A stretch of 64,000 nt of DNA, taken from sequence record MT884009.2; one strand, given 5' to 3'. This DNA comes from Escherichia phage vb_EcoM_bov11CS3. A program made the position numbers and the translations under genes. The notes below the pieces were generated by a model. That model was not told the DNA's origin. It saw nothing but the letters and a program-made list of their open reading frames with translations, and made no database searches. Positions 1-64,000 of this stretch are shown piece by piece (positions within the stretch are counted from its first letter, which is position 1; every line of letters starts with the position of its first letter).

Positions 1-542
1 GGCGGACGAAATGGGAATACTTCTCATTCTTATAATAATTCTCAAATATCGAGGCAGTGAGGCAAATTAATAGGCCAGGCCGTTCACACAGTGGCACAAC
101 ATTTGCAGCCTATCCTGTGTGGATGAATGAGAATACCTATCATTGTGAGAACTGTTATCATTACGGGCAATTTAACATAATACCCATTATGCGCACCACT
201 GGCGATACATACAGGGGTTGATAACATGAGTTACAGTTTACGCATATAACAATCATATTTCTTACTATTTGTGTGGGATATAGTTAGCAGCCAATAGATT
301 AGATATTGACCTGTGGACTTCCAACCGTCTAGACGTCTAAGCGCCCACACAACAAGGGTTATACATACATCGCTGAATGTAAACAGGGCCGCAAAAATGC
401 TACCATACAAGATTGTAAATTTTTCATGCGGCACTTGACAAAGAGGAGAAAAACTTGTCTGACACACTGGGCATACTCAACACACTGGATACAATAACAA
501 TTGTTACTATTGCATGCCTCACTGTTCACGCATAGATGATAA

Positions 543-821
543 GCCATGCCATTCGTTTGCATGATAACGATTAGCAAGTTAATAATCTTTCGCTGGCTAT
601 GCCAGGTGACTAGGTCACCCCTTCGGGTGTTTCTATGACATAATATAAAAGCAGGGCAACTATTAGAAGATCTATAGTTGCCTTGCTTGTTATGTCATGA
701 TTAACTAAATACAAGGCAACTATGATCTGATTAATAGTTTGCAGACAAACTATCACGGGGGTGATGGTTACTGCTTTTATATTATGTCGCGACTCCGTCG
801 CGCCATGCCATTCGTTTGCAT
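543..821. repeat. Composite palindromic element: 20-bp direct repeats (543-562, 802-821) flanking 18-bp inverted repeats (639-656, 771-788) and two 9-10-9 inverted-repeat sites (655-682, 715-742)
   Basis: Direct repeat gccatgccattcgtttgcat twice; inverted repeat gacataatataaaagcag/ctgcttttatattatgtc; half-site GGCAACTAT in inverted pairs with 10-bp spacers; extra palindrome ggtgactaggtcacc at 606-620. Confidence 0.7.
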
Positions 822-1437
822 AGTTGCCTTATTGTTACAGGTAAAATAATTACATTATTAATTATTTCTTATCTTTCTCTTAGTCATCTAATGATTCCAG
901 TCAGTATAGTAATGCACAGTAAACATTAGACGACTAAAGATTTCTCTGTTTATGATAACTCATCGTGATAATTTCGGACTGTTTACGAAAAATGTTGACA
1001 CCTGAGCTGATTTATGTTATGCAGTTTACACGAATAATTATTTTATGCAGGTATTGACTATTCCGTTATTCTGTGGTTGGAATAAATACTTTGCAGGCTA
1101 TAGAATGGCGTGCGTACGTGAATTCTGAGATCTGGCGGCTATAGTTATACTCGATTTTTCGCGTAGAACACGCTTTCGATGCTGTGTAAGTGTATGACTT
1201 ATAAAGATTTTTAGTTGTTGACAAGATATTGGAGATGTGCATCAGGTTAAAATTTGTGCAATAGCGGCATTACGTGCACTTTTGGGAGAGAAAACGGGTA
1301 AAAATGGACTTGCTACCACACAATGAAAAATTATGCAATAGTTATTTTCCATGTATATTTGTACAGTATGTGGGATTGATGGCTAGTCAATTATTCCACT
1401 TGCCAGGTAGGGCCGTTTATGGTAGGAGAAGAGCAGA

Positions 1438-1462
1438 CAAAAAGAAAGGGGCCTAAGCCCCT
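1438..1462 (-). terminator. Rho-independent terminator (minus-strand sense)
   Basis: Hairpin ggggc-ctaa-gcccc followed on the minus strand by a U-tract; immediately 3-prime of ORF 1482-1901. Confidence 0.6.
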
Positions 1463-1481
1463 TGATAATTCAGTTAAAAAA

Positions 1482-1901
1482 TTATAATGATTCGTATATT
1501 TCAAAAATCCGATTTGCCAGGTCGTTACGGTAGCGGAATTTTTCCTCACGTTTGATCATAAGATCTTTATAGCCGTACTCTTTAAGCACTTCATTAACTT
1601 TATGGCGGCATACTTTCATATTATCCTGCGCGTCACCAATAAATCTGTTGCTATGGTGCATGGCTTTAATTTCTTCTTCCAGGACCAGGGCAACTATGCG
1701 GACCGGATCAAGCTGATAGGCGGTAACATCCATGCGGCATTGTAAACGGCTTTTTACGTCTGCCACCGGATATACTGCAACCTCTTCCCCGTCAACATTG
1801 ACAATAATTAGTTTACCATCGATTTCGAATCCTTTCGCCGCCGGACCGTGACAAAAAGCGTTATCAAAGCTATATGCCGGATTATTAGATTTAATGTTCA
1901 T
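1482..1901 (-). CDS. hypothetical early protein (139 aa)
   Basis: ATG start, SD aagagg upstream, sigma70-like promoter at 1951-1978, terminator downstream. Confidence 0.6.
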   Translation of the reverse strand: MNIKSNNPAYSFDNAFCHGPAAKGFEIDGKLIIVNVDGEEVAVYPVADVKSRLQCRMDVTAYQLDPVRIVALVLEEEIKAMHHSNRFIGDAQDNMKVCRHKVNEVLKEYGYKDLMIKREEKFRYRNDLANRIFEIYESL

Positions 1902-1950
1902 GGTGTTTTTACCTCTTAGTTAATTTTCTTACAACTTCCCTTCAAAAAAG

Positions 1951-1978
1951 AATATAGCAAAACTGCCGATCCTTGTCA
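1951..1978 (-). promoter_or_regulatory. sigma70-like promoter (TTGACA-17-TATATT)
   Basis: Reverse complement of 1951-1978 reads attgacaaggatcggcagttttgctatatt. Confidence 0.6.
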
Positions 1979-2046
1979 ATAAGGATAGCATAATTTTTAT
2001 GTGATCAAGGGGCTTTATTGCCCCCCTGATCGTGCAACTTGTTGTA

Positions 2047-2310
2047 TTATTTGTTACTCATCCAGTTTTCCCAAGCTGCCTGATAATCTGCTTCACTGCG
2101 GCGGATCTCTTCTTGCTCTTCAAGTCGGATCTCTTCTTCCAGGTACCCCAGGATATCGGCTTTTTTGGTCTGGCGTAACATCCAATCATCTTTTTTACGG
2201 GTAAAGATCTTATATGCTTTCTCGCAAACCTCTTTTTTGCTACCTTTTTGGACTTCAAGAACTTTGTAGGCCATGTACTGAACTAGTTTGAGCTGATCAA
2301 GACGTTTCAT
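2047..2310 (-). CDS. hypothetical protein (87 aa)
   Basis: ATG start with SD; same strand as neighbours. Confidence 0.55.
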   Translation of the reverse strand: MKRLDQLKLVQYMAYKVLEVQKGSKKEVCEKAYKIFTRKKDDWMLRQTKKADILGYLEEEIRLEEQEEIRRSEADYQAAWENWMSNK

Positions 2311-2370
2311 GATGTTTACCTCTTTATGCGGTTCTGATTAGTGGGCCTTTTGGCCCGTGTCATTATCTTA

Positions 2371-2643
2371 TTACTTATGGCGGCAGAATTCAAGCGTTTT
2401 TAATTGATAATCTTCCTCAGCCTGGAGTACGACCGCCTCGATCATTTCGTTGGCATTGTTAAAGCCATAACCTTTAGCGAAATCATCCGCGCCACCTTCG
2501 TGATCATGTTCTGCGTTCATCGCTTCCACAAAATGGAATTCAAGATTATTGAGGTAAGGGCTTGATGTTCCGTCCTCTTTTTCGATGAGATCCCAAATAG
2601 CATTAAAACGTGATTCGACTTCTTGATTAATCCAGCTTGACAT
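2371..2643 (-). CDS. hypothetical acidic protein (90 aa)
   Basis: ATG start; GC hairpin in 5-prime leader. Confidence 0.55.
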   Translation of the reverse strand: MSSWINQEVESRFNAIWDLIEKEDGTSSPYLNNLEFHFVEAMNAEHDHEGGADDFAKGYGFNNANEMIEAVVLQAEEDYQLKTLEFCRHK

Positions 2644-2853
2644 GATGTTTTCCTCTCTTCTGGTTGTTGTGTGGGCACTTTTGCCCCTTCAAGATAATGT
2701 TACCCCACCCCATGGCAGATGTCAACGGTTTTTATAGTTCTTATATGACAGGCAGGCCCGGTGATTGTCTCCACCCGTCGCCAGGTGCCTGCCGTGTAAT
2801 AAGTATAACAAAAAACAGGACCATAGCAAGCCCTGTTTTGTAGTTTATAAATA

Positions 2854-3045
2854 TTATATTTTTTCGCCTATGTAGTCCGGTCGGTTTTTCTCTGTCATGC
2901 GCTTTAGCAATTCTTGCATGTTACTTATGGCTTGTAGCGTATCCTCTTCCAGACTTGAATCAACATAATCAGGATCGTCTATAACCTTTCTATGATTATG
3001 ATAACGCAGTACCGCCAATACCTTTCTAACTTGTTCGATATTCAT
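2854..3045 (-). CDS. hypothetical protein (63 aa)
   Basis: ATG start; track ORF. Confidence 0.5.
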   Translation of the reverse strand: MNIEQVRKVLAVLRYHNHRKVIDDPDYVDSSLEEDTLQAISNMQELLKRMTEKNRPDYIGEKI

Positions 3046-3057
3046 TTTTATCGCTCT

Positions 3058-3192
3058 TTAAAACAAGGTGCCAACCGTTTCCAATAGATCACTGACTACA
3101 AGGACAATACTGATCAGCACATATCTAACCATAAGGGGGAAGAGCGCCAGCGATCCCGCCACAATCCCCAAGGTGATAATTATCTTTCTCAT
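3058..3192 (-). CDS. small hydrophobic peptide (44 aa), not in ORF track
   Basis: ATG 2 nt after the stop of upstream gene; predicted transmembrane peptide MRKIIITLGIVAGSLALFPL... Confidence 0.3.
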   Translation of the reverse strand: MRKIIITLGIVAGSLALFPLMVRYVLISIVLVVSDLLETVGTLF

Positions 3193-3194
3193 GG

Positions 3195-3479
3195 TTAACG
3201 GTTCACGTAAGTTTTCCCGTTTACGGTGATGGGCAGATCCTCCAGGTCTGGATCTTCCTTAAGGTCGCGAGCAAGTTCACCGCACCGGACACCCTCGAAT
3301 CCGTAGTACTCTGTTGTACCGTCATTAAAAGTTTTAGCGGCAAGGCATAAGCGATAAGTAACCCCGATTTGATTGACGGCATGAATATCCGTTAGATTAA
3401 CCTCTTTTGCCAGCTCTTTAGCCATTACAGGCGCATTAAGTCCAACAACCAGGGCAACCACTGCGATCATCTTTTTCAT
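3195..3479 (-). CDS. small secreted protein with N-terminal signal peptide (94 aa)
   Basis: N-terminus MKKMIAVVALVVGLNAPVMA resembles a Sec signal peptide. Confidence 0.55.
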   Translation of the reverse strand: MKKMIAVVALVVGLNAPVMAKELAKEVNLTDIHAVNQIGVTYRLCLAAKTFNDGTTEYYGFEGVRCGELARDLKEDPDLEDLPITVNGKTYVNR

Positions 3480-3567
3480 TGTGTCTATCCTCTTTCTGCT
3501 ACGTTTAAGGCGGCAACCGCCTGTTTATGCTTTGTTGGTTAATTTTCGGGTATCGGTATAAATTAAA

Positions 3568-3783
3568 CTATGCTGTACGCTCAACTATAACAACGGCTTG
3601 AGGGATCTCACCTTCCACCACTATCAAGGCTTTTTTCTGCGTAATGGATATCTTTACCCGCTTCAGCGTGGCGGTAAAGTCTTTCATTTCGTCGCGTGGT
3701 GTTTTAGTGCAATGCCAGATCTCAGGCTTACCTATTTGCAAGCCGCGTAAAAATTCTGTTTTGCCTGTTTTGTTAGTGATCAT
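3568..3783 (-). CDS. hypothetical protein (71 aa)
   Basis: ATG start; track ORF. Confidence 0.5.
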   Translation of the reverse strand: MITNKTGKTEFLRGLQIGKPEIWHCTKTPRDEMKDFTATLKRVKISITQKKALIVVEGEIPQAVVIVERTA

Positions 3784-3792
3784 TTGCCAACC

Positions 3793-3897
3793 TCACCTGA
3801 TACCGTTGGAAGACAAGATCACATTAGCCATGGTTGCAATCAGGCCAATACCCAGGGCAATAACCAGGATCACCGCATCAATTAATTTCTGTTTCAT
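3793..3897 (-). CDS. small hydrophobic peptide (34 aa), not in ORF track
   Basis: ATG preceded by SD aagagg; sequence MKQKLIDAVILVIALGIGLIATMANVILSSNGIR. Confidence 0.3.
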   Translation of the reverse strand: MKQKLIDAVILVIALGIGLIATMANVILSSNGIR

Positions 3898-3987
3898 TTT
3901 GTTTTCCTCTTCTTGTTCCAGGTGGCGGACCATTCCACCGCCTTATGTATTATGCTTTGTAAGATGGTTGTTTGTTTTCAAACTATT

Positions 3988-4167
3988 TTAACGATAATCA
4001 TCGTACGCTTTATTAACCTGGCGAATATAACATTCAAAAGCCAGATCAATAGATTTATATTCACGGATATACTCACCATAGGAAACCGCATACATTTCTA
4101 TAGCTTCCTCATATGCGAGGAGAATAGAATCCAAGCCTACGATCTCAGTCTTTGCAATAATAGCCAT
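3988..4167 (-). CDS. small protein (59 aa), not in ORF track
   Basis: ATG with SD aagagg; promoter-like TTGACA-16-TAGTAT at 4215-4242. Confidence 0.35.
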   Translation of the reverse strand: MAIIAKTEIVGLDSILLAYEEAIEMYAVSYGEYIREYKSIDLAFECYIRQVNKAYDDYR

Positions 4168-4214
4168 GATTTTTATCCTCTTTGTGGTTGGTGGGGCTTG
4201 CCCCTTTGATTTAT

Positions 4215-4242
4215 ATACTACAGTCTTATATGGTCATGTCAA
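4215..4242 (-). promoter_or_regulatory. sigma70-like promoter (TTGACA-16-TAGTAT)
   Basis: Hexamers read from reverse complement. Confidence 0.45.
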
Positions 4243-4472
4243 CTATTTTCAAAAAATTTTTCTGCTGTAATATTTTTCCCGGTAGGGTTCGCTACTTTCA
4301 AAATTCTATCATGCACCGGACGCCCAAAAGAATAAGCGCCGTACACAGTAAACCAATAATCGCCGTCAGGCTGTACTATTACCGCCGCATATGGTACGCC
4401 TTTTTCGTTTTTGCTGACAAAATAGATCACATTGCCATTAATAGCCTCAGCGCGTTTAATTTGTTCCATCAT
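4239..4472 (-). CDS. hypothetical protein (77 aa)
   Basis: ATG start; track ORF. Confidence 0.5.
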   Translation of the reverse strand: MMEQIKRAEAINGNVIYFVSKNEKGVPYAAVIVQPDGDYWFTVYGAYSFGRPVHDRILKVANPTGKNITAEKFFENS

Positions 4473-4526
4473 GATGATTTACCTCTCTTTATTTTCATAA
4501 TTGGGGCCTTTTCGGCCCCGCCAGGT

Positions 4527-4811
4527 TTATTTATTGATAGCGTGCAGCGGGAAAGGTACGCCAGGTTGATAGATAACTTTTACAACCTCATCAGGGCAAA
4601 AGAAATTGCAGAATTCCCCCTGATAAGCCTCATCCTCTTTCAATTCTTCATCAACATACTCAAAAAAGTAGTCGATGCTTGGATAATCCTGGCCGGGATT
4701 ATAGTCTACCATCGTTAATAACAATTCTTGATCATTCCGTAGGATATGCATACCCGCTTTTAAGTATTTTGCTTCCATTTCCACTACATCGCCAACGGTG
4801 ACAATAGCCAT
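4527..4811 (-). CDS. hypothetical acidic protein (94 aa)
   Basis: ATG start; track ORF. Confidence 0.55.
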   Translation of the reverse strand: MAIVTVGDVVEMEAKYLKAGMHILRNDQELLLTMVDYNPGQDYPSIDYFFEYVDEELKEDEAYQGEFCNFFCPDEVVKVIYQPGVPFPLHAINK

Positions 4812-5037
4812 GATTTTAACTCCTATCTATCCGGTTAATGATTGGGGGGCCGCCCCCACTGACACGTCCTATTATCCATATTGTAGGACTTGATGCAAGT
4901 ACTTCTTTAAAAATTTTTTAAGCGCCTTGGGGCCGCTGTAACGCTAAAATAATAAAGGCCATGCAACCGCATAGCCTTTATGTGATTATATCGCTGCAGG
5001 CCCTGCTAGGGGCCTTATTTTGCATCATTTGCCGGAA

Positions 5038-5337
5038 TTATTCAGAGAAAACATCGTTCACAATGGCTATAACAATGCCGTTCACCTTGTCACGGTCAAC
5101 AATGCACAAATCACCATAGATCATGTGGTAGTCTGGATGATCTTTGACGGAATAGTCGATAAGTGTTTTCTTGTCATCCAGCTTACTAACTTCCATTCTC
5201 ATAACGATATGAGAATCATCAAAGGCATTATTCCGAAAAGTCATAACCTGACCACCAGGGCACCCGGTGATTTCCACCTCCACGCCGTCTACGATCTGAC
5301 CATCAAAGAAATAAAGATTATTAGCCTGGATAAACAT
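5038..5337 (-). CDS. hypothetical protein (about 99 aa; track start 5358 is GTG)
   Basis: Internal ATG with SD aaggag preferred over GTG. Confidence 0.45.
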   Translation of the reverse strand: MFIQANNLYFFDGQIVDGVEVEITGCPGGQVMTFRNNAFDDSHIVMRMEVSKLDDKKTLIDYSVKDHPDYHMIYGDLCIVDRDKVNGIVIAIVNDVFSE

Positions 5338-5381
5338 GATCATTACTCCTTTTTGCACTGATTATTTTAACAGGGTTTAAA

Positions 5382-5425
5382 TTTACTTTATTGATGGCCC
5401 TGGAGTCAAGGCCATCTAAAAATAA
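5382..5425 (-). repeat. 44-bp repeat copy A: promoter-like element with palindrome GATGGCC-N10-GGCCATC
   Basis: Near-identical to copies at 9127-9170 and 9748-9791; minus strand reads TTGACT-N18-TAAATT. Confidence 0.7.
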
Positions 5426-5428
5426 ATT

Positions 5429-5629
5429 TTACAGGCCTACAATCTCTTTAATTCGTTTTACTGCTGCCTCAGCGCCTTGAGGGTAAAAATTATGGTAACC
5501 AATCACGCGAGTGATACTAATCGCCGTTTGATGATCTTCATAATACCCCTTGAATATTTCTTGACCATCAACCAGCACAGCAATTTTTTCTTCTTTTTTG
5601 AAGTTAATAACGCGGATATTGTTGCTCAT
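5429..5629 (-). CDS. hypothetical protein (66 aa)
   Basis: ATG start with SD; hairpin ggggag-tgt-ctcccc in leader. Confidence 0.5.
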   Translation of the reverse strand: MSNNIRVINFKKEEKIAVLVDGQEIFKGYYEDHQTAISITRVIGYHNFYPQGAEAAVKRIKEIVGL

Positions 5630-5730
5630 TTTGTTTCCCCTTCTGGAACTTTGTCTGTGTGGTGGGGAGTGTCTCCCCGTTGATTGTTATTATCCATATT
5701 CAGGACCGGATTGCAACACCCCGGAAGAAA

Positions 5731-5770
5731 AATTTTTTGAAAAAAGTTAGGCCCCCAGGGATCGGGGGCC
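5731..5770 (-). terminator. Rho-independent terminator (minus-strand sense)
   Basis: Hairpin ggcccccagggatcgggggcc followed on the minus strand by a U-rich tract. Confidence 0.55.
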
Positions 5771-5914
5771 GTTATCAGTTACTTACAGAGATAAAATACA
5801 TCCCTACGCCTAACAATATTTCAAGGGCGATGATCTCAAGCCATACCATAACACGGCGCACCTTATCAGCGCATGGCTTATCCTTGGTTGTCATCGTCTC
5901 CCCCTTCCCTCCTG

Positions 5915-6136
5915 TTAGTAGTGACGTGGTTTACAATGGCCCCCAGGAGTCCTATCACCACGCACACCACAAGAAAAATTATCTCCGCTGTTGTTCGATC
6001 CATTGTTATAAAATTCCTCAAGATCAGGCCTGAAAATAAAGCGTTCGTTATTGAATCCGTCACGCCAGGCGGCTGGCTTCAAATCTTCACTAAAGGGATT
6101 AATTAACGTGGCGTTATTTAAACGGCTGGTCCACAT
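5915..6136 (-). CDS. hypothetical protein (about 73 aa; alternative overlapping frame 5878-6063 exists)
   Basis: ATG with SD gagagga; the track start is TTG. Confidence 0.3.
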   Translation of the reverse strand: MWTSRLNNATLINPFSEDLKPAAWRDGFNNERFIFRPDLEEFYNNGSNNSGDNFSCGVRGDRTPGGHCKPRHY

Positions 6137-6486
6137 ATTTTCTATTCCTCTCAAATAGGCGATCCGCCTCAGTTAAACATATCTCATGGGCTTGGTCTCT
6201 GGTTTTAGCCTCATCAAAAACCTGTTGTGCCAGGCTGCAGCGTAGGGAGACTGGAAGATCACTATAATAGGCGTTGACAAACGTTTGTGCGTCATACAGG
6301 TCGGAAAACACTTTACCCTTTCTATTATCGCCCTTGTCAACAATTGCAAGGATAACCAATACAATAGTTGCAACCACTCCCAGGAAAATAGATATAACAA
6401 ACCATAGAAAAGCGGATCTACCTATCTTGCCAGCGATCCAGGCGTTGAACAAGGCAACTACTACAGCCAAAATAATAAATTCCATT
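6114..6486 (-). CDS. small membrane protein (about 123 aa, two predicted TM segments)
   Basis: Internal ATG with SD agagg chosen; the track start 6620 overlaps the upstream gene by 70 nt. Confidence 0.5.
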
Positions 6487-6549
6487 CTATGTACCTCTTT
6501 TGCAGTTCTGTTTAACAATAAGGCGGCAAATATGCCGCCTGTTACCTGA

Positions 6550-6930
6550 TTAAAAATTATCGCCGTAAATCTTTCCGCTTTCTGCCCACACCACCACGCG
6601 GGGCATGTTATCCCATACATCTTGTTTCAGATTTAACGCGTGCAATTCTTCGGTGGTGCTCATACCAGGCACGGGCTGATTGTATACTGCAAAACGACCA
6701 CCTGCATAATCATAGGCCAGAGTTAAATCACACTGAATCATCTTTTTGATCATGGCGTTAAGCATAGCGTTAGCCGCATACTGGTCACGTTTTAAAGGCA
6801 ACTCTTTGATTAGTTTGCGATAGTTTTCGATATGGTCGCACACTGTTTCACGTGGAAGATCTTTCATATCTTCACGGAATGTAACCAGGTTAAACATAAC
6901 GGTGTCAATAGCTTTAGTAGTGTTTTTCAT
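6550..6930 (-). CDS. hypothetical protein (126 aa)
   Basis: ATG start; promoter 6985-7012 and 8-bp hairpin in leader. Confidence 0.55.
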   Translation of the reverse strand: MKNTTKAIDTVMFNLVTFREDMKDLPRETVCDHIENYRKLIKELPLKRDQYAANAMLNAMIKKMIQCDLTLAYDYAGGRFAVYNQPVPGMSTTEELHALNLKQDVWDNMPRVVVWAESGKIYGDNF

Positions 6931-6984
6931 GATGTTTTCCTCTTTGTTTTGTGTGGGGGCAAACGTCTTGCCCCCTTGAGTTTT

Positions 6985-7012
6985 AATATAGCAGGTTTTT
7001 AGGTTATTGCAA
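6985..7012 (-). promoter_or_regulatory. sigma70-like promoter (TTGCAA-16-TATATT)
   Basis: Hexamers read from reverse complement; followed by hairpin gggggcaa-acgtc-ttgccccc. Confidence 0.5.
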
Positions 7013-7020
7013 CACTTTAT

Positions 7021-7644
7021 TTATGAAAAAGTCATCTCACCATATTCATCGACATCAAACCGCCAATCATTGGCCTCGATAAGGCCGATCAGGTTTTCTG
7101 CGGTGAACTGTTCTAGATAGGCCTCCTCCAGGTCTACGTAAACCTTGCGGGATAGCTCCCGTACCGTCTCGGTGATCAGTTCTTCCAGGTCTTCCACTTT
7201 GTTTTCTTGTTTGGCGGTCAGATCTAGCCAAGTGGTATCAATGTACCCGCTTACAGTGTTTTCATGGCTGTAATGGCTGTACTTGTCGCGTTCAACACTG
7301 GCTGATAACTCGCCATCGTGCATTGTGCCGAACAAGTGACGAATTGATCGGAACTTGGTCAGGGCCTTTACTTTACGCAAAAATTTTTCTAAATCCACGT
7401 TTTCAGCACTGATTGACGCGCCGTCACCCTGGCACCAAAAGCCGGACCAATGTACTTCGGTATCTTCAAGGCCGTACTCTGGAAAGATATATTCTTTGTA
7501 GTGTTCAATTACACTTTCTGCAAAAAAGTCATCCCCGCTGTGTTCTTCTCTTTCGCGTACCATTTCAATGGCTTTTTCTTTTTGTTCGTCGGTCAGCACG
7601 TCGAAAGATAAATTGTAACCTGTGGTAATGTTAACGGTGGTCAT
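7021..7644 (-). CDS. acidic protein of unknown function (207 aa)
   Basis: Strongly acidic composition; ATG start; promoter 7702-7729. Confidence 0.6.
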   Translation of the reverse strand: MTTVNITTGYNLSFDVLTDEQKEKAIEMVREREEHSGDDFFAESVIEHYKEYIFPEYGLEDTEVHWSGFWCQGDGASISAENVDLEKFLRKVKALTKFRSIRHLFGTMHDGELSASVERDKYSHYSHENTVSGYIDTTWLDLTAKQENKVEDLEELITETVRELSRKVYVDLEEAYLEQFTAENLIGLIEANDWRFDVDEYGEMTFS

Positions 7645-7701
7645 GATATTTTCTCCTGTTTTCTTTGTTAGTGGCGGTAAGTTTTCCCGCCTGTGTGTTT
7701 A

Positions 7702-7729
7702 ATTATACTTATTGAGATTTACTTGTCAA
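7702..7729 (-). promoter_or_regulatory. sigma70-like promoter (TTGACA-16-TATAAT)
   Basis: Consensus hexamers read from reverse complement. Confidence 0.6.
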
Positions 7730-7979
7730 CACTATTTTTTAAATTATTGTGGCGCAAAATGTTTAAAATCTCCTCAACGTCATCAACACGGCGGCAATTT
7801 TTAAACGCTACCAATTGCCCCATGATTTTAATCACTGGGCGGCCTTGCCAGTGCCCCTGGAGAAAGCGCGCCTTGACTTTATCGGTGGAACTATCACGCC
7901 ACCAAATGGCCTTGTTGTTGCAGTAGTAAAAATTATTCAGGACAACATCAACTTTATCAAAATTTTTTAATTTACGCAT
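7719..7979 (-). CDS. hypothetical protein (86 aa)
   Basis: ATG start; promoter 8011-8038. Confidence 0.5.
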   Translation of the reverse strand: MRKLKNFDKVDVVLNNFYYCNNKAIWWRDSSTDKVKARFLQGHWQGRPVIKIMGQLVAFKNCRRVDDVEEILNILRHNNLKNSVDK

Positions 7980-8010
7980 GGCGTTTACTCCTTTCTCTCT
8001 TTGATGTGGT

Positions 8011-8038
8011 TAGTATAGCTAACCTGTTTAAGATGTCA
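8011..8038 (-). promoter_or_regulatory. sigma70-like promoter (TTGACA-16-TATACT)
   Basis: Hexamers read from reverse complement. Confidence 0.55.
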
Positions 8039-8183
8039 AGCTTTAAATAAAATCACTGTCAATGATATTTTTAACGCCATAAAACGGCCCTAAGCGATGT
8101 TTTCAGGTTAAAGGGGGGCGATTGCATAGGTGGGGCCTTTTTGGCGCTTACAGGGCCAACCAGGGGCGCTATTCGTAGGATAG

Positions 8184-8212
8184 AAATAAAAAGCCCCGCA
8201 CAATGGCGGGGC
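8184..8212 (-). terminator. Rho-independent terminator (minus-strand sense)
   Basis: Hairpin gccccgc-acaatg-gcggggc followed on the minus strand by a U-tract; 3-prime of gene 8221-8418. Confidence 0.65.
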
Positions 8213-8220
8213 GTTGGTTG

Positions 8221-8418
8221 TTATTTGTCTTTATGGCGGTATCGTTCTGCCTGTCGTTCACGTTCCAAAAGTAGGCCAGGCAATTTACGATCATAATGAT
8301 TTCGCCAGATCTTTCCAAATCTTTTTGGCTTATTCAGTTTATTGTTACGCTGGCGTCGTTCCGGCAGCTCTTCGGAATCATGAGATCGCTTTACAATCTT
8401 CTCAAAATTAATCTTCAT
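8221..8418 (-). CDS. small highly basic protein (about 65 aa; track start 8442 is TTG)
   Basis: ATG with SD aagggggg; Arg/Lys-rich. Confidence 0.45.
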   Translation of the reverse strand: MKINFEKIVKRSHDSEELPERRQRNNKLNKPKRFGKIWRNHYDRKLPGLLLERERQAERYRHKDK

Positions 8419-8779
8419 ATATTCCCCCCTTGCTAACTTCAATATTGGCCTGAATAGCCCGGATACGCCGTTTTATAACCTCCTGATCCTTGCAATCATA
8501 TCCCCAAAAGTCTACGATTTTTGCGCCTCCAGCCTTTAGGCGGTATAGTGTTTCTTGCATCTTGTAGGCCGGGATCGGTCGCGGTGTTACCTGGTCGCCC
8601 TTCTCATTCTTGTACTTAATAATGTAGTCTTCATTGTCGTTGAATATCCAAAATGGGTATTCTGTGAGCGCGTTGCTCTCTTTTTCGTTTTTAGATTGGA
8701 TCTTGTTTACAATTAAAGCCGTAGCAATAGCGCCAATAATAAAACTTGCCCCACTGATCATGTTACTTTCTCCTTTCAT
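8408..8779 (-). CDS. membrane-anchored protein (123 aa)
   Basis: N-terminal hydrophobic segment; ATG start. Confidence 0.55.
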   Translation of the reverse strand: MKGESNMISGASFIIGAIATALIVNKIQSKNEKESNALTEYPFWIFNDNEDYIIKYKNEKGDQVTPRPIPAYKMQETLYRLKAGGAKIVDFWGYDCKDQEVIKRRIRAIQANIEVSKGGIYED

Positions 8780-8837
8780 TGTATTGATAAACTATCTTTA
8801 TAGATGGCCCTGCTACCAGGACCACCGAAAAAACAGT

Positions 8838-9083
8838 TTATTTGACGATACCGACAAAACAGATCCCGCCTTCCCCTATATAGGCAATATCGGTAATTTT
8901 ATAATTTGTCAAGATCCGCGTGTTCAGCTCATTAATAAAATCTGTCATCGCGTTGGTGTAGTTGTCTTCCGTGTCTAAGGCATAATCCCAGGTGTAAACC
9001 TTTTTACGTCCGAAGCCTTTTACCATGATACGGGCGCTTTTGGTGTTGGTAGGGGCATAATATTTGGTGATTAGTGCTGCCAT
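8838..9083 (-). CDS. hypothetical protein (81 aa)
   Basis: ATG start; preceded by 44-bp promoter repeat copy B. Confidence 0.5.
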   Translation of the reverse strand: MAALITKYYAPTNTKSARIMVKGFGRKKVYTWDYALDTEDNYTNAMTDFINELNTRILTNYKITDIAYIGEGGICFVGIVK

Positions 9084-9126
9084 GGTTTTAACTCCTATGC
9101 ATTAGTTCAGTGTTAACAGTATAAAG

Positions 9127-9170
9127 TTTACTTTATTGATGGCCCTGGAGTCAAGGCCATCTAAAAATAA
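9127..9170 (-). repeat. 44-bp repeat copy B: promoter-like element with palindrome
   Basis: Minus strand reads TTGACT-N17-TAAACT; palindrome GATGGCC/GGCCATC flanks the -35 hexamer. Confidence 0.7.
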
Positions 9171-9172
9171 TC

Positions 9173-9514
9173 TTACTCGTTTTCTTCCAGCTCCGCAAGC
9201 TCTTCTTTTGCTTCTTCTAGCTCTGTCTGTAATTCCTGGTATTCTTCATCGTCCTCAATATCCAGGCTGTCGATGTAGTCGCTAAATCCGCAGCGGTAAG
9301 CGATAGGATCTAGCTCCTTGAGGATACGCGACGGAAGAAAAGAAATGTTTCCGATCATGATTTCGCCGTAGATCTCGTCTAACCATTCATCATAGTTTTC
9401 GTCGTACTTGTCCTCGTCGATTTCAAAGGTATCGATCTTGTTCTCAAGGTCTGCGATCTGTTTTTTCAGTGCGGCAACCTGAATAGCTTTTTCTGCGGCG
9501 GTCATAGTAGTCAT
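9173..9514 (-). CDS. acidic coiled-coil protein (113 aa)
   Basis: ATG start; promoter 9566-9593. Confidence 0.55.
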   Translation of the reverse strand: MTTMTAAEKAIQVAALKKQIADLENKIDTFEIDEDKYDENYDEWLDEIYGEIMIGNISFLPSRILKELDPIAYRCGFSDYIDSLDIEDDEEYQELQTELEEAKEELAELEENE

Positions 9515-9565
9515 GGTGTTTTCTCCTTTTGTGTGTTCTGGGAAGTTTTCCCGTTTACGGGTTTA

Positions 9566-9593
9566 AGTATACCGATCTAAGTTAGCTTGTCAA
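9566..9593 (-). promoter_or_regulatory. sigma70-like promoter (TTGACA-16-TATACT)
   Basis: Hexamers read from reverse complement. Confidence 0.55.
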
Positions 9594-9713
9594 TTAAAAA
9601 TTTAAGAAAAATTTTGCAAAACTGTTAGCGCTACTCATTAACATTTGCGCCAGGATGTAACCGACAACGCAGACGATAATAGTTACCTTTGTGTATTGGC
9701 GTGTAGTGCCCAT
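9594..9713 (-). CDS. small hydrophobic peptide (39 aa), not in ORF track
   Basis: ATG with SD aggggg; predicted TM segment. Confidence 0.3.
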   Translation of the reverse strand: MGTTRQYTKVTIIVCVVGYILAQMLMSSANSFAKFFLNF

Positions 9714-9747
9714 CTTAAAGCCCCCTTTTTCGCTTAACTGAGATTAG

Positions 9748-9791
9748 TTTACTTTATTGATGGCCCTGGAGTCAAGGCCATCTAAAAATAA
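9748..9791 (-). repeat. 44-bp repeat copy C: promoter-like element with palindrome
   Basis: Identical to copy B. Confidence 0.7.
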
Positions 9792-9793
9792 AC

Positions 9794-10198
9794 TCAATAA
9801 GTTTTTAGTACTTTCCCGTCCAACCTGTCTAGCTGGATCTCAATGGCTGCAGAAAACCTATTATAAACCACGTCGCCCATGGAATCCAACCAGTCTATGA
9901 CGTTATACACTTGCTCTTTGTTCTTGCAGGTCCGGATCCGTTTCATGATGTAAGCCGGATCAATATTGGTACTCTCGTTGGTGTTCCCCTGTACCTGGTT
10001 TGCCGTATTAGCTACATCTTTAATGGCCTTTACCACCACCTGGAAGGGCTTTAAGGTGCCTTTTGCGTTCATCTCACGCGCTTTTGCGGCGCGGTTGTTA
10101 TAGGTTACACAACGGCGGCAAATGTTCACTAAGTGCATGTCAATAATTTTTTCATCGTTTGCCAGTTCGTTCATGATGCGGCGTACGTTCTTATTCAT
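9794..10198 (-). CDS. hypothetical protein (134 aa)
   Basis: ATG start; promoter 10247-10274. Confidence 0.55.
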   Translation of the reverse strand: MNKNVRRIMNELANDEKIIDMHLVNICRRCVTYNNRAAKAREMNAKGTLKPFQVVVKAIKDVANTANQVQGNTNESTNIDPAYIMKRIRTCKNKEQVYNVIDWLDSMGDVVYNRFSAAIEIQLDRLDGKVLKTY

Positions 10199-10246
10199 GA
10201 TCTTTTTCCTTTGTGCTGGCGGGAAACATTCCCGCCTTTTGTGTCT

Positions 10247-10274
10247 AGTTTACTTAAATTTTGCAGCGTGTCAA
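10247..10274 (-). promoter_or_regulatory. sigma70-like promoter (TTGACA-16-TAAACT)
   Basis: Hexamers read from reverse complement. Confidence 0.5.
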
Positions 10275-10280
10275 TGATTT

Positions 10281-10679
10281 TTATTCGTGGGCGCATGTCA
10301 CAATGTGCTTTTTATAGCCCAGGTGGTCAGCAAGTGCCGACAAAAACTCTTCTTCGTAGATCCAGCCGTCGGCAGTGATCCCCATAGCATTTAATGCACT
10401 CTCAAGTGCTGCGTTAGCTTTATCGTAACCGTGACCGCTCGCCTTGCCGCCAGTATAACCGTACTTATTGTTCTTGTTGTCGTGAATCCAAAACACGCAG
10501 TAGTGAGTGTTACCACTGGCGGCGGCATAATACCGGATCTCAGCTACTTCGTGCAAATTATTGTCATCGTCCAGGCCCACCAGATTATAAGCCTTGTAAA
10601 ATCCACGATCACGGCGGCAGTTCTTGACATCAGAAAAAGAAAAGTCCGCATTATCAAAATTAAAGGTAGTGGTTTTCAT
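10281..10679 (-). CDS. hypothetical protein (132 aa)
   Basis: ATG start; track ORF. Confidence 0.55.
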   Translation of the reverse strand: MKTTTFNFDNADFSFSDVKNCRRDRGFYKAYNLVGLDDDNNLHEVAEIRYYAAASGNTHYCVFWIHDNKNNKYGYTGGKASGHGYDKANAALESALNAMGITADGWIYEEEFLSALADHLGYKKHIVTCAHE

Positions 10680-10742
10680 GATTTTATCCTCTTAGTGTCT
10701 TTTGCGATTTCAGTGTATTTTGTGTCAGACCATATGTCAACA

Positions 10743-10939
10743 TTATTTTTTATTAAACCAGTGGTTGATCTGACCTTTTGTCAGGGCGCAACGGTTAAGC
10801 TGTTGCAGGGTATAGCTATGACCGCGACGAAATTTATAAAGGCCTTGCCCGTTGTTGATGGTTACATCCACCCGGCAAATCACTTGATTGGTGACCACCT
10901 GGCGAGTGTTGCGACGTACTTTAATTCCGTAGGCGTTCA
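10743..10939 (-). CDS. hypothetical small protein (about 65 aa; track extends to 11027)
   Basis: Internal ATG with SD agagg preferred. Confidence 0.4.
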
Positions 10940-11026
10940 TGATTTTTTTATCCTCTCTGTTAATTGGTGTGGTGTTGTTCACCTTGCGAGGATAAGAATA
11001 ACAAGAACTGTCCGAGCTGTCAACCA

Positions 11027-11202
11027 TTAGTTAAAATTATTTTTTGGGTAGAATTCTCCAGCCGCCGCCCCTGCCAGGTTAACCATCATTTTTTCGTACT
11101 CTTCTTTATGTTCCAACGCTCCCGCCATAGCCTTTTCAACCAGGGCGATAGCCTCAGCGTCATTAATAGCTACATTTTCCAGGGGGATCATATTACCTTC
11201 CA
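11027..11202 (-). CDS. small protein (58 aa), not in ORF track
   Basis: ATG with strong SD gaggagg. Confidence 0.35.
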
Positions 11203-11467
11203 TTTTTGTACCTCCTCTTCAATTGTTACCTATCCTATAGCATAGGCCCACCAGGTTTGCAAGCCTTCATTCTCTCCTACCTGGTCAGTTAGGCCCTGCC
11301 AGGCTGGCCCCGCCAGGTTGCAGCGGTCAGCGCATCAGGTTAGAAATTTTTTTTTGAAAAGTGTTGACAGCGGCCCCGCCAGGTGGCAAAATATACCTAT
11401 CGAAAGGACGGCAGGCACCGGTGACGGGGGAGACAACCACCGGGGATGGGCGCTGCATGAAATGAGA

Positions 11468-11484
11468 ACGATTATCATTATCGT
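11468..11484. promoter_or_regulatory. Fur-box-like palindromic operator (imperfect)
   Basis: acgattatcattatcgt resembles the GATAATGATAATCATTATC consensus. Confidence 0.35.
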
Positions 11485-11601
11485 CTAAAAATTTATGCAA
11501 AAACTTCTTGCTTTCTTTGTCCTGTGTGTTACTATAATAACAAGCCGGGGCAGTAGGGGCCGGGAGACAATCACCGGGCCTGCCCGTTATTCTGCAAACG
11601 A

Positions 11602-11616
11602 GAATGATTATCATTC
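11602..11616. promoter_or_regulatory. Fur-box-like perfect palindrome GAATGAT-T-ATCATTC
   Basis: Perfect 7-1-7 inverted repeat; 12 of 13 match to the Fur-box core AATGATAATCATT. Confidence 0.4.
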
Positions 11617-11732
11617 AAAATTCTAAATGAGAACTCCTCGCATTTAATAAATTTAATTAGCACGCTAATTACCCTCCGTAACAATTTCCTATAAAATAGT
11701 ATCCACTAAAATATTCCCATATAGAAATTTTA

Positions 11733-11910
11733 AAAATCCATTTCTGAAAACGAAAAATCGATTTCGTCCCCAAAAATTTCAGGTCGAGAGCCGGAACGAT
11801 TTCCAGAAAATCCGATTCAGAAAACGAAAAACAGATCGAGTACTGAGAAATTTATCGAGAAAAATTTTCAGAAAATTCAATCTTTGAAACGAAAAACAGA
11901 TCGAGTACTT
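11733..11910. repeat. Three degenerate 38-bp direct repeats (iteron-like)
   Basis: Copies at about 11733, 11808 and 11873 share gaaaacgaaaaacagatcgagtact. Confidence 0.6.
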
Positions 11911-12219
11911 GGAAAGCTGCGCCACAACTTCAAGGTAGTGGTCGGATTATTACTATAAAAGGTCAAGGGTAAGTGGGGGAAGTTCTAGTAGAAGGGTGTG
12001 AGCATGTGCGGGAAATCTGTAATGGTGGTCTGGAATATGGTGCAGACGATAGGATGAGTGGTTCATCTCGTCGTGCCTGCTCTGAAAAATCCATTTTAGT
12101 TTTCGATCCATTTTCTGATTTTCTAAGGATTTTAAAATATCCTGGTAGGTAAAATATCAAAAGGAGGAAATCCATTTTAGAAATCCTCCTGATCTCTGGC
12201 AACCTGATAACTTAAAATA

Positions 12220-12552
12220 TCAGGCTCCCAGTGTGTTCTTTCCTTTATACAACCGTAAGGGTATAGTTTTTGTAACAGTCCATCTCCCCAGCCCTTCCCA
12301 GTTCCAGTTGTAGGCATGGTACCCGGTTACGCATGCACTGCTGGAGTGATCATAGGCATAAGAGAACGCTATACGCACCAAATGAAACCAGTCTTTCCAC
12401 GGTTGTGGTCCGTAAGCTTTTCTCCAACACCGACACAAGCTAAATGTCTCAAGAATAGGCAGGATAACAAATCCATACACCGCCACCAGAATAGCCAACG
12501 CAATGATTGTCAGGAATACATACCCTGCAGTTGAAACGATGATCTCTGTCAT
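12220..12552 (-). CDS. membrane protein (110 aa)
   Basis: Hydrophobic N-terminal segment; ATG start. Confidence 0.5.
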   Translation of the reverse strand: MTEIIVSTAGYVFLTIIALAILVAVYGFVILPILETFSLCRCWRKAYGPQPWKDWFHLVRIAFSYAYDHSSSACVTGYHAYNWNWEGLGRWTVTKTIPLRLYKGKNTLGA

Positions 12553-12746
12553 TTGTCGTCCCCTTTCTTACGGATATAGATGTGAGAGCCTGCCTGTATA
12601 TAAATTTCTCGACCATCTTCTGCAAAGATATGAAATACACGATCACCTTCATACTCGATACGTGATATCTTCATAATGGTCTTTCCACCTGGGATGCGGA
12701 TCTCATCCCCCACAGCGATGTTCCATGCAGATTTAAGCTTAAACAT
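12549..12746 (-). CDS. hypothetical protein (about 65 aa; track start is GTG)
   Basis: ATG with SD aaggaggg. Confidence 0.45.
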   Translation of the reverse strand: MFKLKSAWNIAVGDEIRIPGGKTIMKISRIEYEGDRVFHIFAEDGREIYIQAGSHIYIRKKGDDK

Positions 12747-12984
12747 CTGCACCCTCCTTTGGGAGCTCTAACTCTGGCATAGCCATATACGCCACAACAG
12801 GGTTGTAATCAAAGTAGAAATGACCGTTAATTATCCCAGTTTTGTGCACATGGTCACCAGATCCTGCAAGAACAATCTCGCAAGCTCCGAAATCAACCTT
12901 GCCATTCTCATCTGCCATGGCTACAATATACTTTCCTAGAGGCATGTTTTCAACGCCGTCTACAAATGTCCACCCTTTGTTCAT
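12739..12984 (-). CDS. hypothetical protein (81 aa)
   Basis: ATG start; track ORF. Confidence 0.5.
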   Translation of the reverse strand: MNKGWTFVDGVENMPLGKYIVAMADENGKVDFGACEIVLAGSGDHVHKTGIINGHFYFDYNPVVAYMAMPELELPKEGADV

Positions 12985-13004
12985 ACTTTATCTCCTGCAC
13001 TTTC

Positions 13005-13337
13005 TTAAGGTAACCAGTAAACAATTTCGCCTTTCAGTTCCATGTCGTTACCGACATAGATTTTCCAGCCATCCATTTTAGCCACTGCAGGAGTGAAGTC
13101 CGTAGAACCACTAACCTCTTTCCAAGTCCCGTAGTCAGGTTGCCAGATATAGAATCCACCTTCCTTGTCCCATGCTCCATATACCACATCAAGAAGGTTG
13201 CCCATTGCAACAATAGTAGGCCGTGGGAATAATACATCTACAGATGCGCCACAATTTCGGGTAGATTTTAAATTACAATCCCAAAAGATGTCTGCCAGTG
13301 TGGCGGCAATAGCTTTACGTCTTTCTAATGTTACCAT
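13005..13337 (-). CDS. hypothetical protein (110 aa)
   Basis: ATG start; track ORF. Confidence 0.5.
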   Translation of the reverse strand: MVTLERRKAIAATLADIFWDCNLKSTRNCGASVDVLFPRPTIVAMGNLLDVVYGAWDKEGGFYIWQPDYGTWKEVSGSTDFTPAVAKMDGWKIYVGNDMELKGEIVYWLP

Positions 13338-13344
13338 ATCATAC

Positions 13345-13536
13345 TCACTTGTTGTTAATAAGTTCTAAAACTTTCTGTCTTACTTTGTCAAGGTCTGTGG
13401 ATTCAAAAACTGTACGGTATCCCCAACTTTGCCCATAGGAGTGACTGCAATCCCCGTAGCACCATTGCTCAATTTGATAGTATTCAAGGAACGGGTGCTG
13501 TCTAACTATGATACCATCCCGGTTAAAAATTACCAT
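13345..13536 (-). CDS. hypothetical protein (63 aa)
   Basis: ATG start; promoter 13568-13595. Confidence 0.45.
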   Translation of the reverse strand: MVIFNRDGIIVRQHPFLEYYQIEQWCYGDCSHSYGQSWGYRTVFESTDLDKVRQKVLELINNK

Positions 13537-13567
13537 AATACATCGCTCTCTGTTAGTTTATGCGTAT

Positions 13568-13595
13568 ATTATACACTGCAGTTTTCAGATGTCAA
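13568..13595 (-). promoter_or_regulatory. sigma70-like promoter (TTGACA-16-TATAAT)
   Basis: Consensus hexamers read from reverse complement. Confidence 0.55.
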
Positions 13596-13599
13596 CCTC

Positions 13600-13851
13600 T
13601 TACAGATTGCTCCAGTACAATCGGCATTTACATTTTGGGCAATGAGGTTCTTTTATATAATAACCATCAGTCTTTGGAACACTTTTTGGTGCAGTTTTAA
13701 GATTGTACCTGGTAAAACATCGGAAGCAGGTTACCTCTCCCACCTGTTGATCGTTGATCCACTCACCAGAGTAAAGTTCTTTCTTGTTTCTCATAATTCT
13801 CTCCCAAATCATCTGCAATCTTATACCAAAATCTCCAGCCAGAAAGCACAC
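13600..13851 (-). CDS. small Cys-rich zinc-ribbon-like protein (start uncertain; track start is GTG)
   Basis: C-terminal CxxC...CxxC pairs; an internal ATG at 13794 is an alternative start. Confidence 0.45.
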   Translation of the reverse strand: MCFLAGDFGIRLQMIWERIMRNKKELYSGEWINDQQVGEVTCFRCFTRYNLKTAPKSVPKTDGYYIKEPHCPKCKCRLYWSNL

Positions 13852-14020
13852 GGGAACACTTTGAGGATTGAATCTTTACTTGGCTCGGAAGTTCTTTTTC
13901 CGTATGGTAGGTAGAAATACCCTCCTGCAGATTCGAATATAGCTCCTTCGGTTGTATCTACCACAGCAAGAATTAAGATTTTAGTCTCCACAGTGCTCTC
14001 CTCTCTTAGTTGTTGTGGAA

Positions 14021-14049
14021 ACTATATCACCTCAGAAGATGGTCGTCAA
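14021..14049 (-). promoter_or_regulatory. sigma70-like promoter (TTGACG-17-TATAGT)
   Basis: Hexamers read from reverse complement. Confidence 0.4.
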
Positions 14050-14543
14050 CACTTTTTGTACTCTACTACAACCACATCAATATCTGTGGTTGCAAGATTA
14101 ATTACATCTTCTACATGTTCCCACTTTAGACCTCCAATACCGCATCCGATTTTAGGAATGTAGAACGGCAATGACATACCTTTGAATACCTCGTTGACTC
14201 GCTCAAAACCTTTCATGATTGAGAAGTATTCAGCATTGGGCCCTGGGTAGAACTGGGTATACAGGTTGATTCCATATACGACCCTGGTCTTGGCAAAATG
14301 CTCCCAACAAGAAAACATACCCAGCTTGTCTAGATTACCATAAGCAGTCTCTTTGTCGGCTGCCAGTGCTTGAGGGAACTCACGGGCAATATCTTTCGCT
14401 ATACCTGCACCCATTGTGTGAAAGCAGTTACAACCGTGGATCATGTGGCCTGACCCTTTCTTGAAAATGGAGATTAGATCTCCCTTTACAGTATCAATAA
14501 TCACGGTATTCCAGCTCCTCTTCTGCAATTTCCAAAAACTCAT
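14046..14543 (-). CDS. macro-domain protein (ADP-ribose binding or hydrolase family), about 165 aa
   Basis: GDL...IHGCNCFHTMGAGIAKDIAREFP parallels the macro motif GDIT...VNAAN...GGGV..AI; second motif PKIGCGIGG; start adjusted to an internal ATG. Confidence 0.65.
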   Translation of the reverse strand: MSFWKLQKRSWNTVIIDTVKGDLISIFKKGSGHMIHGCNCFHTMGAGIAKDIAREFPQALAADKETAYGNLDKLGMFSCWEHFAKTRVVYGINLYTQFYPGPNAEYFSIMKGFERVNEVFKGMSLPFYIPKIGCGIGGLKWEHVEDVINLATTDIDVVVVEYKKC

Positions 14544-14919
14544 CCCAACCCTGTGGCATATTTGAGTTGCCGAAGTGGCTTTCGTAGTAGAGATTTTTAC
14601 CACTTGGAAGGTAGAAATCTGTTACCTCATAGAATCCACAATCGTCGCACTCACCTTCTTCAAACTTGGCCTCAACCTTAATACCGAGGAAGGTGAAAAG
14701 TTTATGAATATCTTCAGTTTCGAACTCCCAGTGAATGTTGTTTTCCGCATCGGTGTAGAACTGGATCAGCAGACCATTGTCCAGTTTACCAAAATACTCT
14801 GTGAAGTAACTTCCTTCCCAGAAATCTTTATGACAAATAATATCCATGCGTTTGCCCATAATAATGGTGTGAGCGTTTTGGGCATCGTCACGAATCAGTT
14901 TTGGCATTTCATAGATCAT
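14494..14919 (-). CDS. hypothetical acidic protein (141 aa)
   Basis: ATG start; track ORF. Confidence 0.55.
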   Translation of the reverse strand: MIYEMPKLIRDDAQNAHTIIMGKRMDIICHKDFWEGSYFTEYFGKLDNGLLIQFYTDAENNIHWEFETEDIHKLFTFLGIKVEAKFEEGECDDCGFYEVTDFYLPSGKNLYYESHFGNSNMPQGWDEFLEIAEEELEYRDY

Positions 14920-14987
14920 CTTAGTTCTCCGGGTTCAACAGGTGGTGGTGCTACAGGAAGATCATAAAACATGGCTATCACAGTCTC

Positions 14988-15185
14988 TTACACAGGAATT
15001 GCTTCAAATAGACCGTTATCTATACCGTCCTTCAGATAGAGATTATATTCTATGTCGGTATCTGTATAAAGGGCAGCATCCAGCATTCTATCTGTGAGTC
15101 CATCCATCGGGTGGAGAAACCACCACCCACGCCAGTCAAAGTAACAGCCTGGTGCATCTTCTCTTACACGGATTCGATAAATCAT
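14988..15185 (-). CDS. hypothetical protein (65 aa)
   Basis: ATG start; track ORF. Confidence 0.45.
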   Translation of the reverse strand: MIYRIRVREDAPGCYFDWRGWWFLHPMDGLTDRMLDAALYTDTDIEYNLYLKDGIDNGLFEAIPV

Positions 15186-15281
15186 GGGCAGTGGCCTCCT
15201 GTTAGTTATACATCCCAGTTTTCTTCGTTCATCACGTCCTCCCGTTCTATGAAGTTATAATTGCACACCTTTCAATCTGTG

Positions 15282-15698
15282 TCAACAGAAAACTTCAACA
15301 AATTCTTCCACAGTTTTAATGTCGTGGGAAAAAGGTTTACGGCTATAACGGGCAATAGCACTATCAACCACCGCCCGGTACTCCAAATCTTCAGAATATT
15401 TCATGAAGCATTGTAGCGTCTCTGGACAGATAGCTAAATAGCTCCACCACCCCTCTTCAGATTGGTAGTCGAATCCCATACTCTCCAACCATGAAGCATA
15501 TACGCCTGCACCCTCAAGCCAGTGAGTGTTTTCATCCAGGAACTTGTTAACAGACATGTGGGCTTCCAAGCATTTATCCAACTCTTTTCCGTTAACCAGC
15601 CACGCACTGACCGTGGCGCATCCAAGGTCTACAGATTGAGTTGACAGGTTGTATTGGTCATAGTTCTCAGGCTTAACAATGATATCTTCTAATGTCAT
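15282..15698 (-). CDS. hypothetical protein (138 aa)
   Basis: ATG start; track ORF. Confidence 0.55.
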   Translation of the reverse strand: MTLEDIIVKPENYDQYNLSTQSVDLGCATVSAWLVNGKELDKCLEAHMSVNKFLDENTHWLEGAGVYASWLESMGFDYQSEEGWWSYLAICPETLQCFMKYSEDLEYRAVVDSAIARYSRKPFSHDIKTVEEFVEVFC

Positions 15699-15715
15699 TT
15701 TTCAGATCTCCTTAT

Positions 15716-15745
15716 ACAAAAATGCCCCACCCTTTCGGGCAGGGC
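15716..15745 (-). terminator. Rho-independent terminator with GAAA tetraloop (copy 1 of 2)
   Basis: Minus strand reads gccctgccc-GAAA-gggtggggc followed by a U-tract; identical hairpin at 26452-26478. Confidence 0.65.
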
Positions 15746-15760
15746 TATGTTAACTAGATG

Positions 15761-16339
15761 TTAGAAGTATTCATAGAGGTATCCATCGGGAGCTGGAATT
15801 TTTTCATGAATGTAGTAATCAACACATATCCCTGTTTCTCTTCGGCAAGAATTGTGGGATACCCATTCTTTAAGAACGTTACCATTCATGTCCAGCCTCC
15901 TTACATTTTTACATCGTCTACCGCTGGTGCTTCTATGCAACAGAATATCCTCCGTCTGCTTATCTTTATTTTCTCCCCAAGTCGTTAAACAGATATTATC
16001 AAAAGAGTACCCTTTGAAATCATCTATCCTGTCACAAGAAGGCTTTTTCCTTTTGTCGTATCCGCTGGCTACCCACTGATCATACAACTCTTTGTAACCG
16101 TTAAGGTATAGCCACTCCTTAAACTCTTTTTTGGTGTAAGTCGGAGGAGGGTGACCTCTTTGCTTGCTGTTGCACTTTTGAGCCTTGTACAACACACGTA
16201 TTACACCTTTTTCTGAAGAGTCTTTAGCAAATTGGTCAGCCTCCCTGCTGGCCTTCTTGCAACACTCTTTGCACGTTGATTTGTTACTGGTGTAGAAGTC
16301 GGGGGCCTCCTTGTCCTCTCCACAACGTTTGCATTTCAT
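15761..16339 (-). CDS. putative degenerate HNH-family (I-HmuI-like) endonuclease-like protein (192 aa)
   Basis: N-terminal CxxC...CxxC; core DRIDDFKGYSFDNICLTTWGEN resembles the HNH DN-L-x-x-T-x-x-EN core with the histidines replaced. Confidence 0.45.
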   Translation of the reverse strand: MKCKRCGEDKEAPDFYTSNKSTCKECCKKASREADQFAKDSSEKGVIRVLYKAQKCNSKQRGHPPPTYTKKEFKEWLYLNGYKELYDQWVASGYDKRKKPSCDRIDDFKGYSFDNICLTTWGENKDKQTEDILLHRSTSGRRCKNVRRLDMNGNVLKEWVSHNSCRRETGICVDYYIHEKIPAPDGYLYEYF

Positions 16340-16347
16340 AACTGACC

Positions 16348-17574
16348 TCAGAAAGGGATCGAGTCATCGAACTCATACTGTGCTGGATTCTGATCCATCG
16401 GGTCATCTTCCTCGTCATTTACAGGAGGAGCGTCTACAGTGTTTTGCTGTGGAGCTGCTTCCTGTTTGGCAGCTTGAGGTTCTTGATGGTCAGTGGACCC
16501 AGCACCGTTCTTGATCCAATCGTACAACGGCTCAGCCAGATTAGTCAAGACATCTTTTGCTTCTGCAGTAATTGCCGCTGCAAAATCATCAACTTTCGTT
16601 TTCTTGTCAATACGGCGACAAGCGTTCAACACCGCATTACCGACACTGGCACCTACTTCATCTTCAGTTCGGTTGGTGGCTTGAGCATACTCTTTCTTAA
16701 GCTCAATGGTGACTACGTGCAGTGTTTTAGCCACGCCCAGTGGGTCGTCTACCTTAAACCCGCGATCCAGGATGATCTGCAACGCATTGATGCTATGCCC
16801 CGTTTCCACACCGATAGGGTCGTAAGAGGATTTACGCTTGCCACCGGAGCCTTGAGTGCCGTTCTCTGCCTTAGGAGGATAGGCTTTGAAACCACTGATA
16901 ATGTTTCCGGTGTCTTTGTCAACAATGGCTGCAACACGACCACCTACCACCAGGTCTTTAAGCTGCTCATCAGTTACAACCATAGCACCTTCGCCAATCT
17001 TGTGGTCATTAACAGTAACCACGTTGCCAACAATCTGAGTCACATCGCCATAGATGCGTAAAACGTCCTGATTGGCATTCTGCTGAGGTTTCTGCTTCTG
17101 GCCTTGTGATTGTGCACCTTGTTGCTGTTTTTGCTGCTGAGTCGCTGCTGGAGCCTCTCCTGCACCCAGCTTAACCATCTTAGCCAGTGAGCCTTTGTAA
17201 TAGGTCTTACCGTTATGCTCGTTTGCCTTCAAAGGGATATTTACGATCCATCCTGGCGTTACGGTTTCCCACTTGTCATCAATCTTAACAGAGACAGAGT
17301 CTTGATGACCCGGTTTAAGCAGTTTATCACCCATGCTGATCCAGACTTCTTCACCACCTTGAAGCAGGTTATCAGAGGAATCCAGTTCAGAAATCAGTAA
17401 AGAGATGGTGTGGCTGGATTCAATTTTCTTACCTTGCCACACAGTGGTTTTAATACCTGTTGTAGGATCAGCACCTTTGATAGGCTTGATGCTGACACGT
17501 TTAATCATGCCGTGAGCCAGTAAAACAGTTTCACGCGGATTCATCGGGTTAGCGAATTGTTGGATAACGCTCAT
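16348..17574 (-). CDS. SSB-like single-stranded DNA-binding protein (408 aa)
   Basis: Acidic C-terminal tip ...YEFDDSIPF like the SSB DDDIPF tail; Gln/Gly-rich linker. Confidence 0.5.
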   Translation of the reverse strand: MSVIQQFANPMNPRETVLLAHGMIKRVSIKPIKGADPTTGIKTTVWQGKKIESSHTISLLISELDSSDNLLQGGEEVWISMGDKLLKPGHQDSVSVKIDDKWETVTPGWIVNIPLKANEHNGKTYYKGSLAKMVKLGAGEAPAATQQQKQQQGAQSQGQKQKPQQNANQDVLRIYGDVTQIVGNVVTVNDHKIGEGAMVVTDEQLKDLVVGGRVAAIVDKDTGNIISGFKAYPPKAENGTQGSGGKRKSSYDPIGVETGHSINALQIILDRGFKVDDPLGVAKTLHVVTIELKKEYAQATNRTEDEVGASVGNAVLNACRRIDKKTKVDDFAAAITAEAKDVLTNLAEPLYDWIKNGAGSTDHQEPQAAKQEAAPQQNTVDAPPVNDEEDDPMDQNPAQYEFDDSIPF

Positions 17575-17939
17575 TATTTGTCTCCTTGTTCTTCGTTAGT
17601 GTTTGCCGTGTGTGCAAACCCTGCTTGAATTAATTTGTCCTGAACTTGAGCCAGCAGGCCCATTGCAAAACTTGTGGTCCCAGAGAGGGCCATCAGCATA
17701 TCCCGTTGTTGAGCTACCCAACCTAAGGCATAGTCCAAACGACGATATTTTTCTTCTTCACGCAGAGCCTGGAATAATTGTTCAGCCTCTGGCTGTTGTG
17801 TAAGCTCCTGAAGTCTTCCCATGAAAGAAGAAAGCACTAGCAGAAGAGACACTTGATCTTTACTTAACCCTAAGAAAAATTCTTGAGGTTGTTCTTGCTC
17901 GTTCATCGCAACCGACGCTTGATCGTTCATTTGTTCCAT
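17574..17939 (-). CDS. hypothetical protein (121 aa)
   Basis: ATG start; track ORF. Confidence 0.5.
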   Translation of the reverse strand: MEQMNDQASVAMNEQEQPQEFFLGLSKDQVSLLLVLSSFMGRLQELTQQPEAEQLFQALREEEKYRRLDYALGWVAQQRDMLMALSGTTSFAMGLLAQVQDKLIQAGFAHTANTNEEQGDK

Positions 17940-18022
17940 TATGGAATCTCCGATTTTATTTGAACAACATAGAAGGAGACACTATTTTAGCATCCCCTTC
18001 TGTAAATTACAATAGATATTTG

Positions 18023-18268
18023 TTAGCCAATCACTTCAAAAGTTCCCCAATTCCCGTCCAGCAGGCAGGTGATCGGATCCCCATCGTCGTCAAAGATTTC
18101 AAAGTTTTCAGCATCCAGGATGTGGCCCTCGAACACAATACTTTCGTCGCCACCACCAGAAATAACAGCGTATTCCTTACCTTGAGTCAAGTTTTGACAC
18201 CCTTTGCCACCAAAACCTACTTCAACACAACGTACTTTCTGTCCTGCGCGAGCAACTACTTCAGTCAT
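18023..18268 (-). CDS. hypothetical protein (81 aa)
   Basis: ATG start; track ORF. Confidence 0.5.
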   Translation of the reverse strand: MTEVVARAGQKVRCVEVGFGGKGCQNLTQGKEYAVISGGGDESIVFEGHILDAENFEIFDDDGDPITCLLDGNWGTFEVIG

Positions 18269-18285
18269 CTTAAGGTCTCCTGATA

Positions 18286-18606
18286 TTAATCGTCAAGTTC
18301 AAAATAGATTTTAACAGCTTCATCAAAGATTGGAATCCCGATGTTGTTGATAAGCTGCCAAACTACCATATCTTTACCTGGATCTGGGAGAATGTCAACC
18401 TTTCTCCATGCGCTGTATACCCAGTTCGGACCGCCTTCTGCACTAACTGGCAGATTTTCACCAGCTTCCTGTAGATACTTATACAGCAAAAGATATTCTG
18501 GATACTCTAGAACACTGTCCTCTGTAGTATATAGCAGTTCACGGTATACTTTTAAGAACCCTGCTGGGGTAATGTTTTCAGTCTTCATTTGCCGCTTCTC
18601 CTGCAT
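18286..18606 (-). CDS. hypothetical protein (106 aa)
   Basis: ATG start; track ORF. Confidence 0.5.
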   Translation of the reverse strand: MQEKRQMKTENITPAGFLKVYRELLYTTEDSVLEYPEYLLLYKYLQEAGENLPVSAEGGPNWVYSAWRKVDILPDPGKDMVVWQLINNIGIPIFDEAVKIYFELDD

Positions 18607-18967
18607 TCATCAGGTCTGCCATAGCGTCACCCACGAAGAGAACAACCACATCGTTGACAGCGTCAGCATCATCTTTGTTGACGTTGCTGAATTTAGGACA
18701 CACAGCAATGATCATATAGACACCGTTACCCACCTGAACTGTCCGTGTGGTGCACATCATGGCTGTATTTGTGCCTTCTTTGAAGGCGAAGCCTTGAAGA
18801 CGCTCCTCTAAAGTGTTACCGGTAGATTTCAGAAGCGCCAGCTCGTCCAAGGCATAGATGATATCTCCTGAAGTTAGTGTTGCCTTGCCATCAGACACCA
18901 TAATCACTCCATCAGCACCGTCAAGCTTAGAGGCTTCAAAGATATCAATATCCCAAATATTTTTCAT
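18578..18967 (-). CDS. hypothetical protein (about 129 aa)
   Basis: ATG one codon inside the track GTG start. Confidence 0.5.
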   Translation of the reverse strand: MKNIWDIDIFEASKLDGADGVIMVSDGKATLTSGDIIYALDELALLKSTGNTLEERLQGFAFKEGTNTAMMCTTRTVQVGNGVYMIIAVCPKFSNVNKDDADAVNDVVVLFVGDAMADLMNAGEAANED

Positions 18968-19239
18968 CACGCTTCCTCGTCGTCTAAGTAATCATCAAGA
19001 GAGGTGAAGATTTCACCGAAGTATTCTAAGATTTCTAGCTCACGTGTGGTGCAGAAAACACAGTCACCGTTGTCATCCTCGATAACGGCCTTTTTACCCA
19101 GCACATCTACTTCAAGTTTATCGTTCAACAGGACAGCTCCTGTGTAAACTTTGTCGGCTGTACAGTCCCGAAAAGCAGAATCCTTCTCCAGATAGTCTGG
19201 CTTAACCTTGGCTTTAATTCGTTGATATTGTTTAGTCAT
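18967..19239 (-). CDS. hypothetical protein (about 90 aa; track start 19299 is TTG inside a promoter)
   Basis: ATG with SD aagggg; the track TTG start overlaps the promoter at 19271-19299. Confidence 0.45.
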   Translation of the reverse strand: MTKQYQRIKAKVKPDYLEKDSAFRDCTADKVYTGAVLLNDKLEVDVLGKKAVIEDDNGDCVFCTTRELEILEYFGEIFTSLDDYLDDEEA

Positions 19240-19270
19240 TGCTGTGGTCCCCTTTCGTTTTGATAGGGCC

Positions 19271-19299
19271 ATTATATTAGGCCCCATCACTGTTGTCAA
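19271..19299 (-). promoter_or_regulatory. Consensus sigma70 promoter (TTGACA-17-TATAAT) with the -10 inside palindrome GGGCC-N9-GGCCC
   Basis: Perfect consensus hexamers read from reverse complement; palindrome at 19266-19284. Confidence 0.6.
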
Positions 19300-19302
19300 G
19301 TA

Positions 19303-19557
19303 TTAATGTTCAGGTTTTACAAAAACTACTTCGTTAACAGTGCACCAGACAGAATCTCCTTCGTCATCTTTAAAGGTAAGGCACTGGGCTGAGTTTTCCA
19401 GCTCATCAATCTCTTCTTGTGATAAAGGAGCCCCTTCTTCCAAAAGGGCTTTTACTAAAGGGTTCTCACAAAACTCTGCTTCATAAATAGCACCAAGCGT
19501 GCAATCTTTAAAAGCTCGGTCATTTGCAACGCATGCTGGTTTCAACATGATTTTCAT
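19303..19557 (-). CDS. hypothetical protein (84 aa)
   Basis: ATG start; track ORF. Confidence 0.5.
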   Translation of the reverse strand: MKIMLKPACVANDRAFKDCTLGAIYEAEFCENPLVKALLEEGAPLSQEEIDELENSAQCLTFKDDEGDSVWCTVNEVVFVKPEH

Positions 19558-19633
19558 TTTAGCAGTCTCCTCAATTATTTAAAAATCAACTCTCTGTTTG
19601 TGTGAAGCATCTTATATCTAATCTTACTTCTTG

Positions 19634-20005
19634 TCAATGACTATTTTCAATCAGCCACACAGGGTCGAGGTAAATTTGTTGGCGTGTTGCCCAATGACAA
19701 ACTTCATTGTACGTCTGAACCTCTTTGTCTGTCAATTCACGAATAGGCTCATCTATACCCTCATTTTTGTGGTAATCCCAGTCGGCATCGATTTCCCACA
19801 GCCATGACTTGTTGTCACCACGCTTACGCACACAGAAGTCACCAGGACGGCCTGCCAGTGCATTTAAGAACTCGTTCTCTGCTCGCTCCTGAAGAATGCT
19901 AAGGAGCAAAACGTTGGAGCATGACCGTAAAATATGCTTCAGCTCGCAGTCATCAATCTCAACTTCAATACGTTGTTTGACTGTGTGGGTACCTTTTACT
20001 AACAT
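19634..20005 (-). CDS. hypothetical protein (about 123 aa; track start is TTG)
   Basis: ATG with strong SD gaggagg. Confidence 0.5.
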   Translation of the reverse strand: MLVKGTHTVKQRIEVEIDDCELKHILRSCSNVLLLSILQERAENEFLNALAGRPGDFCVRKRGDNKSWLWEIDADWDYHKNEGIDEPIRELTDKEVQTYNEVCHWATRQQIYLDPVWLIENSH

Positions 20006-20015
20006 TCTACCTCCT

Positions 20016-20210
20016 CTATACAAACTCTGCAAGTGTTGTGTTGTTCACTGCACCGCAGTAAATGGAGTATCCCAGCCCATTAGGGTGCAGAAACCACGGC
20101 GTGCCGAAATTATCTTTCACGTAGACATCGCCGTTGCTTGTAAAGGGCCAATATTCTTCACCAAGGGTGAAATACCTACTCATGCCCTCAGCCAGATACT
20201 TTACTTTCAT
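20016..20210 (-). CDS. hypothetical protein (64 aa)
   Basis: ATG start; track ORF. Confidence 0.45.
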   Translation of the reverse strand: MKVKYLAEGMSRYFTLGEEYWPFTSNGDVYVKDNFGTPWFLHPNGLGYSIYCGAVNNTTLAEFV

Positions 20211-20434
20211 AGGTCCTCTTCAACAGCTACAAACTTGGCAAGCAGGGTGGTTCCGTAGATATGATACTCACCGTTTGCCAGATGGGAGATAAACCAGGCA
20301 ATCCCTTCCTCGTCTTTAATCATCTTGTTTGCACGAGCTTTATCGTAATAAACCTCGTAGGTCTTTCCTTCTTTAAAGAATGACAGGTCTGTCATCTTTT
20401 CTTCTACAAAGGTAGCTTTAACCAAAGTCGTCAT
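20207..20434 (-). CDS. hypothetical protein (75 aa)
   Basis: ATG start; overlapping stop/start with neighbours. Confidence 0.5.
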   Translation of the reverse strand: MTTLVKATFVEEKMTDLSFFKEGKTYEVYYDKARANKMIKDEEGIAWFISHLANGEYHIYGTTLLAKFVAVEEDL

Positions 20435-20715
20435 TGATCAGTCTCCTTCTTGTTAAGTCTGAATACTGCAATAATAGCATTCCCAAGGTGCAGTGTCAAA
20501 TCATTTCCAAGATACCACAGCATTCCACGGTCATCTTTGATGAAAGGGTGACAATCTGGTGCCTTCCAGACATTGTACACTTTCCCAACCTGAAAGAAAT
20601 CAGGCCCTGTTGGGATTTTAGTGCCTGGCCACACTTGAGATACCTGAACACACTCCACCTGCATAATAACAGGGATAGTCATGGATGTAAATGTTTTTGT
20701 TGGTTCTACTACCAT
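20431..20715 (-). CDS. hypothetical protein (about 94 aa; start uncertain)
   Basis: Internal ATG with SD agaggag preferred over the track GTG at 20805. Confidence 0.4.
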   Translation of the reverse strand: MVVEPTKTFTSMTIPVIMQVECVQVSQVWPGTKIPTGPDFFQVGKVYNVWKAPDCHPFIKDDRGMLWYLGNDLTLHLGNAIIAVFRLNKKETDQ

Positions 20716-20764
20716 AAAAGTCTCCTCTTTGCTCAACAACACTTCCATGTGTTGATAGTTTACA

Positions 20765-23542
20765 TTAGTGACAATCACCCCAATTACGACCACACAGGTA
20801 TTCACCTGTGATCTGGAACGGGACGCCCATCATTTTAGAAGCTTGCCAGAAGCAATGCACCACCATTTCACCCACAGGGCTCCAGATAAGTTCAAGCTTT
20901 CCGTCATCGTTCAGGATAGGATCGTACACCGTGTTTCCGTCTCTGTCAACCACTTCGTTTCCGTCCTCATCCTTGCGTGCCTTTTTGTACTTATGACCGT
21001 CGAACACATGAAGTTTGGCCTCCTGCTCTGCCTTAAATGCTTCCAGTTCTTCGATTGTGTCGAAGGTGTACACAGTCTTATACTTCGGTGTGTCAGGGAC
21101 TTGAAGCTGATATTCGTCATGGTAATAGATAATACGACGAACACCTTCATCGTACCACCCACGCTTCACCATTTGATGGTGCATGAGTATCCCAACTAAG
21201 TCACACAACGATGCGCCGCCATTTTGTTGGTATGCATTAAGTAAAGAGTGTTTAGATCGGGTCCAGATAGCATGACCATCAAAAGAGTAGATAAACTTCT
21301 TACCCGTTGCTTCCCAGAACTTCTCCAGATCTTCTTTACGCCCCTTAAGACCAGGGTTGGCATCCCAGAGTGCATCGATTACCCTTTGTCCCAACTCTGG
21401 AGAGATGTCCAGCATATCTGCAACTTTATCTTTTTGTGCCCCATACATAACCCCATACGTGATAGGTTTACCGTCGTTACGAGACACCTCTCTACCTGCT
21501 ACTTTTGTATATGCCTCAGCATTGTTTTGGTGTGCGTCCCCGTTACTTACAACATCGTAATACAGGCCGTTGTCGAACTCAAAGGCACCCCAAGCCCCGA
21601 TAAGCTGCTCTAAGTTGGACCCGTCAATACCGATCTCAAAGTATCCTGGAGGAACACCCCACAGACTACGCATCTCTTTACCCATAACCACTTTAGGAGA
21701 TGGTTTAGGCATGTTTGCACAAATACTGTGTTTCTGTCGGGAAGTGTTTGTTAATCCAGAACTTTTAGCAGGAAGCTTATGGTCAATCTTCAAACGTGGG
21801 TGATTAAGAAGACCAGTATCAACCTTATCCTCCTTGATTGGATCAAGGACCGATCTGCGGTTTCGCAATGATAACCACAAGACGATATCTTTAGCCATCT
21901 CTCCGTTCAATTTTTCAAGATTCGGGCATAGGTGTCCAAACGTATCTTTCAGTTGCGGAGAAGTAATAAGTGCCCTAGCTTTTCTACGTATTTTCCCGAA
22001 TACTTCCTTTTTAATCCTTTCGGAGTTAGGAAAGCTTCGGAACTTGTGCACGGTTGTCTGGAACTTAGCATCAGTTTTGTTCCAGAAGTTGATAATTAGG
22101 TCACAATACTCTGACTCTAAAAGCTCGTCCATATATGCATACACTCGTGCATCAACATCTGCATCAGGTAGAGCTTTCTTCTTGCTGTCTTTAGTTACAT
22201 CCTTAGTTCTCCACATTGTCGGAAGCCAACCAGCACTGATCAGGTATCGCTTAATATCGTCCTGATTGCTGATTTTCATAGGTATCTTGCAGTCAGGCAT
22301 TCGCTTCTGCTGTAGATCACTTATTGCCTGATCCATTAGCTCTTTAGGTAAAGGTTGTGGTGTGGAGGTGCCCTTGATATAGCCCCTCAAGAAATCCGCC
22401 ATCTTATCAGGGTCTTTACAGCCCATCTCTTCACACCATTTTATCCCCATCTTACTGACATCTCCTGTGGAGGTAAATGCTCGCTTAGGAGGAGCTTTGA
22501 ATTCTAAAGCACTCATGTCCACAGGGTAGCCAAGCTTGTCTTTTAACCATTTCCAACCATTATTGGAGATTGTCCCATCCTGGTTAAACGGCTTTTCAGG
22601 GAACTTAGGCCGCTGAGACATTGATAACTCTTTTAAAGGAAGTTGTGGTTCAACACGATCAGCGATCTCTTTCATCCACGCATCGCAGCGGTCACGTAAA
22701 GCAATAGCCCCATCTATGTCGAAATACACACCCTGTCGAGCCTGCAGCTCCATCAGGAAATGCTGCAGCATGCCTCGGCGTAATGCATTCTTCCAGGTAA
22801 TCTTCTTGAATCCTTTAGGCTTCTCTTTGGCAGGGTCATACATAAAGTTCTGCATGTCAGATTTGCCGTAGAATACACCTTTTGATTCCGCTACCAACTC
22901 TTTCCAGAGCAACTCCTGGATGATAACGTCCTCGAACACACGATCCACATATTTCCACAGCGGAAGATCGCGCCAGTCATCAATTTGAACTTTCTGGTTA
23001 CCAAGGGCGTAGCCCCATGCCATAAGGCCGTGAGGACCAACAGGTTGCATTTTCTTAGTAACCGGGTTGAATACAGCGTCCGGACAACCTTTTGGTAAAG
23101 GGCGATCAGGCCACAAGATTCGGCTCATAGCCAACGTATCAAACAGGTTAACCTGGTGGTCGTTGATAGTCCCCATGCATTTAGGATCACGGAACATATC
23201 AAAATGAATACCGGATAATCTTTCCATTAGCATAAAGTCATAACTGTAGCAGTTATGGCAGTTCAAAGCTGTTGGTGACCAGTCAGAATTGCCTGTAAGC
23301 CAACCTTCCAACTCCGAAAAATCTGCTATGCGAACTTCAAAATCTTTATAAAGAGTTTTCTTTGCCAGAATGAAGTTCTTAGCCTTTTCTATATCCTCCT
23401 CGGAGTAGTGTGTGCGGTCATTTAGAGGAAGGAACAGCATAAAACGGTTCTTATTCAGCTCTTTAAACAGACCGCAGTGATAATAAAGATCTGGGTCTTC
23501 CAGCAAACCGGATGACTCAAAATCGAAAGACCACATACTCAT
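20765..23542 (-). CDS. DNA polymerase, family A (Pol I-like), 925 aa
   Basis: Motif B-like RNDGKPITYGVMYGAQ and motif C-like YYHDEYQ; ATG with SD aaggaga. Confidence 0.9.
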   Translation of the reverse strand: MSMWSFDFESSGLLEDPDLYYHCGLFKELNKNRFMLFLPLNDRTHYSEEDIEKAKNFILAKKTLYKDFEVRIADFSELEGWLTGNSDWSPTALNCHNCYSYDFMLMERLSGIHFDMFRDPKCMGTINDHQVNLFDTLAMSRILWPDRPLPKGCPDAVFNPVTKKMQPVGPHGLMAWGYALGNQKVQIDDWRDLPLWKYVDRVFEDVIIQELLWKELVAESKGVFYGKSDMQNFMYDPAKEKPKGFKKITWKNALRRGMLQHFLMELQARQGVYFDIDGAIALRDRCDAWMKEIADRVEPQLPLKELSMSQRPKFPEKPFNQDGTISNNGWKWLKDKLGYPVDMSALEFKAPPKRAFTSTGDVSKMGIKWCEEMGCKDPDKMADFLRGYIKGTSTPQPLPKELMDQAISDLQQKRMPDCKIPMKISNQDDIKRYLISAGWLPTMWRTKDVTKDSKKKALPDADVDARVYAYMDELLESEYCDLIINFWNKTDAKFQTTVHKFRSFPNSERIKKEVFGKIRRKARALITSPQLKDTFGHLCPNLEKLNGEMAKDIVLWLSLRNRRSVLDPIKEDKVDTGLLNHPRLKIDHKLPAKSSGLTNTSRQKHSICANMPKPSPKVVMGKEMRSLWGVPPGYFEIGIDGSNLEQLIGAWGAFEFDNGLYYDVVSNGDAHQNNAEAYTKVAGREVSRNDGKPITYGVMYGAQKDKVADMLDISPELGQRVIDALWDANPGLKGRKEDLEKFWEATGKKFIYSFDGHAIWTRSKHSLLNAYQQNGGASLCDLVGILMHHQMVKRGWYDEGVRRIIYYHDEYQLQVPDTPKYKTVYTFDTIEELEAFKAEQEAKLHVFDGHKYKKARKDEDGNEVVDRDGNTVYDPILNDDGKLELIWSPVGEMVVHCFWQASKMMGVPFQITGEYLCGRNWGDCH

Positions 23543-23600
23543 ATACAGTTCTCCTTAAAGGGGAGGCGGTTGTACTACCCCTCCCACTCTTTGTTAAACA

Positions 23601-25679
23601 TTAAAAAGGCGTTTCATCATCCTCAAAACCAGGGACCGGGTCAGAGGATGGATCATCGTACTGGAGGTCTTCCTGCGTGTCAACAGGCTTAACAGTAGGA
23701 GTTACAACCTTATCAGCCACAACCTTGCCCATAGGTGTTTCTACAACTGCATGCTCCTGATCCTCAAACATAGCCTGAGGTCTCCAAACAACCTCCCCAC
23801 CTTCTCCGTCTGTAAACATTTGCATTTCTTTGTCCCAGTACCAATTACTGGCATCATGGAACTTACCTGTGTGCGGGTCCATAACCAAAGTGTCAGCAAT
23901 ACCTAAAGTTTTTGCTGGACGGTTTTTAAGACCTACCAGACGGACACGTCCACGAGAACGATCCACCATTTCTTCGGCCTCGACACCTATGACTACCCAA
24001 CTCAACTGTTCAAGCCCCGCCGATCCTCGCAAATTCTCTTTTCGCACAGGATACCAGAAAGGTAACGGGTTACCATCCTTGTCCTTAGGAGGCACAATCT
24101 CTGTACGTTTGAGGTGAGCGATCACCAAGATAAACACGTTAAACTGCTTACAAAACGCAGCCAGCTGAGTCATAGCCATGTCCAGTTCTTTTCGCTCATC
24201 CTTAACATTAAGCCCTGAAATTACCATGGACAGGTGATCCAGCACAATATAACGGCAATGGTACAGGCAAACCATTTGCTTAAGCTTGGTAATCAACTCG
24301 TCCACCGGAATAGATCCGAAATGTTTGAACACTTTGATTTTTCCAGCTTTTGCCCATGATTGGTGAATCTCTGCGTGTTCTTGATCAGTTAAAAACTGGC
24401 TAGGATCTTCAACAAACTCTTTAACATCAAACCCTAACTGGTTTGCATACAAGGAGTTAATTGCTTCCTCTGGGTCCTCCTCAAGATGGATCATACATAG
24501 ACGATCATCCTCTTCATAGTCATCAGCCTTCGGGCATGTCGGGTCCATTAGGTATCTTGCAATACAATGTTCCAGTTTTTTAGCTACAGTTGTTTTACCG
24601 CCCCCTGATGGCCCTGTAAGCATTACGAGTGTCCCTTTGTGCAAGCCTTTTAGCATTTTTTGCAGTTTTGGGAACTCTGCGCTGATATCTACCCCGTTGG
24701 AAGTCTTTTTCCGCAAAGACTCGATAGAGAAGTCTTCTAAGTCCGACACAGCATCAGGCACATATTTAACAGGATGCCGGAACATGTTGACAATATCTTC
24801 CAGCTTTTTAGCCTTCAGCATGTCTCGGATATCTTTTACACCGTCAGGGTCGTTTACTTCACCAGGGTATTCTACGTGGTAAACGTTATCAGCCATCAAA
24901 AATGCTGCGATATTGTGCGTGGCCTCAACACCTTTAATGACGTGTTTTTGCTTCTCTACCTCGTTAGCTGCATCGTTATCCATTGCCAGCACAACTGTTC
25001 CATAGCTACGGATAAACTTCTCATTGTTTGCAAAAGTATCTACTGCGTTTGCACATCCACAGTTAATTCCAACAAAAGGTAGGCAGGGTTTTCCTGCCAG
25101 ATCACCACCGTTGATAACTGCGTCGATCCCGTCCTGGACCTCTTTAGCCCACTGCTTCACCTTTGCCGGGGCTTTAGCGTTGGTGAGAATCCCTTTTACT
25201 TGTATCTGATATGCAGCCTGCCATGCTGCAATAACATCACCTTCTCCCTCACAAACGTTAATCTGCTTACGGTTGTTGGAAGATGCACACAGCTTTTGAC
25301 CAAACATCTGGGAGTTGGCCTTTACGATGCCAACAACGGAGAAATGGCCCCTTTGCTCTTTAGGAATAGTCCAGTCACGCTTTTTGAAACCAGACAGATT
25401 TCCGTAGCGGTCGTAATATGGGAAATATGTTGCAGTGACTGTCACACCGTCTTCTTGGGACAATGCTGATCGCACACCAAAATATTGTGCAGCCATCAGA
25501 CCGATATTTTGTTGTGGGACAGGGACAATTTTAGTATTTTCTAAAACAGTCTCTACAGTTTCAACTTCTTTTTCATCACGATAGTCTCGTTTCACACTTC
25601 CCCCACTTTTATACTTAGTTGCTTTCGGGTTTGGCTCACCGAAACGGTTGTATGCAGATGCCATAAATTTACTTCCCAT
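23601..25679 (-). CDS. Primase-helicase (T7 gp4-like; TOPRIM plus DnaB-type helicase), 692 aa
   Basis: TOPRIM-like VCEGEGD and AMDNDAAN; Walker A LTGPSGGGKTT; ATG with SD aaggag. Confidence 0.9.
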   Translation of the reverse strand: MGSKFMASAYNRFGEPNPKATKYKSGGSVKRDYRDEKEVETVETVLENTKIVPVPQQNIGLMAAQYFGVRSALSQEDGVTVTATYFPYYDRYGNLSGFKKRDWTIPKEQRGHFSVVGIVKANSQMFGQKLCASSNNRKQINVCEGEGDVIAAWQAAYQIQVKGILTNAKAPAKVKQWAKEVQDGIDAVINGGDLAGKPCLPFVGINCGCANAVDTFANNEKFIRSYGTVVLAMDNDAANEVEKQKHVIKGVEATHNIAAFLMADNVYHVEYPGEVNDPDGVKDIRDMLKAKKLEDIVNMFRHPVKYVPDAVSDLEDFSIESLRKKTSNGVDISAEFPKLQKMLKGLHKGTLVMLTGPSGGGKTTVAKKLEHCIARYLMDPTCPKADDYEEDDRLCMIHLEEDPEEAINSLYANQLGFDVKEFVEDPSQFLTDQEHAEIHQSWAKAGKIKVFKHFGSIPVDELITKLKQMVCLYHCRYIVLDHLSMVISGLNVKDERKELDMAMTQLAAFCKQFNVFILVIAHLKRTEIVPPKDKDGNPLPFWYPVRKENLRGSAGLEQLSWVVIGVEAEEMVDRSRGRVRLVGLKNRPAKTLGIADTLVMDPHTGKFHDASNWYWDKEMQMFTDGEGGEVVWRPQAMFEDQEHAVVETPMGKVVADKVVTPTVKPVDTQEDLQYDDPSSDPVPGFEDDETPF

Positions 25680-26433
25680 TAATTCTGCTCCTTACTACAG
25701 GCTCGTTTGCTAAGAATACGGCTTTTGCCCAGCCACGTGGTGTGAGGCTTCGAATCATCTTCGTTCTTGCACTCTTTCCACCCAGCTTGGCGTGTTGCAT
25801 GGAATACCCGCTAACCACGTCAACTATTTGCGGGACAGGTTTTGTGGCCGGGATTATAAATCCATTACCTATCCAGCCGCAAGTTATTTTTGGATAGGCA
25901 TCACGTGGAGCTATAAATTCAGGAAACCATGGGTTTACATCATCTTCCGGTAAATACCCGCCATAATCCGAAGGGTGAAAACGGTAATCAGGTTTGCGCC
26001 ACAGTGTGGACATAACACCCACAGGGTTCTCTACATGCCACGGGCAATCGTAAATCTCTCCCAGCTCTTCCGCAACCCGAGCATCCTTTACAGCATTAAT
26101 TTGGATCATGGGGTCCTTAGCCAGCTTTTTCTTAAAATGTGCAGCACCTGATACCGCTAAATGCGTGCACGGAGGAAATGCAAGAATAAAGTCTGGAGCC
26201 GGATACATGCAAAAAGTTTCCTGTGGGAACCACGGGTCAATCCAATAGTCCACATAGTGAATGTTGGGATGATCGGTGATCACCTCTGCATAACTGCCGT
26301 GATCAGCGCCTTCTGCATTAAAGCACAGGCACAGGTACCCAGCTTTTGCCCAGTCAATGACTGCACCACCAGACCCGTCAAATAGACTCCACACAACACC
26401 TTTGTGGTAGTGCTCTTTGTAGATAAATTTCAA
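25669..26433 (-). CDS. DNA cytosine-C5 methyltransferase-like protein (about 254 aa), probable TTG start
   Basis: Motif I LFDGSGG, motif IV-like FPPCTH (PCQ-like), motif VI-like VENPVG; TTG with SD aggaga; the track GTG lies inside the terminator stem. Confidence 0.5.
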   Translation of the reverse strand: MKFIYKEHYHKGVVWSLFDGSGGAVIDWAKAGYLCLCFNAEGADHGSYAEVITDHPNIHYVDYWIDPWFPQETFCMYPAPDFILAFPPCTHLAVSGAAHFKKKLAKDPMIQINAVKDARVAEELGEIYDCPWHVENPVGVMSTLWRKPDYRFHPSDYGGYLPEDDVNPWFPEFIAPRDAYPKITCGWIGNGFIIPATKPVPQIVDVVSGYSMQHAKLGGKSARTKMIRSLTPRGWAKAVFLANEPVVRSRINGK

Positions 26434-26451
26434 TTTGCTGTCTCCTAATGC

Positions 26452-26478
26452 AAAAAGCCCCACCCTTTCGGGCAGGGC
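26452..26478 (-). terminator. Rho-independent terminator with GAAA tetraloop (copy 2 of 2)
   Basis: Same hairpin as 15716-15745; 3-prime of gene 26485-26967. Confidence 0.65.
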
Positions 26479-26484
26479 CTAGTG

Positions 26485-26967
26485 TTAAACCCGGATACCT
26501 ATTGTATACTCGGTGGATACCAATGTCAAATCTAAATTTAAAATTTCTTGCATCTCATAATATGCGTCCAGGGTTAGATACATTTCCCCATCCTTTTCTG
26601 CATACTTGTCCAAGTGCTTAAGGCATTTCGGATAACTATCGAGTGCAGCTTTCAGACACTCAAATTCTGTGCTGTTAATGAATCCTTCCATCTTAGCTAC
26701 CCGTTCTGGAGTAACGATAGCACTGTAGTGAGATTTAGCTTCCTGAATGCAATGGGTCCAAGCATCAACTTTCTCTTCGAAAAGCCCGAAGAACTTCTTT
26801 TTGGTGAGCTTCAAATTCTTTAAGTGCTTAAGCACTCGGTTGCCGATCACAGCCACATCACGAAACTTAAGGATCACTTTGTCGATATCCTCGCGGCCTA
26901 TTTTCACAAAGCAAGCCTCGCACATTTCAGGAGTGGCATAGCCTACTTTCCACATAAAATCTGACAT
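26485..26967 (-). CDS. hypothetical protein (160 aa)
   Basis: ATG with SD aaggagag. Confidence 0.55.
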   Translation of the reverse strand: MSDFMWKVGYATPEMCEACFVKIGREDIDKVILKFRDVAVIGNRVLKHLKNLKLTKKKFFGLFEEKVDAWTHCIQEAKSHYSAIVTPERVAKMEGFINSTEFECLKAALDSYPKCLKHLDKYAEKDGEMYLTLDAYYEMQEILNLDLTLVSTEYTIGIRV

Positions 26968-26979
26968 AACACCCTCTCC

Positions 26980-27375
26980 TTATTCCTGAAAAGCAACGAT
27001 ATCATATGAACTTGCAGATGATCCTGGTGAAGAATGACTCCAGTCTAGGTCATCAGAGTAGTCAGCGTACTGTGCACCACTACGTAGTTTGTATTTTACC
27101 CACTTGCCTGGTGCAGGGTTTTCACCACCTTCCCATACTTCCCAGCCTTCTGGCAGGCCGTCCTGGGGGTAGTCATCCACCTCACTAATAATCTTAGGGT
27201 TTGGCACCAAGATCCCTGCAGGCTCTTCCTTCCGGATAAGTGTCCACACAGCGTAGGTGTCTGAGCAGGCGCATGATAGCAAAGTATATCCACTATTCAG
27301 AACTTCTGCAAGCTCTTTCTCAGCATCTTCCAACTTGGTTAAGTGGTATTGGACAATCTTCACATCTGTAATCAT
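26980..27375 (-). CDS. hypothetical protein (131 aa)
   Basis: ATG with SD gggagg. Confidence 0.55.
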   Translation of the reverse strand: MITDVKIVQYHLTKLEDAEKELAEVLNSGYTLLSCACSDTYAVWTLIRKEEPAGILVPNPKIISEVDDYPQDGLPEGWEVWEGGENPAPGKWVKYKLRSGAQYADYSDDLDWSHSSPGSSASSYDIVAFQE

Positions 27376-27719
27376 CAGAAACCTCCCACTTCTTCGGCAA
27401 ATGCAGCTGCTGTCGTCGCTGCATCAAGATAGGACTCTAGTTCACGGGCTGCACGTTTGTAAATTGAGTGGCGCATATCGTTTGGCAGTTTGTGGAAGTC
27501 CACCTCTTCACCGTTGTGGTAAACATGCACATCAGTGATCTGTCTAAATCCATAATAGTCAACATCAGAATCACGACACTCCGGGTCTGGCAACTGGACA
27601 ACTGCCTGAGCTTCCACAGTGAACATATCGTCAAGTTCGAAATCGATTTCAAAAGTGTATGGTTTATAACGTTTCATCATTTGATTGTACTCTTTATTGA
27701 TCAGACTTATCTTTCGCAA
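27375..27719 (-). CDS. hypothetical protein (114 aa by track; TTG start, alternative ATG at 27680)
   Basis: Track ORF; start uncertain. Confidence 0.45.
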   Translation of the reverse strand: MRKISLINKEYNQMMKRYKPYTFEIDFELDDMFTVEAQAVVQLPDPECRDSDVDYYGFRQITDVHVYHNGEEVDFHKLPNDMRHSIYKRAARELESYLDAATTAAAFAEEVGGF

Positions 27720-29019
27720 CTAAGGCCGGGGCAAGTTTGTAATAACGGAAGCCACCACCACCTTGCCAGTTTACAGACTTAGAAATACCACCTTGATCTT
27801 CGCCATCGATCACTTTTTCCAAGCGCGGAATAATATGGGTATGACAATGATCACCTAGCTCGATTGAGATCCAGCGTCTTTTCATCTTATGAGCTACAGC
27901 AGCAGTAGTTCCCGAACCACCGAATGAATCCAATACCAAATCGCCTTCTCGCGTACACATTTCGAAAATCCGCTTCAAAAGCGCTTCTGGTTTTTTCCCA
28001 TTTTTGAAACTAACGCCGCCTTCATTTGCTATTCCATTCCAACTAATGTCTGTCCAAACATCAGTTATTAGTTCCGCAGGTTGCATCTCACCGTCAATTT
28101 CCAAAAGCCTATTGGAGTAAAAGACCATTTGCCTACCATTTGCGATATAAAATCCTTCAACATCCTCATTTGGATGTACATAAACCTTATCCCTATCTTT
28201 CTTTGACTTCTCGATAGTTTCTTTTCTCTTTATTTTAGCACCACCACCAATTGCAACAGATTGAAATACACGTTCTGCATTATCAATTGCGAATTGTGCT
28301 AATTCATCATCGAATGTGTCAGGCAGTTTTTTCTTGGCTTCTTTTGCATCCTTATAGCCATTGGCCTTTGCAAACGCATCGGCAATACCGCACCACGTCC
28401 AATTTTTATAATGGTCATCCGGGTTTAATAGGTATTTGTTATATCCTGTATCGTACCCTTTAGGTATATAGATTTTGTTAAGCGGTTTCTGGGTGCGATC
28501 TTTTGCATATACAAGCAAAAAGTTTGCTGTGGAGAAAACTGTGGCTCCTGTTGCCTTAAATCCTGAAGGGGAATTTGTGGTCATCGATATGGTATTTAAC
28601 TGATTTGCACGACCAAAAATCTCGTCCATCAAAACTTTTAAATACGCCATTTCGCAATCATCTAAGTGAACGAATATTACCCCATCATCACTTAGAAGAT
28701 TACGAATTATTTCTAACCTATCCCTCATTAAGCCCAGCCAAATGGAATGCTCCAGGCTATCATCGTAGTGCTCAAAAGCCCTCCCGGTATTGAATGGCGG
28801 GTCTATGTAAACACACTTCACTTTGCCTGCATACTCTTGCTCTAGCGCCTTCAATGCTAATAAGTTATCTCCAAAAATCAGTTTATTATCAAAAATATCG
28901 TTTTCTGTCACTTTCTGGCTGCGGTAAGACTTGCTAGAATCTTCTAATAAAATGTGCGGCTCTAACTTTTTGCGCTCGTTTTTACCTATCCAGGTAAGTT
29001 CTAATTTGGTTTTGCTCAT
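27694..29019 (-). CDS. DNA methyltransferase, beta-class N6-adenine/N4-cytosine type (Mod-like), 441 aa
   Basis: Motif IV VYIDPPFNTG precedes motif I DSFGGSGTT; ATG with SD taaggagag. Confidence 0.85.
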   Translation of the reverse strand: MSKTKLELTWIGKNERKKLEPHILLEDSSKSYRSQKVTENDIFDNKLIFGDNLLALKALEQEYAGKVKCVYIDPPFNTGRAFEHYDDSLEHSIWLGLMRDRLEIIRNLLSDDGVIFVHLDDCEMAYLKVLMDEIFGRANQLNTISMTTNSPSGFKATGATVFSTANFLLVYAKDRTQKPLNKIYIPKGYDTGYNKYLLNPDDHYKNWTWCGIADAFAKANGYKDAKEAKKKLPDTFDDELAQFAIDNAERVFQSVAIGGGAKIKRKETIEKSKKDRDKVYVHPNEDVEGFYIANGRQMVFYSNRLLEIDGEMQPAELITDVWTDISWNGIANEGGVSFKNGKKPEALLKRIFEMCTREGDLVLDSFGGSGTTAAVAHKMKRRWISIELGDHCHTHIIPRLEKVIDGEDQGGISKSVNWQGGGGFRYYKLAPALVAKDKSDQ

Positions 29020-29080
29020 CGTTTGGTGCTCTCCTTAGTTTTTTGTGGGGAGGAGGCCTCCCCTTTATACTCACATCTTA

Positions 29081-29422
29081 CTACTCAAGGTCTTCAGAGT
29101 CAAGCTCAAAAAGAATCAAACTGTGCATGCCTGCAGATAGATTAACACACCCTGCAACAATAAGGGTCTGATAGTAAGGTTCAGCACCCTCGATGTCTTC
29201 GTTAAAATCCACAACAAGGTAGTCACCTTTGTTAAAGGTGTATTTGTCCGATGTAAACGCAAAACCTGCCCAGTCCCCTACTGCAGGGTCTTTATCGGTC
29301 ACCTTTGTTAACAGTAGATCTTTTTCACGGGATCTTTTAGTAAAATCGTGAATCACAACATCCTTCTCTTCAGGAGTTGGATTGCCACACACGTAGTTAA
29401 CTATATTTCTCCACAAACTCAT
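29081..29422 (-). CDS. hypothetical protein (113 aa)
   Basis: ATG start; overlapping stop/start with the helicase. Confidence 0.5.
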   Translation of the reverse strand: MSLWRNIVNYVCGNPTPEEKDVVIHDFTKRSREKDLLLTKVTDKDPAVGDWAGFAFTSDKYTFNKGDYLVVDFNEDIEGAEPYYQTLIVAGCVNLSAGMHSLILFELDSEDLE

Positions 29423-30789
29423 ACGTCCCCCTCTTCGGCTCTGGTTTCAAAATCTTTCCTGACAATTTTGTCTAAGTCAGGGAATGTTGTATTGTAAAAC
29501 TCTACGACTCGCGGGTCAACAATAATGTCAACTTCTCTTAGTGGACGCAACAAGTTTATTCCTTGTATTGTCTTAACCCTACTCAAAGCAACATACGTCA
29601 TCCCAGGAGAGAAAGCTCCGTTCTTTCCAAGGTCCAGGTTGTAACAATCTAGCGTAAGTCCTTGACTTTTATGAGATGTTACGGCATACCCAGATTTCAG
29701 AGGAAGTTGCCTGTATGACCCAATCACTACCCTCTCTATAAACTTCTCCATCTTCCTTTCTGCAATGTTGTATCTCTGAGATGGCTTATACTCGTTATTC
29801 TCCCACAACCTTTGCTCTATGTCAACCTGTGTTCCATCTTCAAGCTCTACCACCACTGCCTTGTTCTTAAATTTAACAATTGTGGCACGTGTTCCGTTAA
29901 CATAATAAGGTACTTTGTGCGTCGGGTCAACATCGTTGGCGGTTATCATAACTTTCATGCCAATTTTCAACTTCATCTCCTGCTCAACTGGCAGGGTGGA
30001 GGGAAACTTACCCTTCATTTCACCAGTGTATACCTTCTCTGGGGCGTTGATGGCATCATAGAACCTTCTGTTCACTTCCTCTGCTTGTTTGTTGGTGGCG
30101 CAAATTGTGAGAGCATCTGTTGGTACACCACCTTTGTAACAGCGAGCATTAAGTTCTGCTACAACCTCTTTTATGCGACGACCCTCACGAACACAGTTGA
30201 GCATTGTGGCAAATCGAATAGACTCCTGTCGGAACTGGTCTATTAGGGCTATGTTGTGAAGGTCAAGCTCTTTCCAAGATTCGGTATAGCAACATAGGTC
30301 TGTGTGGTAGAAGTTGAAGTAGGCCTCCTTCTCCATAGAAGAGACAACAGGAGGTGCCTGGTAAAAATCGCCAAACAATATGACCTGTATGCCTCCGAAA
30401 GGTTTGTCATTTTTTCGAAGGAAGCGGAGTTTCCTATCCATCTCTATAAACTTATCAGCACGGATCATAGAGATTTCATCGATAATTAGGATGGTAAATG
30501 CCTTGCTTTTCAAAGGCTTTGCTGTTTTTGCCCTTATTGCAGTCCAGTCAGACTCCATGCTCACACCTGCTGCAAGATCGAAGGTTCGGTGTGCTGTTGC
30601 TCCATTAACGTTTAAAGCGGCTACCCCTGTCGGGGCAACCGTTATGCAAGAGTCTCCATACATTGACTGGATCATGTTGATGAGGTACGTCTTCCCACAA
30701 CCTGCGGGTCCTGAAACGAAGACATTCTCACCGCTCATGATTGCAACGAGGGCAGCATCTGTGCCTACATCATACTGCCCTTTTTCCAT
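29419..30789 (-). CDS. SF1B DNA helicase (Dda/PIF1/RecD-like), 456 aa
   Basis: Walker A VSGPAGCGKTYL and motif Ia APTGVAA; ATG with SD gaggagg. Confidence 0.85.
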   Translation of the reverse strand: MEKGQYDVGTDAALVAIMSGENVFVSGPAGCGKTYLINMIQSMYGDSCITVAPTGVAALNVNGATAHRTFDLAAGVSMESDWTAIRAKTAKPLKSKAFTILIIDEISMIRADKFIEMDRKLRFLRKNDKPFGGIQVILFGDFYQAPPVVSSMEKEAYFNFYHTDLCCYTESWKELDLHNIALIDQFRQESIRFATMLNCVREGRRIKEVVAELNARCYKGGVPTDALTICATNKQAEEVNRRFYDAINAPEKVYTGEMKGKFPSTLPVEQEMKLKIGMKVMITANDVDPTHKVPYYVNGTRATIVKFKNKAVVVELEDGTQVDIEQRLWENNEYKPSQRYNIAERKMEKFIERVVIGSYRQLPLKSGYAVTSHKSQGLTLDCYNLDLGKNGAFSPGMTYVALSRVKTIQGINLLRPLREVDIIVDPRVVEFYNTTFPDLDKIVRKDFETRAEEGDV

Positions 30790-31994
30790 TACGCCTCCTC
30801 GTAAAGAATGTCGATAGTGTTGCCGTCTCGGTCAACCACGTATTCAATCGGGTCTCCGTCCTTGCGTGCTTCCGGAGCTACCACAATCTCATAGCGGCAT
30901 GCACGGCACTTAGCGCTATTGTGTTGGTATGGCACACTAACCACATCTGCAGGGTCAACCATAACAGTCATTACAGTGCCGTAGCTCTTTGCATACTCTT
31001 TGCTGGCGCAGTGTAAGCCATAGGAGCACGCAGCTTCAGGATCATCCTCTACAAAGTTACGAGGCATGGATACAAAAGCACCTTGGTATTGTGGGACTTT
31101 ACCACTGTGCCAATCCACCCACTTGCTGCCGTTAAACTGAACCCCTTTGTAGCAAATGATTCGACCATCTTCTGCAATCTGGATATCGTTGGCCTGCATA
31201 AAATCGTAGAGCATGTTTACAGATTTTGCAGAAGGATTGCGTAGCAGGCGAACGAGGAATTTCACATAGCGGTCATCCAGTGTTCCGTCTGCATAGTCTT
31301 TCTCAATTTTCTTTGCAATGGTGGATCGCATCTCTACACCGTAGTAGTAGAGCTTACCATCTTTCATGATCAGGTTGTCTGCAAGTGTGGTGAACTCATT
31401 CTTGCGTTCCAGCCAGACAAGGATTTCACCAATTGCCTCATCATATTCCTGAACAGAGATATGGTCGAAGACTTTCTGGTAAACTTCCTCACTTTCGCTG
31501 CGGCGAATTTCAAAAATGCCTTCGTTGCAGGTGATCTGGAGGAGTTCCCCACAAATAACTACTAAAGGCTCGATGCTTCGAGTCTGTTGCTGAGACACAC
31601 TGCTCACCACCTCCAGCACCGGGTCTTTGACTTCTACTAAAGGTTCTTCTGACTTGATTGCCACCCCAGTGAACCCCACACCGTGAACAACACACAGTGG
31701 GTATACCACGCCCCAACGTTTAACGGAACCTTCGCCTAAGTCTAAGATCATGGCGTACTTACCATTATCTTCCAGCCCATATCGAAATAGACGGGCCTCT
31801 TCACGGGTTTCAAAATCCTCACGGGTGTAGCAGACGCTGTCACGGTCAGGATCGAACAACTCTGGGGCACCAACTGCCAGTGTCCAGGTTGTGTCGCCTT
31901 TCTCAATGGCACATGTGAAACCCTTCTTCTCAAGTTCTGCACGGCGGTCGCGTGCTTCTTTACGAGTTTTGAAGTGTTCGTAGATGAAAATCAT
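30789..31994 (-). CDS. hypothetical protein with tandem N-terminal repeats (about 401 aa; track start is TTG at 32030)
   Basis: ATG with SD aaggaga; two similar N-terminal segments of about 35 aa. Confidence 0.5.
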   Translation of the reverse strand: MIFIYEHFKTRKEARDRRAELEKKGFTCAIEKGDTTWTLAVGAPELFDPDRDSVCYTREDFETREEARLFRYGLEDNGKYAMILDLGEGSVKRWGVVYPLCVVHGVGFTGVAIKSEEPLVEVKDPVLEVVSSVSQQQTRSIEPLVVICGELLQITCNEGIFEIRRSESEEVYQKVFDHISVQEYDEAIGEILVWLERKNEFTTLADNLIMKDGKLYYYGVEMRSTIAKKIEKDYADGTLDDRYVKFLVRLLRNPSAKSVNMLYDFMQANDIQIAEDGRIICYKGVQFNGSKWVDWHSGKVPQYQGAFVSMPRNFVEDDPEAACSYGLHCASKEYAKSYGTVMTVMVDPADVVSVPYQHNSAKCRACRYEIVVAPEARKDGDPIEYVVDRDGNTIDILYEEA

Positions 31995-32004
31995 AACTGT
32001 CTCC

Positions 32005-33987
32005 TTATTTGGTGTTATTCTTTGTATCAATCAGCTCACGGTATTCAATCATAGCAGGGGTGTCCCAATATTTCAAGCCTACATGCTTCAAAAGTGGGTA
32101 TTTCTTTTCCAATCTTGCAATATAGGCCTTCCCGCATTTAACTCGGTTGGCGATTAAGATTTTGGCACGATGATTTAGCTCACTGTGCTTCCACGTGGTG
32201 TTACCTTCCCACTTGTGGAAATGTGGCCGATAATTTCCAAAATCTTGCATGGGAATAATTTTCCCTAATTGTCTATACAGGCTGTCATAAGAAGTCTCAT
32301 TTGCTGCACGGGTCAGTAAGAATTTCCAAGCATCCTCTTTCAACAGGTGCTCCACATTCTTCTCTGTAACATACTGGCAATCAGGATCAGTCCAAAGCAG
32401 ACGAGATTCAGATACCAGATACAGATCTTCACCTTCAGGAATCTGAAGTGCCGCACGTACACGGTCATAATCTTGCTGGTAGATGTTACTCATCTGCCCC
32501 AGCCAACAACTTCCACGTTGGATATCACCCTCATAAGGGATGCAGTGTTTAATCTTCCGGAACTCTGCCTTAGTAATACGCTCACGGCGGAAGTAACCAT
32601 CCTTCTCAAGTTTTTTAACCCAATAGCCTGGCTCATAATGAGTTTTTGTTTCACCTTTCTTCGCAGGTCGGCGAGGGAGCTCTGATAACAATTTGATCGT
32701 ATCTGCAAAGAACGGGTGGTGTGCTGCCTCTTTAAACTCTTTCACCAGATCAGTGTTCCGGCAATAGAAAACGTTGCGTCCGGTGATCTCGCTTAAGTAG
32801 TTACACTTATTTCGGTTATATTTGCCGTCTCCGTCGTTAAATACTAAATAAACTCCCCGTAAGAATTCTACCTTTCCGTAACAAGCGTAACCTATGCGGC
32901 CTTTATTTAAGCCGCCAGCGAAGATCTCACAGTCCCCCAAATTTCCTAGGCCTGTCTCTTCCCATCGTTCCCACATAAAATTCTTACCGAAGATGTGCCC
33001 GAACACTCCACTGTTCTTCATCATCTCGCGTGCTTCTGAGGATGTTTTTGCTGTCTCCAATTCCGCAACAACTTCTGCCCCACGTAAACGGATACCCTCT
33101 TTGACAAAAGCCTCCAGGCGATCCTGGAATCCACCGTCGTCATGGCCCTCTATGGTCCATTCGCGCCCAGGGTTAATATTGCAATCCCCAATAGGAATCT
33201 CTACACAGATTGCAGGGTAGTCTGTCAATGTTTCCAGGAATTTAGATCGGTAAGGTTGGTGACCCATTACCACGCGACTCTCGTCAGAGCTGGTATAACC
33301 TTTCAGGATAGTCATTTTCCAACCATCTTTCTCGTAGCGATACTGCGCCTCAACCTTGTCACCTTCCAGCATCTTACTGGTCATAGGGTCGGTAACGGTA
33401 AACGGAAACTTTGCATAGCGTAGGCATGACGCAATAGCAGTGCGATATTTCAGAACATGCTCTTTCTTAACATGGAACTGAACTTTTACCCCGTTGTGCT
33501 CTTCAGTCTTCCGCTCGCGGATCTTGGTAACGTTTGGGATACCCTGATCCAAGAACAATAGATATGTGCTTTCAACACCGTTGTGCACACTAATCACATC
33601 GAAAGTGTCCACCATGCTGAACGGGGCCTTTGAACCTACACCTTTATTACCTACCAGAGCGTTGCTGTTGCGCTTGGTTGACTCCCCGAGGTTCATGAAA
33701 GTGTTGCGGACCATCTCTTCTGACATACCCAATCCAACGTCCTGCACAAAGAAGTATGGTTCAAGGTCTGTAGGGGAGTGAATGATGATCGGTACATCAC
33801 CCCGTCCAGACTCAACATGGGAGTCCACAGCATTGAAGATTGGTTCACGGCAGCTTGCCAGCACCTTATCTTCGTAAATCCCTTTAATGATTAGCCCAAA
33901 AGTCTCTTTGTTCAGAGAAATTGAGCCCCTGGTGACCTCCATATTCCCGGTTAGTACTGCTTTAGTTTCATTACTGTTTACAATCAT
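32005..33987 (-). CDS. GHKL-superfamily ATPase (Hsp90/MutL/MORC-like fold) of unknown function, 660 aa
   Basis: Bergerat motifs EPIFNAVDS, VQDVGLGM...NLGESTK, GNKGVGSKAPF; ATG with SD aaggag. Confidence 0.6.
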   Translation of the reverse strand: MIVNSNETKAVLTGNMEVTRGSISLNKETFGLIIKGIYEDKVLASCREPIFNAVDSHVESGRGDVPIIIHSPTDLEPYFFVQDVGLGMSEEMVRNTFMNLGESTKRNSNALVGNKGVGSKAPFSMVDTFDVISVHNGVESTYLLFLDQGIPNVTKIRERKTEEHNGVKVQFHVKKEHVLKYRTAIASCLRYAKFPFTVTDPMTSKMLEGDKVEAQYRYEKDGWKMTILKGYTSSDESRVVMGHQPYRSKFLETLTDYPAICVEIPIGDCNINPGREWTIEGHDDGGFQDRLEAFVKEGIRLRGAEVVAELETAKTSSEAREMMKNSGVFGHIFGKNFMWERWEETGLGNLGDCEIFAGGLNKGRIGYACYGKVEFLRGVYLVFNDGDGKYNRNKCNYLSEITGRNVFYCRNTDLVKEFKEAAHHPFFADTIKLLSELPRRPAKKGETKTHYEPGYWVKKLEKDGYFRRERITKAEFRKIKHCIPYEGDIQRGSCWLGQMSNIYQQDYDRVRAALQIPEGEDLYLVSESRLLWTDPDCQYVTEKNVEHLLKEDAWKFLLTRAANETSYDSLYRQLGKIIPMQDFGNYRPHFHKWEGNTTWKHSELNHRAKILIANRVKCGKAYIARLEKKYPLLKHVGLKYWDTPAMIEYRELIDTKNNTK

Positions 33988-34484
33988 TTATTGCGCTCCT
34001 TGTAGTAGATATGACTCCCGAATTGAGCTGTCCTCTGCATCTTTTTTGCCCATTTCGGTCGTACTTTGGTTGTATGGTAGTGTGTTGCTCCACCTGTTAT
34101 GTCCATAGCCATGTATGCAACATGGTTGTTATTATAGACCTTTAGAAGCATCTTTGCAAGACTTTTAGCGTGATCCCATGAATCTTTTTCTGTCACCTTA
34201 AAAGTTTTGCCGTGGTTTGTCCACGAAAACTGGTTAGGTTGGTAGACAATCTTTCTTATAGTGTCTGGGTATTTGGGGTGAGATTTCCTGTTTAGTGTGG
34301 CAAACCCTGATGCCAGCATACCCATCGTGCCATCCCCTCTAGCCTCCCTGTAGATATTGCATGCCAGAATGTTTTCCTTAGTATCTGAGGGCTTGCAAGT
34401 ATGATATACTTTTTGTTTTGGTGCTGCAACAACAGGCAGCGATAAAAATGCGCTCAAAATAATAGCAAAGATCTTAATTTTCAC
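33984..34484 (-). CDS. Secreted cell-wall hydrolase (SleB/CwlJ-like), candidate endolysin, 166 aa, GTG start
   Basis: Signal peptide VKIKIFAIILSAFLSLPVVAAP; NIYREARGDG resembles the SleB EARGE motif. Confidence 0.55.
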   Translation of the reverse strand: MKIKIFAIILSAFLSLPVVAAPKQKVYHTCKPSDTKENILACNIYREARGDGTMGMLASGFATLNRKSHPKYPDTIRKIVYQPNQFSWTNHGKTFKVTEKDSWDHAKSLAKMLLKVYNNNHVAYMAMDITGGATHYHTTKVRPKWAKKMQRTAQFGSHIYYKERNK

Positions 34485-34493
34485 AATAACTCC

Positions 34494-34520
34494 AAATAGA
34501 AAATCCCCGCCGAAGCGGGG
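34494..34520 (-). terminator. Rho-independent terminator; hairpin ccccgccgaagcgggg (copy 1 of 2)
   Basis: 6-bp stem with 4-nt loop followed on the minus strand by a U-rich tract; identical hairpin at 60949-60964. Confidence 0.6.
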
Positions 34521-34533
34521 GAGGTCTTAGAAA

Positions 34534-34914
34534 TTAATCGTAGTGTGCCAAAATCTCTCCATCGTTGCAAGTTCCCTCTACAAAGTTATGAAGATTCATG
34601 CACTCATCTTGATAGAAGAATTTACCGCTTTTCAGCCGTAAGCCAAACAACTCCGCATCTCCACGATGGCAAGCCTCTACAAGTTCATAGATTTCATACG
34701 GCAACTCTCCGTCGTCATGGAAGAACCCAGCCTTATCGTTGACATAGATGAAGAAATAATCACTGCTATCGCAAGCGTCCAATATTTTAAACCAGATTTC
34801 ATCTACATCTTTTTCTCGGATATCAATCACGCAAGTGGAGCTGCATTCGTACTCCTTCTCCGGCTCCTCGGTCAATACCACCCGGTAATTTCCCCGCTTA
34901 CCTACTTTAGCCAT
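34534..34914 (-). CDS. hypothetical acidic protein (126 aa)
   Basis: ATG start; track ORF. Confidence 0.5.
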   Translation of the reverse strand: MAKVGKRGNYRVVLTEEPEKEYECSSTCVIDIREKDVDEIWFKILDACDSSDYFFIYVNDKAGFFHDDGELPYEIYELVEACHRGDAELFGLRLKSGKFFYQDECMNLHNFVEGTCNDGEILAHYD

Positions 34915-34923
34915 ACAACCCCC

Positions 34924-36108
34924 TTAAGCTTTAGCTAAAATGGCGCTAAACTCTTCACCAAACTCTTTTACAATCTTCATCAGGTTTGGGTACGCTTTGA
35001 TCAGTTGAGCAACGATCTTGTCACGCCCTTTACCGATAAGCAAGGCATTTCCTAAGGCATTAGGTTTCATCATCGCCATAAAGACTGAGAATACAAAATC
35101 TCGGTTCTCGTCCTTGAAGTTTTCCCAAAGGAAATCGAGGAAGTTTGCCACGCAGCTGACAAGATCTTCATCTGAGATACTTGCATTTTCCATCATATTA
35201 CGAATAGCGATACAACCTTCAGATCCAAGAATCCACAAGATGTCTGGCTGCTTAGGACCTACGTATTCTTTGCAACCCCCTGCCATAATCCGACCGATTT
35301 CCGGTAAATTGCGTTTCTTGGTGTGGTAGGTCCAGATCTCTACCGCTGCAGTGTGACCAATAGCACCTTGCAGAAGAACACGGGCCATAGCGTCAGAAAT
35401 AATACCGCTGTCAAAATCGTGCAGGATATCAGATGCAGCAACCCAAGATCGCGGTGTGGCAAAAGATGGGCAATTAATCTCAGCCATAGCCTCATAATTA
35501 TCAATAGCTGACGGAACTCTTTTCAGATACCCAATTACAGAGGAGTGCACTCCATTAAGGAATGCGTAGTCCTCAATAAACACCTCTGCATTGCTTGTAA
35601 CTTCTACAATGATAAAACGGTTAGCCAGAGGGGCTTCAAGCGCCGAAAGAACCGCACCATCTGTAGAACGGTTACCTGCAGCTACAAAAACAGAGCCCTT
35701 AGGGAATGCATAGGTGCCGCACTTGTGGTCGAGCATAATTTGCATTGCAACCTTTTGCAGGTAATTATCTGCATGAGTAAGCTCATCCAGAAAGATAATT
35801 CCGCTCCAGTCCGGATCTGCAGGCCAGAATTCTGGAATTGCAAACACTGTACGTGTAGTTCCATCCGCTTCTACAGGGATAGGTAGCCCAGATAAGTCGG
35901 CAGGATCTTTATCTGACAGTCGCACGTCAACCAGGTTGTCATCTCGCTCACCGAACATATTATCGGCGATCTGCTTCATCACCTGGCTCTTCCCCACGCC
36001 CATTGGTCCTAAAATCAGGACAGATCGGTTATGACGTTGGGCAAACTGAATGATAGCTGGCAACTCACGGACAGTGATTTGACCACTTTCAAATACGTTT
36101 CTTGACAT
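34924..36108 (-). CDS. MoxR-like AAA+ ATPase, 394 aa
   Basis: Walker A VLILGPMGVGKSQ and Walker B IIFLDE; ATG start. Confidence 0.8.
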   Translation of the reverse strand: MSRNVFESGQITVRELPAIIQFAQRHNRSVLILGPMGVGKSQVMKQIADNMFGERDDNLVDVRLSDKDPADLSGLPIPVEADGTTRTVFAIPEFWPADPDWSGIIFLDELTHADNYLQKVAMQIMLDHKCGTYAFPKGSVFVAAGNRSTDGAVLSALEAPLANRFIIVEVTSNAEVFIEDYAFLNGVHSSVIGYLKRVPSAIDNYEAMAEINCPSFATPRSWVAASDILHDFDSGIISDAMARVLLQGAIGHTAAVEIWTYHTKKRNLPEIGRIMAGGCKEYVGPKQPDILWILGSEGCIAIRNMMENASISDEDLVSCVANFLDFLWENFKDENRDFVFSVFMAMMKPNALGNALLIGKGRDKIVAQLIKAYPNLMKIVKEFGEEFSAILAKA

Positions 36109-36416
36109 TAGTAAAAGTCCTCTACTTGTGTGTAAGTGTTTTCAAAGTTTTCCAAAACAGATGCCACATCGGATCTGTCAATATCGTACACAACTTCCCA
36201 GTTGTATGCAACCCTTTCTGCTGTTGCTTCTTCAGGACTTAGCCGTCTACTGGGGTGAAAGAATGTTGGGGTACACCTTCTTAGTTGTCTTCCGGTTTTC
36301 CCATAACAATATCTGTGGATAACTTTGTCAAAATTTAACTCTTTTTCTGCACAAAGTTCGTGTTTCTGGTATAACATGTTTATTACTCTTCTAAGCGGCA
36401 TCCCTGCCACCACCAC
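36108..36416 (-). CDS. hypothetical protein (102 aa)
   Basis: Track ORF; overlapping stop/start. Confidence 0.5.
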   Translation of the reverse strand: MVVAGMPLRRVINMLYQKHELCAEKELNFDKVIHRYCYGKTGRQLRRCTPTFFHPSRRLSPEEATAERVAYNWEVVYDIDRSDVASVLENFENTYTQVEDFY

Positions 36417-36419
36417 CTG

Positions 36420-36800
36420 CTAGAATGCAGTTCGAATCCAGACAAGGTTCTTATCTGCCCAATCATAGAGGCAAGTCATTGCGCTATTGAATTGCTCACA
36501 CGGAGGATAATCTTCTTCCATCTGGCGCATAGCAGATCCTTGTGGGTAAAGCTCCCGTGCTGCAAGCCACGCATCGTAGTCATCCACGGTATCGAAGTAG
36601 TATACAACATCCTCCAACTCAGGATCGAACTTTGAATTATCAGGATCCAGTTGTTCAGGGAACTTGGAGCGTAACTTGCCAGCCACAATGCTTGCCAACT
36701 CGCTAACATGCTTATTGTCCCACTCTACTAGTTTCCCGTCTTCAGCGATGCGTCCTAACCACTGATCATGAAGGTCAACTGTTGTCTTCCACCGGGCCAT
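36420..36800 (-). CDS. hypothetical protein (126 aa)
   Basis: Track ORF. Confidence 0.5.
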   Translation of the reverse strand: MARWKTTVDLHDQWLGRIAEDGKLVEWDNKHVSELASIVAGKLRSKFPEQLDPDNSKFDPELEDVVYYFDTVDDYDAWLAARELYPQGSAMRQMEEDYPPCEQFNSAMTCLYDWADKNLVWIRTAF

Positions 36801-36802
36801 TA

Positions 36803-37060
36803 TCAGTCCACCTCTTCTTCTCGTTGCAGTTCAAGATACCCGTAGGTCTGGATATCTTCAAGGGTGTGGAAATCCCCATCTGCCGCTAAGGCACGAACAA
36901 CTTGGCACAAAACTTTATGAGGAACTTCATCCAGACCCAGATTCAGTGCAGGGAACACCTTATCTAAGTCAACAAAATAAACGAACTGTAGCTCACCAGC
37001 TTCAAAAGGTGTATCTTCAATAAACATCTTCTCGGCATTAGTCAAGATCTGCACTTTCAT
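36803..37060 (-). CDS. hypothetical acidic protein (85 aa)
   Basis: Track ORF. Confidence 0.5.
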   Translation of the reverse strand: MKVQILTNAEKMFIEDTPFEAGELQFVYFVDLDKVFPALNLGLDEVPHKVLCQVVRALAADGDFHTLEDIQTYGYLELQREEEVD

Positions 37061-37437
37061 TATTCTGCCTCCTCTTCTTTTTCTTCGGCGTTAGTTTCAG
37101 TGCTACCCCACTCTGGAGTTTCCACCTCGATAGTAAACTCACGCACTACACGGTAATTGCCCATGAAGCGCTCCACCTCGTCAAGGCTTATGGCGAGGCC
37201 ATTGGCAACCAGGTCTGCAGCACCCTCTTCTACCAGATAGTCCAGATTGGCTTCCAAAGCTTCAGGCTCGAACCCTGTCAATGCAATCAGATAACCTTTC
37301 CCTTCATCAGGTAGGACAATACAGCCCAACTGATTTTCTTTAAAAAGGCAGTGACCATCATTATTGATGGGGTGTTCATTGCAGTAAATAGCTGCACGAT
37401 AAGTAGCTTTAGACATCGGTAAGGCCTCCTTAGGCAA
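37060..37437 (-). CDS. hypothetical protein (125 aa)
   Basis: Track ORF. Confidence 0.5.
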   Translation of the reverse strand: MPKEALPMSKATYRAAIYCNEHPINNDGHCLFKENQLGCIVLPDEGKGYLIALTGFEPEALEANLDYLVEEGAADLVANGLAISLDEVERFMGNYRVVREFTIEVETPEWGSTETNAEEKEEEAE

Positions 37438-37708
37438 TTGTCATTTTACATTCTTGAAATTTTAACACAAGACGGTGATTGTGTCTAGTGTCTAAAAAGA
37501 TTTTTTCAACCATCAGGCACACGGTATAACCGTCCATCTTGTTAACAACAAAATCTCCAAGGTGAGGGAGGATGTCCCCTGGATTGGGGAAACATAACCC
37601 GCTCAAGAAGGCATCATCGGTGGTGGACTTAATGGATTTCCACACATTGTCTGCCTGAACATTTTCACCCACATAGTATACACTACCACATGCCTTCATC
37701 ATAGTCAA
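37430..37708 (-). CDS. hypothetical protein (92 aa)
   Basis: Track ORF. Confidence 0.5.
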   Translation of the reverse strand: MTMMKACGSVYYVGENVQADNVWKSIKSTTDDAFLSGLCFPNPGDILPHLGDFVVNKMDGYTVCLMVEKIFLDTRHNHRLVLKFQECKMTIA

Positions 37709-38604
37709 ATCTCCGCGTAAATTAAACTGGAATCAGTATACTTCTTTAACGGGTAAATATCCTGTCCATAGATGCCGTCATTAAACACCTCATCTACCCA
37801 AAGGCTACACTTATATCCCATCATTTCTAAAACGCCCATCTCTTCTTCGGTGAACTTATCACCGCTCTTGCAAGATGTCAATACCTCATTCTGTACTCTT
37901 GCTACCTCGAAGCGGTTATTGGCAATATCACTATTGGCAATCAAATACTCACCTAAAGGGTGTGCAGCATTAAAGATGCACAGTGGACGGTTGACGTAAT
38001 AGTCTCCTGGTGTATAAAAATTGTTGAGATCCTTCACCAGAACATTCTTATCAGTCACTTCATTTATAACATCATGCATATCACACATCTTTATATGTTT
38101 GAGGATTCCATCCCCCATCACAAAATAAAAACTTGCTGAGACACTCTCGGCATAGATCTTACTAGATCCGTTGTAGTTGTATTTTACGCGAATGCTTACA
38201 GGGGTTTTGCCTGTCGCGTTAGCCATCATCCAAAGGAACGGAAGTTCAAACCTCTCCTCTGAGGAAACAAAAGGTGAAGTTGCCAGAGATCGGAAACCTC
38301 CAGAAAAGTTGAAAGTTACAGAGCCGCTCCGGCGATATGATACCGCATATTCTACTTTTATATCGACATAGCCGTTGGAGTAAGTGTGGCCTCCATTATC
38401 CAGATATGTCCACTTATCAGATCCGGATACCAGCCTACGCTCAATAACCTTCATTACTATAGGAATTAGCGGGTTGGTACAAACCGATTTTGAAGTAGCT
38501 TTATCATCCAAAGCCTCATAAATTGCAGAAAGGATATCACCTGCTGAGAGATTGGTTGTGATATCTTGTTTCCACCGAGTGCTAAAGCTGTTAAGATTTG
38601 CCAT
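37705..38604 (-). CDS. hypothetical protein (about 299 aa; track GTG start 38646 lies upstream of the predicted promoter)
   Basis: ATG with SD aggag; first gene of the minus-strand unit. Confidence 0.5.
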   Translation of the reverse strand: MANLNSFSTRWKQDITTNLSAGDILSAIYEALDDKATSKSVCTNPLIPIVMKVIERRLVSGSDKWTYLDNGGHTYSNGYVDIKVEYAVSYRRSGSVTFNFSGGFRSLATSPFVSSEERFELPFLWMMANATGKTPVSIRVKYNYNGSSKIYAESVSASFYFVMGDGILKHIKMCDMHDVINEVTDKNVLVKDLNNFYTPGDYYVNRPLCIFNAAHPLGEYLIANSDIANNRFEVARVQNEVLTSCKSGDKFTEEEMGVLEMMGYKCSLWVDEVFNDGIYGQDIYPLKKYTDSSLIYAEI

Positions 38605-38644
38605 GATTAAGTGCTCCTGTGTTCGTTTTCTTTCGAATGGGTGC

Positions 38645-38715
38645 ACTATATCGTAGATTTATAGTAAAGTCAACACGTTTTTGAGGTTGACATCTGTCGA
38701 GGCACTTGATAAGAT
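38645..38715. promoter_or_regulatory. Divergent promoter region (minus TTGACT-17-TATAGT at 38645-38673; plus TTGACA-17-TAAGAT at 38687-38715)
   Basis: Back-to-back sigma70-like hexamers at the strand switch. Confidence 0.45.
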
Positions 38716-38746
38716 TTCTTCACCTGCAGAGCACGAGAGACAACTC

Positions 38747-39724
38747 ATGAATCTTGAAAAATATTATACACCAGAAGAGTTAGAGCGCCTGCTCAAAAAA
38801 TACAGACGCAAACAAAATAATGCACGGAAACGAGATATAGAGTTCAACCTGTCATGGGAAGAATACCTCCTATTTGGTAAAAAACTTTTAGGAGAGGGGG
38901 TATGCGACTATACCCTTATACCTTTCGACATGCACACAGATGAAAACGGGCTGGGGAATCCTTTCTACCCATCTCTGGAGCGGATAGATGATGAAGGTCC
39001 TTACGCAATTGACAATTGTTGTGTGGTAGGGTTGAGGTGCAACGCTCTGAAAGACTGTCTGGTAGATAAAAAGACTGCAATATTGATAAAAGACAAAACT
39101 GATCGAAAAATTGTCCAGCAGATGATGCTTCACCTGAGCGAAGAGCGTATGGAGAAATTGAAAGGTGATTATACTTTTGAAGATTTCATCTTGCAATATG
39201 GGACAGAAGAAGATAAACTAGCACTTTTTGACGAAGAGGAAGAAGATATGTCACCAATGCAGGACTTTAAAAATTTCATGGCTGATCGTGCAGCCAACAA
39301 ACACATTTCAGACATCGTAAACGAAACTGTGACAGAAGAAATTGGAGAACAGAACTCTGAAGAGGAAAAAGAGCCTCAGGAGGTCGAAGAGGAGATTGCA
39401 GAAGAGGTTCCTGCACTGCCTGATGATGTTGAGGTTGCTAAGGCTTACACTTTCTATTGTCAAACGTTCTACGATGCAGGTATGAAAGTTGATCTGTCGT
39501 TCAGCCAATTTAAGAGTTCGTATGTTCGCAAATGCTGTGCTTTAACTGGTGAACGTCTCGGAGCTGGACTTAAGCCCCTGTTAGTGACCGACTGGAATAA
39601 AGGTTTCACCAAAGGTAACTTTATGGTAGTATCTCCAATTATGGAGAAAGCTATGACAGATCTTATGAAGACCACCCGCATGACAATGACAGAGTTGGCA
39701 GGTATTTTCAAACACGTTAAATAA
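38747..39724 (+). CDS. Tandem HNH-like domain protein (about 325 aa; track start is TTG at 38681)
   Basis: SLERIDDEGPYAIDNCCVVGLRCNALK and C-terminal CALTGERLG...LVTDWNKGFTKGN; acidic linker; ATG with SD gagaga. Confidence 0.4.
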   Translation: MNLEKYYTPEELERLLKKYRRKQNNARKRDIEFNLSWEEYLLFGKKLLGEGVCDYTLIPFDMHTDENGLGNPFYPSLERIDDEGPYAIDNCCVVGLRCNALKDCLVDKKTAILIKDKTDRKIVQQMMLHLSEERMEKLKGDYTFEDFILQYGTEEDKLALFDEEEEDMSPMQDFKNFMADRAANKHISDIVNETVTEEIGEQNSEEEKEPQEVEEEIAEEVPALPDDVEVAKAYTFYCQTFYDAGMKVDLSFSQFKSSYVRKCCALTGERLGAGLKPLLVTDWNKGFTKGNFMVVSPIMEKAMTDLMKTTRMTMTELAGIFKHVK

Positions 39725-39757
39725 TGACAGGGGCCATTGGCCCCTTCTGGAGTTTTA

Positions 39758-41218
39758 ATGGATAGCAGAAGTTCAGAAATCATTGCCTCACAAAAAGATG
39801 ATGCCCTGAGAATGTTGCAGGCTGCACGTATGTATCTCCTTGAAAAGCTGCCGTTTTACGGCACACTGCTGTCAGGGTTGCAGTTCGTAGAAAACCACAC
39901 ATGGTGCTCCACCATGGCAACCGACCATAAACGCATCTACTACAGCCCCGAATTCATTATGGGATTGGCAGATGAGCGCAAAACAATTCTTAAAGCATCT
40001 CTGACTGACGAGCAGTTTGAAATGGCTGAGGTTTTCTATTCCCCTAAATCTGTGAAAGAGGTGGCCTTTCTTCTGTCACATGAGGTGGGGCATATTATCT
40101 GTGATCACCTAGTCCGTGGTAAAAGCTTTGAGCCAGAGCTGTTCAATATTGCTTGTGATCACGTTATCAACACAGGCCTTGTGGTGGACTTTAGCAAGCC
40201 TCCTTGTGTTTTCTTCCCGAAGGGGAAAAGCACTACGTTCGTAAAAGGTAAGCCTTTTGGTTTCTTAGCCAGCTGCTACTGCGACATGAGGTTTCATGGA
40301 TGGATTGCTGAGAACGTCTATGCAGTTCTTGATAAGCAAAGAGATCAGAATAACGGTAAAAGTAAGAGTGGTAAAGGTGATAACTCTCAGGGGGATAAGC
40401 GACAAACCGATGATCACATGAGTGGGAACGGTGGCACCAGTGATGATCTCGGAAAGGCTATGGGGTATGATCAGCCACAACCTGTAATCAGCCAATCTGA
40501 TAAAGATCAGGCCATGCAAGACTCTGGTGACATGCTGGAAGCAGCAATGCAAGCTTCTGGAGGTAGTTGCCCTGAGGCGGTGCGTGAGTTTGTCAAGAAC
40601 AGAGGTAAGCCTGTAATCAACTATATAGACATCATTAAGCAACGTATGTTGTCTAAACGAAAGGCTGAACTAACCTACAGAAAGCCTGGTCGCCGATCTG
40701 GATCTTTGACCAGCACAATGCGAAAAGTTGGGGCTATAAACAAGAACCAGCACGTTATTGTTCCTGGTCGTAATCCGGAAAACACTATAGATATTGTGGT
40801 GGCTTTAGACGTTTCTGGCTCGATCTCTCAAAGAACTTTAAAGAAAATGTTCAATGAGATCACCGGATTGTGCAATCTGTATAAAGAGTTTAAGGTTACG
40901 ATGTTCTGTTGGTCAACCGAGGTTGGAGAGGTCAAAGTATACACTCGCGGCAACATAGACGAGATGATCAACTATGAGGTCCACTCAACATGGGGCACAA
41001 CAGCTGCTTGCGTGTTCGAGTATCTGGATGCCAATATACCGAATGCAAAAGATGTCATCGTCCTGACCGACCTATACTTTGAGCATAACTTTGAACAAAA
41101 GGCTGTTGACAACAAGTGGAAAAAGTACGATACTTTATGGGTTCTCACCGAGGGGTATAATAAAAATTATATCCCGAGCTTTGGGAAAACTGTGGAATTA
41201 ATCGAATACGCCAAGTAA
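39758..41218 (+). CDS. VWA-domain protein with N-terminal HExxH metallopeptidase-like domain (about 486 aa)
   Basis: HEVGHIICDH zinc-binding-like motif; MIDAS-like VVALDVSGSIS; ATG with SD ggag; the track TTG start is upstream. Confidence 0.75.
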   Translation: MDSRSSEIIASQKDDALRMLQAARMYLLEKLPFYGTLLSGLQFVENHTWCSTMATDHKRIYYSPEFIMGLADERKTILKASLTDEQFEMAEVFYSPKSVKEVAFLLSHEVGHIICDHLVRGKSFEPELFNIACDHVINTGLVVDFSKPPCVFFPKGKSTTFVKGKPFGFLASCYCDMRFHGWIAENVYAVLDKQRDQNNGKSKSGKGDNSQGDKRQTDDHMSGNGGTSDDLGKAMGYDQPQPVISQSDKDQAMQDSGDMLEAAMQASGGSCPEAVREFVKNRGKPVINYIDIIKQRMLSKRKAELTYRKPGRRSGSLTSTMRKVGAINKNQHVIVPGRNPENTIDIVVALDVSGSISQRTLKKMFNEITGLCNLYKEFKVTMFCWSTEVGEVKVYTRGNIDEMINYEVHSTWGTTAACVFEYLDANIPNAKDVIVLTDLYFEHNFEQKAVDNKWKKYDTLWVLTEGYNKNYIPSFGKTVELIEYAK

Positions 41219-41233
41219 GAGAGGACGTTATTT

Positions 41234-41491
41234 ATGGCAACAGAAGTAGTAATCAAATCTGAACGCCCAGTTAAAAAAGCTATCAACACGTTCCCTGTGG
41301 GAACCATTGTGAGCATGATCACAGAGTCAGGCCGTGTATCTACGCTGCTGATTGTGAAATCTGCATGTTCTTCTTGTGTGTGGGCTTACGATCTGGACGA
41401 GAAAGAACTAAAAGATTTTGTTGGGGAGCTGAAAGCAACAGAGCTCGATGCTCGTATCGAAGTATTTGGTGAAACTGTGGAGGAAGAGTAA
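41234..41491 (+). CDS. hypothetical protein (85 aa)
   Basis: ATG with SD aagagagg. Confidence 0.5.
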   Translation: MATEVVIKSERPVKKAINTFPVGTIVSMITESGRVSTLLIVKSACSSCVWAYDLDEKELKDFVGELKATELDARIEVFGETVEEE

Positions 41492-41754
41492 TGACCACGA
41501 AAATCACTATTGCAGAACCGAAAGCTAACACGCAACCTATCGAAAAATTTAAATGTGGTGAGGTGGTAACATTTACACCAGATAATGAGGATGCTAAGAT
41601 TTTCGCCATGGTCACAGCTGAGTGGATGTGCGACAATACCACACAGGTTCTGCGTTTTGACACCTATCTTACAGATGAAATCAGGAACGACAAGATCGTG
41701 ACTGGTGTTGATACTGAAATTGTTTTCTACAAGAGCTTTTTAGAGGGTTTCTGA
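41491..41754 (+). CDS. hypothetical protein (87 aa)
   Basis: ATG with SD ggaggaag; overlapping stop/start. Confidence 0.5.
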   Translation: MTTKITIAEPKANTQPIEKFKCGEVVTFTPDNEDAKIFAMVTAEWMCDNTTQVLRFDTYLTDEIRNDKIVTGVDTEIVFYKSFLEGF

Positions 41755-41755
41755 T

Positions 41756-41989
41756 ATGGCAAAAATTCGTAAATTATCCAACAATCAGGTTGTGAAAGAC
41801 TTTGAATCTGGAGAGATTCTTTATGTTCGTGATGCAGATGACGAAGGTGAAGATCTTGTTATGTTGGTAGGGCACGCTGAGGACGGATGCATCCAAGCTG
41901 TTTTTCTTGAAACAGCTATGGTGCACTGGATAGAGCTGGACCTGAAAGCACGAAAACCTAAAGCAGAAATCTTGATTTACGAAGATTAA
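41756..41989 (+). CDS. hypothetical protein (77 aa)
   Basis: ATG start; track ORF. Confidence 0.5.
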   Translation: MAKIRKLSNNQVVKDFESGEILYVRDADDEGEDLVMLVGHAEDGCIQAVFLETAMVHWIELDLKARKPKAEILIYED

Positions 41990-42005
41990 CAAAAAGGAGA
42001 GAGCC

Positions 42006-42455
42006 GTGTTGAGCAAACGTGAATGCGACAGCATTAGCCTAAATTCTTATAAGAAACAATGGTTTGGGGTGGAAGTTTGCCGACTGCGGCTAGGCTCCTA
42101 CCTGAACTTCGTTTATTATGAGAGCGACAGCCGTATCGTTTCTTATGAAGTGTTCTACACTAAGAACACATTCGAACTGCGCCGTAAAGCAGAGGGAGGG
42201 AGAACTACCACCCAGAATAATTGGGAAACTATTCTGCCTCCAGATGTTATAGGAAGTCCCCTGAATGTATCTGAAGATGAAAATCTTATGGTTCATGCTA
42301 TGATGGGACTTGACAGCTTAGAGCTGGCGATCTATGATATGTCCATCGAAGCAGTTAAGCTGGACTACATCGAAAACACTTTAGAGGAAGGTATCAAGAA
42401 GTTTCTCAGTGAGAAATTAAAAGATCACTTTCATAAGGAGCTATACCTGTTATGA
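42006..42455 (+). CDS. hypothetical protein (149 aa), GTG start
   Basis: GTG with SD aaggaga. Confidence 0.5.
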   Translation: MLSKRECDSISLNSYKKQWFGVEVCRLRLGSYLNFVYYESDSRIVSYEVFYTKNTFELRRKAEGGRTTTQNNWETILPPDVIGSPLNVSEDENLMVHAMMGLDSLELAIYDMSIEAVKLDYIENTLEEGIKKFLSEKLKDHFHKELYLL

Positions 42456-42697
42456 AGACTCGTAAAGAACGTAACAAAATTTTACCTGGAGCTCTCGAAC
42501 ACCTGATGAAGTGCAGATCTATTTGGCACTCTGCCAAGGAAGGGCAGAAGGTGGTTGTGGTTAGTGACAATACCAACCCGTTTGGAGATTATACCACTAT
42601 GATGGCCCCATATGTCCGTGATGGCGTTGTGGAAGTGGTCCCTTACAACGGTCTGCATGAACGGCACTTTGAAAGCACTTTGCTAGTGGAGCTATAG
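42452..42697 (+). CDS. hypothetical protein (81 aa)
   Basis: ATG with SD taaggag. Confidence 0.5.
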   Translation: MKTRKERNKILPGALEHLMKCRSIWHSAKEGQKVVVVSDNTNPFGDYTTMMAPYVRDGVVEVVPYNGLHERHFESTLLVEL

Positions 42698-42699
42698 TC

Positions 42700-43266
42700 A
42701 TGGCGGTCAATGTGGCTTACAACACAGGAAAGCTTGACAGAGACATTGGGTGTCTTGTCCTTTCAGATACAGAAGAGTATTGGGGTTATGGGTTGCTGTC
42801 AGACCCACACCCGAGCAACCTTGTATCAACAGTGCTATACCGCTACGACCCTGTGCCAACGGTACACGACAAAGACATTCACGACCTTCGGATCAAGTGT
42901 CTGGAAGATCTGCTGAACAATGGTTGCAACGATCTGCAGGTAGCCAAGGAGAAGCTTACAAACATTCACAAAGAGGAAGTGATGAGCACCCTTAGTAAAA
43001 GATCAGTGCACAAAAAGATGATGCTGAACTTTGCAATGGGTATCTACATGGACGGGTATAAGGGAGGGGATCCGATCCTCAAGCTTCGCTGCCCAACACT
43101 GTGGGAAAGAGTGGTTGACAGTAAGGACGGTACTGCCCTGCTCGAACTCCACACTGCAGGTTGGATTTGGCGGTATGTAGACGGATACCCTTTATGGGCA
43201 TGTGGGCCAGGGGAATTTGTTGACAGACCTAGCGCGGTGGTGGATTTACTATTGCAGTTTGAATAA
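42700..43266 (+). CDS. hypothetical protein (188 aa)
   Basis: ATG start; track ORF. Confidence 0.5.
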   Translation: MAVNVAYNTGKLDRDIGCLVLSDTEEYWGYGLLSDPHPSNLVSTVLYRYDPVPTVHDKDIHDLRIKCLEDLLNNGCNDLQVAKEKLTNIHKEEVMSTLSKRSVHKKMMLNFAMGIYMDGYKGGDPILKLRCPTLWERVVDSKDGTALLELHTAGWIWRYVDGYPLWACGPGEFVDRPSAVVDLLLQFE

Positions 43267-43323
43267 AAAGGTGAGTTATAAGGTATTCATACACCTACCA
43301 ACAATACAACAGGGGAGACTGAC

Positions 43324-43599
43324 ATGACAAAAGAAGAGGCCGACGTATTAGATTTTGCACTAGAGGCTACGCAGGAGGCTTTGGTGTTAGCTTGGAAAAT
43401 GAACCAGCGTGCTGCAGAATGCAACCACCGCATCAATGAGATTCTGGGAATGTCTATGTATGATTTCACTATGCATGCCGGAGAGATTCCTGAATTAACT
43501 GCAGAGATGAATGATCTTGACAATAAAATTAATATCATTCTGAAGACAGCAGAAACAACTCACCAAACCGCCCGTAAATTTATCAACGAGAAGGTGTGA
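43324..43599 (+). CDS. hypothetical protein (91 aa)
   Basis: ATG with SD ggggaga. Confidence 0.5.
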   Translation: MTKEEADVLDFALEATQEALVLAWKMNQRAAECNHRINEILGMSMYDFTMHAGEIPELTAEMNDLDNKINIILKTAETTHQTARKFINEKV

Positions 43600-43601
43600 A
43601 T

Positions 43602-44066
43602 ATGGACTACAGCTACTGCGGGGAAGAAGTTCCTTTTAACTACAGCAATCTTACCACGAGCAATCCATATGAGACTCGCCACGGCACACACATCATTGCC
43701 ATTGACTTTGATGGAACGTTTAATGCGAGCCCTTTCATCTTCTCCCGCCTGATCAGGGATCTGAAGAAGGAGGGGTGGACAGTCTACCTTGTGACTTCCA
43801 GATTCATTACTCAAGACAATGTAGACATTGAGTATTGGCGCAAGGAGCTTGATGTTGGTGTGTTTTATACTGGAGGTGTTCAGAAGGCAGCCTATCTGGC
43901 GCAGTTTGATATCTACCCAGATATCTGGATTGATGATTCTCCGGCATGTATTCCGGCTAAGAATCAGTTAGAGTTTGCAATGAAGGAGATCGAGTATAAG
44001 TCTGAGGCTAAGCGGAACGGATGGCCCTTTATTATTGAAGATTACCCAGATCCTGAACCGGAGTAA
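43602..44066 (+). CDS. HAD-superfamily phosphatase-like protein (about 154 aa)
   Basis: Motif I IIAIDFDGTFN (DxDGT); ATG two codons inside the track GTG start. Confidence 0.5.
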   Translation: MDYSYCGEEVPFNYSNLTTSNPYETRHGTHIIAIDFDGTFNASPFIFSRLIRDLKKEGWTVYLVTSRFITQDNVDIEYWRKELDVGVFYTGGVQKAAYLAQFDIYPDIWIDDSPACIPAKNQLEFAMKEIEYKSEAKRNGWPFIIEDYPDPEPE

Positions 44067-44071
44067 GAGCC

Positions 44072-44242
44072 ATGAGGCGAAGATATCATTACCTGATGTG
44101 GAAGTTATATCAAAATGCTGCCAAAGCCTATCATATCATGTTTGGCAATGACGATCACTACATCATGTTACATCTCACCGCTATTAAGCATCACAATGAG
44201 TGGATTCATGCAATCGTGGCAGGTGATAAAGACTTTAAGTAA
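44072..44242 (+). CDS. small His-rich protein (56 aa), not in ORF track
   Basis: ATG with SD ggag overlapping the upstream stop. Confidence 0.35.
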   Translation: MRRRYHYLMWKLYQNAAKAYHIMFGNDDHYIMLHLTAIKHHNEWIHAIVAGDKDFK

Positions 44243-44369
44243 GATATGCCTTAAAACGCAACAGGAGTCCCTGTAGCGCACTTAACTCACCGCAGGTATA
44301 AGATTGCATTGCTGGGTAGTTTTGTGCGTTATTTTTAGTTACATAGCTTTCTAGACGGAGACCGATTAA

Positions 44370-44750
44370 ATGTGCAAGTGCAAATCCTATAATTGGAAAG
44401 TGAAAGGTGCCAAGCATCCAAATGTTATCGTTGATGTGCCTAAAAAACTTCGAGACGGCAAAAAACGTGTGTGCCTTGATAAGTGCATGGCTAAGCCTAT
44501 CATGAGTCTATGGGCGGCAGGATTGAAAACTCTAAACTGCTGCTGTGGTCATAACAAAGATGTTCCAAGCATCATTATCCCAGAGGATGCAGACCCTAAA
44601 GCTTATGCCAAAATATTGACCCGCTACCCCAGCACCTTTCTGATCGGAAAATGGTGTCACGATGAACTTCAATGGTGGATAGCGTACGGCAGTGTAGGTG
44701 CTGCTTTTGGCTTCCCAGCTTTGTCAGAGCGCTACGTCAAAGCATCATAA
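44370..44750 (+). CDS. Cys-rich protein (126 aa)
   Basis: Multiple Cys clusters CKCK, CLDKC, CCCGH; ATG with SD ggag. Confidence 0.5.
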   Translation: MCKCKSYNWKVKGAKHPNVIVDVPKKLRDGKKRVCLDKCMAKPIMSLWAAGLKTLNCCCGHNKDVPSIIIPEDADPKAYAKILTRYPSTFLIGKWCHDELQWWIAYGSVGAAFGFPALSERYVKAS

Positions 44751-44856
44751 TCTGTTTTAAGGCCTCAAACGAGGCCTGTGCCTTCAATAACTCTACCCTC
44801 CCTTGTGATTACACCCACCTTTCAAAAAACTTCCCCAAAACGCTTAAAAAATGTTG

Positions 44857-44886
44857 TTGACAGCACACACCCCAGTTTGCTATTCT
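44857..44886 (+). promoter_or_regulatory. sigma70-like promoter (TTGACA-18-TATTCT) with A-rich upstream tract
   Basis: Hexamers read directly on the plus strand; 34 nt upstream of gene 44920. Confidence 0.45.
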
Positions 44887-44919
44887 CATTATCACAGATA
44901 CAGAACGGAGTAACAAAAA

Positions 44920-45249
44920 ATGGCACATGTGAATATTAAACTACATTATCATGGTAGAAAACCAAAATATCCAATGCATAAAGTATTTTGGGGGTTGCAT
45001 ATCCAAGAAAAAGAAGGTATTGGTTACTGGTTTTGTGACCACGATAGACAATGGCATACCCATGAAGAAGTGTGCACTATGATAGAGCAGGGTATTAAAT
45101 TTAATTTCTCAAACTATGATCATGGTGTTAATTGCATTCGAAAATTGAAACGATTTCTTAGAAAGAATCCTGAACTTAAAGGGCTTACATTCTTTATGTC
45201 TCATAACTACATGGGGTATAGCGCTACTGTAACTGCAAGGATTAAGTAA
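44920..45249 (+). CDS. hypothetical protein (109 aa)
   Basis: ATG with SD ggag. Confidence 0.5.
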   Translation: MAHVNIKLHYHGRKPKYPMHKVFWGLHIQEKEGIGYWFCDHDRQWHTHEEVCTMIEQGIKFNFSNYDHGVNCIRKLKRFLRKNPELKGLTFFMSHNYMGYSATVTARIK

Positions 45250-45250
45250 T

Positions 45251-45469
45251 ATGAGCAAAGTAAAATTTGTTAAATTTAAAAATCCTAACGGAATAACAGC
45301 CCTTATGATGGGTGTACACTTTACACCGGGCAAAGAGTATGAGGCAGATGTATACAATGGGATAGATGGTAAAGTTGGGATAGGTGTGTGGACAAACCGT
45401 GGAGAAAGATACTTTATCAAGGATATGGATGCTCACTGGGGTATTTGGGAAGTTGTTGGAGATCTGTGA
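45251..45469 (+). CDS. hypothetical protein (72 aa)
   Basis: ATG start; track ORF. Confidence 0.5.
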   Translation: MSKVKFVKFKNPNGITALMMGVHFTPGKEYEADVYNGIDGKVGIGVWTNRGERYFIKDMDAHWGIWEVVGDL

Positions 45470-45538
45470 TGATGAAATGAAATACTGTTTCTTCGGCAAT
45501 ATGTAATATAGATTGGTTAAATATGGAGACTGATAGAG

Positions 45539-45739
45539 ATGGCTGATTTTTGTAAAGACTGTTCTGAAGAGTTGTTTGGTCGTGACTGCGGAGATCTGAA
45601 AGGATTGATCACGGAGAAGCAGTGGAAGGAAGGTTATGCGGCACCTGTTATCTGTGAAGGCTGTGGTTACACCTATGTCGATCATGAAGGTAAGCGTGTC
45701 CAGCCGTCTGAAGATGGGTCGTGTTGGGAATATTACTAA
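45539..45739 (+). CDS. small zinc-ribbon-like protein (66 aa)
   Basis: CKDC...CEGC Cys pairs; ATG with SD ggaga. Confidence 0.5.
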   Translation: MADFCKDCSEELFGRDCGDLKGLITEKQWKEGYAAPVICEGCGYTYVDHEGKRVQPSEDGSCWEYY

Positions 45740-45750
45740 TTATAAAAAGA

Positions 45751-45778
45751 AAGGGGCCAAACGGCCCCTTTTTATTTT
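45751..45778. terminator. Bidirectional rho-independent terminator between convergent blocks
   Basis: Hairpin aggggcc-aaac-ggcccct with A-tract upstream and T-tract downstream. Confidence 0.8.
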
Positions 45779-45785
45779 CCTCCTG

Positions 45786-48700
45786 TTAACTAGGGAAGTT
45801 TGTATAAGCTTCGAGATGGTATTGCTGGTTACCAGGTAGCATAACACCTATGCTTGCAATACCTAATGTTCTACCACCAGGGTTCCACTGAAACTTAAAT
45901 CCAATCCAACCCGAGCTTCTGGCTGCATCAATGTTGTCACTGTACCCAAAAGTGGCTAGACCATCAACACCTGCTCCGAAAAGCAGTTGTATCTGGTTCC
46001 TTGGTAGGCCAATAATTTCAGGTATGTAAGCACCAAAAAATGTAGGGTTGGTGGTTGTGGTCGGATTGTTCATTACCGGACCGGTAAAGACCCTCATATT
46101 AGACGTTCCTGCAGGTCTAGGGTAGGCCCCGTCAAGAGGATTTCCTTCCCAAATAAACCACTGAGGTGCCATCTGTTTGACAGTGAATGATGTTGAGGAC
46201 GTTTTGCGGCCTGCATCATCTGTAACTACAAACTTTATGGTGACATTCCCAGTAGCTTTAAATGTTACCAGTCCTGTGGTAGCATCCACTGTTGCAATGT
46301 TGGTATTGCTACTTTCCCAAGTCTTTCTAATCCCAGATACGTTGGAAGGGGTAATAGAAGGTTCCTGCATCTGCAGTTGACCACCCACAATCCCTATGCC
46401 GTTGCCAGGATTATACAGTGCACCAACCTCGTCTATAATGTTCCCTGCTTTGAGACTATACTTCCTTGAGAAATTGTAGGTTCCGTTATAAGTGTGTGTC
46501 CCTGAGAAGGTGACATCTGCCTTCCCGTAAGAGATGCAAACCAACGCATACTTCCTGTCAGGCAACGTTTCTCCAGTCTCTGGGTGAGTTTTACCCACCT
46601 GGAACACGCTCGGGTCAGTAGAGTCGTGACTATCGCTAATGGAGCTTGGACCGCCCATCAACTGTGACAAACAATTCCTTACCCATGTCCAGTTATTATC
46701 ACTGGAGAAGTCCACAGTCAAATCAAACACAACCCACTCATTCGGCTTCCACACAGGTGTTGCAATGGACTTGCCTACACCGCCTCCTTGGAGTGTTGCC
46801 GACTGTTCGGTGATCAGGGCCGCATAGGCCAGAGTCCCTAAACTCAGAGTCTGGCTTGCTGTCCTTACTACCTTAGAATCAGCATCTGTGAAGTTGTTGA
46901 TGATTTGGAATGTGCCATAAGTGTTTTTACAGGTAATTCTGGCGTTCAGTGTGTCAATCTTCCTCACATCTGCCATAGCAGTGTTAGACACAGAGAAGTC
47001 AGAAGCTTTAGCTGAGTTTGCCGCAACAGCAGGATCAACGTTAAGAGTTGCGTTGAACTGACAGGCAGGGGTAACCAGCAGCTTGTTATCACCTATTTGC
47101 TTCCATGAAACACTTTGAACAGGGAGATTCCATTTAATACCTGAGAAAACCTTAGCAACCCTTGGCCCCAAAGCTCCAGTCCTGTTGTCTTTACAGCACA
47201 TAGACATGGTGATCGTTGACGGAGTGGCCTGACCAAATAATTGCTGTGCTTTTGCAGAGGACATGGTGTAGAAATTGTCCTTAACAAACTCATCAGCGGC
47301 TAAAGATCCATCAGCCCTCCACCACTGGACCTGATACCCCGTTTTATCCCAACCACCGACCTGCTTCAAGTCCTCCCAGGAGATTTCCAGATCCCCAGTG
47401 GTAGGGTTGATTGCAGCAGTTCCCGGTGCTCCTGGTGACCACAATGGGATATCGAACCACGCTGGTTTAACCGACTGCACTGCATTAGGACCTATTGCAG
47501 CAGCAAGTTGTTGACCCATCAGCACGCGAGCATCTTTCACCAGGCCCCATTCTATCATAGACCCAGAGTAACCTTCTTTCTTGTAGGCAGAGGATCCGTT
47601 CAAATGGATGAGCCTGCTGCAGTCGAAGCCATACGCTCCACCACCGTTAGGATCTGCAAAGTTGGTTATGATTCTATCCCTAATATTTTTCCATGCCCTA
47701 CCTCCAATCTCGTAGTCATGGTCATAACATCTTTGCAACGTTGTCCAGCAAATGATTGCCATTCTTCTGCCACCTGTGAACCCGAAAGCGCCGTCATTCA
47801 GCTCTTTCCACAGGTAACAGTTGGTTGTCCACATAGCCCTGTGGATATTGAACCAGTTTATAGATTTAGCGGAGTTGTTCCACTGAGTTCCGGGTAATTC
47901 AGGCCACACTGCATTGACTAGCATGTCCTCTGTACCGGCATCCATTAAGAAACCTCTTACCTTCTTGCCCATACCTACCCTGTCTTTAGCAATCCAATTG
48001 CCAAACAGTCTCAGTTTTGGACCATAAACAACATCCTCTGGGTGCTCAAAAGAGACATACTTTAAATAGATTGTTGGGTCACCGTAGGTGCCATCACAAA
48101 CACTTTTGTGCATGTTTTCGCCAAGGTCTAGACGAAGCCCCGTCACTACTTTAGACGTGTCGGTGAATTTGTCTGTTAAGTCAAATTCATACCACCACCA
48201 CCCGCCACCTAGCATAAATTTCTTGCATCGCACAGCGTCTGTGTCAGATATTCTCTTATCCCCTGCAAAAGGTGAATCAGCAAACTGATAGTGCAGAGCA
48301 GTCTCAAATAGGTGGGTGGAAGTTCCGTTCTCTGCAAGAACTTGCTTACCTATCAGATCGCACTTAATGATCATCACAACACGCTTGTATCCGTTTGTTA
48401 CCGGAACTTGCATAGATATGGATGTTCCATCCATGTTCGATCTTAGATCACTCATGATGATATAGGGGTCGACAGCGTTACCTAAAGTTTCAGGCCCTGG
48501 AATTATCTTGTATTTCTTGACCTGGCCCATAAATCTGTCACTGGCGTAAGTTGCAGCCTCAAAACAAGAGCCACCACCAGGTAATTCTCCAGGTCCCCAG
48601 AAAAATGCCCCGTAGCAGTTATAGAACCACTTATTAGGATCGTATTTGTTCTTGAAGGTCTGGACCTCGTTGGCCTGTTTTGTCAAGAAAACCTGCGTAT

Positions 48701-51413
48701 CTGTAAAGATTGCAGGATTTACCCTTGCCTGACGCGGAGGGTAACCTGTAGTTTGGTTAAACCACAAATTACAAGAGTAATCCCTCATATAGTCATAATC
48801 AGAGTATTTGTTTACATCTTCGTTCCAACACATGTTTAGGTTGGTACCGCCCATGCATACAATATATTCTGCGACATACTTATCACTTCTGGTAGGAATA
48901 CCTATGAACCATCTGTTAACAGGCTCATCCCAAGCTGTGCGCTCATCTTTAACGCAGATAGCAATCCAGTCATGTGTTCCTGTTTTCTTGCACACATCGC
49001 GCTTCATACCGTAGTAGAACTCTTTAGTATTTGGCTCAGGTGCGCTTATCAGGTAGCTCCACGCCTGGTCTGCATAGGTTCCGTTGGTGCGAGGGTCATG
49101 ATCAAAGGCATACATGATGATCCTTTCCCCACCAAGATGTTCGCCAAGAGTAACTTTGACATTAACATCGCCGTAACCGTTGCGAACAACATCCATATTG
49201 TCAATAGAGATGCCTCTAGGGGTATAGGCAATCTTCAGCGAGTTATCCTCACTAGTGCCACCAAGTGTAATCCCTATGTTATTTGTTGTCCCGTCGGCAT
49301 ATCTTACTGTAGCTTCCCAGCGTATTCCGAAATATCCTACATCATGGCTGACAATTTTCAGTGTACGAGCGCCAGGGTGAGGTTTTCCAGGATCAGGCCA
49401 GGGGTCTGGGTGTTCGTGGACAGTCAACGACGTTCCGTTTTGCTCGTTAACCTGCAACATTTTACCACCTCTGCCGTTAGGGTTGAACTCCCATACGGCC
49501 TGTGTCTGCACCAAGTTGTTGTAGGTATTTCGTCTCTGATCATAAATCTCTTGGGTAACATCATAAGTGACTGATCCAGCATCCATTCTGTGGAGTCTGA
49601 CCATATACGATGTATCCCCTTCTACTGCAGGCTGAGTCCCATTCAGTCCGAAGTATACAGTATCGTTGACATGGAACTGTTTGTTTCTACCGACAGTATG
49701 CCACTTGCCGTTGGACGGATACGCAGGAACTATGGTGTTCCAGTTCAAAGTCCTTGTCGTGTAAGTTCTGCCTGTGCCATGCTTGTCATGATAGGTTATT
49801 TTTACAGAGTACAGGCCACGTCTGTTAACATTTCTGTTATACTGGGTAACAACAACTTCGTTGGCCCCGCCGTGGTTCCAGTTGGTGGAGAATTGGTAAT
49901 TTGCATCTGTAACAACCGTGCCTGCAGCATTTACCAGCTCAATCTTGTCAATAATGAACGTAGCCCCTTCTGGCTGAGGCTTCAATTTCATCTTGACCGT
50001 GTCACCAATGTAAATATTGCTAACGCTGCTAACACCGTTAACGTCGAAAATATCATCAACACCCCAACTGTCTACTGGGACATTTTTATACCAATTCTCA
50101 GGAACCTCTGTGAACCCCTGACTGTTAAGTCTGCCGCCAAACAGGTTGTTAGAGCCTGCAAAACTTCCCCTTGGGATGCCTGACCACCAAAGTTTACCAT
50201 TAACAACAGTAAAGGTCCCTAAGAAGCCTTCCCTGTGGATGCCTTGGAAATAAACACTCTCTGTCCAGCTAACTGGCAGGCGTTGCTCAACATATTTAGC
50301 TGTAGCAAGAGCTTGATAGTGGATAAAATTGGCCCTAGGGCTATTGTTTGCAGATTGTGCACCAATATCATTACACAAGTTGCGAGAGAATCCACGATAC
50401 TGCTTAGTGCCATTATTGAAGAAAATGCCACTTGTGCCGTACCCACGAGCCATTATTACCTCATGGGTGTAGGTGATATTTAAGGAACGCCATGTGTCAT
50501 CTCCCCAAACGTCTTGCCCGTAGAATACGTTAACAAGCTGCTGGTCATCGGGTCTATGCATCCTCTGTGTGGCAATTATTGCCCCGTTAGGACCACACAT
50601 AAACCCTTTCCACTCCTCATCTGCAGGAATGCCCCTCAAATCGTTACGAGTGATCTGCACAGGAGGCCAAACAAGGTCGTTTCTACTGTTATTTCTCAGA
50701 AAGTCGTATCCAGCAATCCAGAAGCCCCTAGGGCCACCGAAAATAACAGAGTTGTCATGCACCTCGCAGTTGATGCTTGGGTTTTTCCAAGGGCCTGTTT
50801 CAGGATTTTCCGATGTCTCACCGATCTTTACAGGGGTTGCATGCTGATTTTTGTCAACATGAAGAGAGCCGTAAGTATTATTGCCAGAGCCGTACAGGTG
50901 AAGCATACCATCAGCCTCTGGTGCAGCAATTACCCACACTGTATTGTTTACGCCACCCATTACTTCAACAAGTCTCTCAGGATGGGTGTCCAAATGCAAC
51001 CCTGTTACGATCTGTTCCGGCAAAGGTGTCCACTCTCTGACACAAACATCGTTTCCACCTGCTGCCTCCGATCCGATAAGACCAGCTGTGCAACCAATAT
51101 AGAAAAATTTATTATCGAATGTGCGGATTACAAATGCACGGTCAGCTCTCCAAACATGGTCTACGTTCCAAGCTGCCTCATTAGGATAGTTTATTGTATC
51201 AAGATCTCCAGTCCGACACTCTCCGAACCTATTATAGCCAGTAATATTAAGCTGACCATCATCAAAAAGTATAGCTAAGCTATTTACATAGGATACTGTG
51301 TTGCTTGTACCATCACTGTTGTCTATTGGGTATGACAGAACAGCAAGTTCCTTAATTCCACCCCTCTTATCGAGGAAATGACGACCAAGTTTTAGCAAAG
51401 GGATTGGAAGCAT
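45786..51413 (-). CDS. Large virion structural protein (1875 aa), putative tail fibre or adhesin with Ig-like domain
   Basis: C-terminal segment WESSNTNIATVDATTGLVTFKATGNVTIKFVVTDDAGRK resembles a bacterial Ig-like (Big_2) domain; ATG with SD ggaga. Confidence 0.7.
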   Translation of the reverse strand: MLPIPLLKLGRHFLDKRGGIKELAVLSYPIDNSDGTSNTVSYVNSLAILFDDGQLNITGYNRFGECRTGDLDTINYPNEAAWNVDHVWRADRAFVIRTFDNKFFYIGCTAGLIGSEAAGGNDVCVREWTPLPEQIVTGLHLDTHPERLVEVMGGVNNTVWVIAAPEADGMLHLYGSGNNTYGSLHVDKNQHATPVKIGETSENPETGPWKNPSINCEVHDNSVIFGGPRGFWIAGYDFLRNNSRNDLVWPPVQITRNDLRGIPADEEWKGFMCGPNGAIIATQRMHRPDDQQLVNVFYGQDVWGDDTWRSLNITYTHEVIMARGYGTSGIFFNNGTKQYRGFSRNLCNDIGAQSANNSPRANFIHYQALATAKYVEQRLPVSWTESVYFQGIHREGFLGTFTVVNGKLWWSGIPRGSFAGSNNLFGGRLNSQGFTEVPENWYKNVPVDSWGVDDIFDVNGVSSVSNIYIGDTVKMKLKPQPEGATFIIDKIELVNAAGTVVTDANYQFSTNWNHGGANEVVVTQYNRNVNRRGLYSVKITYHDKHGTGRTYTTRTLNWNTIVPAYPSNGKWHTVGRNKQFHVNDTVYFGLNGTQPAVEGDTSYMVRLHRMDAGSVTYDVTQEIYDQRRNTYNNLVQTQAVWEFNPNGRGGKMLQVNEQNGTSLTVHEHPDPWPDPGKPHPGARTLKIVSHDVGYFGIRWEATVRYADGTTNNIGITLGGTSEDNSLKIAYTPRGISIDNMDVVRNGYGDVNVKVTLGEHLGGERIIMYAFDHDPRTNGTYADQAWSYLISAPEPNTKEFYYGMKRDVCKKTGTHDWIAICVKDERTAWDEPVNRWFIGIPTRSDKYVAEYIVCMGGTNLNMCWNEDVNKYSDYDYMRDYSCNLWFNQTTGYPPRQARVNPAIFTDTQVFLTKQANEVQTFKNKYDPNKWFYNCYGAFFWGPGELPGGGSCFEAATYASDRFMGQVKKYKIIPGPETLGNAVDPYIIMSDLRSNMDGTSISMQVPVTNGYKRVVMIIKCDLIGKQVLAENGTSTHLFETALHYQFADSPFAGDKRISDTDAVRCKKFMLGGGWWWYEFDLTDKFTDTSKVVTGLRLDLGENMHKSVCDGTYGDPTIYLKYVSFEHPEDVVYGPKLRLFGNWIAKDRVGMGKKVRGFLMDAGTEDMLVNAVWPELPGTQWNNSAKSINWFNIHRAMWTTNCYLWKELNDGAFGFTGGRRMAIICWTTLQRCYDHDYEIGGRAWKNIRDRIITNFADPNGGGAYGFDCSRLIHLNGSSAYKKEGYSGSMIEWGLVKDARVLMGQQLAAAIGPNAVQSVKPAWFDIPLWSPGAPGTAAINPTTGDLEISWEDLKQVGGWDKTGYQVQWWRADGSLAADEFVKDNFYTMSSAKAQQLFGQATPSTITMSMCCKDNRTGALGPRVAKVFSGIKWNLPVQSVSWKQIGDNKLLVTPACQFNATLNVDPAVAANSAKASDFSVSNTAMADVRKIDTLNARITCKNTYGTFQIINNFTDADSKVVRTASQTLSLGTLAYAALITEQSATLQGGGVGKSIATPVWKPNEWVVFDLTVDFSSDNNWTWVRNCLSQLMGGPSSISDSHDSTDPSVFQVGKTHPETGETLPDRKYALVCISYGKADVTFSGTHTYNGTYNFSRKYSLKAGNIIDEVGALYNPGNGIGIVGGQLQMQEPSITPSNVSGIRKTWESSNTNIATVDATTGLVTFKATGNVTIKFVVTDDAGRKTSSTSFTVKQMAPQWFIWEGNPLDGAYPRPAGTSNMRVFTGPVMNNPTTTTNPTFFGAYIPEIIGLPRNQIQLLFGAGVDGLATFGYSDNIDAARSSGWIGFKFQWNPGGRTLGIASIGVMLPGNQQYHLEAYTNFPS

Positions 51414-51463
51414 TGTGTTCTCCAGATAAGAAAACCGCCCCGTCAGGAGCGGTTAGATATATA

Positions 51464-53209
51464 TTAACGTTGTGCAATTACTACGTCTACGATATCACCA
51501 ACACCACAATATGTTAATTGCAGCAAGGTAACACTATTAGCCTTGTTATTAATAACAGGCGTTGCCGACAGGATAGCATACTTATCGTGCAAAGTCACGT
51601 TGTGACCTACAGCATCCTGAATGACATAGATAACCGCAGTGAATGGATAAGGTTTATCTTCCGCTGATGTACCAGGCCATTGTCCTATTGTAAAATCCCC
51701 TTTCGCGTGGACAACATACATACTGGCCTGCCCGTTAGGTGTCCATGTCCCACTGGACGCGTCAACCTCCTCTAAATCAAAATCTACCTTTCCTGCGTGG
51801 AAAGTAGGGGCAGTAATGGTTTTACCCGCCTCAATTTCTTGAGAGGTGGTTATCTTGCCACTGGAGTTAATGCCATTACAAACAAAGTTGACATTAGAGA
51901 AGTCTGGCAGCCACCCAGTCACTGTGCCGGATATTTCAAGGTTGTGAAGGTAGGTGGTGCCCGTCCCTGCTGCGTTTAAACTAACATCTCCATTTACCTG
52001 CAAGTTTCTGGTAACGTTGCAGTTTTCAGAGTTTGCAGTTGTTGCAGTTAAAGTAGTGGTTGTCAGCTCGGTAATTACACCTTTGTTGGCTGTAAGCCCT
52101 TCCCCTTCAAAAGTTGCACGCTCATTGACTCTTAGGGTATTCAGAGCTATGTTTTGGATAGAGGCTGTACCTCGAATAACTACAGATCCGCCAACTTCTA
52201 AATCACCATTTATTAATGCGTCCCCCGTGCTTTCAATATAGCTAGGGTAAATCATGGTGCCATCGACAGAGTAGGTTATCCCTGTAACAGTGCCTGTCAC
52301 CTCAAGGTTCTTAACCTTGGTGGTTCCATCTACCTGCAATGTCGGTTCGGTTGCTGCCTTCATGGCATTACCACGAATGTACACGTAGTCAAAAAAGTTA
52401 TTACCTAGACCATCAAAATGCACATCGTTATTATTAGCCACTGGTTTCCCAGAAGTTATAGTGTCAGCTATAACCCTGTGGGTGGACACTTCATGAGGTT
52501 GCAGCTCTGTGCTTCTCCAGTCTGCATGCTTAGGATCACTCCACGCAAAAGTAAGTGTAGAAGTATTTGCCGTGAGGATTAGGTTCCTGAAGCGTGCAGT
52601 AGAATCTGCTCCATTAACAGGCCCATGTAAGGTGAGTGTGCCACCAACTATAGTGTTAGCAAGTTCTGTAAGACCTTTTACCACCAAAGACCCTACAGTA
52701 ACTTTCATTCCCTCCATGGCTTCAAATATGCTATCCACATAGTCAACAACAAACTCTGTGTTTGCTATAGACTCGGATTTGTCGTCCATTGGAGGCGTAG
52801 GTACTCGCGGGTCACCTTCGAACCTCGGACTGTTAAGTTTTGCGTAGTATTTTGCCATTACTGCAGAATCGGTATATAATCTCCAGTTTGGAGATTGTGA
52901 AGGATCTGCTGGCATTCTAACCGGGTTAGATTTTGATGCTGCGGGAGCGTACCACCACTGAGGGCCTGTGTCCCCTTTAAACTCGTACAGCTGGTTAAAA
53001 ACTGTTGTGGATGCACCATACGCCCAAGGGATCGGTGGCGTTTTAAAATAAAGGGTGTCAAGCATGGCTTTTCGTACCGTAGGGATGGTGGTCCCATCCT
53101 CTACGACAACTTCATCCACAGCGTTACCGTTGACAATCAGGTGCAAACGTTCAGAATCAACAATTACTTGATCTACCGCCTGCTCAAAGCTTGTCATGTC
53201 TTGCGCCAT
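51464..53209 (-). CDS. Putative tail fibre or tailspike protein (581 aa)
   Basis: Thr/Gly/Asn-rich beta-strand repeats; ATG with SD aaggaga. Confidence 0.55.
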   Translation of the reverse strand: MAQDMTSFEQAVDQVIVDSERLHLIVNGNAVDEVVVEDGTTIPTVRKAMLDTLYFKTPPIPWAYGASTTVFNQLYEFKGDTGPQWWYAPAASKSNPVRMPADPSQSPNWRLYTDSAVMAKYYAKLNSPRFEGDPRVPTPPMDDKSESIANTEFVVDYVDSIFEAMEGMKVTVGSLVVKGLTELANTIVGGTLTLHGPVNGADSTARFRNLILTANTSTLTFAWSDPKHADWRSTELQPHEVSTHRVIADTITSGKPVANNNDVHFDGLGNNFFDYVYIRGNAMKAATEPTLQVDGTTKVKNLEVTGTVTGITYSVDGTMIYPSYIESTGDALINGDLEVGGSVVIRGTASIQNIALNTLRVNERATFEGEGLTANKGVITELTTTTLTATTANSENCNVTRNLQVNGDVSLNAAGTGTTYLHNLEISGTVTGWLPDFSNVNFVCNGINSSGKITTSQEIEAGKTITAPTFHAGKVDFDLEEVDASSGTWTPNGQASMYVVHAKGDFTIGQWPGTSAEDKPYPFTAVIYVIQDAVGHNVTLHDKYAILSATPVINNKANSVTLLQLTYCGVGDIVDVVIAQR

Positions 53210-53218
53210 GATTTCTCC

Positions 53219-53485
53219 TTAAGCTTTTTGCTCTTCGTTTTTAACGTGGTCAGGGTGCTGGCAACCCCACCGGAGCGAGATGAATTTGCTAATAAGCTGG
53301 GGGCAAGCTACTGAAGGCGCGTATATCCACGCATACCATTCAGGAAGCGTATCATTATACCCCATATGAATAAACACCCCAGTCATCACCGCCATGCCTA
53401 TGTTCGACCATAGCTTAGATTGGGACACTTTCGTAGGGTCATCAGATGCCGCAACCAGTCCCCATAAAAACTGAGTTAGTTTCAT
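53219..53485 (-). CDS. small membrane protein (88 aa)
   Basis: Hydrophobic segments; ATG with SD aagaggg. Confidence 0.45.
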   Translation of the reverse strand: MKLTQFLWGLVAASDDPTKVSQSKLWSNIGMAVMTGVFIHMGYNDTLPEWYAWIYAPSVACPQLISKFISLRWGCQHPDHVKNEEQKA

Positions 53486-53496
53486 TTACCCTCTTT

Positions 53497-54540
53497 TTAA
53501 GCATAAGATATAGTGATCCATTGACCATTTACAAGTTTTTGGATAGCACCTGTCCAGTAATCACCTTGATAAGGGTGTTTATAAGCGTAGTTACCAGAGC
53601 ACATCACATGTCCAGGGTAGACTCTTGACTCTCTGTAGGTGGTTTTAAAACGGTTTGCTATCCTTACATCATCAACCCCTCTGCTAGGCATAGGGATAGT
53701 AAGGTTACCGCTACTGTCTGCGCCGTTACCATTTACCCTGCGGACCACGTTTCTTCCACCAACTGTTGCATATTGGCCCCTGACGGTTTCATCGTTACAA
53801 TCAACTCTTCCACCTATTTGAGCGCTTCCGCAGGATTGTTGTCCATTAACAGTGGCTCTTGGTATAGTAACTGCATTGGCATTTGCAGAGGAACTTTTTG
53901 CATCGTTGCATTCAAGATTTCCTTGGATAGCCAGTCTTGCACGGTTGGCAGTTATAGCATTGAGCTTCATAGCCGAAAACACAGGCTGCCCACCAGAAGG
54001 CTGAAATCTCCAACGGAACCCGTCTATTTGGTGAGAAGGATCATCAAGGTCTGTGCCGTCAGCACCACCGATGTTGTCCATAATCCAGAAATCCATAGTC
54101 GTCTTGTCTGGCGTTATGGTGGTATATATTGCCGCACTGTCTGTTGACGCAGATGCAAACTCGATTCTTTGGAGACCTAAAGTTTGAGTCTGAGTCATTA
54201 TGTCTCCAGACTTGTCAACATATAGATCGTCCATTTCTTCAGGTGAGTATACATTGAGAACTTGACGTGCAGCAGCTTTGTCTGGAACGTCTGCTAGATT
54301 ATTAGTGACCCTTAAGAATCTATTATCCCATCCTGGGACAACATCTTCTGTTAAATGCTTTAACCACGCAGAAAGCATGTGAAGTTCAAAGTTAACAACT
54401 TCACATGCCATTCTTTGTGTCATATCCCAACCTTTCAATCTCTCTTCTTTTTTTGGTTGAGACTTATTCAACTCTCCCGTATTTTCAAGCACAACATCCT
54501 GATTGGCCCAAATATCAAGAGGGATAACTGGTTTAGTCAT
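53497..54540 (-). CDS. Tail fibre or receptor-binding protein, paralogue 1 (about 347 aa)
   Basis: Paralogous to 55555-56595: shared N-terminus PL(D/E)IWA and C-terminus QKLVNGQWIT(I/V)(S/N)YA; ATG with SD aggaga. Confidence 0.6.
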   Translation of the reverse strand: MTKPVIPLDIWANQDVVLENTGELNKSQPKKEERLKGWDMTQRMACEVVNFELHMLSAWLKHLTEDVVPGWDNRFLRVTNNLADVPDKAAARQVLNVYSPEEMDDLYVDKSGDIMTQTQTLGLQRIEFASASTDSAAIYTTITPDKTTMDFWIMDNIGGADGTDLDDPSHQIDGFRWRFQPSGGQPVFSAMKLNAITANRARLAIQGNLECNDAKSSSANANAVTIPRATVNGQQSCGSAQIGGRVDCNDETVRGQYATVGGRNVVRRVNGNGADSSGNLTIPMPSRGVDDVRIANRFKTTYRESRVYPGHVMCSGNYAYKHPYQGDYWTGAIQKLVNGQWITISYA

Positions 54541-54629
54541 CACGTTCTCCTGAGAAAATTCCTTAGGACTATTTTAACACTTTAGAGAACAAAATGCAAG
54601 AACGGAGTCCTTTCCGTTCTGACCTTTGT

Positions 54630-54944
54630 TTACCTTTTACTATGCTCTACGAGCATGTGCAAAATCTTTTGTACATCAGCTCGGATGCCGGAGACATCTG
54701 TCCTGACATCCTGCTTAAGGTCGTTAATATCGGCCTCTAGCTTGCTTAACCGGGTCTCGATAACGGAATCAAGTCTATCTTTTGTAACCATACTGTTTTT
54801 CACTAAGATGAGGTCTTTCTCCAGCTCATCTAACCTCTTGGAAATGCCTTTCCATTTGGTGTGCCACTGGTTGAAAGCCCATACACAGATCGGGACAACG
54901 GTACCCATGCAGATACCGTATAATGCCGCCAAATCCAACTCCAC
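54630..54944 (-). CDS. membrane-anchored coiled-coil protein (104 aa), GTG start
   Basis: N-terminal TM segment; GTG with strong SD gaggagg. Confidence 0.45.
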   Translation of the reverse strand: MELDLAALYGICMGTVVPICVWAFNQWHTKWKGISKRLDELEKDLILVKNSMVTKDRLDSVIETRLSKLEADINDLKQDVRTDVSGIRADVQKILHMLVEHSKR

Positions 54945-54955
54945 AACACCTCCTC

Positions 54956-55540
54956 TTAGAGGGTAGGTCGCTCCGGGAAGAAAATGTCAGGGGCTTTAGA
55001 TGTATCTATTTCAAGAAGTTTTACCCTGTACATTTTCAAATCTCTGATGTTACGTTTCTGGTCATCAGTAAGATCATATTCAAGGTCAATCATGTCTTGA
55101 TAGGCACCAATTCTAGCAGTAGCCCAAGCAAGTTCTGTCTCTATGACACCCTCTGCCTGTTGAACAAAGAATTCATTGTCTGTGACAAATTCATCACCAA
55201 CTAAACGCAAAGCGTCGTGGTGAAGCATAATGTTTTCTGGTACCTCTTCTTTTTTGGCGATAACCACACGAAGACCTGGAGCAGGCCATAAGGCATCAGG
55301 TTCTTCTGTAGATGTCTTAAGAATTCCCTTTTCGTCAACAAGTAGGAAGATACAACCCGGATTTTCTTGTCGTAATGTTCGTGACTGCACATACCAATCG
55401 CCATCATCATTACGTAAAAAATACCCAGTGTATGCGGTGTAATCCTCAACCTCTTGAGGGGTCAGCTCTTTGGTTTCCTTGTTGGCGTGGTATTCGCCAG
55501 ATCCCGGCTGGTAAAGTTTAAACTCTTGAAGTATTTTCAT
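54956..55540 (-). CDS. hypothetical protein (194 aa)
   Basis: ATG start; track ORF. Confidence 0.5.
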   Translation of the reverse strand: MKILQEFKLYQPGSGEYHANKETKELTPQEVEDYTAYTGYFLRNDDGDWYVQSRTLRQENPGCIFLLVDEKGILKTSTEEPDALWPAPGLRVVIAKKEEVPENIMLHHDALRLVGDEFVTDNEFFVQQAEGVIETELAWATARIGAYQDMIDLEYDLTDDQKRNIRDLKMYRVKLLEIDTSKAPDIFFPERPTL

Positions 55541-55554
55541 GCTAGTCCTCCGAT

Positions 55555-56595
55555 CTATGCATAATTAACAGTGATCCATTGACCGTTTACAAGTTTTTGT
55601 AAAGGTCCTGCCCAGTAAGTTGAACCACGCATCTCTTTTTTGTCACCGAAATGCCAGCCTGTGACAACGTAGCCGTTGCGGATTGGAGATTCAGAAACGC
55701 CGTCCACAAGTCTTGCACCGATTCTGATGTCTTGCACACCTGTCTGCGGGATAGTGATCGTTACATCACCGTTACCGTTAGCCGTCACTCCGTTCACAGA
55801 GCGAACCACATTTCTGTTACCGACAACACAGTGCTGGCTTCTTACAACCATACTGTCACAACTTGCACCACCATTAACATATACTGACCCAGCAGTCAAT
55901 TGACTAGCCACATTACAGTTGGTGAATGTTGCGGTATTGCTGATAGTAAGGTTATTACACCTCATGTTATCGACAACTTCAACATTGCCTACCACTTTCA
56001 ACAGCGCACGGTTAGCTGTGATCGCGTTAAGGTACATCAAAGTGAACTCTGGATTAATATCCGGCTGAGTTGGCTGGAATCTCCAACGAAACGCATCTAT
56101 TGTAGATGTGCCACCATCATCAAACGACCCAAAATTATCACTTAACCCAAAGTCGAGAGTTGTCTTATCTGGGCCAATAGTTGTCTCTATCCAAGCCTTA
56201 TCTGTCTCGGCAGCTTTAAAGTTGATACGTTGCAAACCCAATGGGCCTGTCATTGTATCACCTGTAACTTTTACATACCTGGCGTCTGCCTCTTCCTTGG
56301 TAATAATCCCAAGGTTTCTACGGGCAACAGGAATGTTCAAAAGATCACTCAAGTTATTATCACGTACCAGATAACGGCCTTCTTGAGCGGGGATCTGCTC
56401 GTCAGCAATGTATTTTGCCCAAGTTCCGAGCATATTGAAAATATAGTTAAGTTCTTCACATGAGGGCTTTTGACCAAGATCCCAACCTTTTCTCCACAAA
56501 TCATCAATCGGGCGTAGCCTGTTCTGTCTGTGGGTGTTAGGCAGAACCTGATCCTCCTCTGCCCAAATCTCTAATGGAAAACTAGGTTTTGACAT
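55555..56595 (-). CDS. Tail fibre or receptor-binding protein, paralogue 2 (346 aa)
   Basis: Paralogous to 53497-54540. Confidence 0.6.
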   Translation of the reverse strand: MSKPSFPLEIWAEEDQVLPNTHRQNRLRPIDDLWRKGWDLGQKPSCEELNYIFNMLGTWAKYIADEQIPAQEGRYLVRDNNLSDLLNIPVARRNLGIITKEEADARYVKVTGDTMTGPLGLQRINFKAAETDKAWIETTIGPDKTTLDFGLSDNFGSFDDGGTSTIDAFRWRFQPTQPDINPEFTLMYLNAITANRALLKVVGNVEVVDNMRCNNLTISNTATFTNCNVASQLTAGSVYVNGGASCDSMVVRSQHCVVGNRNVVRSVNGVTANGNGDVTITIPQTGVQDIRIGARLVDGVSESPIRNGYVVTGWHFGDKKEMRGSTYWAGPLQKLVNGQWITVNYA

Positions 56596-56607
56596 TTTAT
56601 CTCCTGA

Positions 56608-58680
56608 TTATGAGAAGTCTGGCGGGACAACATCTTCTACATACCCTTTCAGAGCAACCTGCCCCATATGAAGCACGGTAGAATCTCTAGCGGTAACAGT
56701 GATGCTGTCAGACATTACTTGCGGGTATGCCCACACATACTGTTTTACCTCAGGGTATCTATACTCTATAGTTGCCATGTTTCCGCAAATACATCTCCAT
56801 AAAAATTCTTGGTAATTCCTAGTTGGGTCGTAGCCATATACCGGAGCAAGCTCTTTACTAGGAACGAACCCTGCAAGGTATTGTATTTCAGACGGTTGCC
56901 AACCTAACTTAACGATAGGTATGTTTACAGACTCTTTTGCCTTTTCAATACCTCCCTGCATCACCCAATCGTAGCACTCGGTGCAGAAGAAATCAAGAGC
57001 ACCTGCTTCCTTTTTATATTGGTCAGCAAGGTTCAGCTTTTGTGTAAGCTCAGTTTCCATAATGGTTGGGAAAAACAACAAAGCTGTCATCTGAGCTGAT
57101 GCAGCGTGTGCCTTTATTGCCTTTGAAATAGCCGCAATACGAGCGCCAAGCTTACCACGACAAAATGCTACATACTTGTCGTAAACACCGCCAGTTTTAG
57201 GATCGTCAATAGTCCCAATATCTAATGCATACTCACCTGTCTCATCATAAAACGCCTGTTTTGTAGGGTAATCATAAATACAAGGTCTACGAGTATCGGT
57301 ATTGTACCACCACCACGGTTCACCAACCTGCATAATCACTGGCAGGTTGTTTCTCATAGCGGCTGATGCAAAATTCTTAAATACTGCAGTAAGGAAATTC
57401 ATACCCTCTTCAATGGTTGGAGACAGGAGGTAGCTACAAGGTGTATACCCTGTTTTAGCGTAATTATCGTTCCAGTCTCTTTGGGTCCATTCCAACGGGC
57501 AGGCATCGCTGAAAAGCTCAAAACTTACAGATTGCATAACGTCGAAGTTATGTCGTTTGGCATTGTACATAAAATCATCATGCCATTTATAAGCTGCAGC
57601 GTTTAGCGCTCCTGTTCTGTTTATAGACCATTGAGTTCCTGACCATGTGTAGTCATAATAATGACTCATACCAACATAATGGTTTATGGTTCCGGTATAG
57701 CCCAGACGCTTGATATTGTTCAACACCCTTAAAGGAGATACGTTCCACATATCGTCATATGCGGTGCAGATCCCAACGTCGTGCTCTCTCACCTGAATAT
57801 TGTTAAGTTGCATCATTTTCCAGCCTGTGTCTGGCTGAAGCAGATCTAGGCGCAACTCACACTCTACGTTTTCCGTTCTCGGGTCTGTGCTGTTACTTAC
57901 CCAGTCTTTAGGCATAAGCGGTATTAAAATCCTTCTCACCTGCCGAGGATCAACACCCATCATGCTGTTGTTCTGGTCCATCCCGACGCAGTCCTCAAAA
58001 TCAATATGAATTTCTGCAACATTCTTATCCTCTGAGATGCTGACAGCATATTGAGCTAAAGGAACATAGATGATTGTGCCATCAACAAGGTCTACAGTCA
58101 TAATCATCTTTTCAGGAGTGGAGAAGTTGCTGGCGTTGGTTATTGACATTCTGAACCAAAGCTTGGTATTTCTCATCTCATAATGATCATCAAACCCAAT
58201 ACCGAAATGATCATACTTGTCAACTGTTTCCCAAATGCACCCGGCCATACCTCCATATGTTCTTGACACTAAACGGTTAATACAACAGTTATTATCTGCA
58301 ACAATACAGGTACTTTCAGTCTGCTGAGTAGTTGTAACCCAATATCTTGGGTGGAACATTCTCTCCTCAACAGTATCCCAAGATATCCTGTCAAGATTCT
58401 CATCTGAAACTATTGTACATTTCGCCCTTTGTGTTCCAATCATCACCCCTTGGGATTTTGATGAAAACTCCATAAAGAAGCTTCTTGGCAACCTATTGGG
58501 TAATTTGTCAACAATTTCCACCGGGATCTCAATACTGGTTGCCCCAATTGGGATAGTTACATCGCCCTCAACATGATTATAATCCCTACCAGGAACGGCA
58601 GTATCCTGAACTGTTCGGTAATGAAACTGTGCAGCCATTGTAGAGTAATCACGGTAAGGTTTAAAAACAGCTGTTGCCAT
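56608..58680 (-). CDS. Putative virion structural protein, tail or baseplate associated (690 aa)
   Basis: Located between the baseplate-associated protein and the tail-fibre paralogues. Confidence 0.5.
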   Translation of the reverse strand: MATAVFKPYRDYSTMAAQFHYRTVQDTAVPGRDYNHVEGDVTIPIGATSIEIPVEIVDKLPNRLPRSFFMEFSSKSQGVMIGTQRAKCTIVSDENLDRISWDTVEERMFHPRYWVTTTQQTESTCIVADNNCCINRLVSRTYGGMAGCIWETVDKYDHFGIGFDDHYEMRNTKLWFRMSITNASNFSTPEKMIMTVDLVDGTIIYVPLAQYAVSISEDKNVAEIHIDFEDCVGMDQNNSMMGVDPRQVRRILIPLMPKDWVSNSTDPRTENVECELRLDLLQPDTGWKMMQLNNIQVREHDVGICTAYDDMWNVSPLRVLNNIKRLGYTGTINHYVGMSHYYDYTWSGTQWSINRTGALNAAAYKWHDDFMYNAKRHNFDVMQSVSFELFSDACPLEWTQRDWNDNYAKTGYTPCSYLLSPTIEEGMNFLTAVFKNFASAAMRNNLPVIMQVGEPWWWYNTDTRRPCIYDYPTKQAFYDETGEYALDIGTIDDPKTGGVYDKYVAFCRGKLGARIAAISKAIKAHAASAQMTALLFFPTIMETELTQKLNLADQYKKEAGALDFFCTECYDWVMQGGIEKAKESVNIPIVKLGWQPSEIQYLAGFVPSKELAPVYGYDPTRNYQEFLWRCICGNMATIEYRYPEVKQYVWAYPQVMSDSITVTARDSTVLHMGQVALKGYVEDVVPPDFS

Positions 58681-59366
58681 TAACCCTCCTGTCTAGTTGC
58701 GTTTACTGTAATACTTTCACAATAAATGGTTGTGGTGTCCCAATCAGGTCTTACGTCAGGAACATACAGCAAAGTAGCCAGCCCACCAACTCCGAATTGG
58801 TTTTCTTCCCACACTGATCCGAAGCCAAGAGCTGTAGAGTCCCCTTCAAAACCAAAAGCTTGCCCTTGCGATTCTGTAAGACGCAAATGACAAGGTAATG
58901 GTAGCATATCTAAGATCTGATCGATAGACTGCAATATGTCAAAGCAAGTTTTTCTAATATTTATGTCAAACCTGAAGTTGTCTCCTTTCCACGTATCGAA
59001 ATTGTCTCTTCCGAACAATTGTCGCAAGGTGGAGATGACATCTTCGCGAGTCCCGCCCCTTGATGCTGCGGCCTGCTGAATAATTAGTGTGGCACGAAAA
59101 TCAGCATCTGAAAGTCCATTCCTAAGAATACCAAGTTGATTACCAACTTCGTCAAGGTATCTTCCGCTGGCATTGTTAAGCAATCTTCCTTCAGCCAAAC
59201 CTACCAGCATCTTATCAACATCCTCCAACCTTTTAAGGTATACGGTTAAGAATGTGACTAAATTAACCTTCTCAGCCAGAAAATCTCCAGGTAGGTAGTC
59301 AAGACCTCCCTGAACAAAATCTGGCAGAGTGTGGATGTGGTTAACATCCGACTTAATCTCTGCCAT
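58680..59366 (-). CDS. Putative baseplate-associated protein (228 aa)
   Basis: Directly downstream of the baseplate J-like gene with overlapping stop/start. Confidence 0.45.
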   Translation of the reverse strand: MAEIKSDVNHIHTLPDFVQGGLDYLPGDFLAEKVNLVTFLTVYLKRLEDVDKMLVGLAEGRLLNNASGRYLDEVGNQLGILRNGLSDADFRATLIIQQAAASRGGTREDVISTLRQLFGRDNFDTWKGDNFRFDINIRKTCFDILQSIDQILDMLPLPCHLRLTESQGQAFGFEGDSTALGFGSVWEENQFGVGGLATLLYVPDVRPDWDTTTIYCESITVNATRQEG

Positions 59367-59377
59367 ATCTCGCCGCC

Positions 59378-60868
59378 TTAAATAGTTTGTTGGAAAGTTA
59401 TATTACTTTCGTCGAGGTCAAACACCTCGGTCATGTTCGCAACAATATCGTTTGTAGTGTAAGCTTCATCAGAAGCTCCTACGGATTTAACTTGAATTAC
59501 CAGTCTATTAAATCTGCCTATTGACACAGCAGCGGATGCAGCACCGACCAATTGGATATTGTATAACGTATCTGCAACATCCAGTCCGTTAACAACCTGC
59601 AAAAGAGCCTCTACAATGGCATCTTTTTCGGTTGTGGAAAGCGCAGCACCGGAGTAGGTAATTCTTACATCCAAGCGGTAGGTATTTGCCTTGGAGTAAT
59701 AAATTCTTTCAGTTTGACCGTCAGATGTAATGACATCGTAGAAAATATTACCATAAGTCCTGTTCGTACAGGCTATAGTTTGGTAAAGTGCTTGGCAAAT
59801 GTCCTCCGTTGCACCACCAAACACAACCACTTGGAACTTGTAAGGAGGTATACCTTTAGCATCAGTTTTATCAGTGTTGTTGGAGAACACTCTCACTTTC
59901 TCAACACCTTTCACCTCGCTTACAGCGCTAAGGATTGCAGGACGGGTAGCCTTCGATGTTAACTGTTTTGTGCTGGAAGCTCTTAAGCGATACTCTGAGT
60001 CTTTCTCAACATCCCTGCCCTCATTGAATCTTTCTCTGTTGGTAAGCTTGATAAATCCACTGGGAGTAGGTGACATTGTTGTCACGGTTTCTGCCTCTCT
60101 TGACAGCTCACCAGCCTCGTTAGCGATAACATCTAGGGTGATAGTTCTTTCCCCTACAATCGGAGATACTCTGAAATCTACCCTACTATTAAGTCCAACT
60201 TGATCAAGATTCGAATTGTACCCTATCCACAACGTTCCTGTCAACATATCGATCTGAATCAAATCGTCGTTCAACAGGGTTGTATTATCGACAATGAACT
60301 GCTTAATCTCTCCGTAAAAGCTTGGCAGATCAGAGGAGTCCAGAGACTTATCTGTTAAAACCAGACTTTTTGTTTTGATACTTCCATCTGTCTGGTTGGT
60401 GATTTGAAAGTTGTATTTACCAATCCTTAGGTCTGGAGCATTTATTCTGTGGGCAATAAGATTCCCTGCCACCTGCACATCATTGCTAAGAATAAAGTTG
60501 CCACTATCCAGCGTATAAGTTTTGGAATCATAAATCATATTGTACGGCACAGTTGTGTTGATTGTCAACTGGCAGGTACCTGATGATTTAGAACGGCCTC
60601 TTCGGTAAATACCCTGTCTTCCAAGAAGCTCATCTAGGTAAATACCTTCTGCCCCATACAGCGTCTGTGATGCGTATACAGATGCTGCCATAAGAATAAG
60701 TTGATACTCTCGCTCGTTGAAGATAGTGGTCAGCTTATCTGCAACGGAGTTACTCTGTACGTTGAAGTTTTCGCCAAAAGCACGGATCAGGCTTTGCTTA
60801 GTTTCAACGATTAGGTCATTTAGGGTTGGTATAACGAAACCAGCCTCTGTCAATCCATACTTAGCCAC
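59378..60868 (-). CDS. Baseplate J-like protein (496 aa), GTG start
   Basis: N-terminus MAKYGLTEAGFVIPTLNDLI resembles baseplate J family proteins; GTG with SD ggagga. Confidence 0.65.
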   Translation of the reverse strand: MAKYGLTEAGFVIPTLNDLIVETKQSLIRAFGENFNVQSNSVADKLTTIFNEREYQLILMAASVYASQTLYGAEGIYLDELLGRQGIYRRGRSKSSGTCQLTINTTVPYNMIYDSKTYTLDSGNFILSNDVQVAGNLIAHRINAPDLRIGKYNFQITNQTDGSIKTKSLVLTDKSLDSSDLPSFYGEIKQFIVDNTTLLNDDLIQIDMLTGTLWIGYNSNLDQVGLNSRVDFRVSPIVGERTITLDVIANEAGELSREAETVTTMSPTPSGFIKLTNRERFNEGRDVEKDSEYRLRASSTKQLTSKATRPAILSAVSEVKGVEKVRVFSNNTDKTDAKGIPPYKFQVVVFGGATEDICQALYQTIACTNRTYGNIFYDVITSDGQTERIYYSKANTYRLDVRITYSGAALSTTEKDAIVEALLQVVNGLDVADTLYNIQLVGAASAAVSIGRFNRLVIQVKSVGASDEAYTTNDIVANMTEVFDLDESNITFQQTI

Positions 60869-60938
60869 GTCACTCCTCCGGTATGAAAATCTCTACAAGG
60901 TATTTTACCAAATTTTGTAACAATAGTCAATCTGAGCA

Positions 60939-60964
60939 TAAAAATAAACCCCGCCGAAGCGGGG
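60939..60964 (-). terminator. Rho-independent terminator; hairpin ccccgccgaagcgggg (copy 2 of 2)
   Basis: Identical hairpin to 34505-34520; U-tract follows on the minus strand. Confidence 0.6.
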
Positions 60965-60973
60965 CTTTAAAGG

Positions 60974-63900
60974 TTAGTCGTGAGACTCGTTCCAAGGTCC
61001 CTGGAAGCTTGAGTTAGAACGACTAACGATCACAGTGGGACAGGAGATTGTGACACCTGTCACGCTAGACGTTGACCACGGTGTGTAAATCTCGATAACA
61101 ATGTCTATAGTTTGTTCACCCAGACCTGTTATCCCTACCGCACACATGCCGTTGTTGTCGTTAAAATACTTCTTGCCAGCAAGGATCTGATGACCAGCTA
61201 TCCATGCATTCAATTGGGAGCTGGCAAGAGTACCATTCAGTTTAAAGAAGAATGTTACGTTCTTACCCTGACCTGAAACGTTATCTACGTATCTCCACCT
61301 CCAACGGCAAACCCTTTGCTGGGAGTTATATACTGGAGCACAATCCCCGTAAGTCCTGTGTGCAACAATTGCACCTTCGAACTGGTTAGCGCGGATAACA
61401 GAAGCTTCTACACGACCACGGAAGGTACCTCCGGTTGCATCTATGGTGCCTCTAAAGCTACCATTATTGGCATAAACATCCCCACGGAAGGTACCGCTAG
61501 TGGCGTTAACTGCCCCTGTGAAGTTACCAGAACTGGCGTTGATGTTGCCTTTCACCCACACATCCATAAATTGGGCGTGCCCGTTCTTGTTAATATACCA
61601 ACCGTATTTATGGTACCCGTTGCCATCGTAGTTGTTTGACGAAATTTCTTGTGCGATCTTGGCAGAGGAGATCGTGCCATTCTCTATAAAAGCGTCTTTC
61701 AAGAACGCTTGGTTGTTCTTGATTGCGAAAGCAAGGGTTGCTGTTCCATTGCCAGGGTTGTATACCGCAAAATTGTTTGCGCTAACCATGAAGTAGGATT
61801 GAACTTGGCCTCCAGACCCTTCCATCCCCAACTGAATACCTGCAACATATTTATTCCCTGCGGAGTCTACCTGTATTTTTGTGCCCCATTGAGCATTTAC
61901 TTTACCCTCTAAGTCGGTTACAGCCTTAGATGTTGTAGCTACTGCAGCCCTGATCTCAGACACATCCCCAACATCATCAATGATCTCCTGCTTAGCAACA
62001 GCAAGTTCTTGACGAATAGCTGACGCTGTGCCGTTGATAAGGTCCACAGTGGCTTTGTTGGTATCGGAAATTGTAGCATCCAGCGCTGTTTTTGTGGAGG
62101 TCAGTTTTCCATCCAAAGCATCAATCGCTTGCTTGTTGGTAGAAATCTCCCCACGTGCAGAAGTTATCTGCTCTGACAGTGCAGATGTTTTCTGATTCAG
62201 CAAGTCAGTTGTGGCCTTGTTGGTATTGGCAATCAAGGTGTTGAGGTCAGTTTTTGCGGTAGTTATCTTGCCGTCAAGGGTGGTATAGTTTTTAGATACC
62301 GTCGCGTTTGTCTGACTAATCTTTTGATCCAGAGTTTCAGATGTCCTGTTCAAAAGATCTACAGTGGCTCGGTTAGTGCTCAAGATGCTTGCGTCAAGTT
62401 CTGTTCTCTGAGTATTGATCTTACCATCCAGAGTTTTATCTCCGGCTAAATACCCGCTCTCAACTCCCTCTATCTGCTCTACCAGCTCACCTTTGGCGGC
62501 AACCAATTTCTCATCTAAAGCCTCTGTCTTTTTGTTCAGAAGATCAGTAGTTGCTTTATTGGTTGTCTCAATCAGGGATGCCAATCTTCCACTTTCAGTG
62601 TTCAGATCGTTGGTGAACTTGTTCTGTGCAGCAACAAGTTTCCTATCCAGCGCTGTGATATTGCCATTGACATCCTCAAACTTCTGAGTTGTCTCTGTAA
62701 CTACCGCACCTATTCTGTCTCCAAGTTGCTGGAATGCCTCATCTACCCTACCATCCATGTACCTGTTAAGTTCTGTGACCCTATTTTCAACCTCTTCAAT
62801 AGATGAATCTAAAGTGCTCATCAACTCTTTATAAGTTTCTGTCTTTTTAAATTCAGCATCTATCTGAGGCATCAAATCCTCAATAGAGGTGTAGCAGCGT
62901 GCAGCGCATTCTACAAACTGAGAACTACCAAAAGCGTTTGTGGTTCGAATATACCAATAATAAACCTTATCGTTCTGCAGACCTTCAGATGTCCAAGTTG
63001 AACCAACACCCATACGGGTGGCGTTTGAAGTAACGGTTGCATCACTGGTGTCGGGCAACCTTGTCATACCGGATGTCCAAAAGTCATACTGGGTGCTAAC
63101 ACTTGCTAAATCCCTACTATGCGGAATCAAGGTGATAGCAAAGTATCCTTGCTTAACCTCTACAGAAACCGGAGCTTCAGGTGCCTGAATGTTAAACTCA
63201 CAATACGCTTCTGGAGATACACCACCTTTATAAGATGTTGCAACCACGGTTGCTGTGTATGACCCTTTTGTCAAACCTTCTACTCTGACAAACTGCTCAA
63301 CTGTCTGTGCTGTCCAAACAATCTCTCCGTTCTTTCTTACCTGCACAATGTTTTGAGCATAAGTCCCAACGTTGTCCCAAGCCAAAACACCGTGAGTTAC
63401 TTCCCCAGCTTGGAGAACGGAGTATCTGAAGTTTTGCGGCTGAGCTACACCGGACGGGGATATCGGAATATCTACATCGCCGGAATCCGGAAGTTGCCCT
63501 GTGGCATCATTCCACTCTTTAGCATCTTGACGAAGTTTTACCTTGACACCGCCCTTTTTGGTGAACTCCCATTCAAGAACCCTCATTTCTTGGCCCACTA
63601 TACCAATACTTGGAAGATCCATTGTGACGTAACGACCAGGCTTAAATTTAAAACCTCGCATATTGCAGGTGACTTCAATAATCCTGCCAGCTCTGGCACG
63701 TCTTAAGAATATTGCAGAAACACGCTGAGCTTGATAAGGGCTGGTAACAAAGCGATAGTCTATATCGATTATCTTTCTTTCTCCATCCTTCTCTATCCAC
63801 TCTGGGACAAACACTGATGGAAAATCTGTTTCAGAATACCCTTTGGTCGGACTAGTGAATCTGCCAGTTATTGTGTTAGATCTTTTGTCAAATGAGGCTT

Positions 63901-64000
63901 CAGGATAGATCTTAACCTCACCGCAGACACAATCCTCACTTAGTGTCATTGTTGCCGGGCCATAGTATGCACCTACCAGCAGTCCATACTTACCAGCTAC
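60974..64000 (-). CDS. Tail fibre or central fibre protein with repeated coiled-coil segments, 5-prime end beyond the window
   Basis: Track ORF 60974-63949; the frame stays open upstream to position 64000; repeated NKATTDLLN segments; C-terminal GxFxG repeats. Confidence 0.65.
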   Translation of the reverse strand, partial: VAGKYGLLVGAYYGPATMTLSEDCVCGEVKIYPEASFDKRSNTITGRFTSPTKGYSETDFPSVFVPEWIEKDGERKIIDIDYRFVTSPYQAQRVSAIFLRRARAGRIIEVTCNMRGFKFKPGRYVTMDLPSIGIVGQEMRVLEWEFTKKGGVKVKLRQDAKEWNDATGQLPDSGDVDIPISPSGVAQPQNFRYSVLQAGEVTHGVLAWDNVGTYAQNIVQVRKNGEIVWTAQTVEQFVRVEGLTKGSYTATVVATSYKGGVSPEAYCEFNIQAPEAPVSVEVKQGYFAITLIPHSRDLASVSTQYDFWTSGMTRLPDTSDATVTSNATRMGVGSTWTSEGLQNDKVYYWYIRTTNAFGSSQFVECAARCYTSIEDLMPQIDAEFKKTETYKELMSTLDSSIEEVENRVTELNRYMDGRVDEAFQQLGDRIGAVVTETTQKFEDVNGNITALDRKLVAAQNKFTNDLNTESGRLASLIETTNKATTDLLNKKTEALDEKLVAAKGELVEQIEGVESGYLAGDKTLDGKINTQRTELDASILSTNRATVDLLNRTSETLDQKISQTNATVSKNYTTLDGKITTAKTDLNTLIANTNKATTDLLNQKTSALSEQITSARGEISTNKQAIDALDGKLTSTKTALDATISDTNKATVDLINGTASAIRQELAVAKQEIIDDVGDVSEIRAAVATTSKAVTDLEGKVNAQWGTKIQVDSAGNKYVAGIQLGMEGSGGQVQSYFMVSANNFAVYNPGNGTATLAFAIKNNQAFLKDAFIENGTISSAKIAQEISSNNYDGNGYHKYGWYINKNGHAQFMDVWVKGNINASSGNFTGAVNATSGTFRGDVYANNGSFRGTIDATGGTFRGRVEASVIRANQFEGAIVAHRTYGDCAPVYNSQQRVCRWRWRYVDNVSGQGKNVTFFFKLNGTLASSQLNAWIAGHQILAGKKYFNDNNGMCAVGITGLGEQTIDIVIEIYTPWSTSSVTGVTISCPTVIVSRSNSSFQGPWNESHD

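Follow-up and report, generated by a model that had tools for sequence, protein, structure and literature searches.

A conserved non-coding region at the inner edge of the left-terminal early genes of an rV5-like coliphage, with features resembling the phage T5 injection stop signal

A gene-free kilobase in an rV5-like genome

The genome of Escherichia phage vb_EcoM_bov11CS3 (MT884009.2), an rV5-like coliphage of the genus Vequintavirus, contains a gene-free gap of 1016 bp (11204-12219) between two minus-strand coding sequences (11027-11203 and 12220-12552), and the question raised by this locus, referred to here as the hub, is what it does if it does not encode protein. Positions refer to the window, the whole 64,000-nucleotide stretch of this genome that was analysed. 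An earlier note on the window had described the gap as lacking a convincing ORF between minus-strand genes and had discounted two ORFs within it. Both judgements held, as no ORF in the gap is conserved among relatives, and the two ORFs exist but are interrupted in related phages, as is a third that is annotated in GenBank:

11327-11614, minus strand: 95-aa ORF, within the gap; broken in relatives
11963-12202, minus strand: 79-aa ORF, within the gap; broken in relatives
12006-12152, plus strand: 48-aa CDS annotated in GenBank; broken in relatives

The breaks in the three ORFs consist of changes in poly-T length, 1- and 2-nt indels, and a 134-nt deletion (phage AlexBoehm). It is hardly credible that any of the three is a conventional protein-coding gene: the ORFs are present and several GenBank records carry hypothetical proteins here, but these annotations differ from record to record, the frameshifting indels and the deletion disrupt the frames in relatives, and the ORFs overrun promoters, palindromes and repeats (see below). 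Several such spurious gene calls are flagged in more than 100 GenBank records. Both genes flanking the gap match PHROG families, and PHROG annotation assigned a function to none of the ten genes flanking the hub.

Core segments of the hub are ~95% identical within the genus, compared to 62-84% for the flanking coding sequences, and the same architecture is present in Seunavirus, Mydovirus, Certrevirus, Phapecoctavirus, and Vequintavirus. The earlier reading of the gap as a non-coding, presumably cis-acting region was supported. Compositionally, both GC and AT skew turn positive locally within the hub, and the GC content falls to 33% over 11600-11930 and 31% over 12080-12219. If it is the region depicted as a ‘non-coding’ box in the rV5 genome paper, the hub would also account for that box.

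Position relative to the genome end and the early genes

[quoted passage not shown] Because position 1 of the window corresponds to the physical left end of EdH4, the hub is placed 8.2-9.0% from the left end (11.2-12.2 kb of 135,884 bp). Terminal redundancies of 458 bp have been reported (Korf et al. 2019; PMC6563267). According to PhageTerm, the DNA of this phage is circularly permuted (PMC8407724), the literature on rV5 and PVP-SE1 concurs for those phages, and these calls conflict with the terminal repeats obtained with PacBio. Two features were assigned to the end itself:

1-459, no strand: putative direct terminal repeat and physical left end, based on EdH4 homology
10-28, 30-44, 126-144 and 144-162, no strand: second palindrome cluster, within the terminal repeat, based on position weight matrix (PWM) matches

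Between this end and the hub are ~40 tiny leftward genes, each with strong sigma-70 promoters upstream, and of the 13 best promoter-like sites in positions 1-12400, all but one are on the minus strand. Terminators are enriched in this early block (27 found, 11.7 expected). The hub is predicted to hold both the first leftward promoter of the early block and a terminator for the leftward operon of replication genes that runs into it.

Predicted promoters and a predicted terminator within the hub

The transcription signals and the GC-rich motifs associated with them are as follows:

11245-11383, plus strand: four GGCCC(N1-2)CCAGG motifs, at 11245, 11292, 11306 and 11372
11234-11262, minus strand: predicted leftward sigma-70-type early promoter, from a reading of the sequence
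11364-11392, plus strand: predicted rightward promoter P1 (TTGACA, 17-nt spacer, CAAAAT, upstream TG; 10 of 12 matches)
11508-11538, plus strand: predicted rightward promoter P2 (perfect -10 TATAAT at 11533-11538, with TTGCTT 19 nt upstream)
12151-12189, minus strand: predicted intrinsic terminator of the incoming leftward operon, from a reading of the sequence; stem conserved

Four GGCCC-N-CCAGG motifs had been noted previously, of which three are exact copies of GGCCCNNCCAGG (11292, 11306, and 11372) and the fourth (11245) has a shorter spacer. Allowing one mismatch, the motif has nine matches in the window compared to 2.0 expected, a number reached by none of 100 shuffles. Read on the minus strand, the motifs become (T/C)TGC(A/C)A-CCTGGnGGGCC, a -35 hexamer followed by a GC-rich spacer, and they are likely to be the GC-rich spacers of sigma-70 promoter modules, one of which would drive the leftward early genes. 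In that module, a -35 TTGCAA (11257-11262) is followed by a 17-nt GC-rich spacer with CCTGGTGGGCC and a -10 TATAGG (11234-11239), upstream of a ribosome-binding site (GGAGG) and the ATG at 11203; we only infer this promoter, because its -10 hexamer fails the promoter-scan rule. A single TTGCAA-N16-TATAGG unit is retained in ECP26 and slur16, which have deletions between the GGCCC..CCAGG copies, and the TTGCAA-CCTGGGGCC layout recurs in plus-strand promoters of the Mydovirus and Certrevirus hubs.

P1 and P2 are tandem rightward promoters without an ORF. P1 is unchanged in seven relatives, and no other strong sigma-70 site is on the plus strand within the first 12.4 kb. P2 aligns with TTGCAA-17-TATATT promoters in other genera, and its strength is uncertain because the promoter scan makes no call there. 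Rightward transcripts are plausible; a promoter-hairpin module is kept in five genera, and the skews reverse locally. For this phage, transcription is predicted to start near 11399 and 11545 on the plus strand and near 11227 and 2795 on the minus strand. At the opposite edge of the hub, the terminator consists of a GGAGGA/TCCTCC stem followed by TTTTGATATTTT on the minus strand. No intrinsic terminator was found on the plus strand.

Leader hairpins and the case for regulatory RNAs

Downstream of each rightward promoter is a GC-rich hairpin, and a third copy is found elsewhere in the early block:

11411-11456, plus strand: leader hairpin copy 1, an outer stem around a hairpin presenting GAGACAACCACCGG (minimum free energy, -20.1 kcal/mol; z = -1.8)
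11548-11585, plus strand: leader hairpin copy 2, conserved across genera
2742-2830, minus strand: third promoter-plus-leader-hairpin module, outside the hub (TTGCTA-16-TATACT, then GGCAGGC...GCCTGCC; z = -2.5), with the GC-rich copy itself at 2745-2800

The two hub copies had been described as structured elements of about 110 bp; the copies are real and 134-136 nt apart, but the shared length is only ~55-85 nt. They are likely to be rightward promoter-plus-leader-hairpin modules. Pairing of the outer helix holds in 80% of cells, compared to 32-49% in slid controls, and three of its pairs show compensatory changes. Among 17 hairpin elements, RNAalifold found no consensus structure, and the structure proposed by hand was only moderately supported. 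Folding z-scores range between -0.1 and -2.5. A search of the window and four related loci against Rfam 15 (gathering and E-value thresholds) returned no credible match, and ARAGORN did not match the hub element to a tRNA or tmRNA. The small-RNA locus that had been proposed is thus weakly supported: the conserved module favours it, and the lack of an Rfam match, an RNAalifold consensus, and a plus-strand terminator does not.

Two existing or candidate assignments of this element were rejected. The homologous spot in Klebsiella phage OY978796 is annotated as a tRNA-Met, but ARAGORN finds no tRNA at that locus or at three others, and promoters, a small ORF and the hub element occupy the annotated coordinates instead. 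The pseudo-ToxI of PhiTE, a mimic of a type III antitoxin, was considered as well; the hub fragment of PhiTE has no ToxI-like 36-nt repeats, and in the Certrevirus DU_PP_I such repeats are ~70 kb away from the hub.

Promoter-proximal RNA elements are known from phages HK022 (put) and lambda (nut). Similar to these, the hairpins described here begin within ~10-15 nt of the transcription start of early promoters, recur several times in a genome, and keep one orientation relative to the promoter. They resemble put and nut neither in sequence nor by Rfam, and two of the three copies point away from all genes.

It is possible to read the hub as purely transcriptional, a promoter/terminator junction with small regulatory RNAs, in which P1, P2, and the promoter at 2830 would yield short structured leaders that serve in cis for antitermination or stabilisation, or in trans as sRNAs. 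The singular strength of P1 in the left 12.4 kb, the positive skews, the partly compensated outer helix, and a module present three times in the genome and conserved across genera in a constant orientation to its promoter all point this way. Plus-strand small ORFs in the hubs of other genera also point this way, and rightward transcription units are therefore real in those genera; the encoded small proteins have no homologue in this phage and belong to DUF7170 or no credible family. Nevertheless, this reading is unlikely. Rfam, RNAalifold, and the search for a plus-strand terminator gave nothing in its favour, the folding z-scores are weak, and the invariant loop sequence suggests sequence-specific recognition rather than structure alone. 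AlexBoehm has a single hybrid hairpin copy in place of the two, and a phage with the copies collapsed in this way is evidently viable. Further, the transcriptional reading offers no explanation for the iterons, the palindromes clustered at the terminus, or the parallel with T5 (see below).

Palindromes resembling Fur operators

Each promoter-hairpin module in the hub is followed by 19-bp palindromes:

11461-11485, no strand: predicted Fur-box palindrome A, AATGAGAACGATTATCATT with an overlapping site offset by 6 bp
11597-11615, no strand: predicted Fur-box palindrome B, with an overlapping site at +6
11626-11644, no strand: predicted Fur-box palindrome C, 29 bp from B

Box A matches GATAATGATAATCATTATC at 17 of 19 positions (11464-11482), where 0.03 such matches are expected in the window, and scores 27.9 bits with the phage PWM. 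In the Fur-operator test, TGAGAATnATTATCA matched at 13 of 14 positions. Box B has 16 consecutive bases (AAACGAGAATGATTAT) in common with the Fur operator of E. coli fhuA, an operator shifted by Fur in gel assays (PMC2189734). Natural Fur operators form clusters of overlapping sites 3 or 6 bp apart (PMC2189734), and the hub palindromes overlap in pairs at a 6-bp offset (11461/11467 and 11597/11603).

The PWM was built from phage palindromes alone and applied to E. coli, T5, and this phage, with the fhuA and ent-fep regions of E. coli taken directly for the host comparison. Across 49 kb of E. coli sequence, its top six matches are in the fepB-entC, fepD-entS, and fepA-fes intergenic regions, and the fhuA box scores 17.8 bits. 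Based on these comparisons, the hub palindromes behave in silico as Fur boxes and appear indistinguishable from E. coli Fur operators. The likeness to operators such as fhuA, fepA-fes, fepB-entC, and iucA extends to the 19-bp 9-1-9 / 7-1-7 geometry. In contrast to those operators, the hub sites overlap no clear -35/-10 of a regulated gene, form arrays with 29-bp spacing, and favour symmetric G/C where Fur sites usually have T/A. The binder may be another protein, since position 6 of the phage palindromes is preferentially G (TGAGAAT), whereas T predominates there in Fur sites. For a purely transcriptional hub, Fur would be expected to repress or tune P1, P2, and the promoter at 2830 according to iron supply; however, the boxes are at +50 to +100 and not over the promoters.

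Seven Fur-like sites in this phage reach a score of at least ~9 bits, and all of them are within two non-coding clusters. Many unrelated viral contigs have tandem arrays of identical 20-mers, in a mixed gene context (one near a primase-helicase, one near a terminase). In one of these contigs (L038), the same palindromes are found among DnaA boxes, 2 kb from the primase-helicase gene. These distributions, together with the class Ia and class III ribonucleotide reductases encoded by the phage, would suit a decoy, in which replicated palindrome arrays titrate Fur, derepress host iron uptake, and feed the iron-dependent reductases. Such a role is very unlikely, as it leaves unexplained why the arrays keep a set position and order beside promoters and iterons, why one cluster is 10 bp from the end of the DNA, and why palindromes are present in the T5 injection-stop region. 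It also found no support in the literature library searched, which gave nothing relevant on Fur boxes in virulent phages or on Vequintavirinae transcriptomes. The earlier reader had missed the Fur-box palindromes, where the hub stands with respect to the physical genome end, and its similarity to the T5 injection stop.

Iterons and the possibility of a replication origin

The right half of the hub is made up of the following segments:

11645-11719, no strand: AT-rich linker, from composition, skew and conservation
11720-11923, plus strand: three iteron units of ~65-74 bp, each composed of an A/T tract followed by GAAAACGAAAAA and (G)ATCGAG(T/A)AC
11916-12080, no strand: hypervariable G-rich spacer, including the start of the unconserved CDS at 12006-12152
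12081-12140, plus strand: AAATCCATTTT / GATCCATTTTC motif zone, 96% identical within the genus

The repeats had been reported as three direct copies of 38 bp; there are indeed three units (11720, 11794, and 11859), with a length of 57 nt rather than 38. They are 63-79% identical to one another with spacings of 74 and 65, are not called as tandem by TRF, and are 94.5% identical within the genus. Threefold units with a GATCGAG(A/T)ACC core are also present in PVP-SE1, GAP31, and Mydovirus, with a variant in PhiTE. The spacer to their right has 72% identity with 1- and 2-nt indels, is part of a 189-nt block of equal length in all seven phages, and folds weakly (-16 kcal/mol for 190 nt; G-U pairs are numerous). 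Motifs related to those of the motif zone, AAAATGGATTT and AAACCATTTC, occur in other genera. Repeats of the aaatccatttt type, which had also been noted, can be written as AAATCCATTT(T/C) and were recovered at 11734, 12087, and 12168, with a modest excess window-wide (seven matches compared to 3.05 expected; 3 of 100 shuffles reached seven).

With three iterons beside an AT-rich region, the hub has the arrangement by which iteron-type origins are recognized. Transcription activates or primes initiation at the T7 primary origin, T4 oriF/oriG, and ori-lambda, which with P1 oriR represent iteron-type or transcription-activated origins. The hub is similar to these in its repeats of one orientation, AT-rich neighbour, and promoters firing inward. 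By analogy, a phage initiator would bind the three GATCGAG iterons and the adjacent AT-rich DNA would melt, with transcription from P1 and P2 activating or priming initiation and the Fur-type palindromes serving as host-factor sites. Several observations are in keeping with this: the iterons share one orientation and have a core that co-varies with the genus (GATCGAGTACT, GATCGAGAACC, GATCGAGACCC); the tract of 33% GC adjoins them; the two tandem ORF-less promoters are aimed into them; genes for DNA polymerase and a primase-helicase are 9-13 kb off in the same transcription unit; and the contig L038 has its palindromes near replication signals.

The hub is unlike the named origins, however, in that it has no embedded or adjacent initiator gene, no skew signal, and no DnaA box (TTWTNCACA), which is absent from the terminal repeat as well. 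Cumulative GC skew has no inflection at 11-12 kb and merely follows the direction of transcription, a conclusion also reached in the rV5 paper (PMC3606486); this test is weak because the skew tracks transcription only. GATC sites are few (four in 1016 bp), and the matching region in T5 is known as an injection stop and not as the T5 origin. The replication origin proposed in the earlier note was not shown by skew, DnaA boxes or an adjacent initiator gene, and an origin here is improbable, kept in consideration by the iterons, the AT-rich tract, and the promoters.

Resemblance to the T5 injection stop signal

In T5, the iss (Repeat Region 3) is annotated at 9140-10149, at 7.9% of the genome, with the shear point of first-step transfer at ~9618. 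Applied to T5, the phage PWM yields 26-31.6 bits at three positions (9552, 9656, and 9691) and 16.8 bits at a fourth (9587); the four sites are inside the iss and around the shear point. A BLAST search with T5 9530-9730 returned matches in Phapecoctavirus and Justusliebigvirus records; the match adjoins the hub match in ESCO5 and is inside the hub in tuntematon. T5, GAP31, Mydovirus, and tuntematon share an order of palindromes, A/T tracts with iterons, and a paired TTGAGATAA motif, the last of which is absent from this Vequintavirus genome.

The hub and the iss are alike in several respects. Both are untranslated regions of ~1 kb, ~8% from the left physical end and at the inner edge of the early block, with leftward early or pre-early genes in the left block and leftward genes on the right. 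Both have AAATGAGAAT...ATCATT palindromes and an array of AAATGAGAATCATT-type palindromes (T5 9552-9709, beside the shear point and scoring 17-32 bits; hub 11461-11644). There are also clear differences. The T5 region is inside a ~10-kb terminal repeat, whereas the repeat here is 459 bp and the hub is therefore outside it, in unique sequence. T5 has paired DnaA boxes (eight per first-step-transfer region), of which the hub has none, and carries GTGCAAATCCGACA iterons and a nick site, where the hub carries GATCGAG iterons and rightward promoter-hairpin modules. Second-step transfer in T5 needs A1 and A2, and a tblastn search of this genome with all T5 pre-early proteins found no homologues of A1, A2, or dmp (nothing below E = 0.08). 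Unlike in T5, two-step transfer is without report for rV5-like phages.

Based on position, conservation, and motif content, our tentative reading, put forward as somewhat less than an even prospect, is that the hub is a conserved, non-coding, cis-acting boundary region similar to the T5 iss, delimiting the left-terminal early genes of rV5-like phages on their inner side. Under such a scheme, once the left ~12 kb of DNA is inside the cell, a host dimeric protein (Fur being the best candidate) would load on the palindrome arrays and an iteron binder on the repeats. The two complexes could hold or pause the DNA and insulate the hub, during which time host RNA polymerase would fire leftward into the host-takeover genes, and the rightward promoters would transcribe into the hub and possibly past it. 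It is a good deal more doubtful that two-step or paused delivery is common to T5-like siphoviruses and rV5-like and phAPEC8-like myoviruses, with a Fur-box array as the core of the stop signal. If paused delivery were true, Fur, or a protein of the same specificity, would be the host factor that has long been missing from the account of the T5 injection stop signal, and the ORF-less rightward promoters at the boundary could help to bring in or activate the remaining genome.

The T5 injection stop signal is a cis-acting element that has been unsolved for ~50 years and hitherto discussed only within T5-like phages, as DnaA boxes and repeats. With the hub, a second group of large coliphages, unrelated to the first, would have a counterpart at an equivalent relative position on the map, the core palindrome of which resembles a Fur operator. 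Demerecviridae and Vequintavirinae are both sensitive to daunorubicin, which blocks a T5-like phage after first-step transfer (PMC13250531), a link to T5-like transfer that is circumstantial. Beyond cultivated phages, the motif ATGAGAATGATTNTCATTCA marks similar non-coding regions in many uncultivated phages.

Gene-free gap and genome layout

As judged from sequence comparison, the hub probably corresponds, in the rV5 group, to the injection stop signal (iss) region of phage T5. It is a gap of 1016 bp (11204-12219) between minus-strand genes 11027-11203 and 12220-12552, both with matches to PHROG families of unknown function. In the genome as a whole, genes lie on the minus strand from 97.7 kb down past position 1 to 135.5 kb, except for a plus-strand cluster at 38.7-45.7 kb, and plus-strand genes fill 97.8-134.9 kb. 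The DNA polymerase gene lies ~9 kb upstream of the gap in the same leftward transcription unit, and ~40 tiny genes lie to its left in a block where minus-strand sigma-70 promoters close to consensus are numerous and terminators are in excess, an arrangement typical of genes read at once by unmodified host polymerase. Three reading frames fall in the gap:

In the gap, minus strand: ORF of 95 aa
In the gap, minus strand: ORF of 79 aa
12006-12152, plus strand: annotated CDS of 48 aa

In an alignment of seven phages, all three are crossed by frameshifting indels, changes in poly-T length and a 134-nt deletion, and none is a conserved gene, in agreement with the earlier note, which had described a gene-free kilobase and found its ORFs unconvincing. 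Coding genes are an extremely improbable explanation of the region. Hypothetical-protein calls within the hub vary between records (e.g., EdH4 11328-11492, Gotham 11031-11318), are broken by indels in relatives and are probably spurious. A comparison with related phages, which the note had proposed, found the promoter-hairpin-Fur segments and the iterons to be ~95% identical within the genus, versus 62-84% in sampled flanking coding sequence. In the hub region, at least 16 'Campylobacter phage' records (MG0656xx) share 93-99% identity with E. coli rV5-like phages, and their host labels are doubtful.

Predicted promoters and hairpin modules

The repeat families that had been described in the hub are all real, with lengths that required correction. 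The GGCCC-N-CCAGG motif is indeed enriched (9 matches at ≤1 mismatch vs 2.0 expected; 0 of 100 shuffles reached 9). On the minus strand, three of the four consist of TTGCAA, CTGCAA or TTGCCA followed by CCTGGnGGGCC, and they are predicted to be promoter parts, a -35 hexamer with a GC-rich spacer. At 11245 the motif is part of a complete predicted promoter (TTGCAA, 17 nt, TATAGG), which lies immediately upstream of the ATG at 11203 and its ribosome-binding site. One TTGCAA-N16-TATAGG unit survives deletions between motif copies in ECP26 and slur16, and Mydovirus and Certrevirus also have promoters of TTGCAA-CCTGGGGCC layout in their corresponding regions. Of the copies elsewhere in the window, those examined, at 4514 and 4999, are located in terminator stems.

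The two structured GC-rich copies, 134-136 nt apart, have ~55-85 nt in common rather than the ~110 bp first estimated, and are predicted to be rightward promoter-hairpin modules:

Copy 1, plus strand: promoter P1, TTGACA, 17 nt, CAAAAT with upstream TG
Copy 2, plus strand: promoter P2, perfect TATAAT, aligning with clear promoters of other genera
2742-2830, minus strand: third module copy, TTGCTA-16-TATACT, then GGCAGGC...GAGACAATCACCGG...GCCTGCC

Among the 13 best sigma-70 sites of the first 12.4 kb, P1 is the only strong one on the plus strand. A ~45-nt element begins ~10-15 nt after P1 and P2, with an outer stem around a hairpin displaying the nearly invariant GAGACAAnCACCGG. The third copy has the same layout and is co-oriented with local genes; it lies after a terminator and before a second promoter (TTGACA-17-TAACAT) and gene 2371-2643, and is similar in sequence to the single hybrid module of AlexBoehm, the recombination product of copies 1 and 2. 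Pairing in the outer helix holds in 80% of cells, compared to 32-49% in slid controls, and three of the pairs show compensatory changes. RNAalifold predicted no structure from the mixed hairpin-element alignment and folding z-scores ranged from -0.1 to -2.5; structural support for the leader hairpin is only moderate. GC and AT skew are positive inside the hub, opposite to the flanks, which fits rightward transcription, and a search for a plus-strand terminator found none.

No Rfam family was matched. A purely transcriptional or small-RNA hub is unlikely; it would fit these modules but gives no account of the iterons, the terminal palindromes or the T5 match.

The hubs of other genera have a small plus-strand gene directly upstream of the promoter-hairpin element:

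Comparison locus L002, 1083-1265: small hub gene
Comparison locus L004, 1069-1260: small hub gene
Comparison locus L059, 1920-2186: small hub gene
PhiTE locus L020 (reverse), 1166-1450: small hub gene

In Seunavirus this gene is DUF7170, and PhiTE and tuntematon have in common a second family with a LGWQGGTVHQVA motif; this Vequintavirus has no homologue of either. ToxI-like 36-nt antitoxin repeats match ~200 records of Klebsiella, Salmonella, Escherichia and Pectobacterium phages, many more than the PhiTE case in the literature. Record OY978796.1 has three annotated tRNAs (Lys, Ile, Met) at 878-1573, where ARAGORN finds none; what the sequence does hold there is promoters, a small ORF and the hub element, which makes the tRNA coordinates look misplaced.

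Fur-box-like palindromes

At the DNA level, only ~11507-11660 of the window is still conserved in PVP-SE1, GAP31, Mydovirus, Certrevirus (PhiTE among them) and phAPEC8-like phages, all distant relatives. Its invariant core reads AAATGAGAATGATT(A/C)TCATTCAA, and this most conserved piece of the hub is a Fur-box-like palindrome. Box A (11461-11479) matches 17 of 19 positions of the classical Fur box, where chance would give 0.03 matches of this quality in the window, and Box B has 16 consecutive bases in common with the E. coli fhuA operator, a site shifted by Fur in gel assays (PMC2189734). Secondary sites overlap Boxes A and B at a 6 bp offset, as occurs at natural Fur operators (PMC2189734), and the usual box spacing in multi-box hubs is 29 bp. 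A matrix built from 26 distinct phage palindromes only scored the fhuA box at 17.8 bits and, on the 49 kb E. coli ent-fep region, placed its six best matches in three Fur-controlled divergent promoter regions. Phage sites favour G where Fur sites usually carry T (TGAGAAT), and Fur is therefore the best candidate for the binder rather than a proven one. A Fur decoy is very unlikely and, like coding genes, ranks below an origin and a transcriptional or small-RNA hub. Strong sites genome-wide are confined to two clusters, one in the hub (11461, 11597, 11626) and one at the left end (10, 126, 144), where the palindromes are:

10-28: Fur-box-like palindrome
30-44: Fur-box-like palindrome, 7-1-7 site
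126-144: Fur-box-like palindrome
144-162: Fur-box-like palindrome

Many viral contigs lacking the hub hairpin element (IMG/VR loci L016, L017, L022, L035-L039 and L043) also carry the exact 20-mer ATGAGAATGATTNTCATTCA in non-coding DNA, often in tandem arrays ~30 bp apart beside other iterons; the L038 copy has DnaA boxes around it and a primase-helicase gene 2 kb away.

Iterons and variable island

The three direct repeats, previously put at 38 bp, are 57-nt units (A/T tract, GAAAACGAAAAA, GATCGAGTACT) spaced 74 and 65 nt apart. PVP-SE1, GAP31 and Mydovirus likewise have three units of ~67-75 bp ending in GATCGAG(A/T)ACC, and PhiTE has at least five copies of GATCGAGACCC. A genus-dependent core would be expected if the units are the target of a phage-encoded protein. 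Beyond the iterons lies a hypervariable G-rich island (11916-12080; 72% identity, 1- and 2-nt indels) with a weak consensus RNA fold. The 189-nt block spanning it has equal length in 7 of 7 vequintaviruses compared, which suggests a spacing constraint. A 96% identical AAATCCATTTT zone and then the terminator of the incoming leftward operon follow. The aaatccatttt repeats are real, with AAATCCATTT(T/C) occurring three times in the hub. A replication origin would fit the iterons, AT-rich tract and promoters but is improbable; a 'non-coding' box was drawn in the rV5 paper, which could not locate an origin (PMC3606486).

Probable physical left end

The PacBio-sequenced vequintaviruses EdH4 and HdK5 are reported to have 458-bp terminal redundancies (Korf et al., PMC6563267). 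The first 459 bp of EdH4 have an exact second copy at its right end, and EdH4 and the window share their starting nucleotide; by homology, window 1-459 would be a direct terminal repeat and position 1 the physical left end. This conflicts with the published PhageTerm result for this phage, circularly permuted (PMC8407724), a call also made in the rV5 paper (PMC3606486). The hub lies at 11.2-12.2 kb in this phage, EdH4 and HdK5 (8.2-9.0% of the genome), and only 10 bp lie between the DNA end and the second palindrome cluster. Another large non-coding region (genome 134.9-135.9 kb, which is 24874-25884 of locus L007, plus window 1-230) sits where plus and minus gene blocks converge, beside the right end, and contains CCTGAAGAG four times, CTGCCCCGCCGG(G)AG twice and a purine-rich tract with GGGGGGAGGGGGG at its end.

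Comparison with the T5 injection stop signal

In T5, the left ~8% of the DNA enters first and transfer halts at the iss, inside a 1.0-1.7-kb untranslated region rich in repeats and palindromes and better conserved than neighbouring ORFs (Davison, bioRxiv 10.1101/866236). T5 (AY543070) carries four to six strong Fur-box-like palindromes at 9540-9730, around the first-step-transfer shear point, and a weaker site at 6098 in Repeat Region 2. The phage-palindrome matrix scored 31.6 bits at 9656, 28.2 at 9691, 26.0 at 9552 and 16.8 at 9587 (AAATACGAATCATTATCATTCG, AAATGAGAATCATTCCGC, AAATGAGAATCATTATCATTTGC and AAATGAGATTGATTCTCATTATCATTCGC in T5), all within the annotated iss and on either side of the calculated shear point (~9618). 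BLAST with T5 9530-9730 matched 635 records, mostly T5-like in genome size and name, with Phapecoctavirus and Justusliebigvirus records also among them; the match adjoins the hub match in ESCO5 and lies within the hub in tuntematon. In T5 the palindromes are followed by A/T-tract-flanked iterons and then by two TTGAGATA(A/G) motifs spaced 20 nt; this order and orientation recur in GAP31, Mydovirus and tuntematon, where A/T-tract iterons precede the two motifs at a spacing of 22-23 nt. The TTGAGATAA pair is absent from this Vequintavirus, which, unlike T5, has no DnaA boxes in the hub or the terminal repeat and does not share the long terminal repeat; a search for homologues of the T5 pre-early proteins A1, A2 and dmp found none.

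The hub would act in cis as a boundary on the inner side of the left-terminal early block and bring together early promoters, host-factor (Fur-type) arrays and iterons particular to the phage. This model as a whole is tentative, and an actual pause of DNA entry at the hub is possible but doubtful. Davison's analysis mentions DnaA boxes and not Fur (bioRxiv 10.1101/866236), and the literature searched contained no link of Vequintavirinae to the T5 iss, nor of Fur boxes to either. Demerecviridae and Vequintavirinae are both sensitive to daunorubicin, which in a T5-like phage blocks infection after first-step transfer (PMC13250531), a circumstantial link.

Follow-up and report, generated by a model that had tools for sequence, protein, structure and literature searches.

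Hub B, a gene-free gap of ~1 kb (11204-12219) in the Escherichia phage vb_EcoM_bov11CS3 (MT884009.2), contains two palindromes that resemble the binding site of Fur, a regulator of the bacterial host. In most bacteria Fur has overall control of iron regulation, and iron availability limits growth both in the gut and during infection. The locus raises three questions, namely whether these sequences are genuine Fur boxes, which protein would bind them, and what a virulent phage would gain from such binding.

Genomic setting of the two palindromes

The sequence analysed here, called the window throughout, is a stretch of 64,000 nucleotides. Genome-wide counts were taken from vb_EcoM_bov22_2 (MT884010.2; Vequintavirus, rV5-like, 135,884 bp), whose bases 1-64000 are identical to the window. 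In the rV5-like phage HdK5, bases 1-459 recur exactly at the right end, giving a terminal repeat of 459 bp, and comparison with this phage places the first base of the terminal repeat at window base 1. To the left of hub B lie ~26 small minus-strand genes (1482-11203), whose transcription is directed away from the hub, and more minus-strand genes approach the hub from the right and terminate there. Among the proteins encoded by the phage are NrdAB and NrdDG. No iron-related gene was found near hub B, which counts against a Fur reading, and no tRNA or tmRNA gene was found in the 64-kb window. Small ORFs running across the region (56 aa, 11318-11488; 43 aa, 11495-11626) were rejected as a coding explanation because the two GC-rich copies that precede the palindromes lie in different reading frames, so that the repeat is one of nucleotides.

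A sequence-only reading of this DNA had singled out a perfect 7-1-7 palindrome, GAATGATTATCATTC, at 11602-11616, and this can be read directly in the sequence; it overlaps the site termed box 2 here (Table 1). Its match to the Fur core, put at 12 of 13 positions, is correct for the plus strand, whereas the minus-strand core AATGATAATCATT matches at 13/13 because the central base is A/T. The second palindrome, placed at 11468-11484 and described as the imperfect copy, does exist, but its coordinates were offset from the best registers, which are those of box 1 in Table 1. Nor is it the lesser site. Against the classical Fur 19-mer consensus used for match counts (GATAATGATAATCATTATC) it is the better of the two (17/19 versus 15/19). 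The observation that each palindrome sits at the 3' end of one GC-rich structured copy held for both boxes. Overlapping sites offset by 6 bp, as expected at a classical two-dimer Fur box, are present at both boxes, rightward only; the -6 registers are poor (-9.7 bits at 11455 and 3.1 bits at 11591). A 20-nt direct repeat is common to boxes 1 and 2 and to a degenerate third copy (11625-11644), and the spacing within the series is 136 bp and 29 bp. The degenerate dyad thus follows box 2 by 29 bp, where relatives carry a second good box. Neither this dyad nor the three further boxes in the terminal repeat figured in the sequence-only reading.

Table 1 Features of hub B and the terminal repeat. 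Positions are those of the window, bits refer to the Fur weight matrix, and a dot marks features listed without a strand.
Feature	Position	Strand	Description
Fur-type box	10..28	.	AATGGGAATACTTCTCATT; 16.4 bits; in terminal repeat, 10 bp from physical left end
Two abutting Fur-type boxes	126..162	.	AATGAGAATACCTATCATT, TGTGAGAACTGTTATCATT; 16.6 + 15.1 bits
Promoter-like P1	11364..11392	+	TTGACA, 17-nt spacer, CAAAAT, TG-extended; 10/12 in consensus scan
GC-rich structured copy 1	11406..11457	+	loop GGGAGACAACCACC; direct repeat D8, folds
Fur box 1	11461..11479	.	9-1-9 register AATGAGAACGATTATCATT; 23.7 bits, best of genome
Box 1, classical 19-mer	11464-11482	minus	GATAATGATAATCGTTCTC; 17/19
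Box 1, overlapping +6 register	11467-11485		14.1 bits
Promoter-like P2	11508..11538	+	TTGCTT 11508-11513; TGt-TACTAT 11530-11535 overlapping TATAAT 11533-11538
GC-rich structured copy 2 (conserved 5' leader of P2 transcript)	11542..11593	+	apical loop GAGACAATCACC
Fur box 2	11597..11615	.	AACGAGAATGATTATCATT; 23.1 bits, genome rank 2
Box 2, classical 19-mer	11600-11618	minus	15/19
Box 2, overlapping +6 register	11603-11621		11.1 bits
Degenerate third dyad	11626..11644	.	AATGAGAACTCCTCGCATT; 2 mismatches to family pattern, only 8.5 bits
Three iteron-like repeats	11720..11915	.	57-74 bp, GATCGAG core; repeat family D1; downstream of boxes

Comparison with footprinted E. coli sites and with chance

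To score the boxes, a symmetric 19-bp (9-1-9) position weight matrix was built from 12 DNase-footprinted E. coli K-12 Fur regions, using footprint coordinates from Chen et al. 2007 (PMC2189734) and sequences from NC_000913.3. Leave-one-out scores of the real footprinted sites ranged from 8.7 to 23.9 bits, and both phage boxes scored level with the best of them. A scan with a Fur weight matrix had been proposed as a check alongside the sequence-only reading; run on the whole genome, it returned the two boxes as the top two sites of the 135.9-kb genome. Their scores exceed chance. Maxima of 12.0-19.7 bits were obtained in whole-genome shuffles (n=20) and of 19.4 bits in Markov simulations of the hub (n=2000). 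For the classical 19-mer with up to three mismatches, 0.03 matches are expected per window, and two matches occurred in 0/100 shuffles.

The boxes are also close in sequence to known Fur sites. The footprinted fecI site (TATGAGAATGGTTATCATT) differs at 2/19 positions from the first box of the relatives described below (AATGAGAATGATTATCATT) and at 3/19 from box 2 of this phage. As a check independent of the Fur matrix, we built a matrix from boxes picked solely by palindromy. It correlated with the E. coli Fur matrix at r = 0.89 and shared its top base at 8/9 half-site positions. The sole difference was position 6, the least informative position of the E. coli matrix, where the phage boxes favour G over T and the E. 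coli sites T over A; this stronger preference for G could point to a different protein. The most enriched 7-mers in the arrays of relatives (100- to 400-fold), found with no Fur matrix, tile AAATGAGAATGAT / ATCATTCTCATTT. Zur, ArgR, RcsAB and IHF, other E. coli regulators with AT-rich dyads, we take to be poorer fits.

When the exact motif sequences were used in a full-text literature search, the matches were three bacterial papers, all on Fur. The Fur-box consensus of Xanthomonas campestris is AATGAgAATcATTctCATT (PMC1790865), one Fur box of E. faecalis is TGAGAATGATTCTCA (PMC6056675), and the Fur list of A. baumannii includes AAATGAGAATCATTTTCATTT (PMC3055841). The phage dyad consensus is the same as the 9-1-9 Fur box published for Xanthomonas, Acinetobacter and Enterococcus. 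The 19-bp unit serves as a single-dimer Fur site in E. coli, P. aeruginosa and B. subtilis (PMC2189734).

Restriction to two non-coding hubs

Both boxes belong to a dyad family with the pattern AATGAKAAT-N-ATTMTCATT. Across the whole genome and with up to two mismatches, this pattern is confined to hub B and to a second non-coding hub, the physical genome end, where it lies at 10-28, 126-144 and 144-162. The form AATGAGAA-N3-TT(A/C)TCATT matched six times in the window versus 0.5 expected. The genome holds seven sites that score at least 15 bits, and six of these fall inside the two non-coding hubs, which make up ~2% of the DNA. The boxes of the terminal repeat each reach a score found in ~1% of simulations and are marginal individually; the second of the abutting pair scores 17.6 bits in HdK5. 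In the phage nomo, the stretch equivalent to window 128-161 is annotated as a repeat_region.

Promoter-like sites, leader and iterons around the boxes

Two promoter-like sequences precede the boxes. P1 is kept in rV5-like genomes and, with a predicted start at ~11399, would place box 1 at about +62 to +80. P2 was read from the sequence by eye and scores under the threshold of the simple scan; its arrangement, TTGCTT/TTGAT ... TGTTATTCT, is conserved in the relatives ESCO13, Kashira, phiTE and L129-L137. From a predicted P2 start at ~11542, box 2 would lie at about +55 to +73, with the centre of box 1 near -72 and the end of box 1 ~28 bp upstream of the -35. We infer both start sites, and the non-coding nature of the resulting transcripts, from the sequence. 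No promoter overlapping either box was found in the consensus scan. A minus-strand promoter over the boxes was also considered and rejected, as only weak hexamers were seen by eye and none in the scan. In E. coli, 83% of Fur clusters overlap a sigma70 promoter (PMC2189734), a typical but non-defining feature.

The GC-rich copies differ in their distribution. Copy 1 is confined to the rV5-like genus, whereas copy 2 corresponds to the 5' leader of the putative P2 transcript (fold of -27.4 kcal/mol, z = -2.1), homologues of which occur in relatives. These homologues adopt the same shape of outer and inner helix in single-sequence folds compared by hand, with helix sequences that are lineage-specific. 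The outer helix is AUAGCGGG/CCCGCUAU in phiTE, GCGAGGGG/CCCCUGCGC in ESCO13 and GGGCAG/CUGCCC here, and the inner helix is CCC/GGG in phiTE and GGG/CCC in Kashira. The leader does look like a real RNA structure on this basis of individual folds and manual comparison, MAFFT having misaligned the GC-rich part. Rfam 15 gave no credible match, either for the window at the gathering score or for hub B and the hubs of three relatives (E of at least 0.17). A counterpart of the pseudo-ToxI RNA of phiTE was also sought in the hub, with the ToxI repeat as query, and gave no match.

Downstream of the boxes, Kashira, phiTE, L130 and L137 have iterons of the form GATCGAGA(A/C)C in the corresponding position. 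Between boxes and iterons, at 11699-11707, lies the DnaA-box-like sequence GTATCCACT, which is the perfect TTATCCACA in Kashira.

Conservation in rV5-like phages and distant relatives

The boxes are conserved. Among eight rV5-like genomes, 89-96% identical in this region, box 2 had 0/19 variable columns and box 1 had 1/19, compared with 8/30 in the spacer between box 1 and P2 and 20/76 in the downstream stretch. Of the whole hub, blastn detects just the interval 11560-11651, comprising the 3' half of the leader and the boxes, in phages of Klebsiella, Raoultella, Salmonella, Serratia, Pantoea, Cronobacter and Pectobacterium as well as in phi92-like E. coli phages.

A deeper and more telling comparison used the loci found by blastn together with nine large relatives from metagenomes, which had been retrieved by means of a neighbouring 88-aa gene. 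Of 12 large relatives inspected (L002-L004, L129-L137), 11 carried 1-5 boxes of 15-26 bits located 3' of P2 and the leader. Their layout runs, in order, from P1 with a structured RNA, which differs from that of this phage, through P2, the GC-rich leader (apical loop GAGACAAACACC) and 1-5 Fur boxes spaced at 23-29 bp, to iterons of the AT-rich or GATCGAG type. Kashira, phiTE and ESCO13 share the 16-mer GAGAATGATTATCATT of the first box, without any difference, with this phage, where it belongs to box 2. Kashira has AATGAGAACCATTCTCATC (15.8 bits) in the place of the degenerate third dyad. The other boxes of the arrays vary by lineage in sequence and number and retain their fit to the matrix, and this change between lineages with the fit preserved speaks for selection acting on binding and against inheritance alone. 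The array is dispensable in some lineages, since it was lost to an insertion in L134 and more distant, smaller contigs with the 88-aa gene (L138-L149) have zero boxes.

Occurrence in unrelated viral contigs

An exact scan of IMG/VR for GAGAATGATTATCATT recovered at least 120 stretches, nearly all on unrelated contigs. Among the matches listed, at least 113 distinct and mostly unrelated viral contig loci carry the exact 16-mer, and in 56/121 cases the three bases upstream are the AAT that completes the palindrome. At the same loci, again among the matches listed, the density of extra boxes scoring at least 15 bits is 2.0 per kb in the 200 bp around the hit versus 0.085 per kb elsewhere. Arrays of 2-7 separate boxes were present at no fewer than 39 of the listed loci, 36 of 39 lying outside ORFs of at least 70 aa. 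In some of the unrelated contigs the motif adjoins DnaA boxes (L092, L048) or parS-like sites (L032, L042). By these predicted sites, spaced non-coding Fur-box arrays are a recurrent feature of phage DNA.

Which protein would bind, and what binding would do

The hosts of all these phages have a conserved Fur, which is known to bind near-identical sites. A tblastn search with E. coli Fur as query found no Fur homologue in the phage (best E = 3.1). No Pfam DNA-binding domain was found in the six proteins flanking the hub, and each of the six belongs to a PHROG family of unknown function; the Pfam and PHROG scan covered these six of a proteome with ~200 others. A conserved 88-aa gene on the plus strand, located beside the hub in relatives, was rejected as the source of the binder, being absent from this phage and its product having no Pfam domain. 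Given neither a phage Fur homologue nor a recognisable hub-adjacent repressor, host Fur is the most likely ligand, and we infer with fair confidence that it is the binder. The sequence-only reading had left the choice between host Fur and a dimeric phage repressor. Its first half has been strengthened by footprint-level scores, the published consensus, the matrix correlation and persistence across subfamilies, and its second half has gained no positive support.

That the dyads are operators of a phage-encoded dimeric protein with Fur-like specificity is unlikely in our judgement. Arrays placed in an early regulatory hub, between promoters, do recall phage operators; the boxes favour G at position 6 where the chromosomal sites of E. 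coli do not, the spacing differs from that of host Fur clusters, and families of unknown function make up most of the hub-adjacent proteins. Yet the homologue and domain searches yielded no candidate, the boxes are near-matches of the footprinted host site fecI, and this phage keeps them though the 88-aa gene of its relatives is missing. Moreover, the motif, complete with flanks and arrays, is not lineage-restricted, and its presence in so many unrelated contigs is more in keeping with a host factor found everywhere than with a phage protein peculiar to one lineage. A serious rival, although one to which we give a fairly low probability, accepts that Fur is bound but assigns it an architectural role, helping to assemble a nucleoprotein complex where replication starts or at the genome end or packaging site. 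Other phages use host IHF or DnaA in this manner. Here, the boxes adjoin GATC-core iterons and the DnaA-box-like sequence, a second cluster lies within the terminal repeat close to the physical end, arrays spaced at 23-29 bp are unlike promoter operators, and in some unrelated contigs the motif is near DnaA boxes or parS-like sites. In addition, the terminal-repeat non-coding region of T5 carries host DnaA boxes (bioRxiv 10.1101/866236). Against this, adjacency to a candidate origin or packaging site is at most suggestive, and the terminal-repeat boxes are the weaker ones (15-17 bits). We know of no established architectural role for Fur.

The palindromes could instead act in RNA, as A/U-rich hairpins in the P1 and P2 transcripts, with a part in processing, stability or termination, or as a switch together with the complementary upstream UCAUUCU. 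We consider this improbable. The transcripts probably do include both boxes, and for the window as well as for ESCO13 and L130 the folds predict an alternative hairpin, (G)UYAUUCU ... AGAAUGA(U), that overlaps the box's left half. However, the half-site sequence itself is conserved among copies and phages beyond what complementarity would require, the centre of the array's first box, which would be the loop, is invariant, and at positions 6/14 a G:A mismatch persists with no compensating change. RNAalifold, run on a MAFFT alignment of the leader and first box, recovered the Fur palindrome alone, with six pairs and 0 compensatory changes. The stems are also weak, and the terminal-repeat boxes have no similar promoter context. 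Least probable by far is that the resemblance is a functionless by-product of AT-rich non-coding sequence. The 13-mer core alone, with up to two mismatches, is not significantly enriched (8 matches versus 3.0 expected), and the boxes of the terminal repeat are only marginal one by one. Nevertheless, the observed scores were unreached in any shuffle or simulation, box 2 is invariant in rV5-like genomes while the adjoining spacers vary, and arrays are kept across subfamilies. Together, the statistics and conservation make the chance explanation untenable.

We lean, with somewhat more belief than doubt, towards genuine high-affinity boxes for host Fur that have been selected in the early hub of rV5-like phages and their relatives, with a roadblock as the likeliest, if speculative, mode of action. 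One Fur dimer would occupy each 19-bp 9-1-9 site, and a second dimer the weaker overlapping site 6 bp away. The boxes would lie ~55-80 nt downstream of the sigma70-type early promoters P1 and P2, directly 3' of the GC-rich leader and upstream of the iterons. Because they are downstream of the promoters and not over them, a roadblock is our best guess. Speculatively, iron-loaded Fur would gate rightward, apparently non-coding early transcription into the iteron region, a candidate origin, and an early phage decision would thereby be coupled to host iron status. Equally speculative is that amplified phage DNA, with its strong and terminal-repeat boxes, soaks up Fur and derepresses the host iron-uptake regulon; the phage's ribonucleotide reductases are iron-dependent. 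Such titration would be a likely consequence whichever function was selected. Two features count against binding by Fur in this role: the boxes do not overlap a -35 or -10, repression by a Fur roadblock being an unusual mode, and they are spaced differently from the sites of chromosomal clusters, whose overlap is at 6 bp.

Overall, the data suggest that phages recruit host Fur via conserved box arrays. If so, either host iron status feeds into phage development or phages actively rewire host iron uptake, and each outcome would affect phage therapy under iron limitation in vivo. Fur would also join the short list of host proteins (IHF, DnaA, LexA and others) that have been shown or proposed to be co-opted by phages through cis sites. 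A broader and more tentative proposal, which we would not yet back, is that host-Fur box arrays are a widespread phage device for reading host iron status as infection begins or for sequestering Fur in a natural form of titration. This would have Vequintavirinae, the phi92-like Stephanstirmvirinae and dozens of unrelated contigs all keeping 2-7 spaced non-coding boxes, and under sequestration the dying cell would be made to take up iron that ribonucleotide reductase and other phage enzymes need.

Comparison with known systems

The closest counterparts are the Fur boxes on the chromosomes and plasmids of enterobacteria. Those of fecI, entC, sodA and fhuF share with the phage boxes the 19-bp repeat AATGA(T/G)AAT-N-ATT(A/C)TCATT and, likewise, a second register that overlaps the first at an offset of 6 bp (Chen et al. 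2007, PMC2189734). They differ in setting. The phage sites are in a virulent phage with no iron gene nearby and would lie at +55 to +80 downstream of promoters, not over the -35 and -10, and in contrast to enterobacterial Fur clusters they are separate, 23-29 bp apart (136 bp here), with a preference for G at position 6.

T5 carries DnaA boxes and palindromes in the untranslated region of its terminal repeat, proposed as an injection-stop region (bioRxiv 10.1101/866236). The likeness lies in clusters of host-protein sites in large non-coding regions that bound a terminal early-gene block of ~10 kb, near the terminal repeat. The T5 sites, however, are for DnaA and not Fur, the T5 role is itself a hypothesis, and rV5-like phages are not known to inject their DNA in two steps. 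A parallel for titration is FURTA, in which multicopy Fur boxes titrate Fur (PMC2189734, PMC3145626). With two strong and 3-4 weaker boxes per genome, a replicating phage would present hundreds of sites, comparable to a plasmid; FURTA is a laboratory artefact used as an assay, whereas titration during infection is a proposal.

Neither Fur boxes in the hubs of virulent phages nor an rV5-like transcriptome was found described in the full-text literature search. Sites for other host regulators, and Fur itself, are familiar in phages, for example in the control of stx1 by Fur, the PhoB boxes of cyanophages and the LexA boxes of temperate phages. Fur boxes and host-factor sites in phages are already known as kinds, lambdoid prophages carrying Fur boxes upstream of the sitABCD operon (PMC6969025). 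As here, these cases place the site of a host regulator in phage DNA, so that phage functions track host physiology. There, an accessory ('moron') or lysogeny gene is controlled through a site overlapping its promoter, whereas the present arrays lie in a core non-coding hub and a terminal repeat with no obvious protein-coding target. What is new is the combination of boxes free of promoter overlap and of a nearby iron gene, their predicted top affinity and grouping in arrays, and a position in the core hub and terminal repeat of virulent phages that is conserved across two subfamilies.

Conserved elements of the hub in relatives

The GC-rich element downstream of P2, a sigma70-type promoter-like site in hub B (the gene-free gap at 11204-12219), is conserved in the large relatives as a 5′ leader or small RNA, and is duplicated in rV5-like phages. 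Its apical loop, GAGACAA(A/T)CACC, was invariant, the helices differed by lineage with compensatory changes seen by eye, and no Rfam family was found for it. The Fur-box array, a series of spaced, predicted Fur-binding sites located 3′ of P2 and the leader in relatives, can be lost, since one metagenomic relative (L134 2940-3400) retained P2 and the first ~25 nt of the leader, followed by an inserted ORF, and lacked Fur boxes.

Two further elements of the relatives were absent from the window's phage. Downstream of P1, another promoter-like site of this type, a candidate structured RNA was near-identical across Serratia, Pectobacterium and phi92-like phages and had no Rfam entry. The hub of these relatives starts with a gene for an 88-94-aa protein with an invariant motif, LGWQGGTVHQVA; this protein belongs to phrog_19316, a PHROG family without assigned function, and had no Pfam match. 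Its annotated start in phiTE appears to be ~150 nt too far upstream.

Features of hub B and of the corresponding loci in relatives
Feature	Location	Remark
Conserved 88-94-aa protein	L002 2028-2294; L004 2065-2331; L003 2038-2319	Plus strand; first hub element in relatives
Conserved candidate structured RNA, GCCACCCCACGGCGWAAAGGCGGGGCTAAC ... GGAAGGTNRATCGCCGGKAG	L002 2335-2420; L004 2385-2470; L003 2370-2450; L129-L137	Downstream of P1
Conserved GC-rich element (5′ leader or small RNA)	Window 11542-11593, 11406-11457; L002 2485-2535; L003 2520-2570; L004 2540-2590	Downstream of P2
P2, truncated leader and inserted ORF	L134 2940-3400	No Fur boxes
GGCCCYGCCAGGT, five copies	Window 11067-11388	
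Near-perfect dyad TAATTAGCACGCTAATTA	Window 11654-11671	10 bp 3′ of third box (degenerate dyad)
DnaA-box-like GTATCCACT	Window 11699-11707	
Iteron-like repeats (n = 3, 57-74 bp), core GAAAACGAAAAACAGATCGAGTACT	Window 11720-11915	

Repeats and a candidate origin

At least two of the five GGCCCYGCCAGGT copies fall within the 17-nt spacers of sigma70-like promoters, namely P1 and a leftward TTGCAA-17-TATAGG near 11234-11262; promoter spacers of the relatives were likewise GC-rich and often self-complementary. The dyad TAATTAGCACGCTAATTA was kept in rV5-like genomes, with a C/T variation at its centre. Further along, the stretch carrying the iteron-like repeats and the DnaA-box-like site is a candidate replication origin. 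At the equivalent place, Kashira, phiTE, L130 and L137 carried 3-5 copies of the core GATCGAGA(A/C)C, and Kashira had a perfect DnaA-box sequence, TTATCCACA, near L002 2923.

Approximately 16-18 GenBank records (MG0656xx) titled 'Campylobacter phage', with C. jejuni as the listed host, shared 93-99% identity with E. coli rV5-like phages across the two hubs. On this sequence comparison, their host labels look doubtful.

Organisation of the left genome end

A direct terminal repeat of 459 bp begins exactly at window base 1 (1-459); in phage HdK5, bases 1-459 recur identically at 138870-139328. The non-coding stretch 3′ of this repeat contained two copies of a 20-nt direct repeat, GCCATGCCATTCGTTTGCAT (543-562, 802-821), as well as long inverted repeats at ~630-790 (within 600-800). 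Because the window starts with the terminal repeat, the layout of the left-terminal 11.2 kb can be followed from the genome end: the repeat, ~1 kb of non-coding DNA, ~26 small genes, all read toward the genome end, and hub B as the boundary. Such an arrangement is reminiscent of the T5 pre-early (first-step-transfer) region.

Follow-up and report, generated by a model that had tools for sequence, protein, structure and literature searches.

Classical iterons are 17-22 bp long and recur with a period of ≈22 bp, in helical register. In the primary origin of phage T7, an AT-rich segment lies behind a tandem pair of promoters, and T4 oriF and oriG each combine a promoter with an unwinding element. 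In the cosB packaging site of phage lambda, which also includes an IHF site, gpNu1 binds the R3, R2, and R1 sequences, and PacA recognizes GATC-containing hexamers in the pac site of phage P1. In the PLE satellite of Vibrio, an ORF-less region with RepA_N iterons serves as the origin, and in ICP1 a conserved ORF-less space of ≈1.3 kb is a pac site, which acts in cis in packaging, and a putative site of rolling-circle initiation (PMC7145576). phiTE, a relative of the phage considered here, uses a repeated non-coding RNA against ToxIN (PMC3475682). In the description of phage rV5, the region that holds the array reported below was drawn as a grey, ORF-less "non-coding" box, and the skew analysis of its authors did not locate the origin and revealed only transcription-linked skew changes (PMC3606486).

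We analyzed a 64-kb stretch of phage DNA (hereafter, the window), which corresponds to the first 64 kb of the rV5-like Vequintavirus Escherichia phage vb_EcoM_bov22_2 (MT884010.2), with a 100% megablast match at the same coordinates. The window was assembled with two further stretches into the whole genome of 135,884 bp (≈135.9 kb). The array lies in a gap between two minus-strand genes, one ending at 12220 and one starting at 11203, and these small flanking genes match no known family in Pfam or PHROGs. In some records, small genes for hypothetical proteins are annotated across this gap (three to five each in the JeffSchatz and PMBT16 records); these are almost certainly spurious. A gap of the same architecture occurs in phiTE, KPP-1, CR8, KE23, Kashira, and F5M2A, and partly in ESCO13. 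The sole length polymorphism that we saw in the gap among the compared Vequintavirus genomes is a 47-bp indel at 11243-11289, far from the array. The bov22_2 genome has a second ORF-less region, which is convergent and extends from 134.9 to 1.5 kb. We found no description of the repeat array in the literature that was searched.

A first-pass annotation of the window had reported three degenerate, irregularly spaced, iteron-like direct repeats of 38 bp at 11733-11910. The repeats were confirmed, with core units at the positions given in Table 1. A repeat search extended them to three direct copies of 57 nt (11720-11776, 11794-11850, and 11859-11915), whose starts are 74 and 65 bp apart, compared to annotated spacings of 75 and 65 bp, with the outer two showing 63% and 79% identity to the middle one. 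Copies 2 and 3 do share an identical core, as annotated, and this core (AAACGAAAAACAGATCGAGTACT, at 11822-11844 and 11887-11909) is 23 nt rather than 21 nt in length. In 5000 first-order Markov simulations of the interval 11700-11930, the longest direct repeat was 16 nt, and a repeat of 23 nt occurred in none of the 5000. Thus, the exact core implies that the repeats are real and non-random. Tandem Repeats Finder did not call the array, consistent with the degeneracy and irregular spacing of the copies. Copy 1 has a divergent 3' end, which reads TCGATTTCGTCC where the other copies have CAGATCGAGTAC, and this divergent form is invariant across six aligned Vequintavirus genomes, as is unit 1 in its entirety. 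In unit 3, the box A side is variable among Vequintavirus strains and box B (AGATCGAGTAC) is invariant.

The first-pass annotation had also judged that the repeats are not CRISPR repeats, and a cas context or protospacer matches would have spoken for a mini-array. Neither was found, and that judgment was borne out. The geometry of 38-nt repeats spaced 27-37 nt apart has a superficial likeness to a CRISPR-like mini-array or to the solitary repeats of an anti-CRISPR RNA. However, the repeats are only 63-79% alike, the 27-37-nt "spacers" are conserved among strains and belong to the 57-nt repeat, no Rfam CRISPR-DR family was matched even at E values up to 5, and the annotated genome contains no cas gene. 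Moreover, a search of 5,426 E. coli genomes with the region found nothing, and among plasmids it matched only one phage-like record. A decaying, functionless duplication is excluded, since the array is 95% conserved and its three units persist from genus to genus. Together, these tests refute a CRISPR array and a chance or decaying duplication, and we assign this whole group of explanations a negligible probability.

To define the repeat unit, we aligned 21 units from seven phages, anchored on box B. The 21 units aligned with zero indels and gave a consensus of ≈38 nt, gA.AATACGaT.T.GAAAttGAAAaatCGATCGAGA.CC, with individual units of 38-42 nt. Each unit consists of box A (AATACG, or AAATCC in Vequintavirus), an A-rich spacer (GAAAAyGAAAAA), and box B [(C/A)GATCGAG(A/T)ACC], with ≈24 bp from box A to box B, center to center. 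The AATACG and GAAA blocks keep a fixed register across the 21 units, and the GAT of box B is invariant in all of them. An inverted sub-repeat is present in only some of the aligned units. Two extra box-B half-sites lie between the units of the window (Table 1); both are invariant in the six-genome Vequintavirus alignment, and Certrevirus has a counterpart, TATCGAG, 31 bp past its unit 1. Box B itself differs by genus (AGATCGAGTACT, CGATCGAGACCC, and CGATCGAGAACC), and ESCO13, of the Stephanstirmvirinae, has a different family of about three units at the array position, along with the promoters, the hairpins, and four palindromes of the gap. The genus-specific box B and the different ESCO13 family form the pattern expected of a site that co-evolves with its binding protein.

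The array is a single locus with a fixed number of units. A profile built from the unit sequences found no fourth unit in either strand of the 135,884-bp genome at E values up to 10, where the absent fourth match is the informative part because the three units of the window belonged to the training set. Likewise, motif searches found no other combination of box B and spacer in the genome. Ten loci outside the training set (in four other Vequintavirus genomes and six IMG/VR contigs) each contained exactly three profile matches on one strand, and the profile had zero matches in ESCO13 and in 8.4 kb of the KPP-1 early region. Three same-strand units, 63-78 bp apart, were present in all Vequintavirinae genera sampled, with spacings of 74 and 65 bp in Vequintavirus, 63 and 78 bp in Certrevirus, 67 and 74 bp in Mydovirus, 67 and 76 bp in Seunavirus, and 65 and 67 bp in Serratia phage Kashira. 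We saw no variation in array copy number among the compared Vequintavirus genomes. Scans of viral contigs gained only more Vequintavirinae contigs, and a scan of public genome contigs for three occurrences of CGATCGAG returned only chance matches in GC-rich genomes.

Among five Vequintavirus genomes, the array showed 95.4% identity to the window, compared to 97-98% for the hairpin and Fur-box segments, 72.9% for the 165 bp of non-coding DNA past the array, and 87-95% for the flanking genes. As judged from these alignments, the array is under strong purifying selection. This conservation does not reflect a coding sequence: substitutions are distributed evenly over the three codon positions (57/60/55), and the array of the window contains no long ORF. 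In other genera, long stop-free stretches do cover the array on the T-rich minus strand.

We also considered that the array acts as RNA, where modules transcribed from P2 or a promoter upstream, or by minus-strand read-through, would serve as a decoy, sponge, or antitoxin mimic like the pseudo-ToxI of phiTE. The precedent in this relative and the promoters that point into the array are consistent with such a function, as is a hairpin in unit 1. On the minus strand, this 17-bp hairpin has a fold energy of -15.9 kcal/mol (z -4.1) and precedes a run of U; it arises from the altered box B of copy 1 and is much stronger as minus-strand RNA because of G-U pairs. However, the array as a whole folds no better than shuffled sequences (z +0.59 and +0.66 on the two strands) and has no match in Rfam, and these results led us to reject a structured RNA. 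No pairing is conserved, since the inverted sub-repeat occurs in only some units. A ToxI or pseudo-ToxI element was rejected in turn: the array has no similarity to ToxI, its unequally spaced units are not the exact, head-to-tail, pseudoknot-forming repeats of ≈34-45 nt that characterize such elements, there is no excess folding, and the pseudo-ToxI of phiTE is at 106.7 kb, outside its own gap. We therefore regard an RNA-level function as improbable.

In our interpretation, the array probably provides docking sites for one sequence-specific DNA-binding protein. This reading, in which we have good confidence, is based on the single locus, fixed copy number, one orientation, and indel-free register of the units, and on a lineage-specific core motif that is strongly conserved without a coding or RNA-folding signal. 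The repeats, their uniqueness, register, and conservation, their non-coding and unstructured character, and the elements around them are observed; that a protein binds the array, which one does so, and any involvement in replication are inferences.

The array is embedded in a conserved set of other elements (Table 1). Distant blastn searches recognized the segment 11507-11656 in 246 phage records, which cover all Vequintavirinae genera plus the Stephanstirmvirinae. Homologous gaps share the same order of elements: sigma-70-type promoters, hairpins, Fur-box-like palindromes, an A+T-rich stretch, the three units, a variable spacer, and the right block. The sigma-70-type promoters number one or two and have GC-rich spacers, the hairpin elements are short and GC-rich and carry the loop motif GGAGACAAnCACC, and the palindromes number two to four; the right block is a second stretch of conserved short repeats that adjoins the end of the upstream operon.

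Table 1. Features of the ORF-less region and its repeat array in the window (positions in nt)
Feature	Position	Strand	Details
ORF-less control region, ≈1 kb	11204-12219		Holds the repeats; no credible CDS in source record
Promoter-like P1, TTGACA-17-nt GC-rich spacer-CAAAAT	11364-11392	+	Consensus scan 10/12; faces repeats
GC-rich hairpin element 1, GGAGACAACCACC in loop region	11411-11456	+	-20.1 kcal/mol, z -1.8
Fur-box-like palindrome 1, GATAATGATAATCGTTCTC	11464-11482	-	17/19 compared to E. coli Fur consensus
Promoter-like P2, TTGCTT, 16 nt, TGtTACTAT(AAT)	11508-11538	+	Read from sequence and homologue register
GC-rich hairpin element 2, loop GGAGACAATCACC, then GTTATTCTG	11548-11585	+	-21.6 kcal/mol, z -0.8
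Fur-box-like palindrome 2, overlapping 19-mers 6 bp apart	11594-11644		14/19 and 15/19
AT-rich low-stability stretch, candidate DNA-unwinding element	11621-11732		70% AT; directly upstream of array
Repeat unit 1, AAAATCCATTTCTGAAAACGAAAAATCGATTTCGTCCCC	11733-11772	+	Profile 26.9 bits, E 5e-7; box B divergent
Extra box-B half-site GGTCGAG	11782-11788	+	Between units 1 and 2; motif listing
Repeat unit 2, box A AAATCCGAT, spacer GAAAACGAAAAAC, box B AGATCGAGTAC	11806-11845	+	Profile 33.4 bits, E 5e-9
Extra box-B half-site TATCGAG	11853-11859	+	Between units 2 and 3; motif listing
Repeat unit 3	11871-11911	+	Profile 30.6 bits, E 3.6e-8; box B AGATCGAGTAC
Sequence-variable spacer	11916-12080	+	73% identity; conserved G-rich bias on + strand
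Right-hand conserved block	12081-12195		93.5% identity to window

P1 has a TG before its second hexamer and is invariant in the six-genome alignment. P2, which is the homologue of a CTTGCAA-17-TATATT promoter of other genera, is invariant in the same alignment except for one base; it was not called by the promoter scan, because its first hexamer matches at only 3 of 6 positions. Hairpin element 1 is one of three copies in the genome, and hairpin element 2 is the part of the gap that is kept in all genera. A consensus fold of the hairpin elements (RNAalifold on a MAFFT alignment) yielded no usable structure, and the single-sequence folds in Table 1 are only suggestive.

The palindromes were matched to a 19-bp Fur consensus, GATAATGATAATCATTATC. 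Palindrome 1 alone in the 64-kb window has three or fewer mismatches, where 0.03 sites are expected by chance, and a third, weaker palindrome was found at 11625-11644. Five 19-mers in the window agree with the consensus at 14 or more of 19 positions, and three of these are located inside the gap; overlapping matches of 14-16/19 with a 6-bp shift occur in most genera sampled. Fur boxes are recognized by a 19-bp match to this consensus, frequently in overlapping arrays of hexamers; by this measure the neighboring palindromes, as distinct from the repeats, are candidate Fur boxes.

In five Vequintavirus strains, the GC skew of the spacer past the array is maintained at +0.35 to +0.50, even though identity there is 73%. 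In the right block beyond it, the box-A-like sequence AAATCCATTTTAG occurs at 12087 and 12168, a further ATCCATTTT is contained in CGATCCATTTTCTG from ≈12104, and there are AAATATC repeats. This block also contains a hairpin, AGGAGGA...TCCTCCT, that is followed on the minus strand by TTTTGATATTTT (minus-strand fold of -18.3 kcal/mol, z -1.4) and that presumably is the terminator of the upstream operon.

These surroundings bear on a regulatory or insulating role, in which the three units would be occupied by a protein of the phage or the host that controls the local promoter hub (P1, P2, and the hairpin RNAs) or keeps transcription from the rightward promoters from colliding with that of the convergent, leftward replication-gene operon, and replication would not be involved. 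The array lies between the rightward promoter-like sites and the end of the leftward operon with its terminator-like hairpin, and unit 1 itself forms the strong minus-strand hairpin with a U run, which the promoter and terminator scan classed as terminator-like. Moreover, Fur-box-like operators adjoin the array, so that the gap is clearly a regulatory hub, and the box-A-like motifs that recur 250-350 bp away in the right block would allow looping. On the other hand, a general switch for early genes should have many loci, and the motif is present at only one; Certrevirus genomes, for comparison, contain 13-21 early sigma-70-type promoter sites that are scattered over the early region (PMC7344957). 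A dispersed promoter or operator was rejected, since the motif is unique in the 135,884-bp genome. Nor is there a promoter inside or directly past the units that is conserved across genera, and promoters within the units were rejected because neither strand holds a -35/-10 pair that the genera have in common. We consider a purely regulatory or insulating array unlikely, albeit a serious alternative.

Tentatively, we propose that the role of the docking array is that of a replication origin of rV5-like phages, a possibility that we would place somewhat below even. In such an origin, each unit of ≈38 nt would present box A, the A-rich spacer, and box B in fixed register, and three units in the same orientation, 63-78 bp apart, could assemble a higher-order nucleoprotein complex. 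Host RNA polymerase would fire toward the array from the tandem promoters P1 and P2, and the bound protein complex and transcription together would open the AT-rich stretch at 11621-11732. In Vequintavirus, the G-rich spacer (11916-12080) might stabilize an RNA-DNA hybrid. Loading of the T7-type primase-helicase and DNA polymerase, whose genes lie 9-14 kb from the array on the same operon side, would follow.

Several observations favor an origin. The AT-rich stretch is among the least stable parts of the genome, where 11642-11741 is the fourth least stable 100-bp window and 11601-11900 is the third least stable 300-bp window, and the promoters face this stretch. In addition, a primase/helicase and a polymerase of the T7 type are encoded in the genome, no origin has been mapped in rV5, of which this region is the "non-coding" box, and the ORF-less repeat regions of PLE and ICP1 provide a precedent. 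Other observations weaken an origin. We found no gene for an initiator or origin-binding protein among the flanking proteins and ten proteins of the replication region in Pfam and PHROGs; an AAA+ protein encoded at 34924-36108 was rejected as initiator because it is of the MoxR type. Eight of the ten proteins from the replication-gene region matched no Pfam family, and an initiator might have escaped family recognition. The geometry of the units is not classical, the gap of the window contains no DnaA-box or IHF consensus, and the gaps of relatives contain only sporadic DnaA-box matches. The skew is uninformative or contrary, since GC skew is about -0.075 to the left and about -0.129 to the right of the gap and the switch is not in the direction expected of an origin. 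The AT-rich stretch is not the stability minimum of the genome, and stability is lower still at 96.0-96.3 kb and 0.8-1.1 kb. Finally, several of the origin-like embellishments are confined to particular lineages, namely the A5T5-6 tracts, the clustering of GATC, and the G-rich spacer. The first-pass description of the repeats as initiator-binding iterons is thus borne out in part: a conserved array of binding sites at a single locus is well supported, and a replication initiator is only a candidate for the bound protein.

It is also conceivable, at a low probability, that the region is an origin of a kind undescribed in phages, which would combine tandem promoters for host polymerase that yield short hairpin RNAs, an iron-status gate formed by host Fur boxes, an unwinding stretch, and three long bipartite iterons for a putative initiator. 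If so, phage DNA replication would be coupled to the iron state of the host by way of the Fur boxes.

A further alternative is a packaging signal like pac or cosB, or a nick site for the start of rolling-circle replication, in which the small subunit of terminase would bind the three repeats. Three sites in ≈180 bp resemble cosB, GATC is part of box B and an adenine methyltransferase gene is present in the phage, and reports of headful packaging or circularly permuted genomes for Vequintavirus, CB7, and phiTE mean that a pac site must exist somewhere. However, sites of the pac or cosB type lie at or next to a genome end or the terminase genes, and the array does not: the large terminase gene is at 90318-91865, ≈80 kb away. 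Moreover, Klebsiella phage KPP-1 has the same three units and a reported 514-bp terminal repeat that lies ≈8 kb from them, in the convergent ORF-less region, and GATC is not enriched in the Vequintavirus array, which contains two sites compared to a genome average of 5 per kb. A packaging function of the array thus seems doubtful to us.

By its sequence, the array is a new family of a familiar kind of element. Should the docking array be an origin, then under the best reading its iterons are unusually long, bipartite, and widely spaced. The Vequintavirinae, or rV5-like phages, are widely isolated and have been proposed for biocontrol and therapy. What was drawn as a "non-coding" box now is a defined module that can be tested, with three 38-nt units, promoters, hairpins, and Fur-box-like sites, and where replication of rV5-like phages starts becomes a question that can be addressed directly.

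Compared to known systems, the array shares with cosB and P1 pac three repeated putative sites in ≈180 bp and GATC in the core motif, but differs from them in its distance from the terminase genes and in the absence of an IHF consensus. The likeness to the T7 and T4 origins is one of setting: P1 and P2 face an AT-rich stretch of low stability, and the replication proteins of the phage include a primase-helicase and polymerase of the T7 type but no recognizable initiator. Unlike in those origins, the promoters here are putative sigma-70 promoters of the host, and behind each of them lies a GC-rich hairpin; with their U-rich tails, these hairpins may stop transcription short of the AT-rich stretch. 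Nothing in the T7 or T4 origins corresponds to the conserved repeat array. Compared to ICP1, another large lytic myovirus, there is no sequence similarity, and the ICP1 assignments come from coverage profiles (PMC7145576); both phages have the same polymerase and helicase-primase families, and bov22_2 likewise has ORF-less regions, two in number. The units of 38-42 nt, their irregular period of 63-78 bp, the lack of an adjacent or recognizable Rep or initiator gene, and the lack of DnaA and IHF sites in the gap set the array apart from iteron origins. By contrast, some array units are semi-palindromic around an A/T tract, like the RepA_N iterons of PLE (PMC7145576), and, as in the iteron origins of lambda ori, P1 oriR, and pSC101, which has three iterons, at least three direct repeats in the same orientation occupy a single non-coding locus per replicon beside an AT-rich stretch, with a motif that diverges between lineages.

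A module composed of a promoter and a GC-rich hairpin, with GGAGACAAYCACC as a motif in the loop and a tail rich in U, is present in three copies in the window. The third copy is located in a different intergenic gap from the one containing the repeat array, on the opposite strand, and has its own promoter (TTGCTA-16-TATACT). These modules are candidate small RNAs or terminators; they had no match in Rfam, and a consensus fold of the hairpin modules gave no clear structure. In all non-Vequintavirus genera and in phage ESCO13, an almost invariant element of ~90 nt (ACGCCACCCCACGGCGAAAAGGCGGGGCTAACGTACC...GGAAGGTGGATCGCCGGTAG), which has its own promoter, is positioned upstream of the hairpin module. 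A single compensatory pair (G-C to A-U) was detected in this element, which has no family in Rfam and was not found in the window.

Coordinates of features in the window and in related stretches (L003 and L008-L013, homologous gap stretches from relatives, with coordinates local to each stretch)
Feature	Sequence or record	Position (strand)
Promoter + GC-rich hairpin module, three copies	window	11364-11456 (+); 11508-11585 (+); 2846-2748 (-)
Element of ~90 nt	L003; L008; L009; L010; L011; L012; L013	2352-2462; 1312-1420; 1312-1424; 1308-1420; 1325-1424; 1368-1472; 1312-1424
Fur-box-like palindromes (AAATGAGAAyGATTmTCATT)	window	11464-11482; 11594-11618; 11625-11644
Fur-box-like palindromes, relatives	gaps of L003, L008-L013	
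Perfect DnaA-box consensus (TTATACACA or TTATCCACA)	L003; L008; L009; L011; L013	2511; 1465; 1476; 1924; 1476
Second conserved block	window	12081-12195
Small "hypothetical protein" genes across gap, three to five	JeffSchatz (L002); PMBT16 (L230)	3527-4125; 481-1329
Second ORF-less region, ~2.5 kb	window; L015 (genome 134,874-135,884)	1-1481; 34874-35884

Directly 3' of the hairpin elements are Fur-box-like palindromes, the best of which agrees with the Fur consensus of E. coli in 17 of 19 positions and is the sole such site in the 64 kb. Most of the genera sampled contain two to four of these palindromes per gap, often as 19-mers that overlap with a 6-bp shift, and ESCO13 contains four at a spacing of 29 bp. 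Here and in other genera, the -35/-10 spacer of the promoter-like sites in the gap is the same kind of GC-rich sequence as a 17-mer, GGCCCCGCCAGGTTGCA, that occurs in four or five copies at 11245-11388. Some strains are without one of these copies (a 47-bp indel polymorphism, 11243-11289). Several genera have one perfect DnaA-box consensus per gap, which in Certrevirus and Mydovirus overlaps the -10/start region of P2, a promoter-like site pointing toward the array; the window contains no DnaA-box consensus.

Conservation within the gap is lowest in the 165 bp that follow the array (11916-12080; 73% identity). On the + strand, this segment shows a strong bias of G over C (skew between +0.35 and +0.50 in five strains), the reverse of that in the surrounding genome. 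The same bias is present in Serratia phage Kashira and not in Mydovirus. Beyond this segment, the second conserved block contains AAATCCATTTTAG twice and another ATCCATTTT within CGATCCATTTTCTG, all of which resemble box A of the array repeats. The block also contains AAATATC repeats, and repeats of this type are found at the same position in other genera, spaced by ~11-13 bp. It further includes a hairpin (AGGAGGA...TCCTCCT), followed by TTTTGATATTTT on the minus strand; this hairpin probably terminates transcription of the upstream operon.

Several database records bear on this region. CP057073.1 (pRHB39-C03_2), a circular sequence of 137,565 bp from cattle faeces that its depositors labelled a non-mobilizable E. 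coli "plasmid", is 100% identical to a 531-bp query (window 11400-11930). It looks like the genome of an rV5-like phage, either one that was carried or one assembled from contaminating phage DNA. Over 1.8 kb of this coliphage region, 92-99% identity is seen in 16 or 17 "Campylobacter phage" GenBank records (MG0656xx; e.g., C12, C7, C9, D1, and A142), whose stated host is C. jejuni; their host labels look doubtful. An earlier version of MT884010.2 probably started within the gap (window 11204-12005), because its protein accession numbers are discontinuous here: QNR53330 belongs to the gene at 11027-11203 and QNR53120 to that at 12006-12152. One partial contig (OR845172.1) starts at ~11.8 kb, within the repeat array, and the gap seems to be a place where assemblies break. 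In the JeffSchatz and PMBT16 records, one of the small genes annotated across the gap covers the array; the reading frames of these genes show no conservation, and the genes are probably spurious.

The second ORF-less region is situated between the converging gene blocks of the + and - strands. It contains palindromes of the ATGAGAAT...TATCATT type (121-165), and two stretches within it rank among the genome's least stable. In position, this region is the counterpart of the terminal repeat of 514 bp that has been reported in Klebsiella phage KPP-1.
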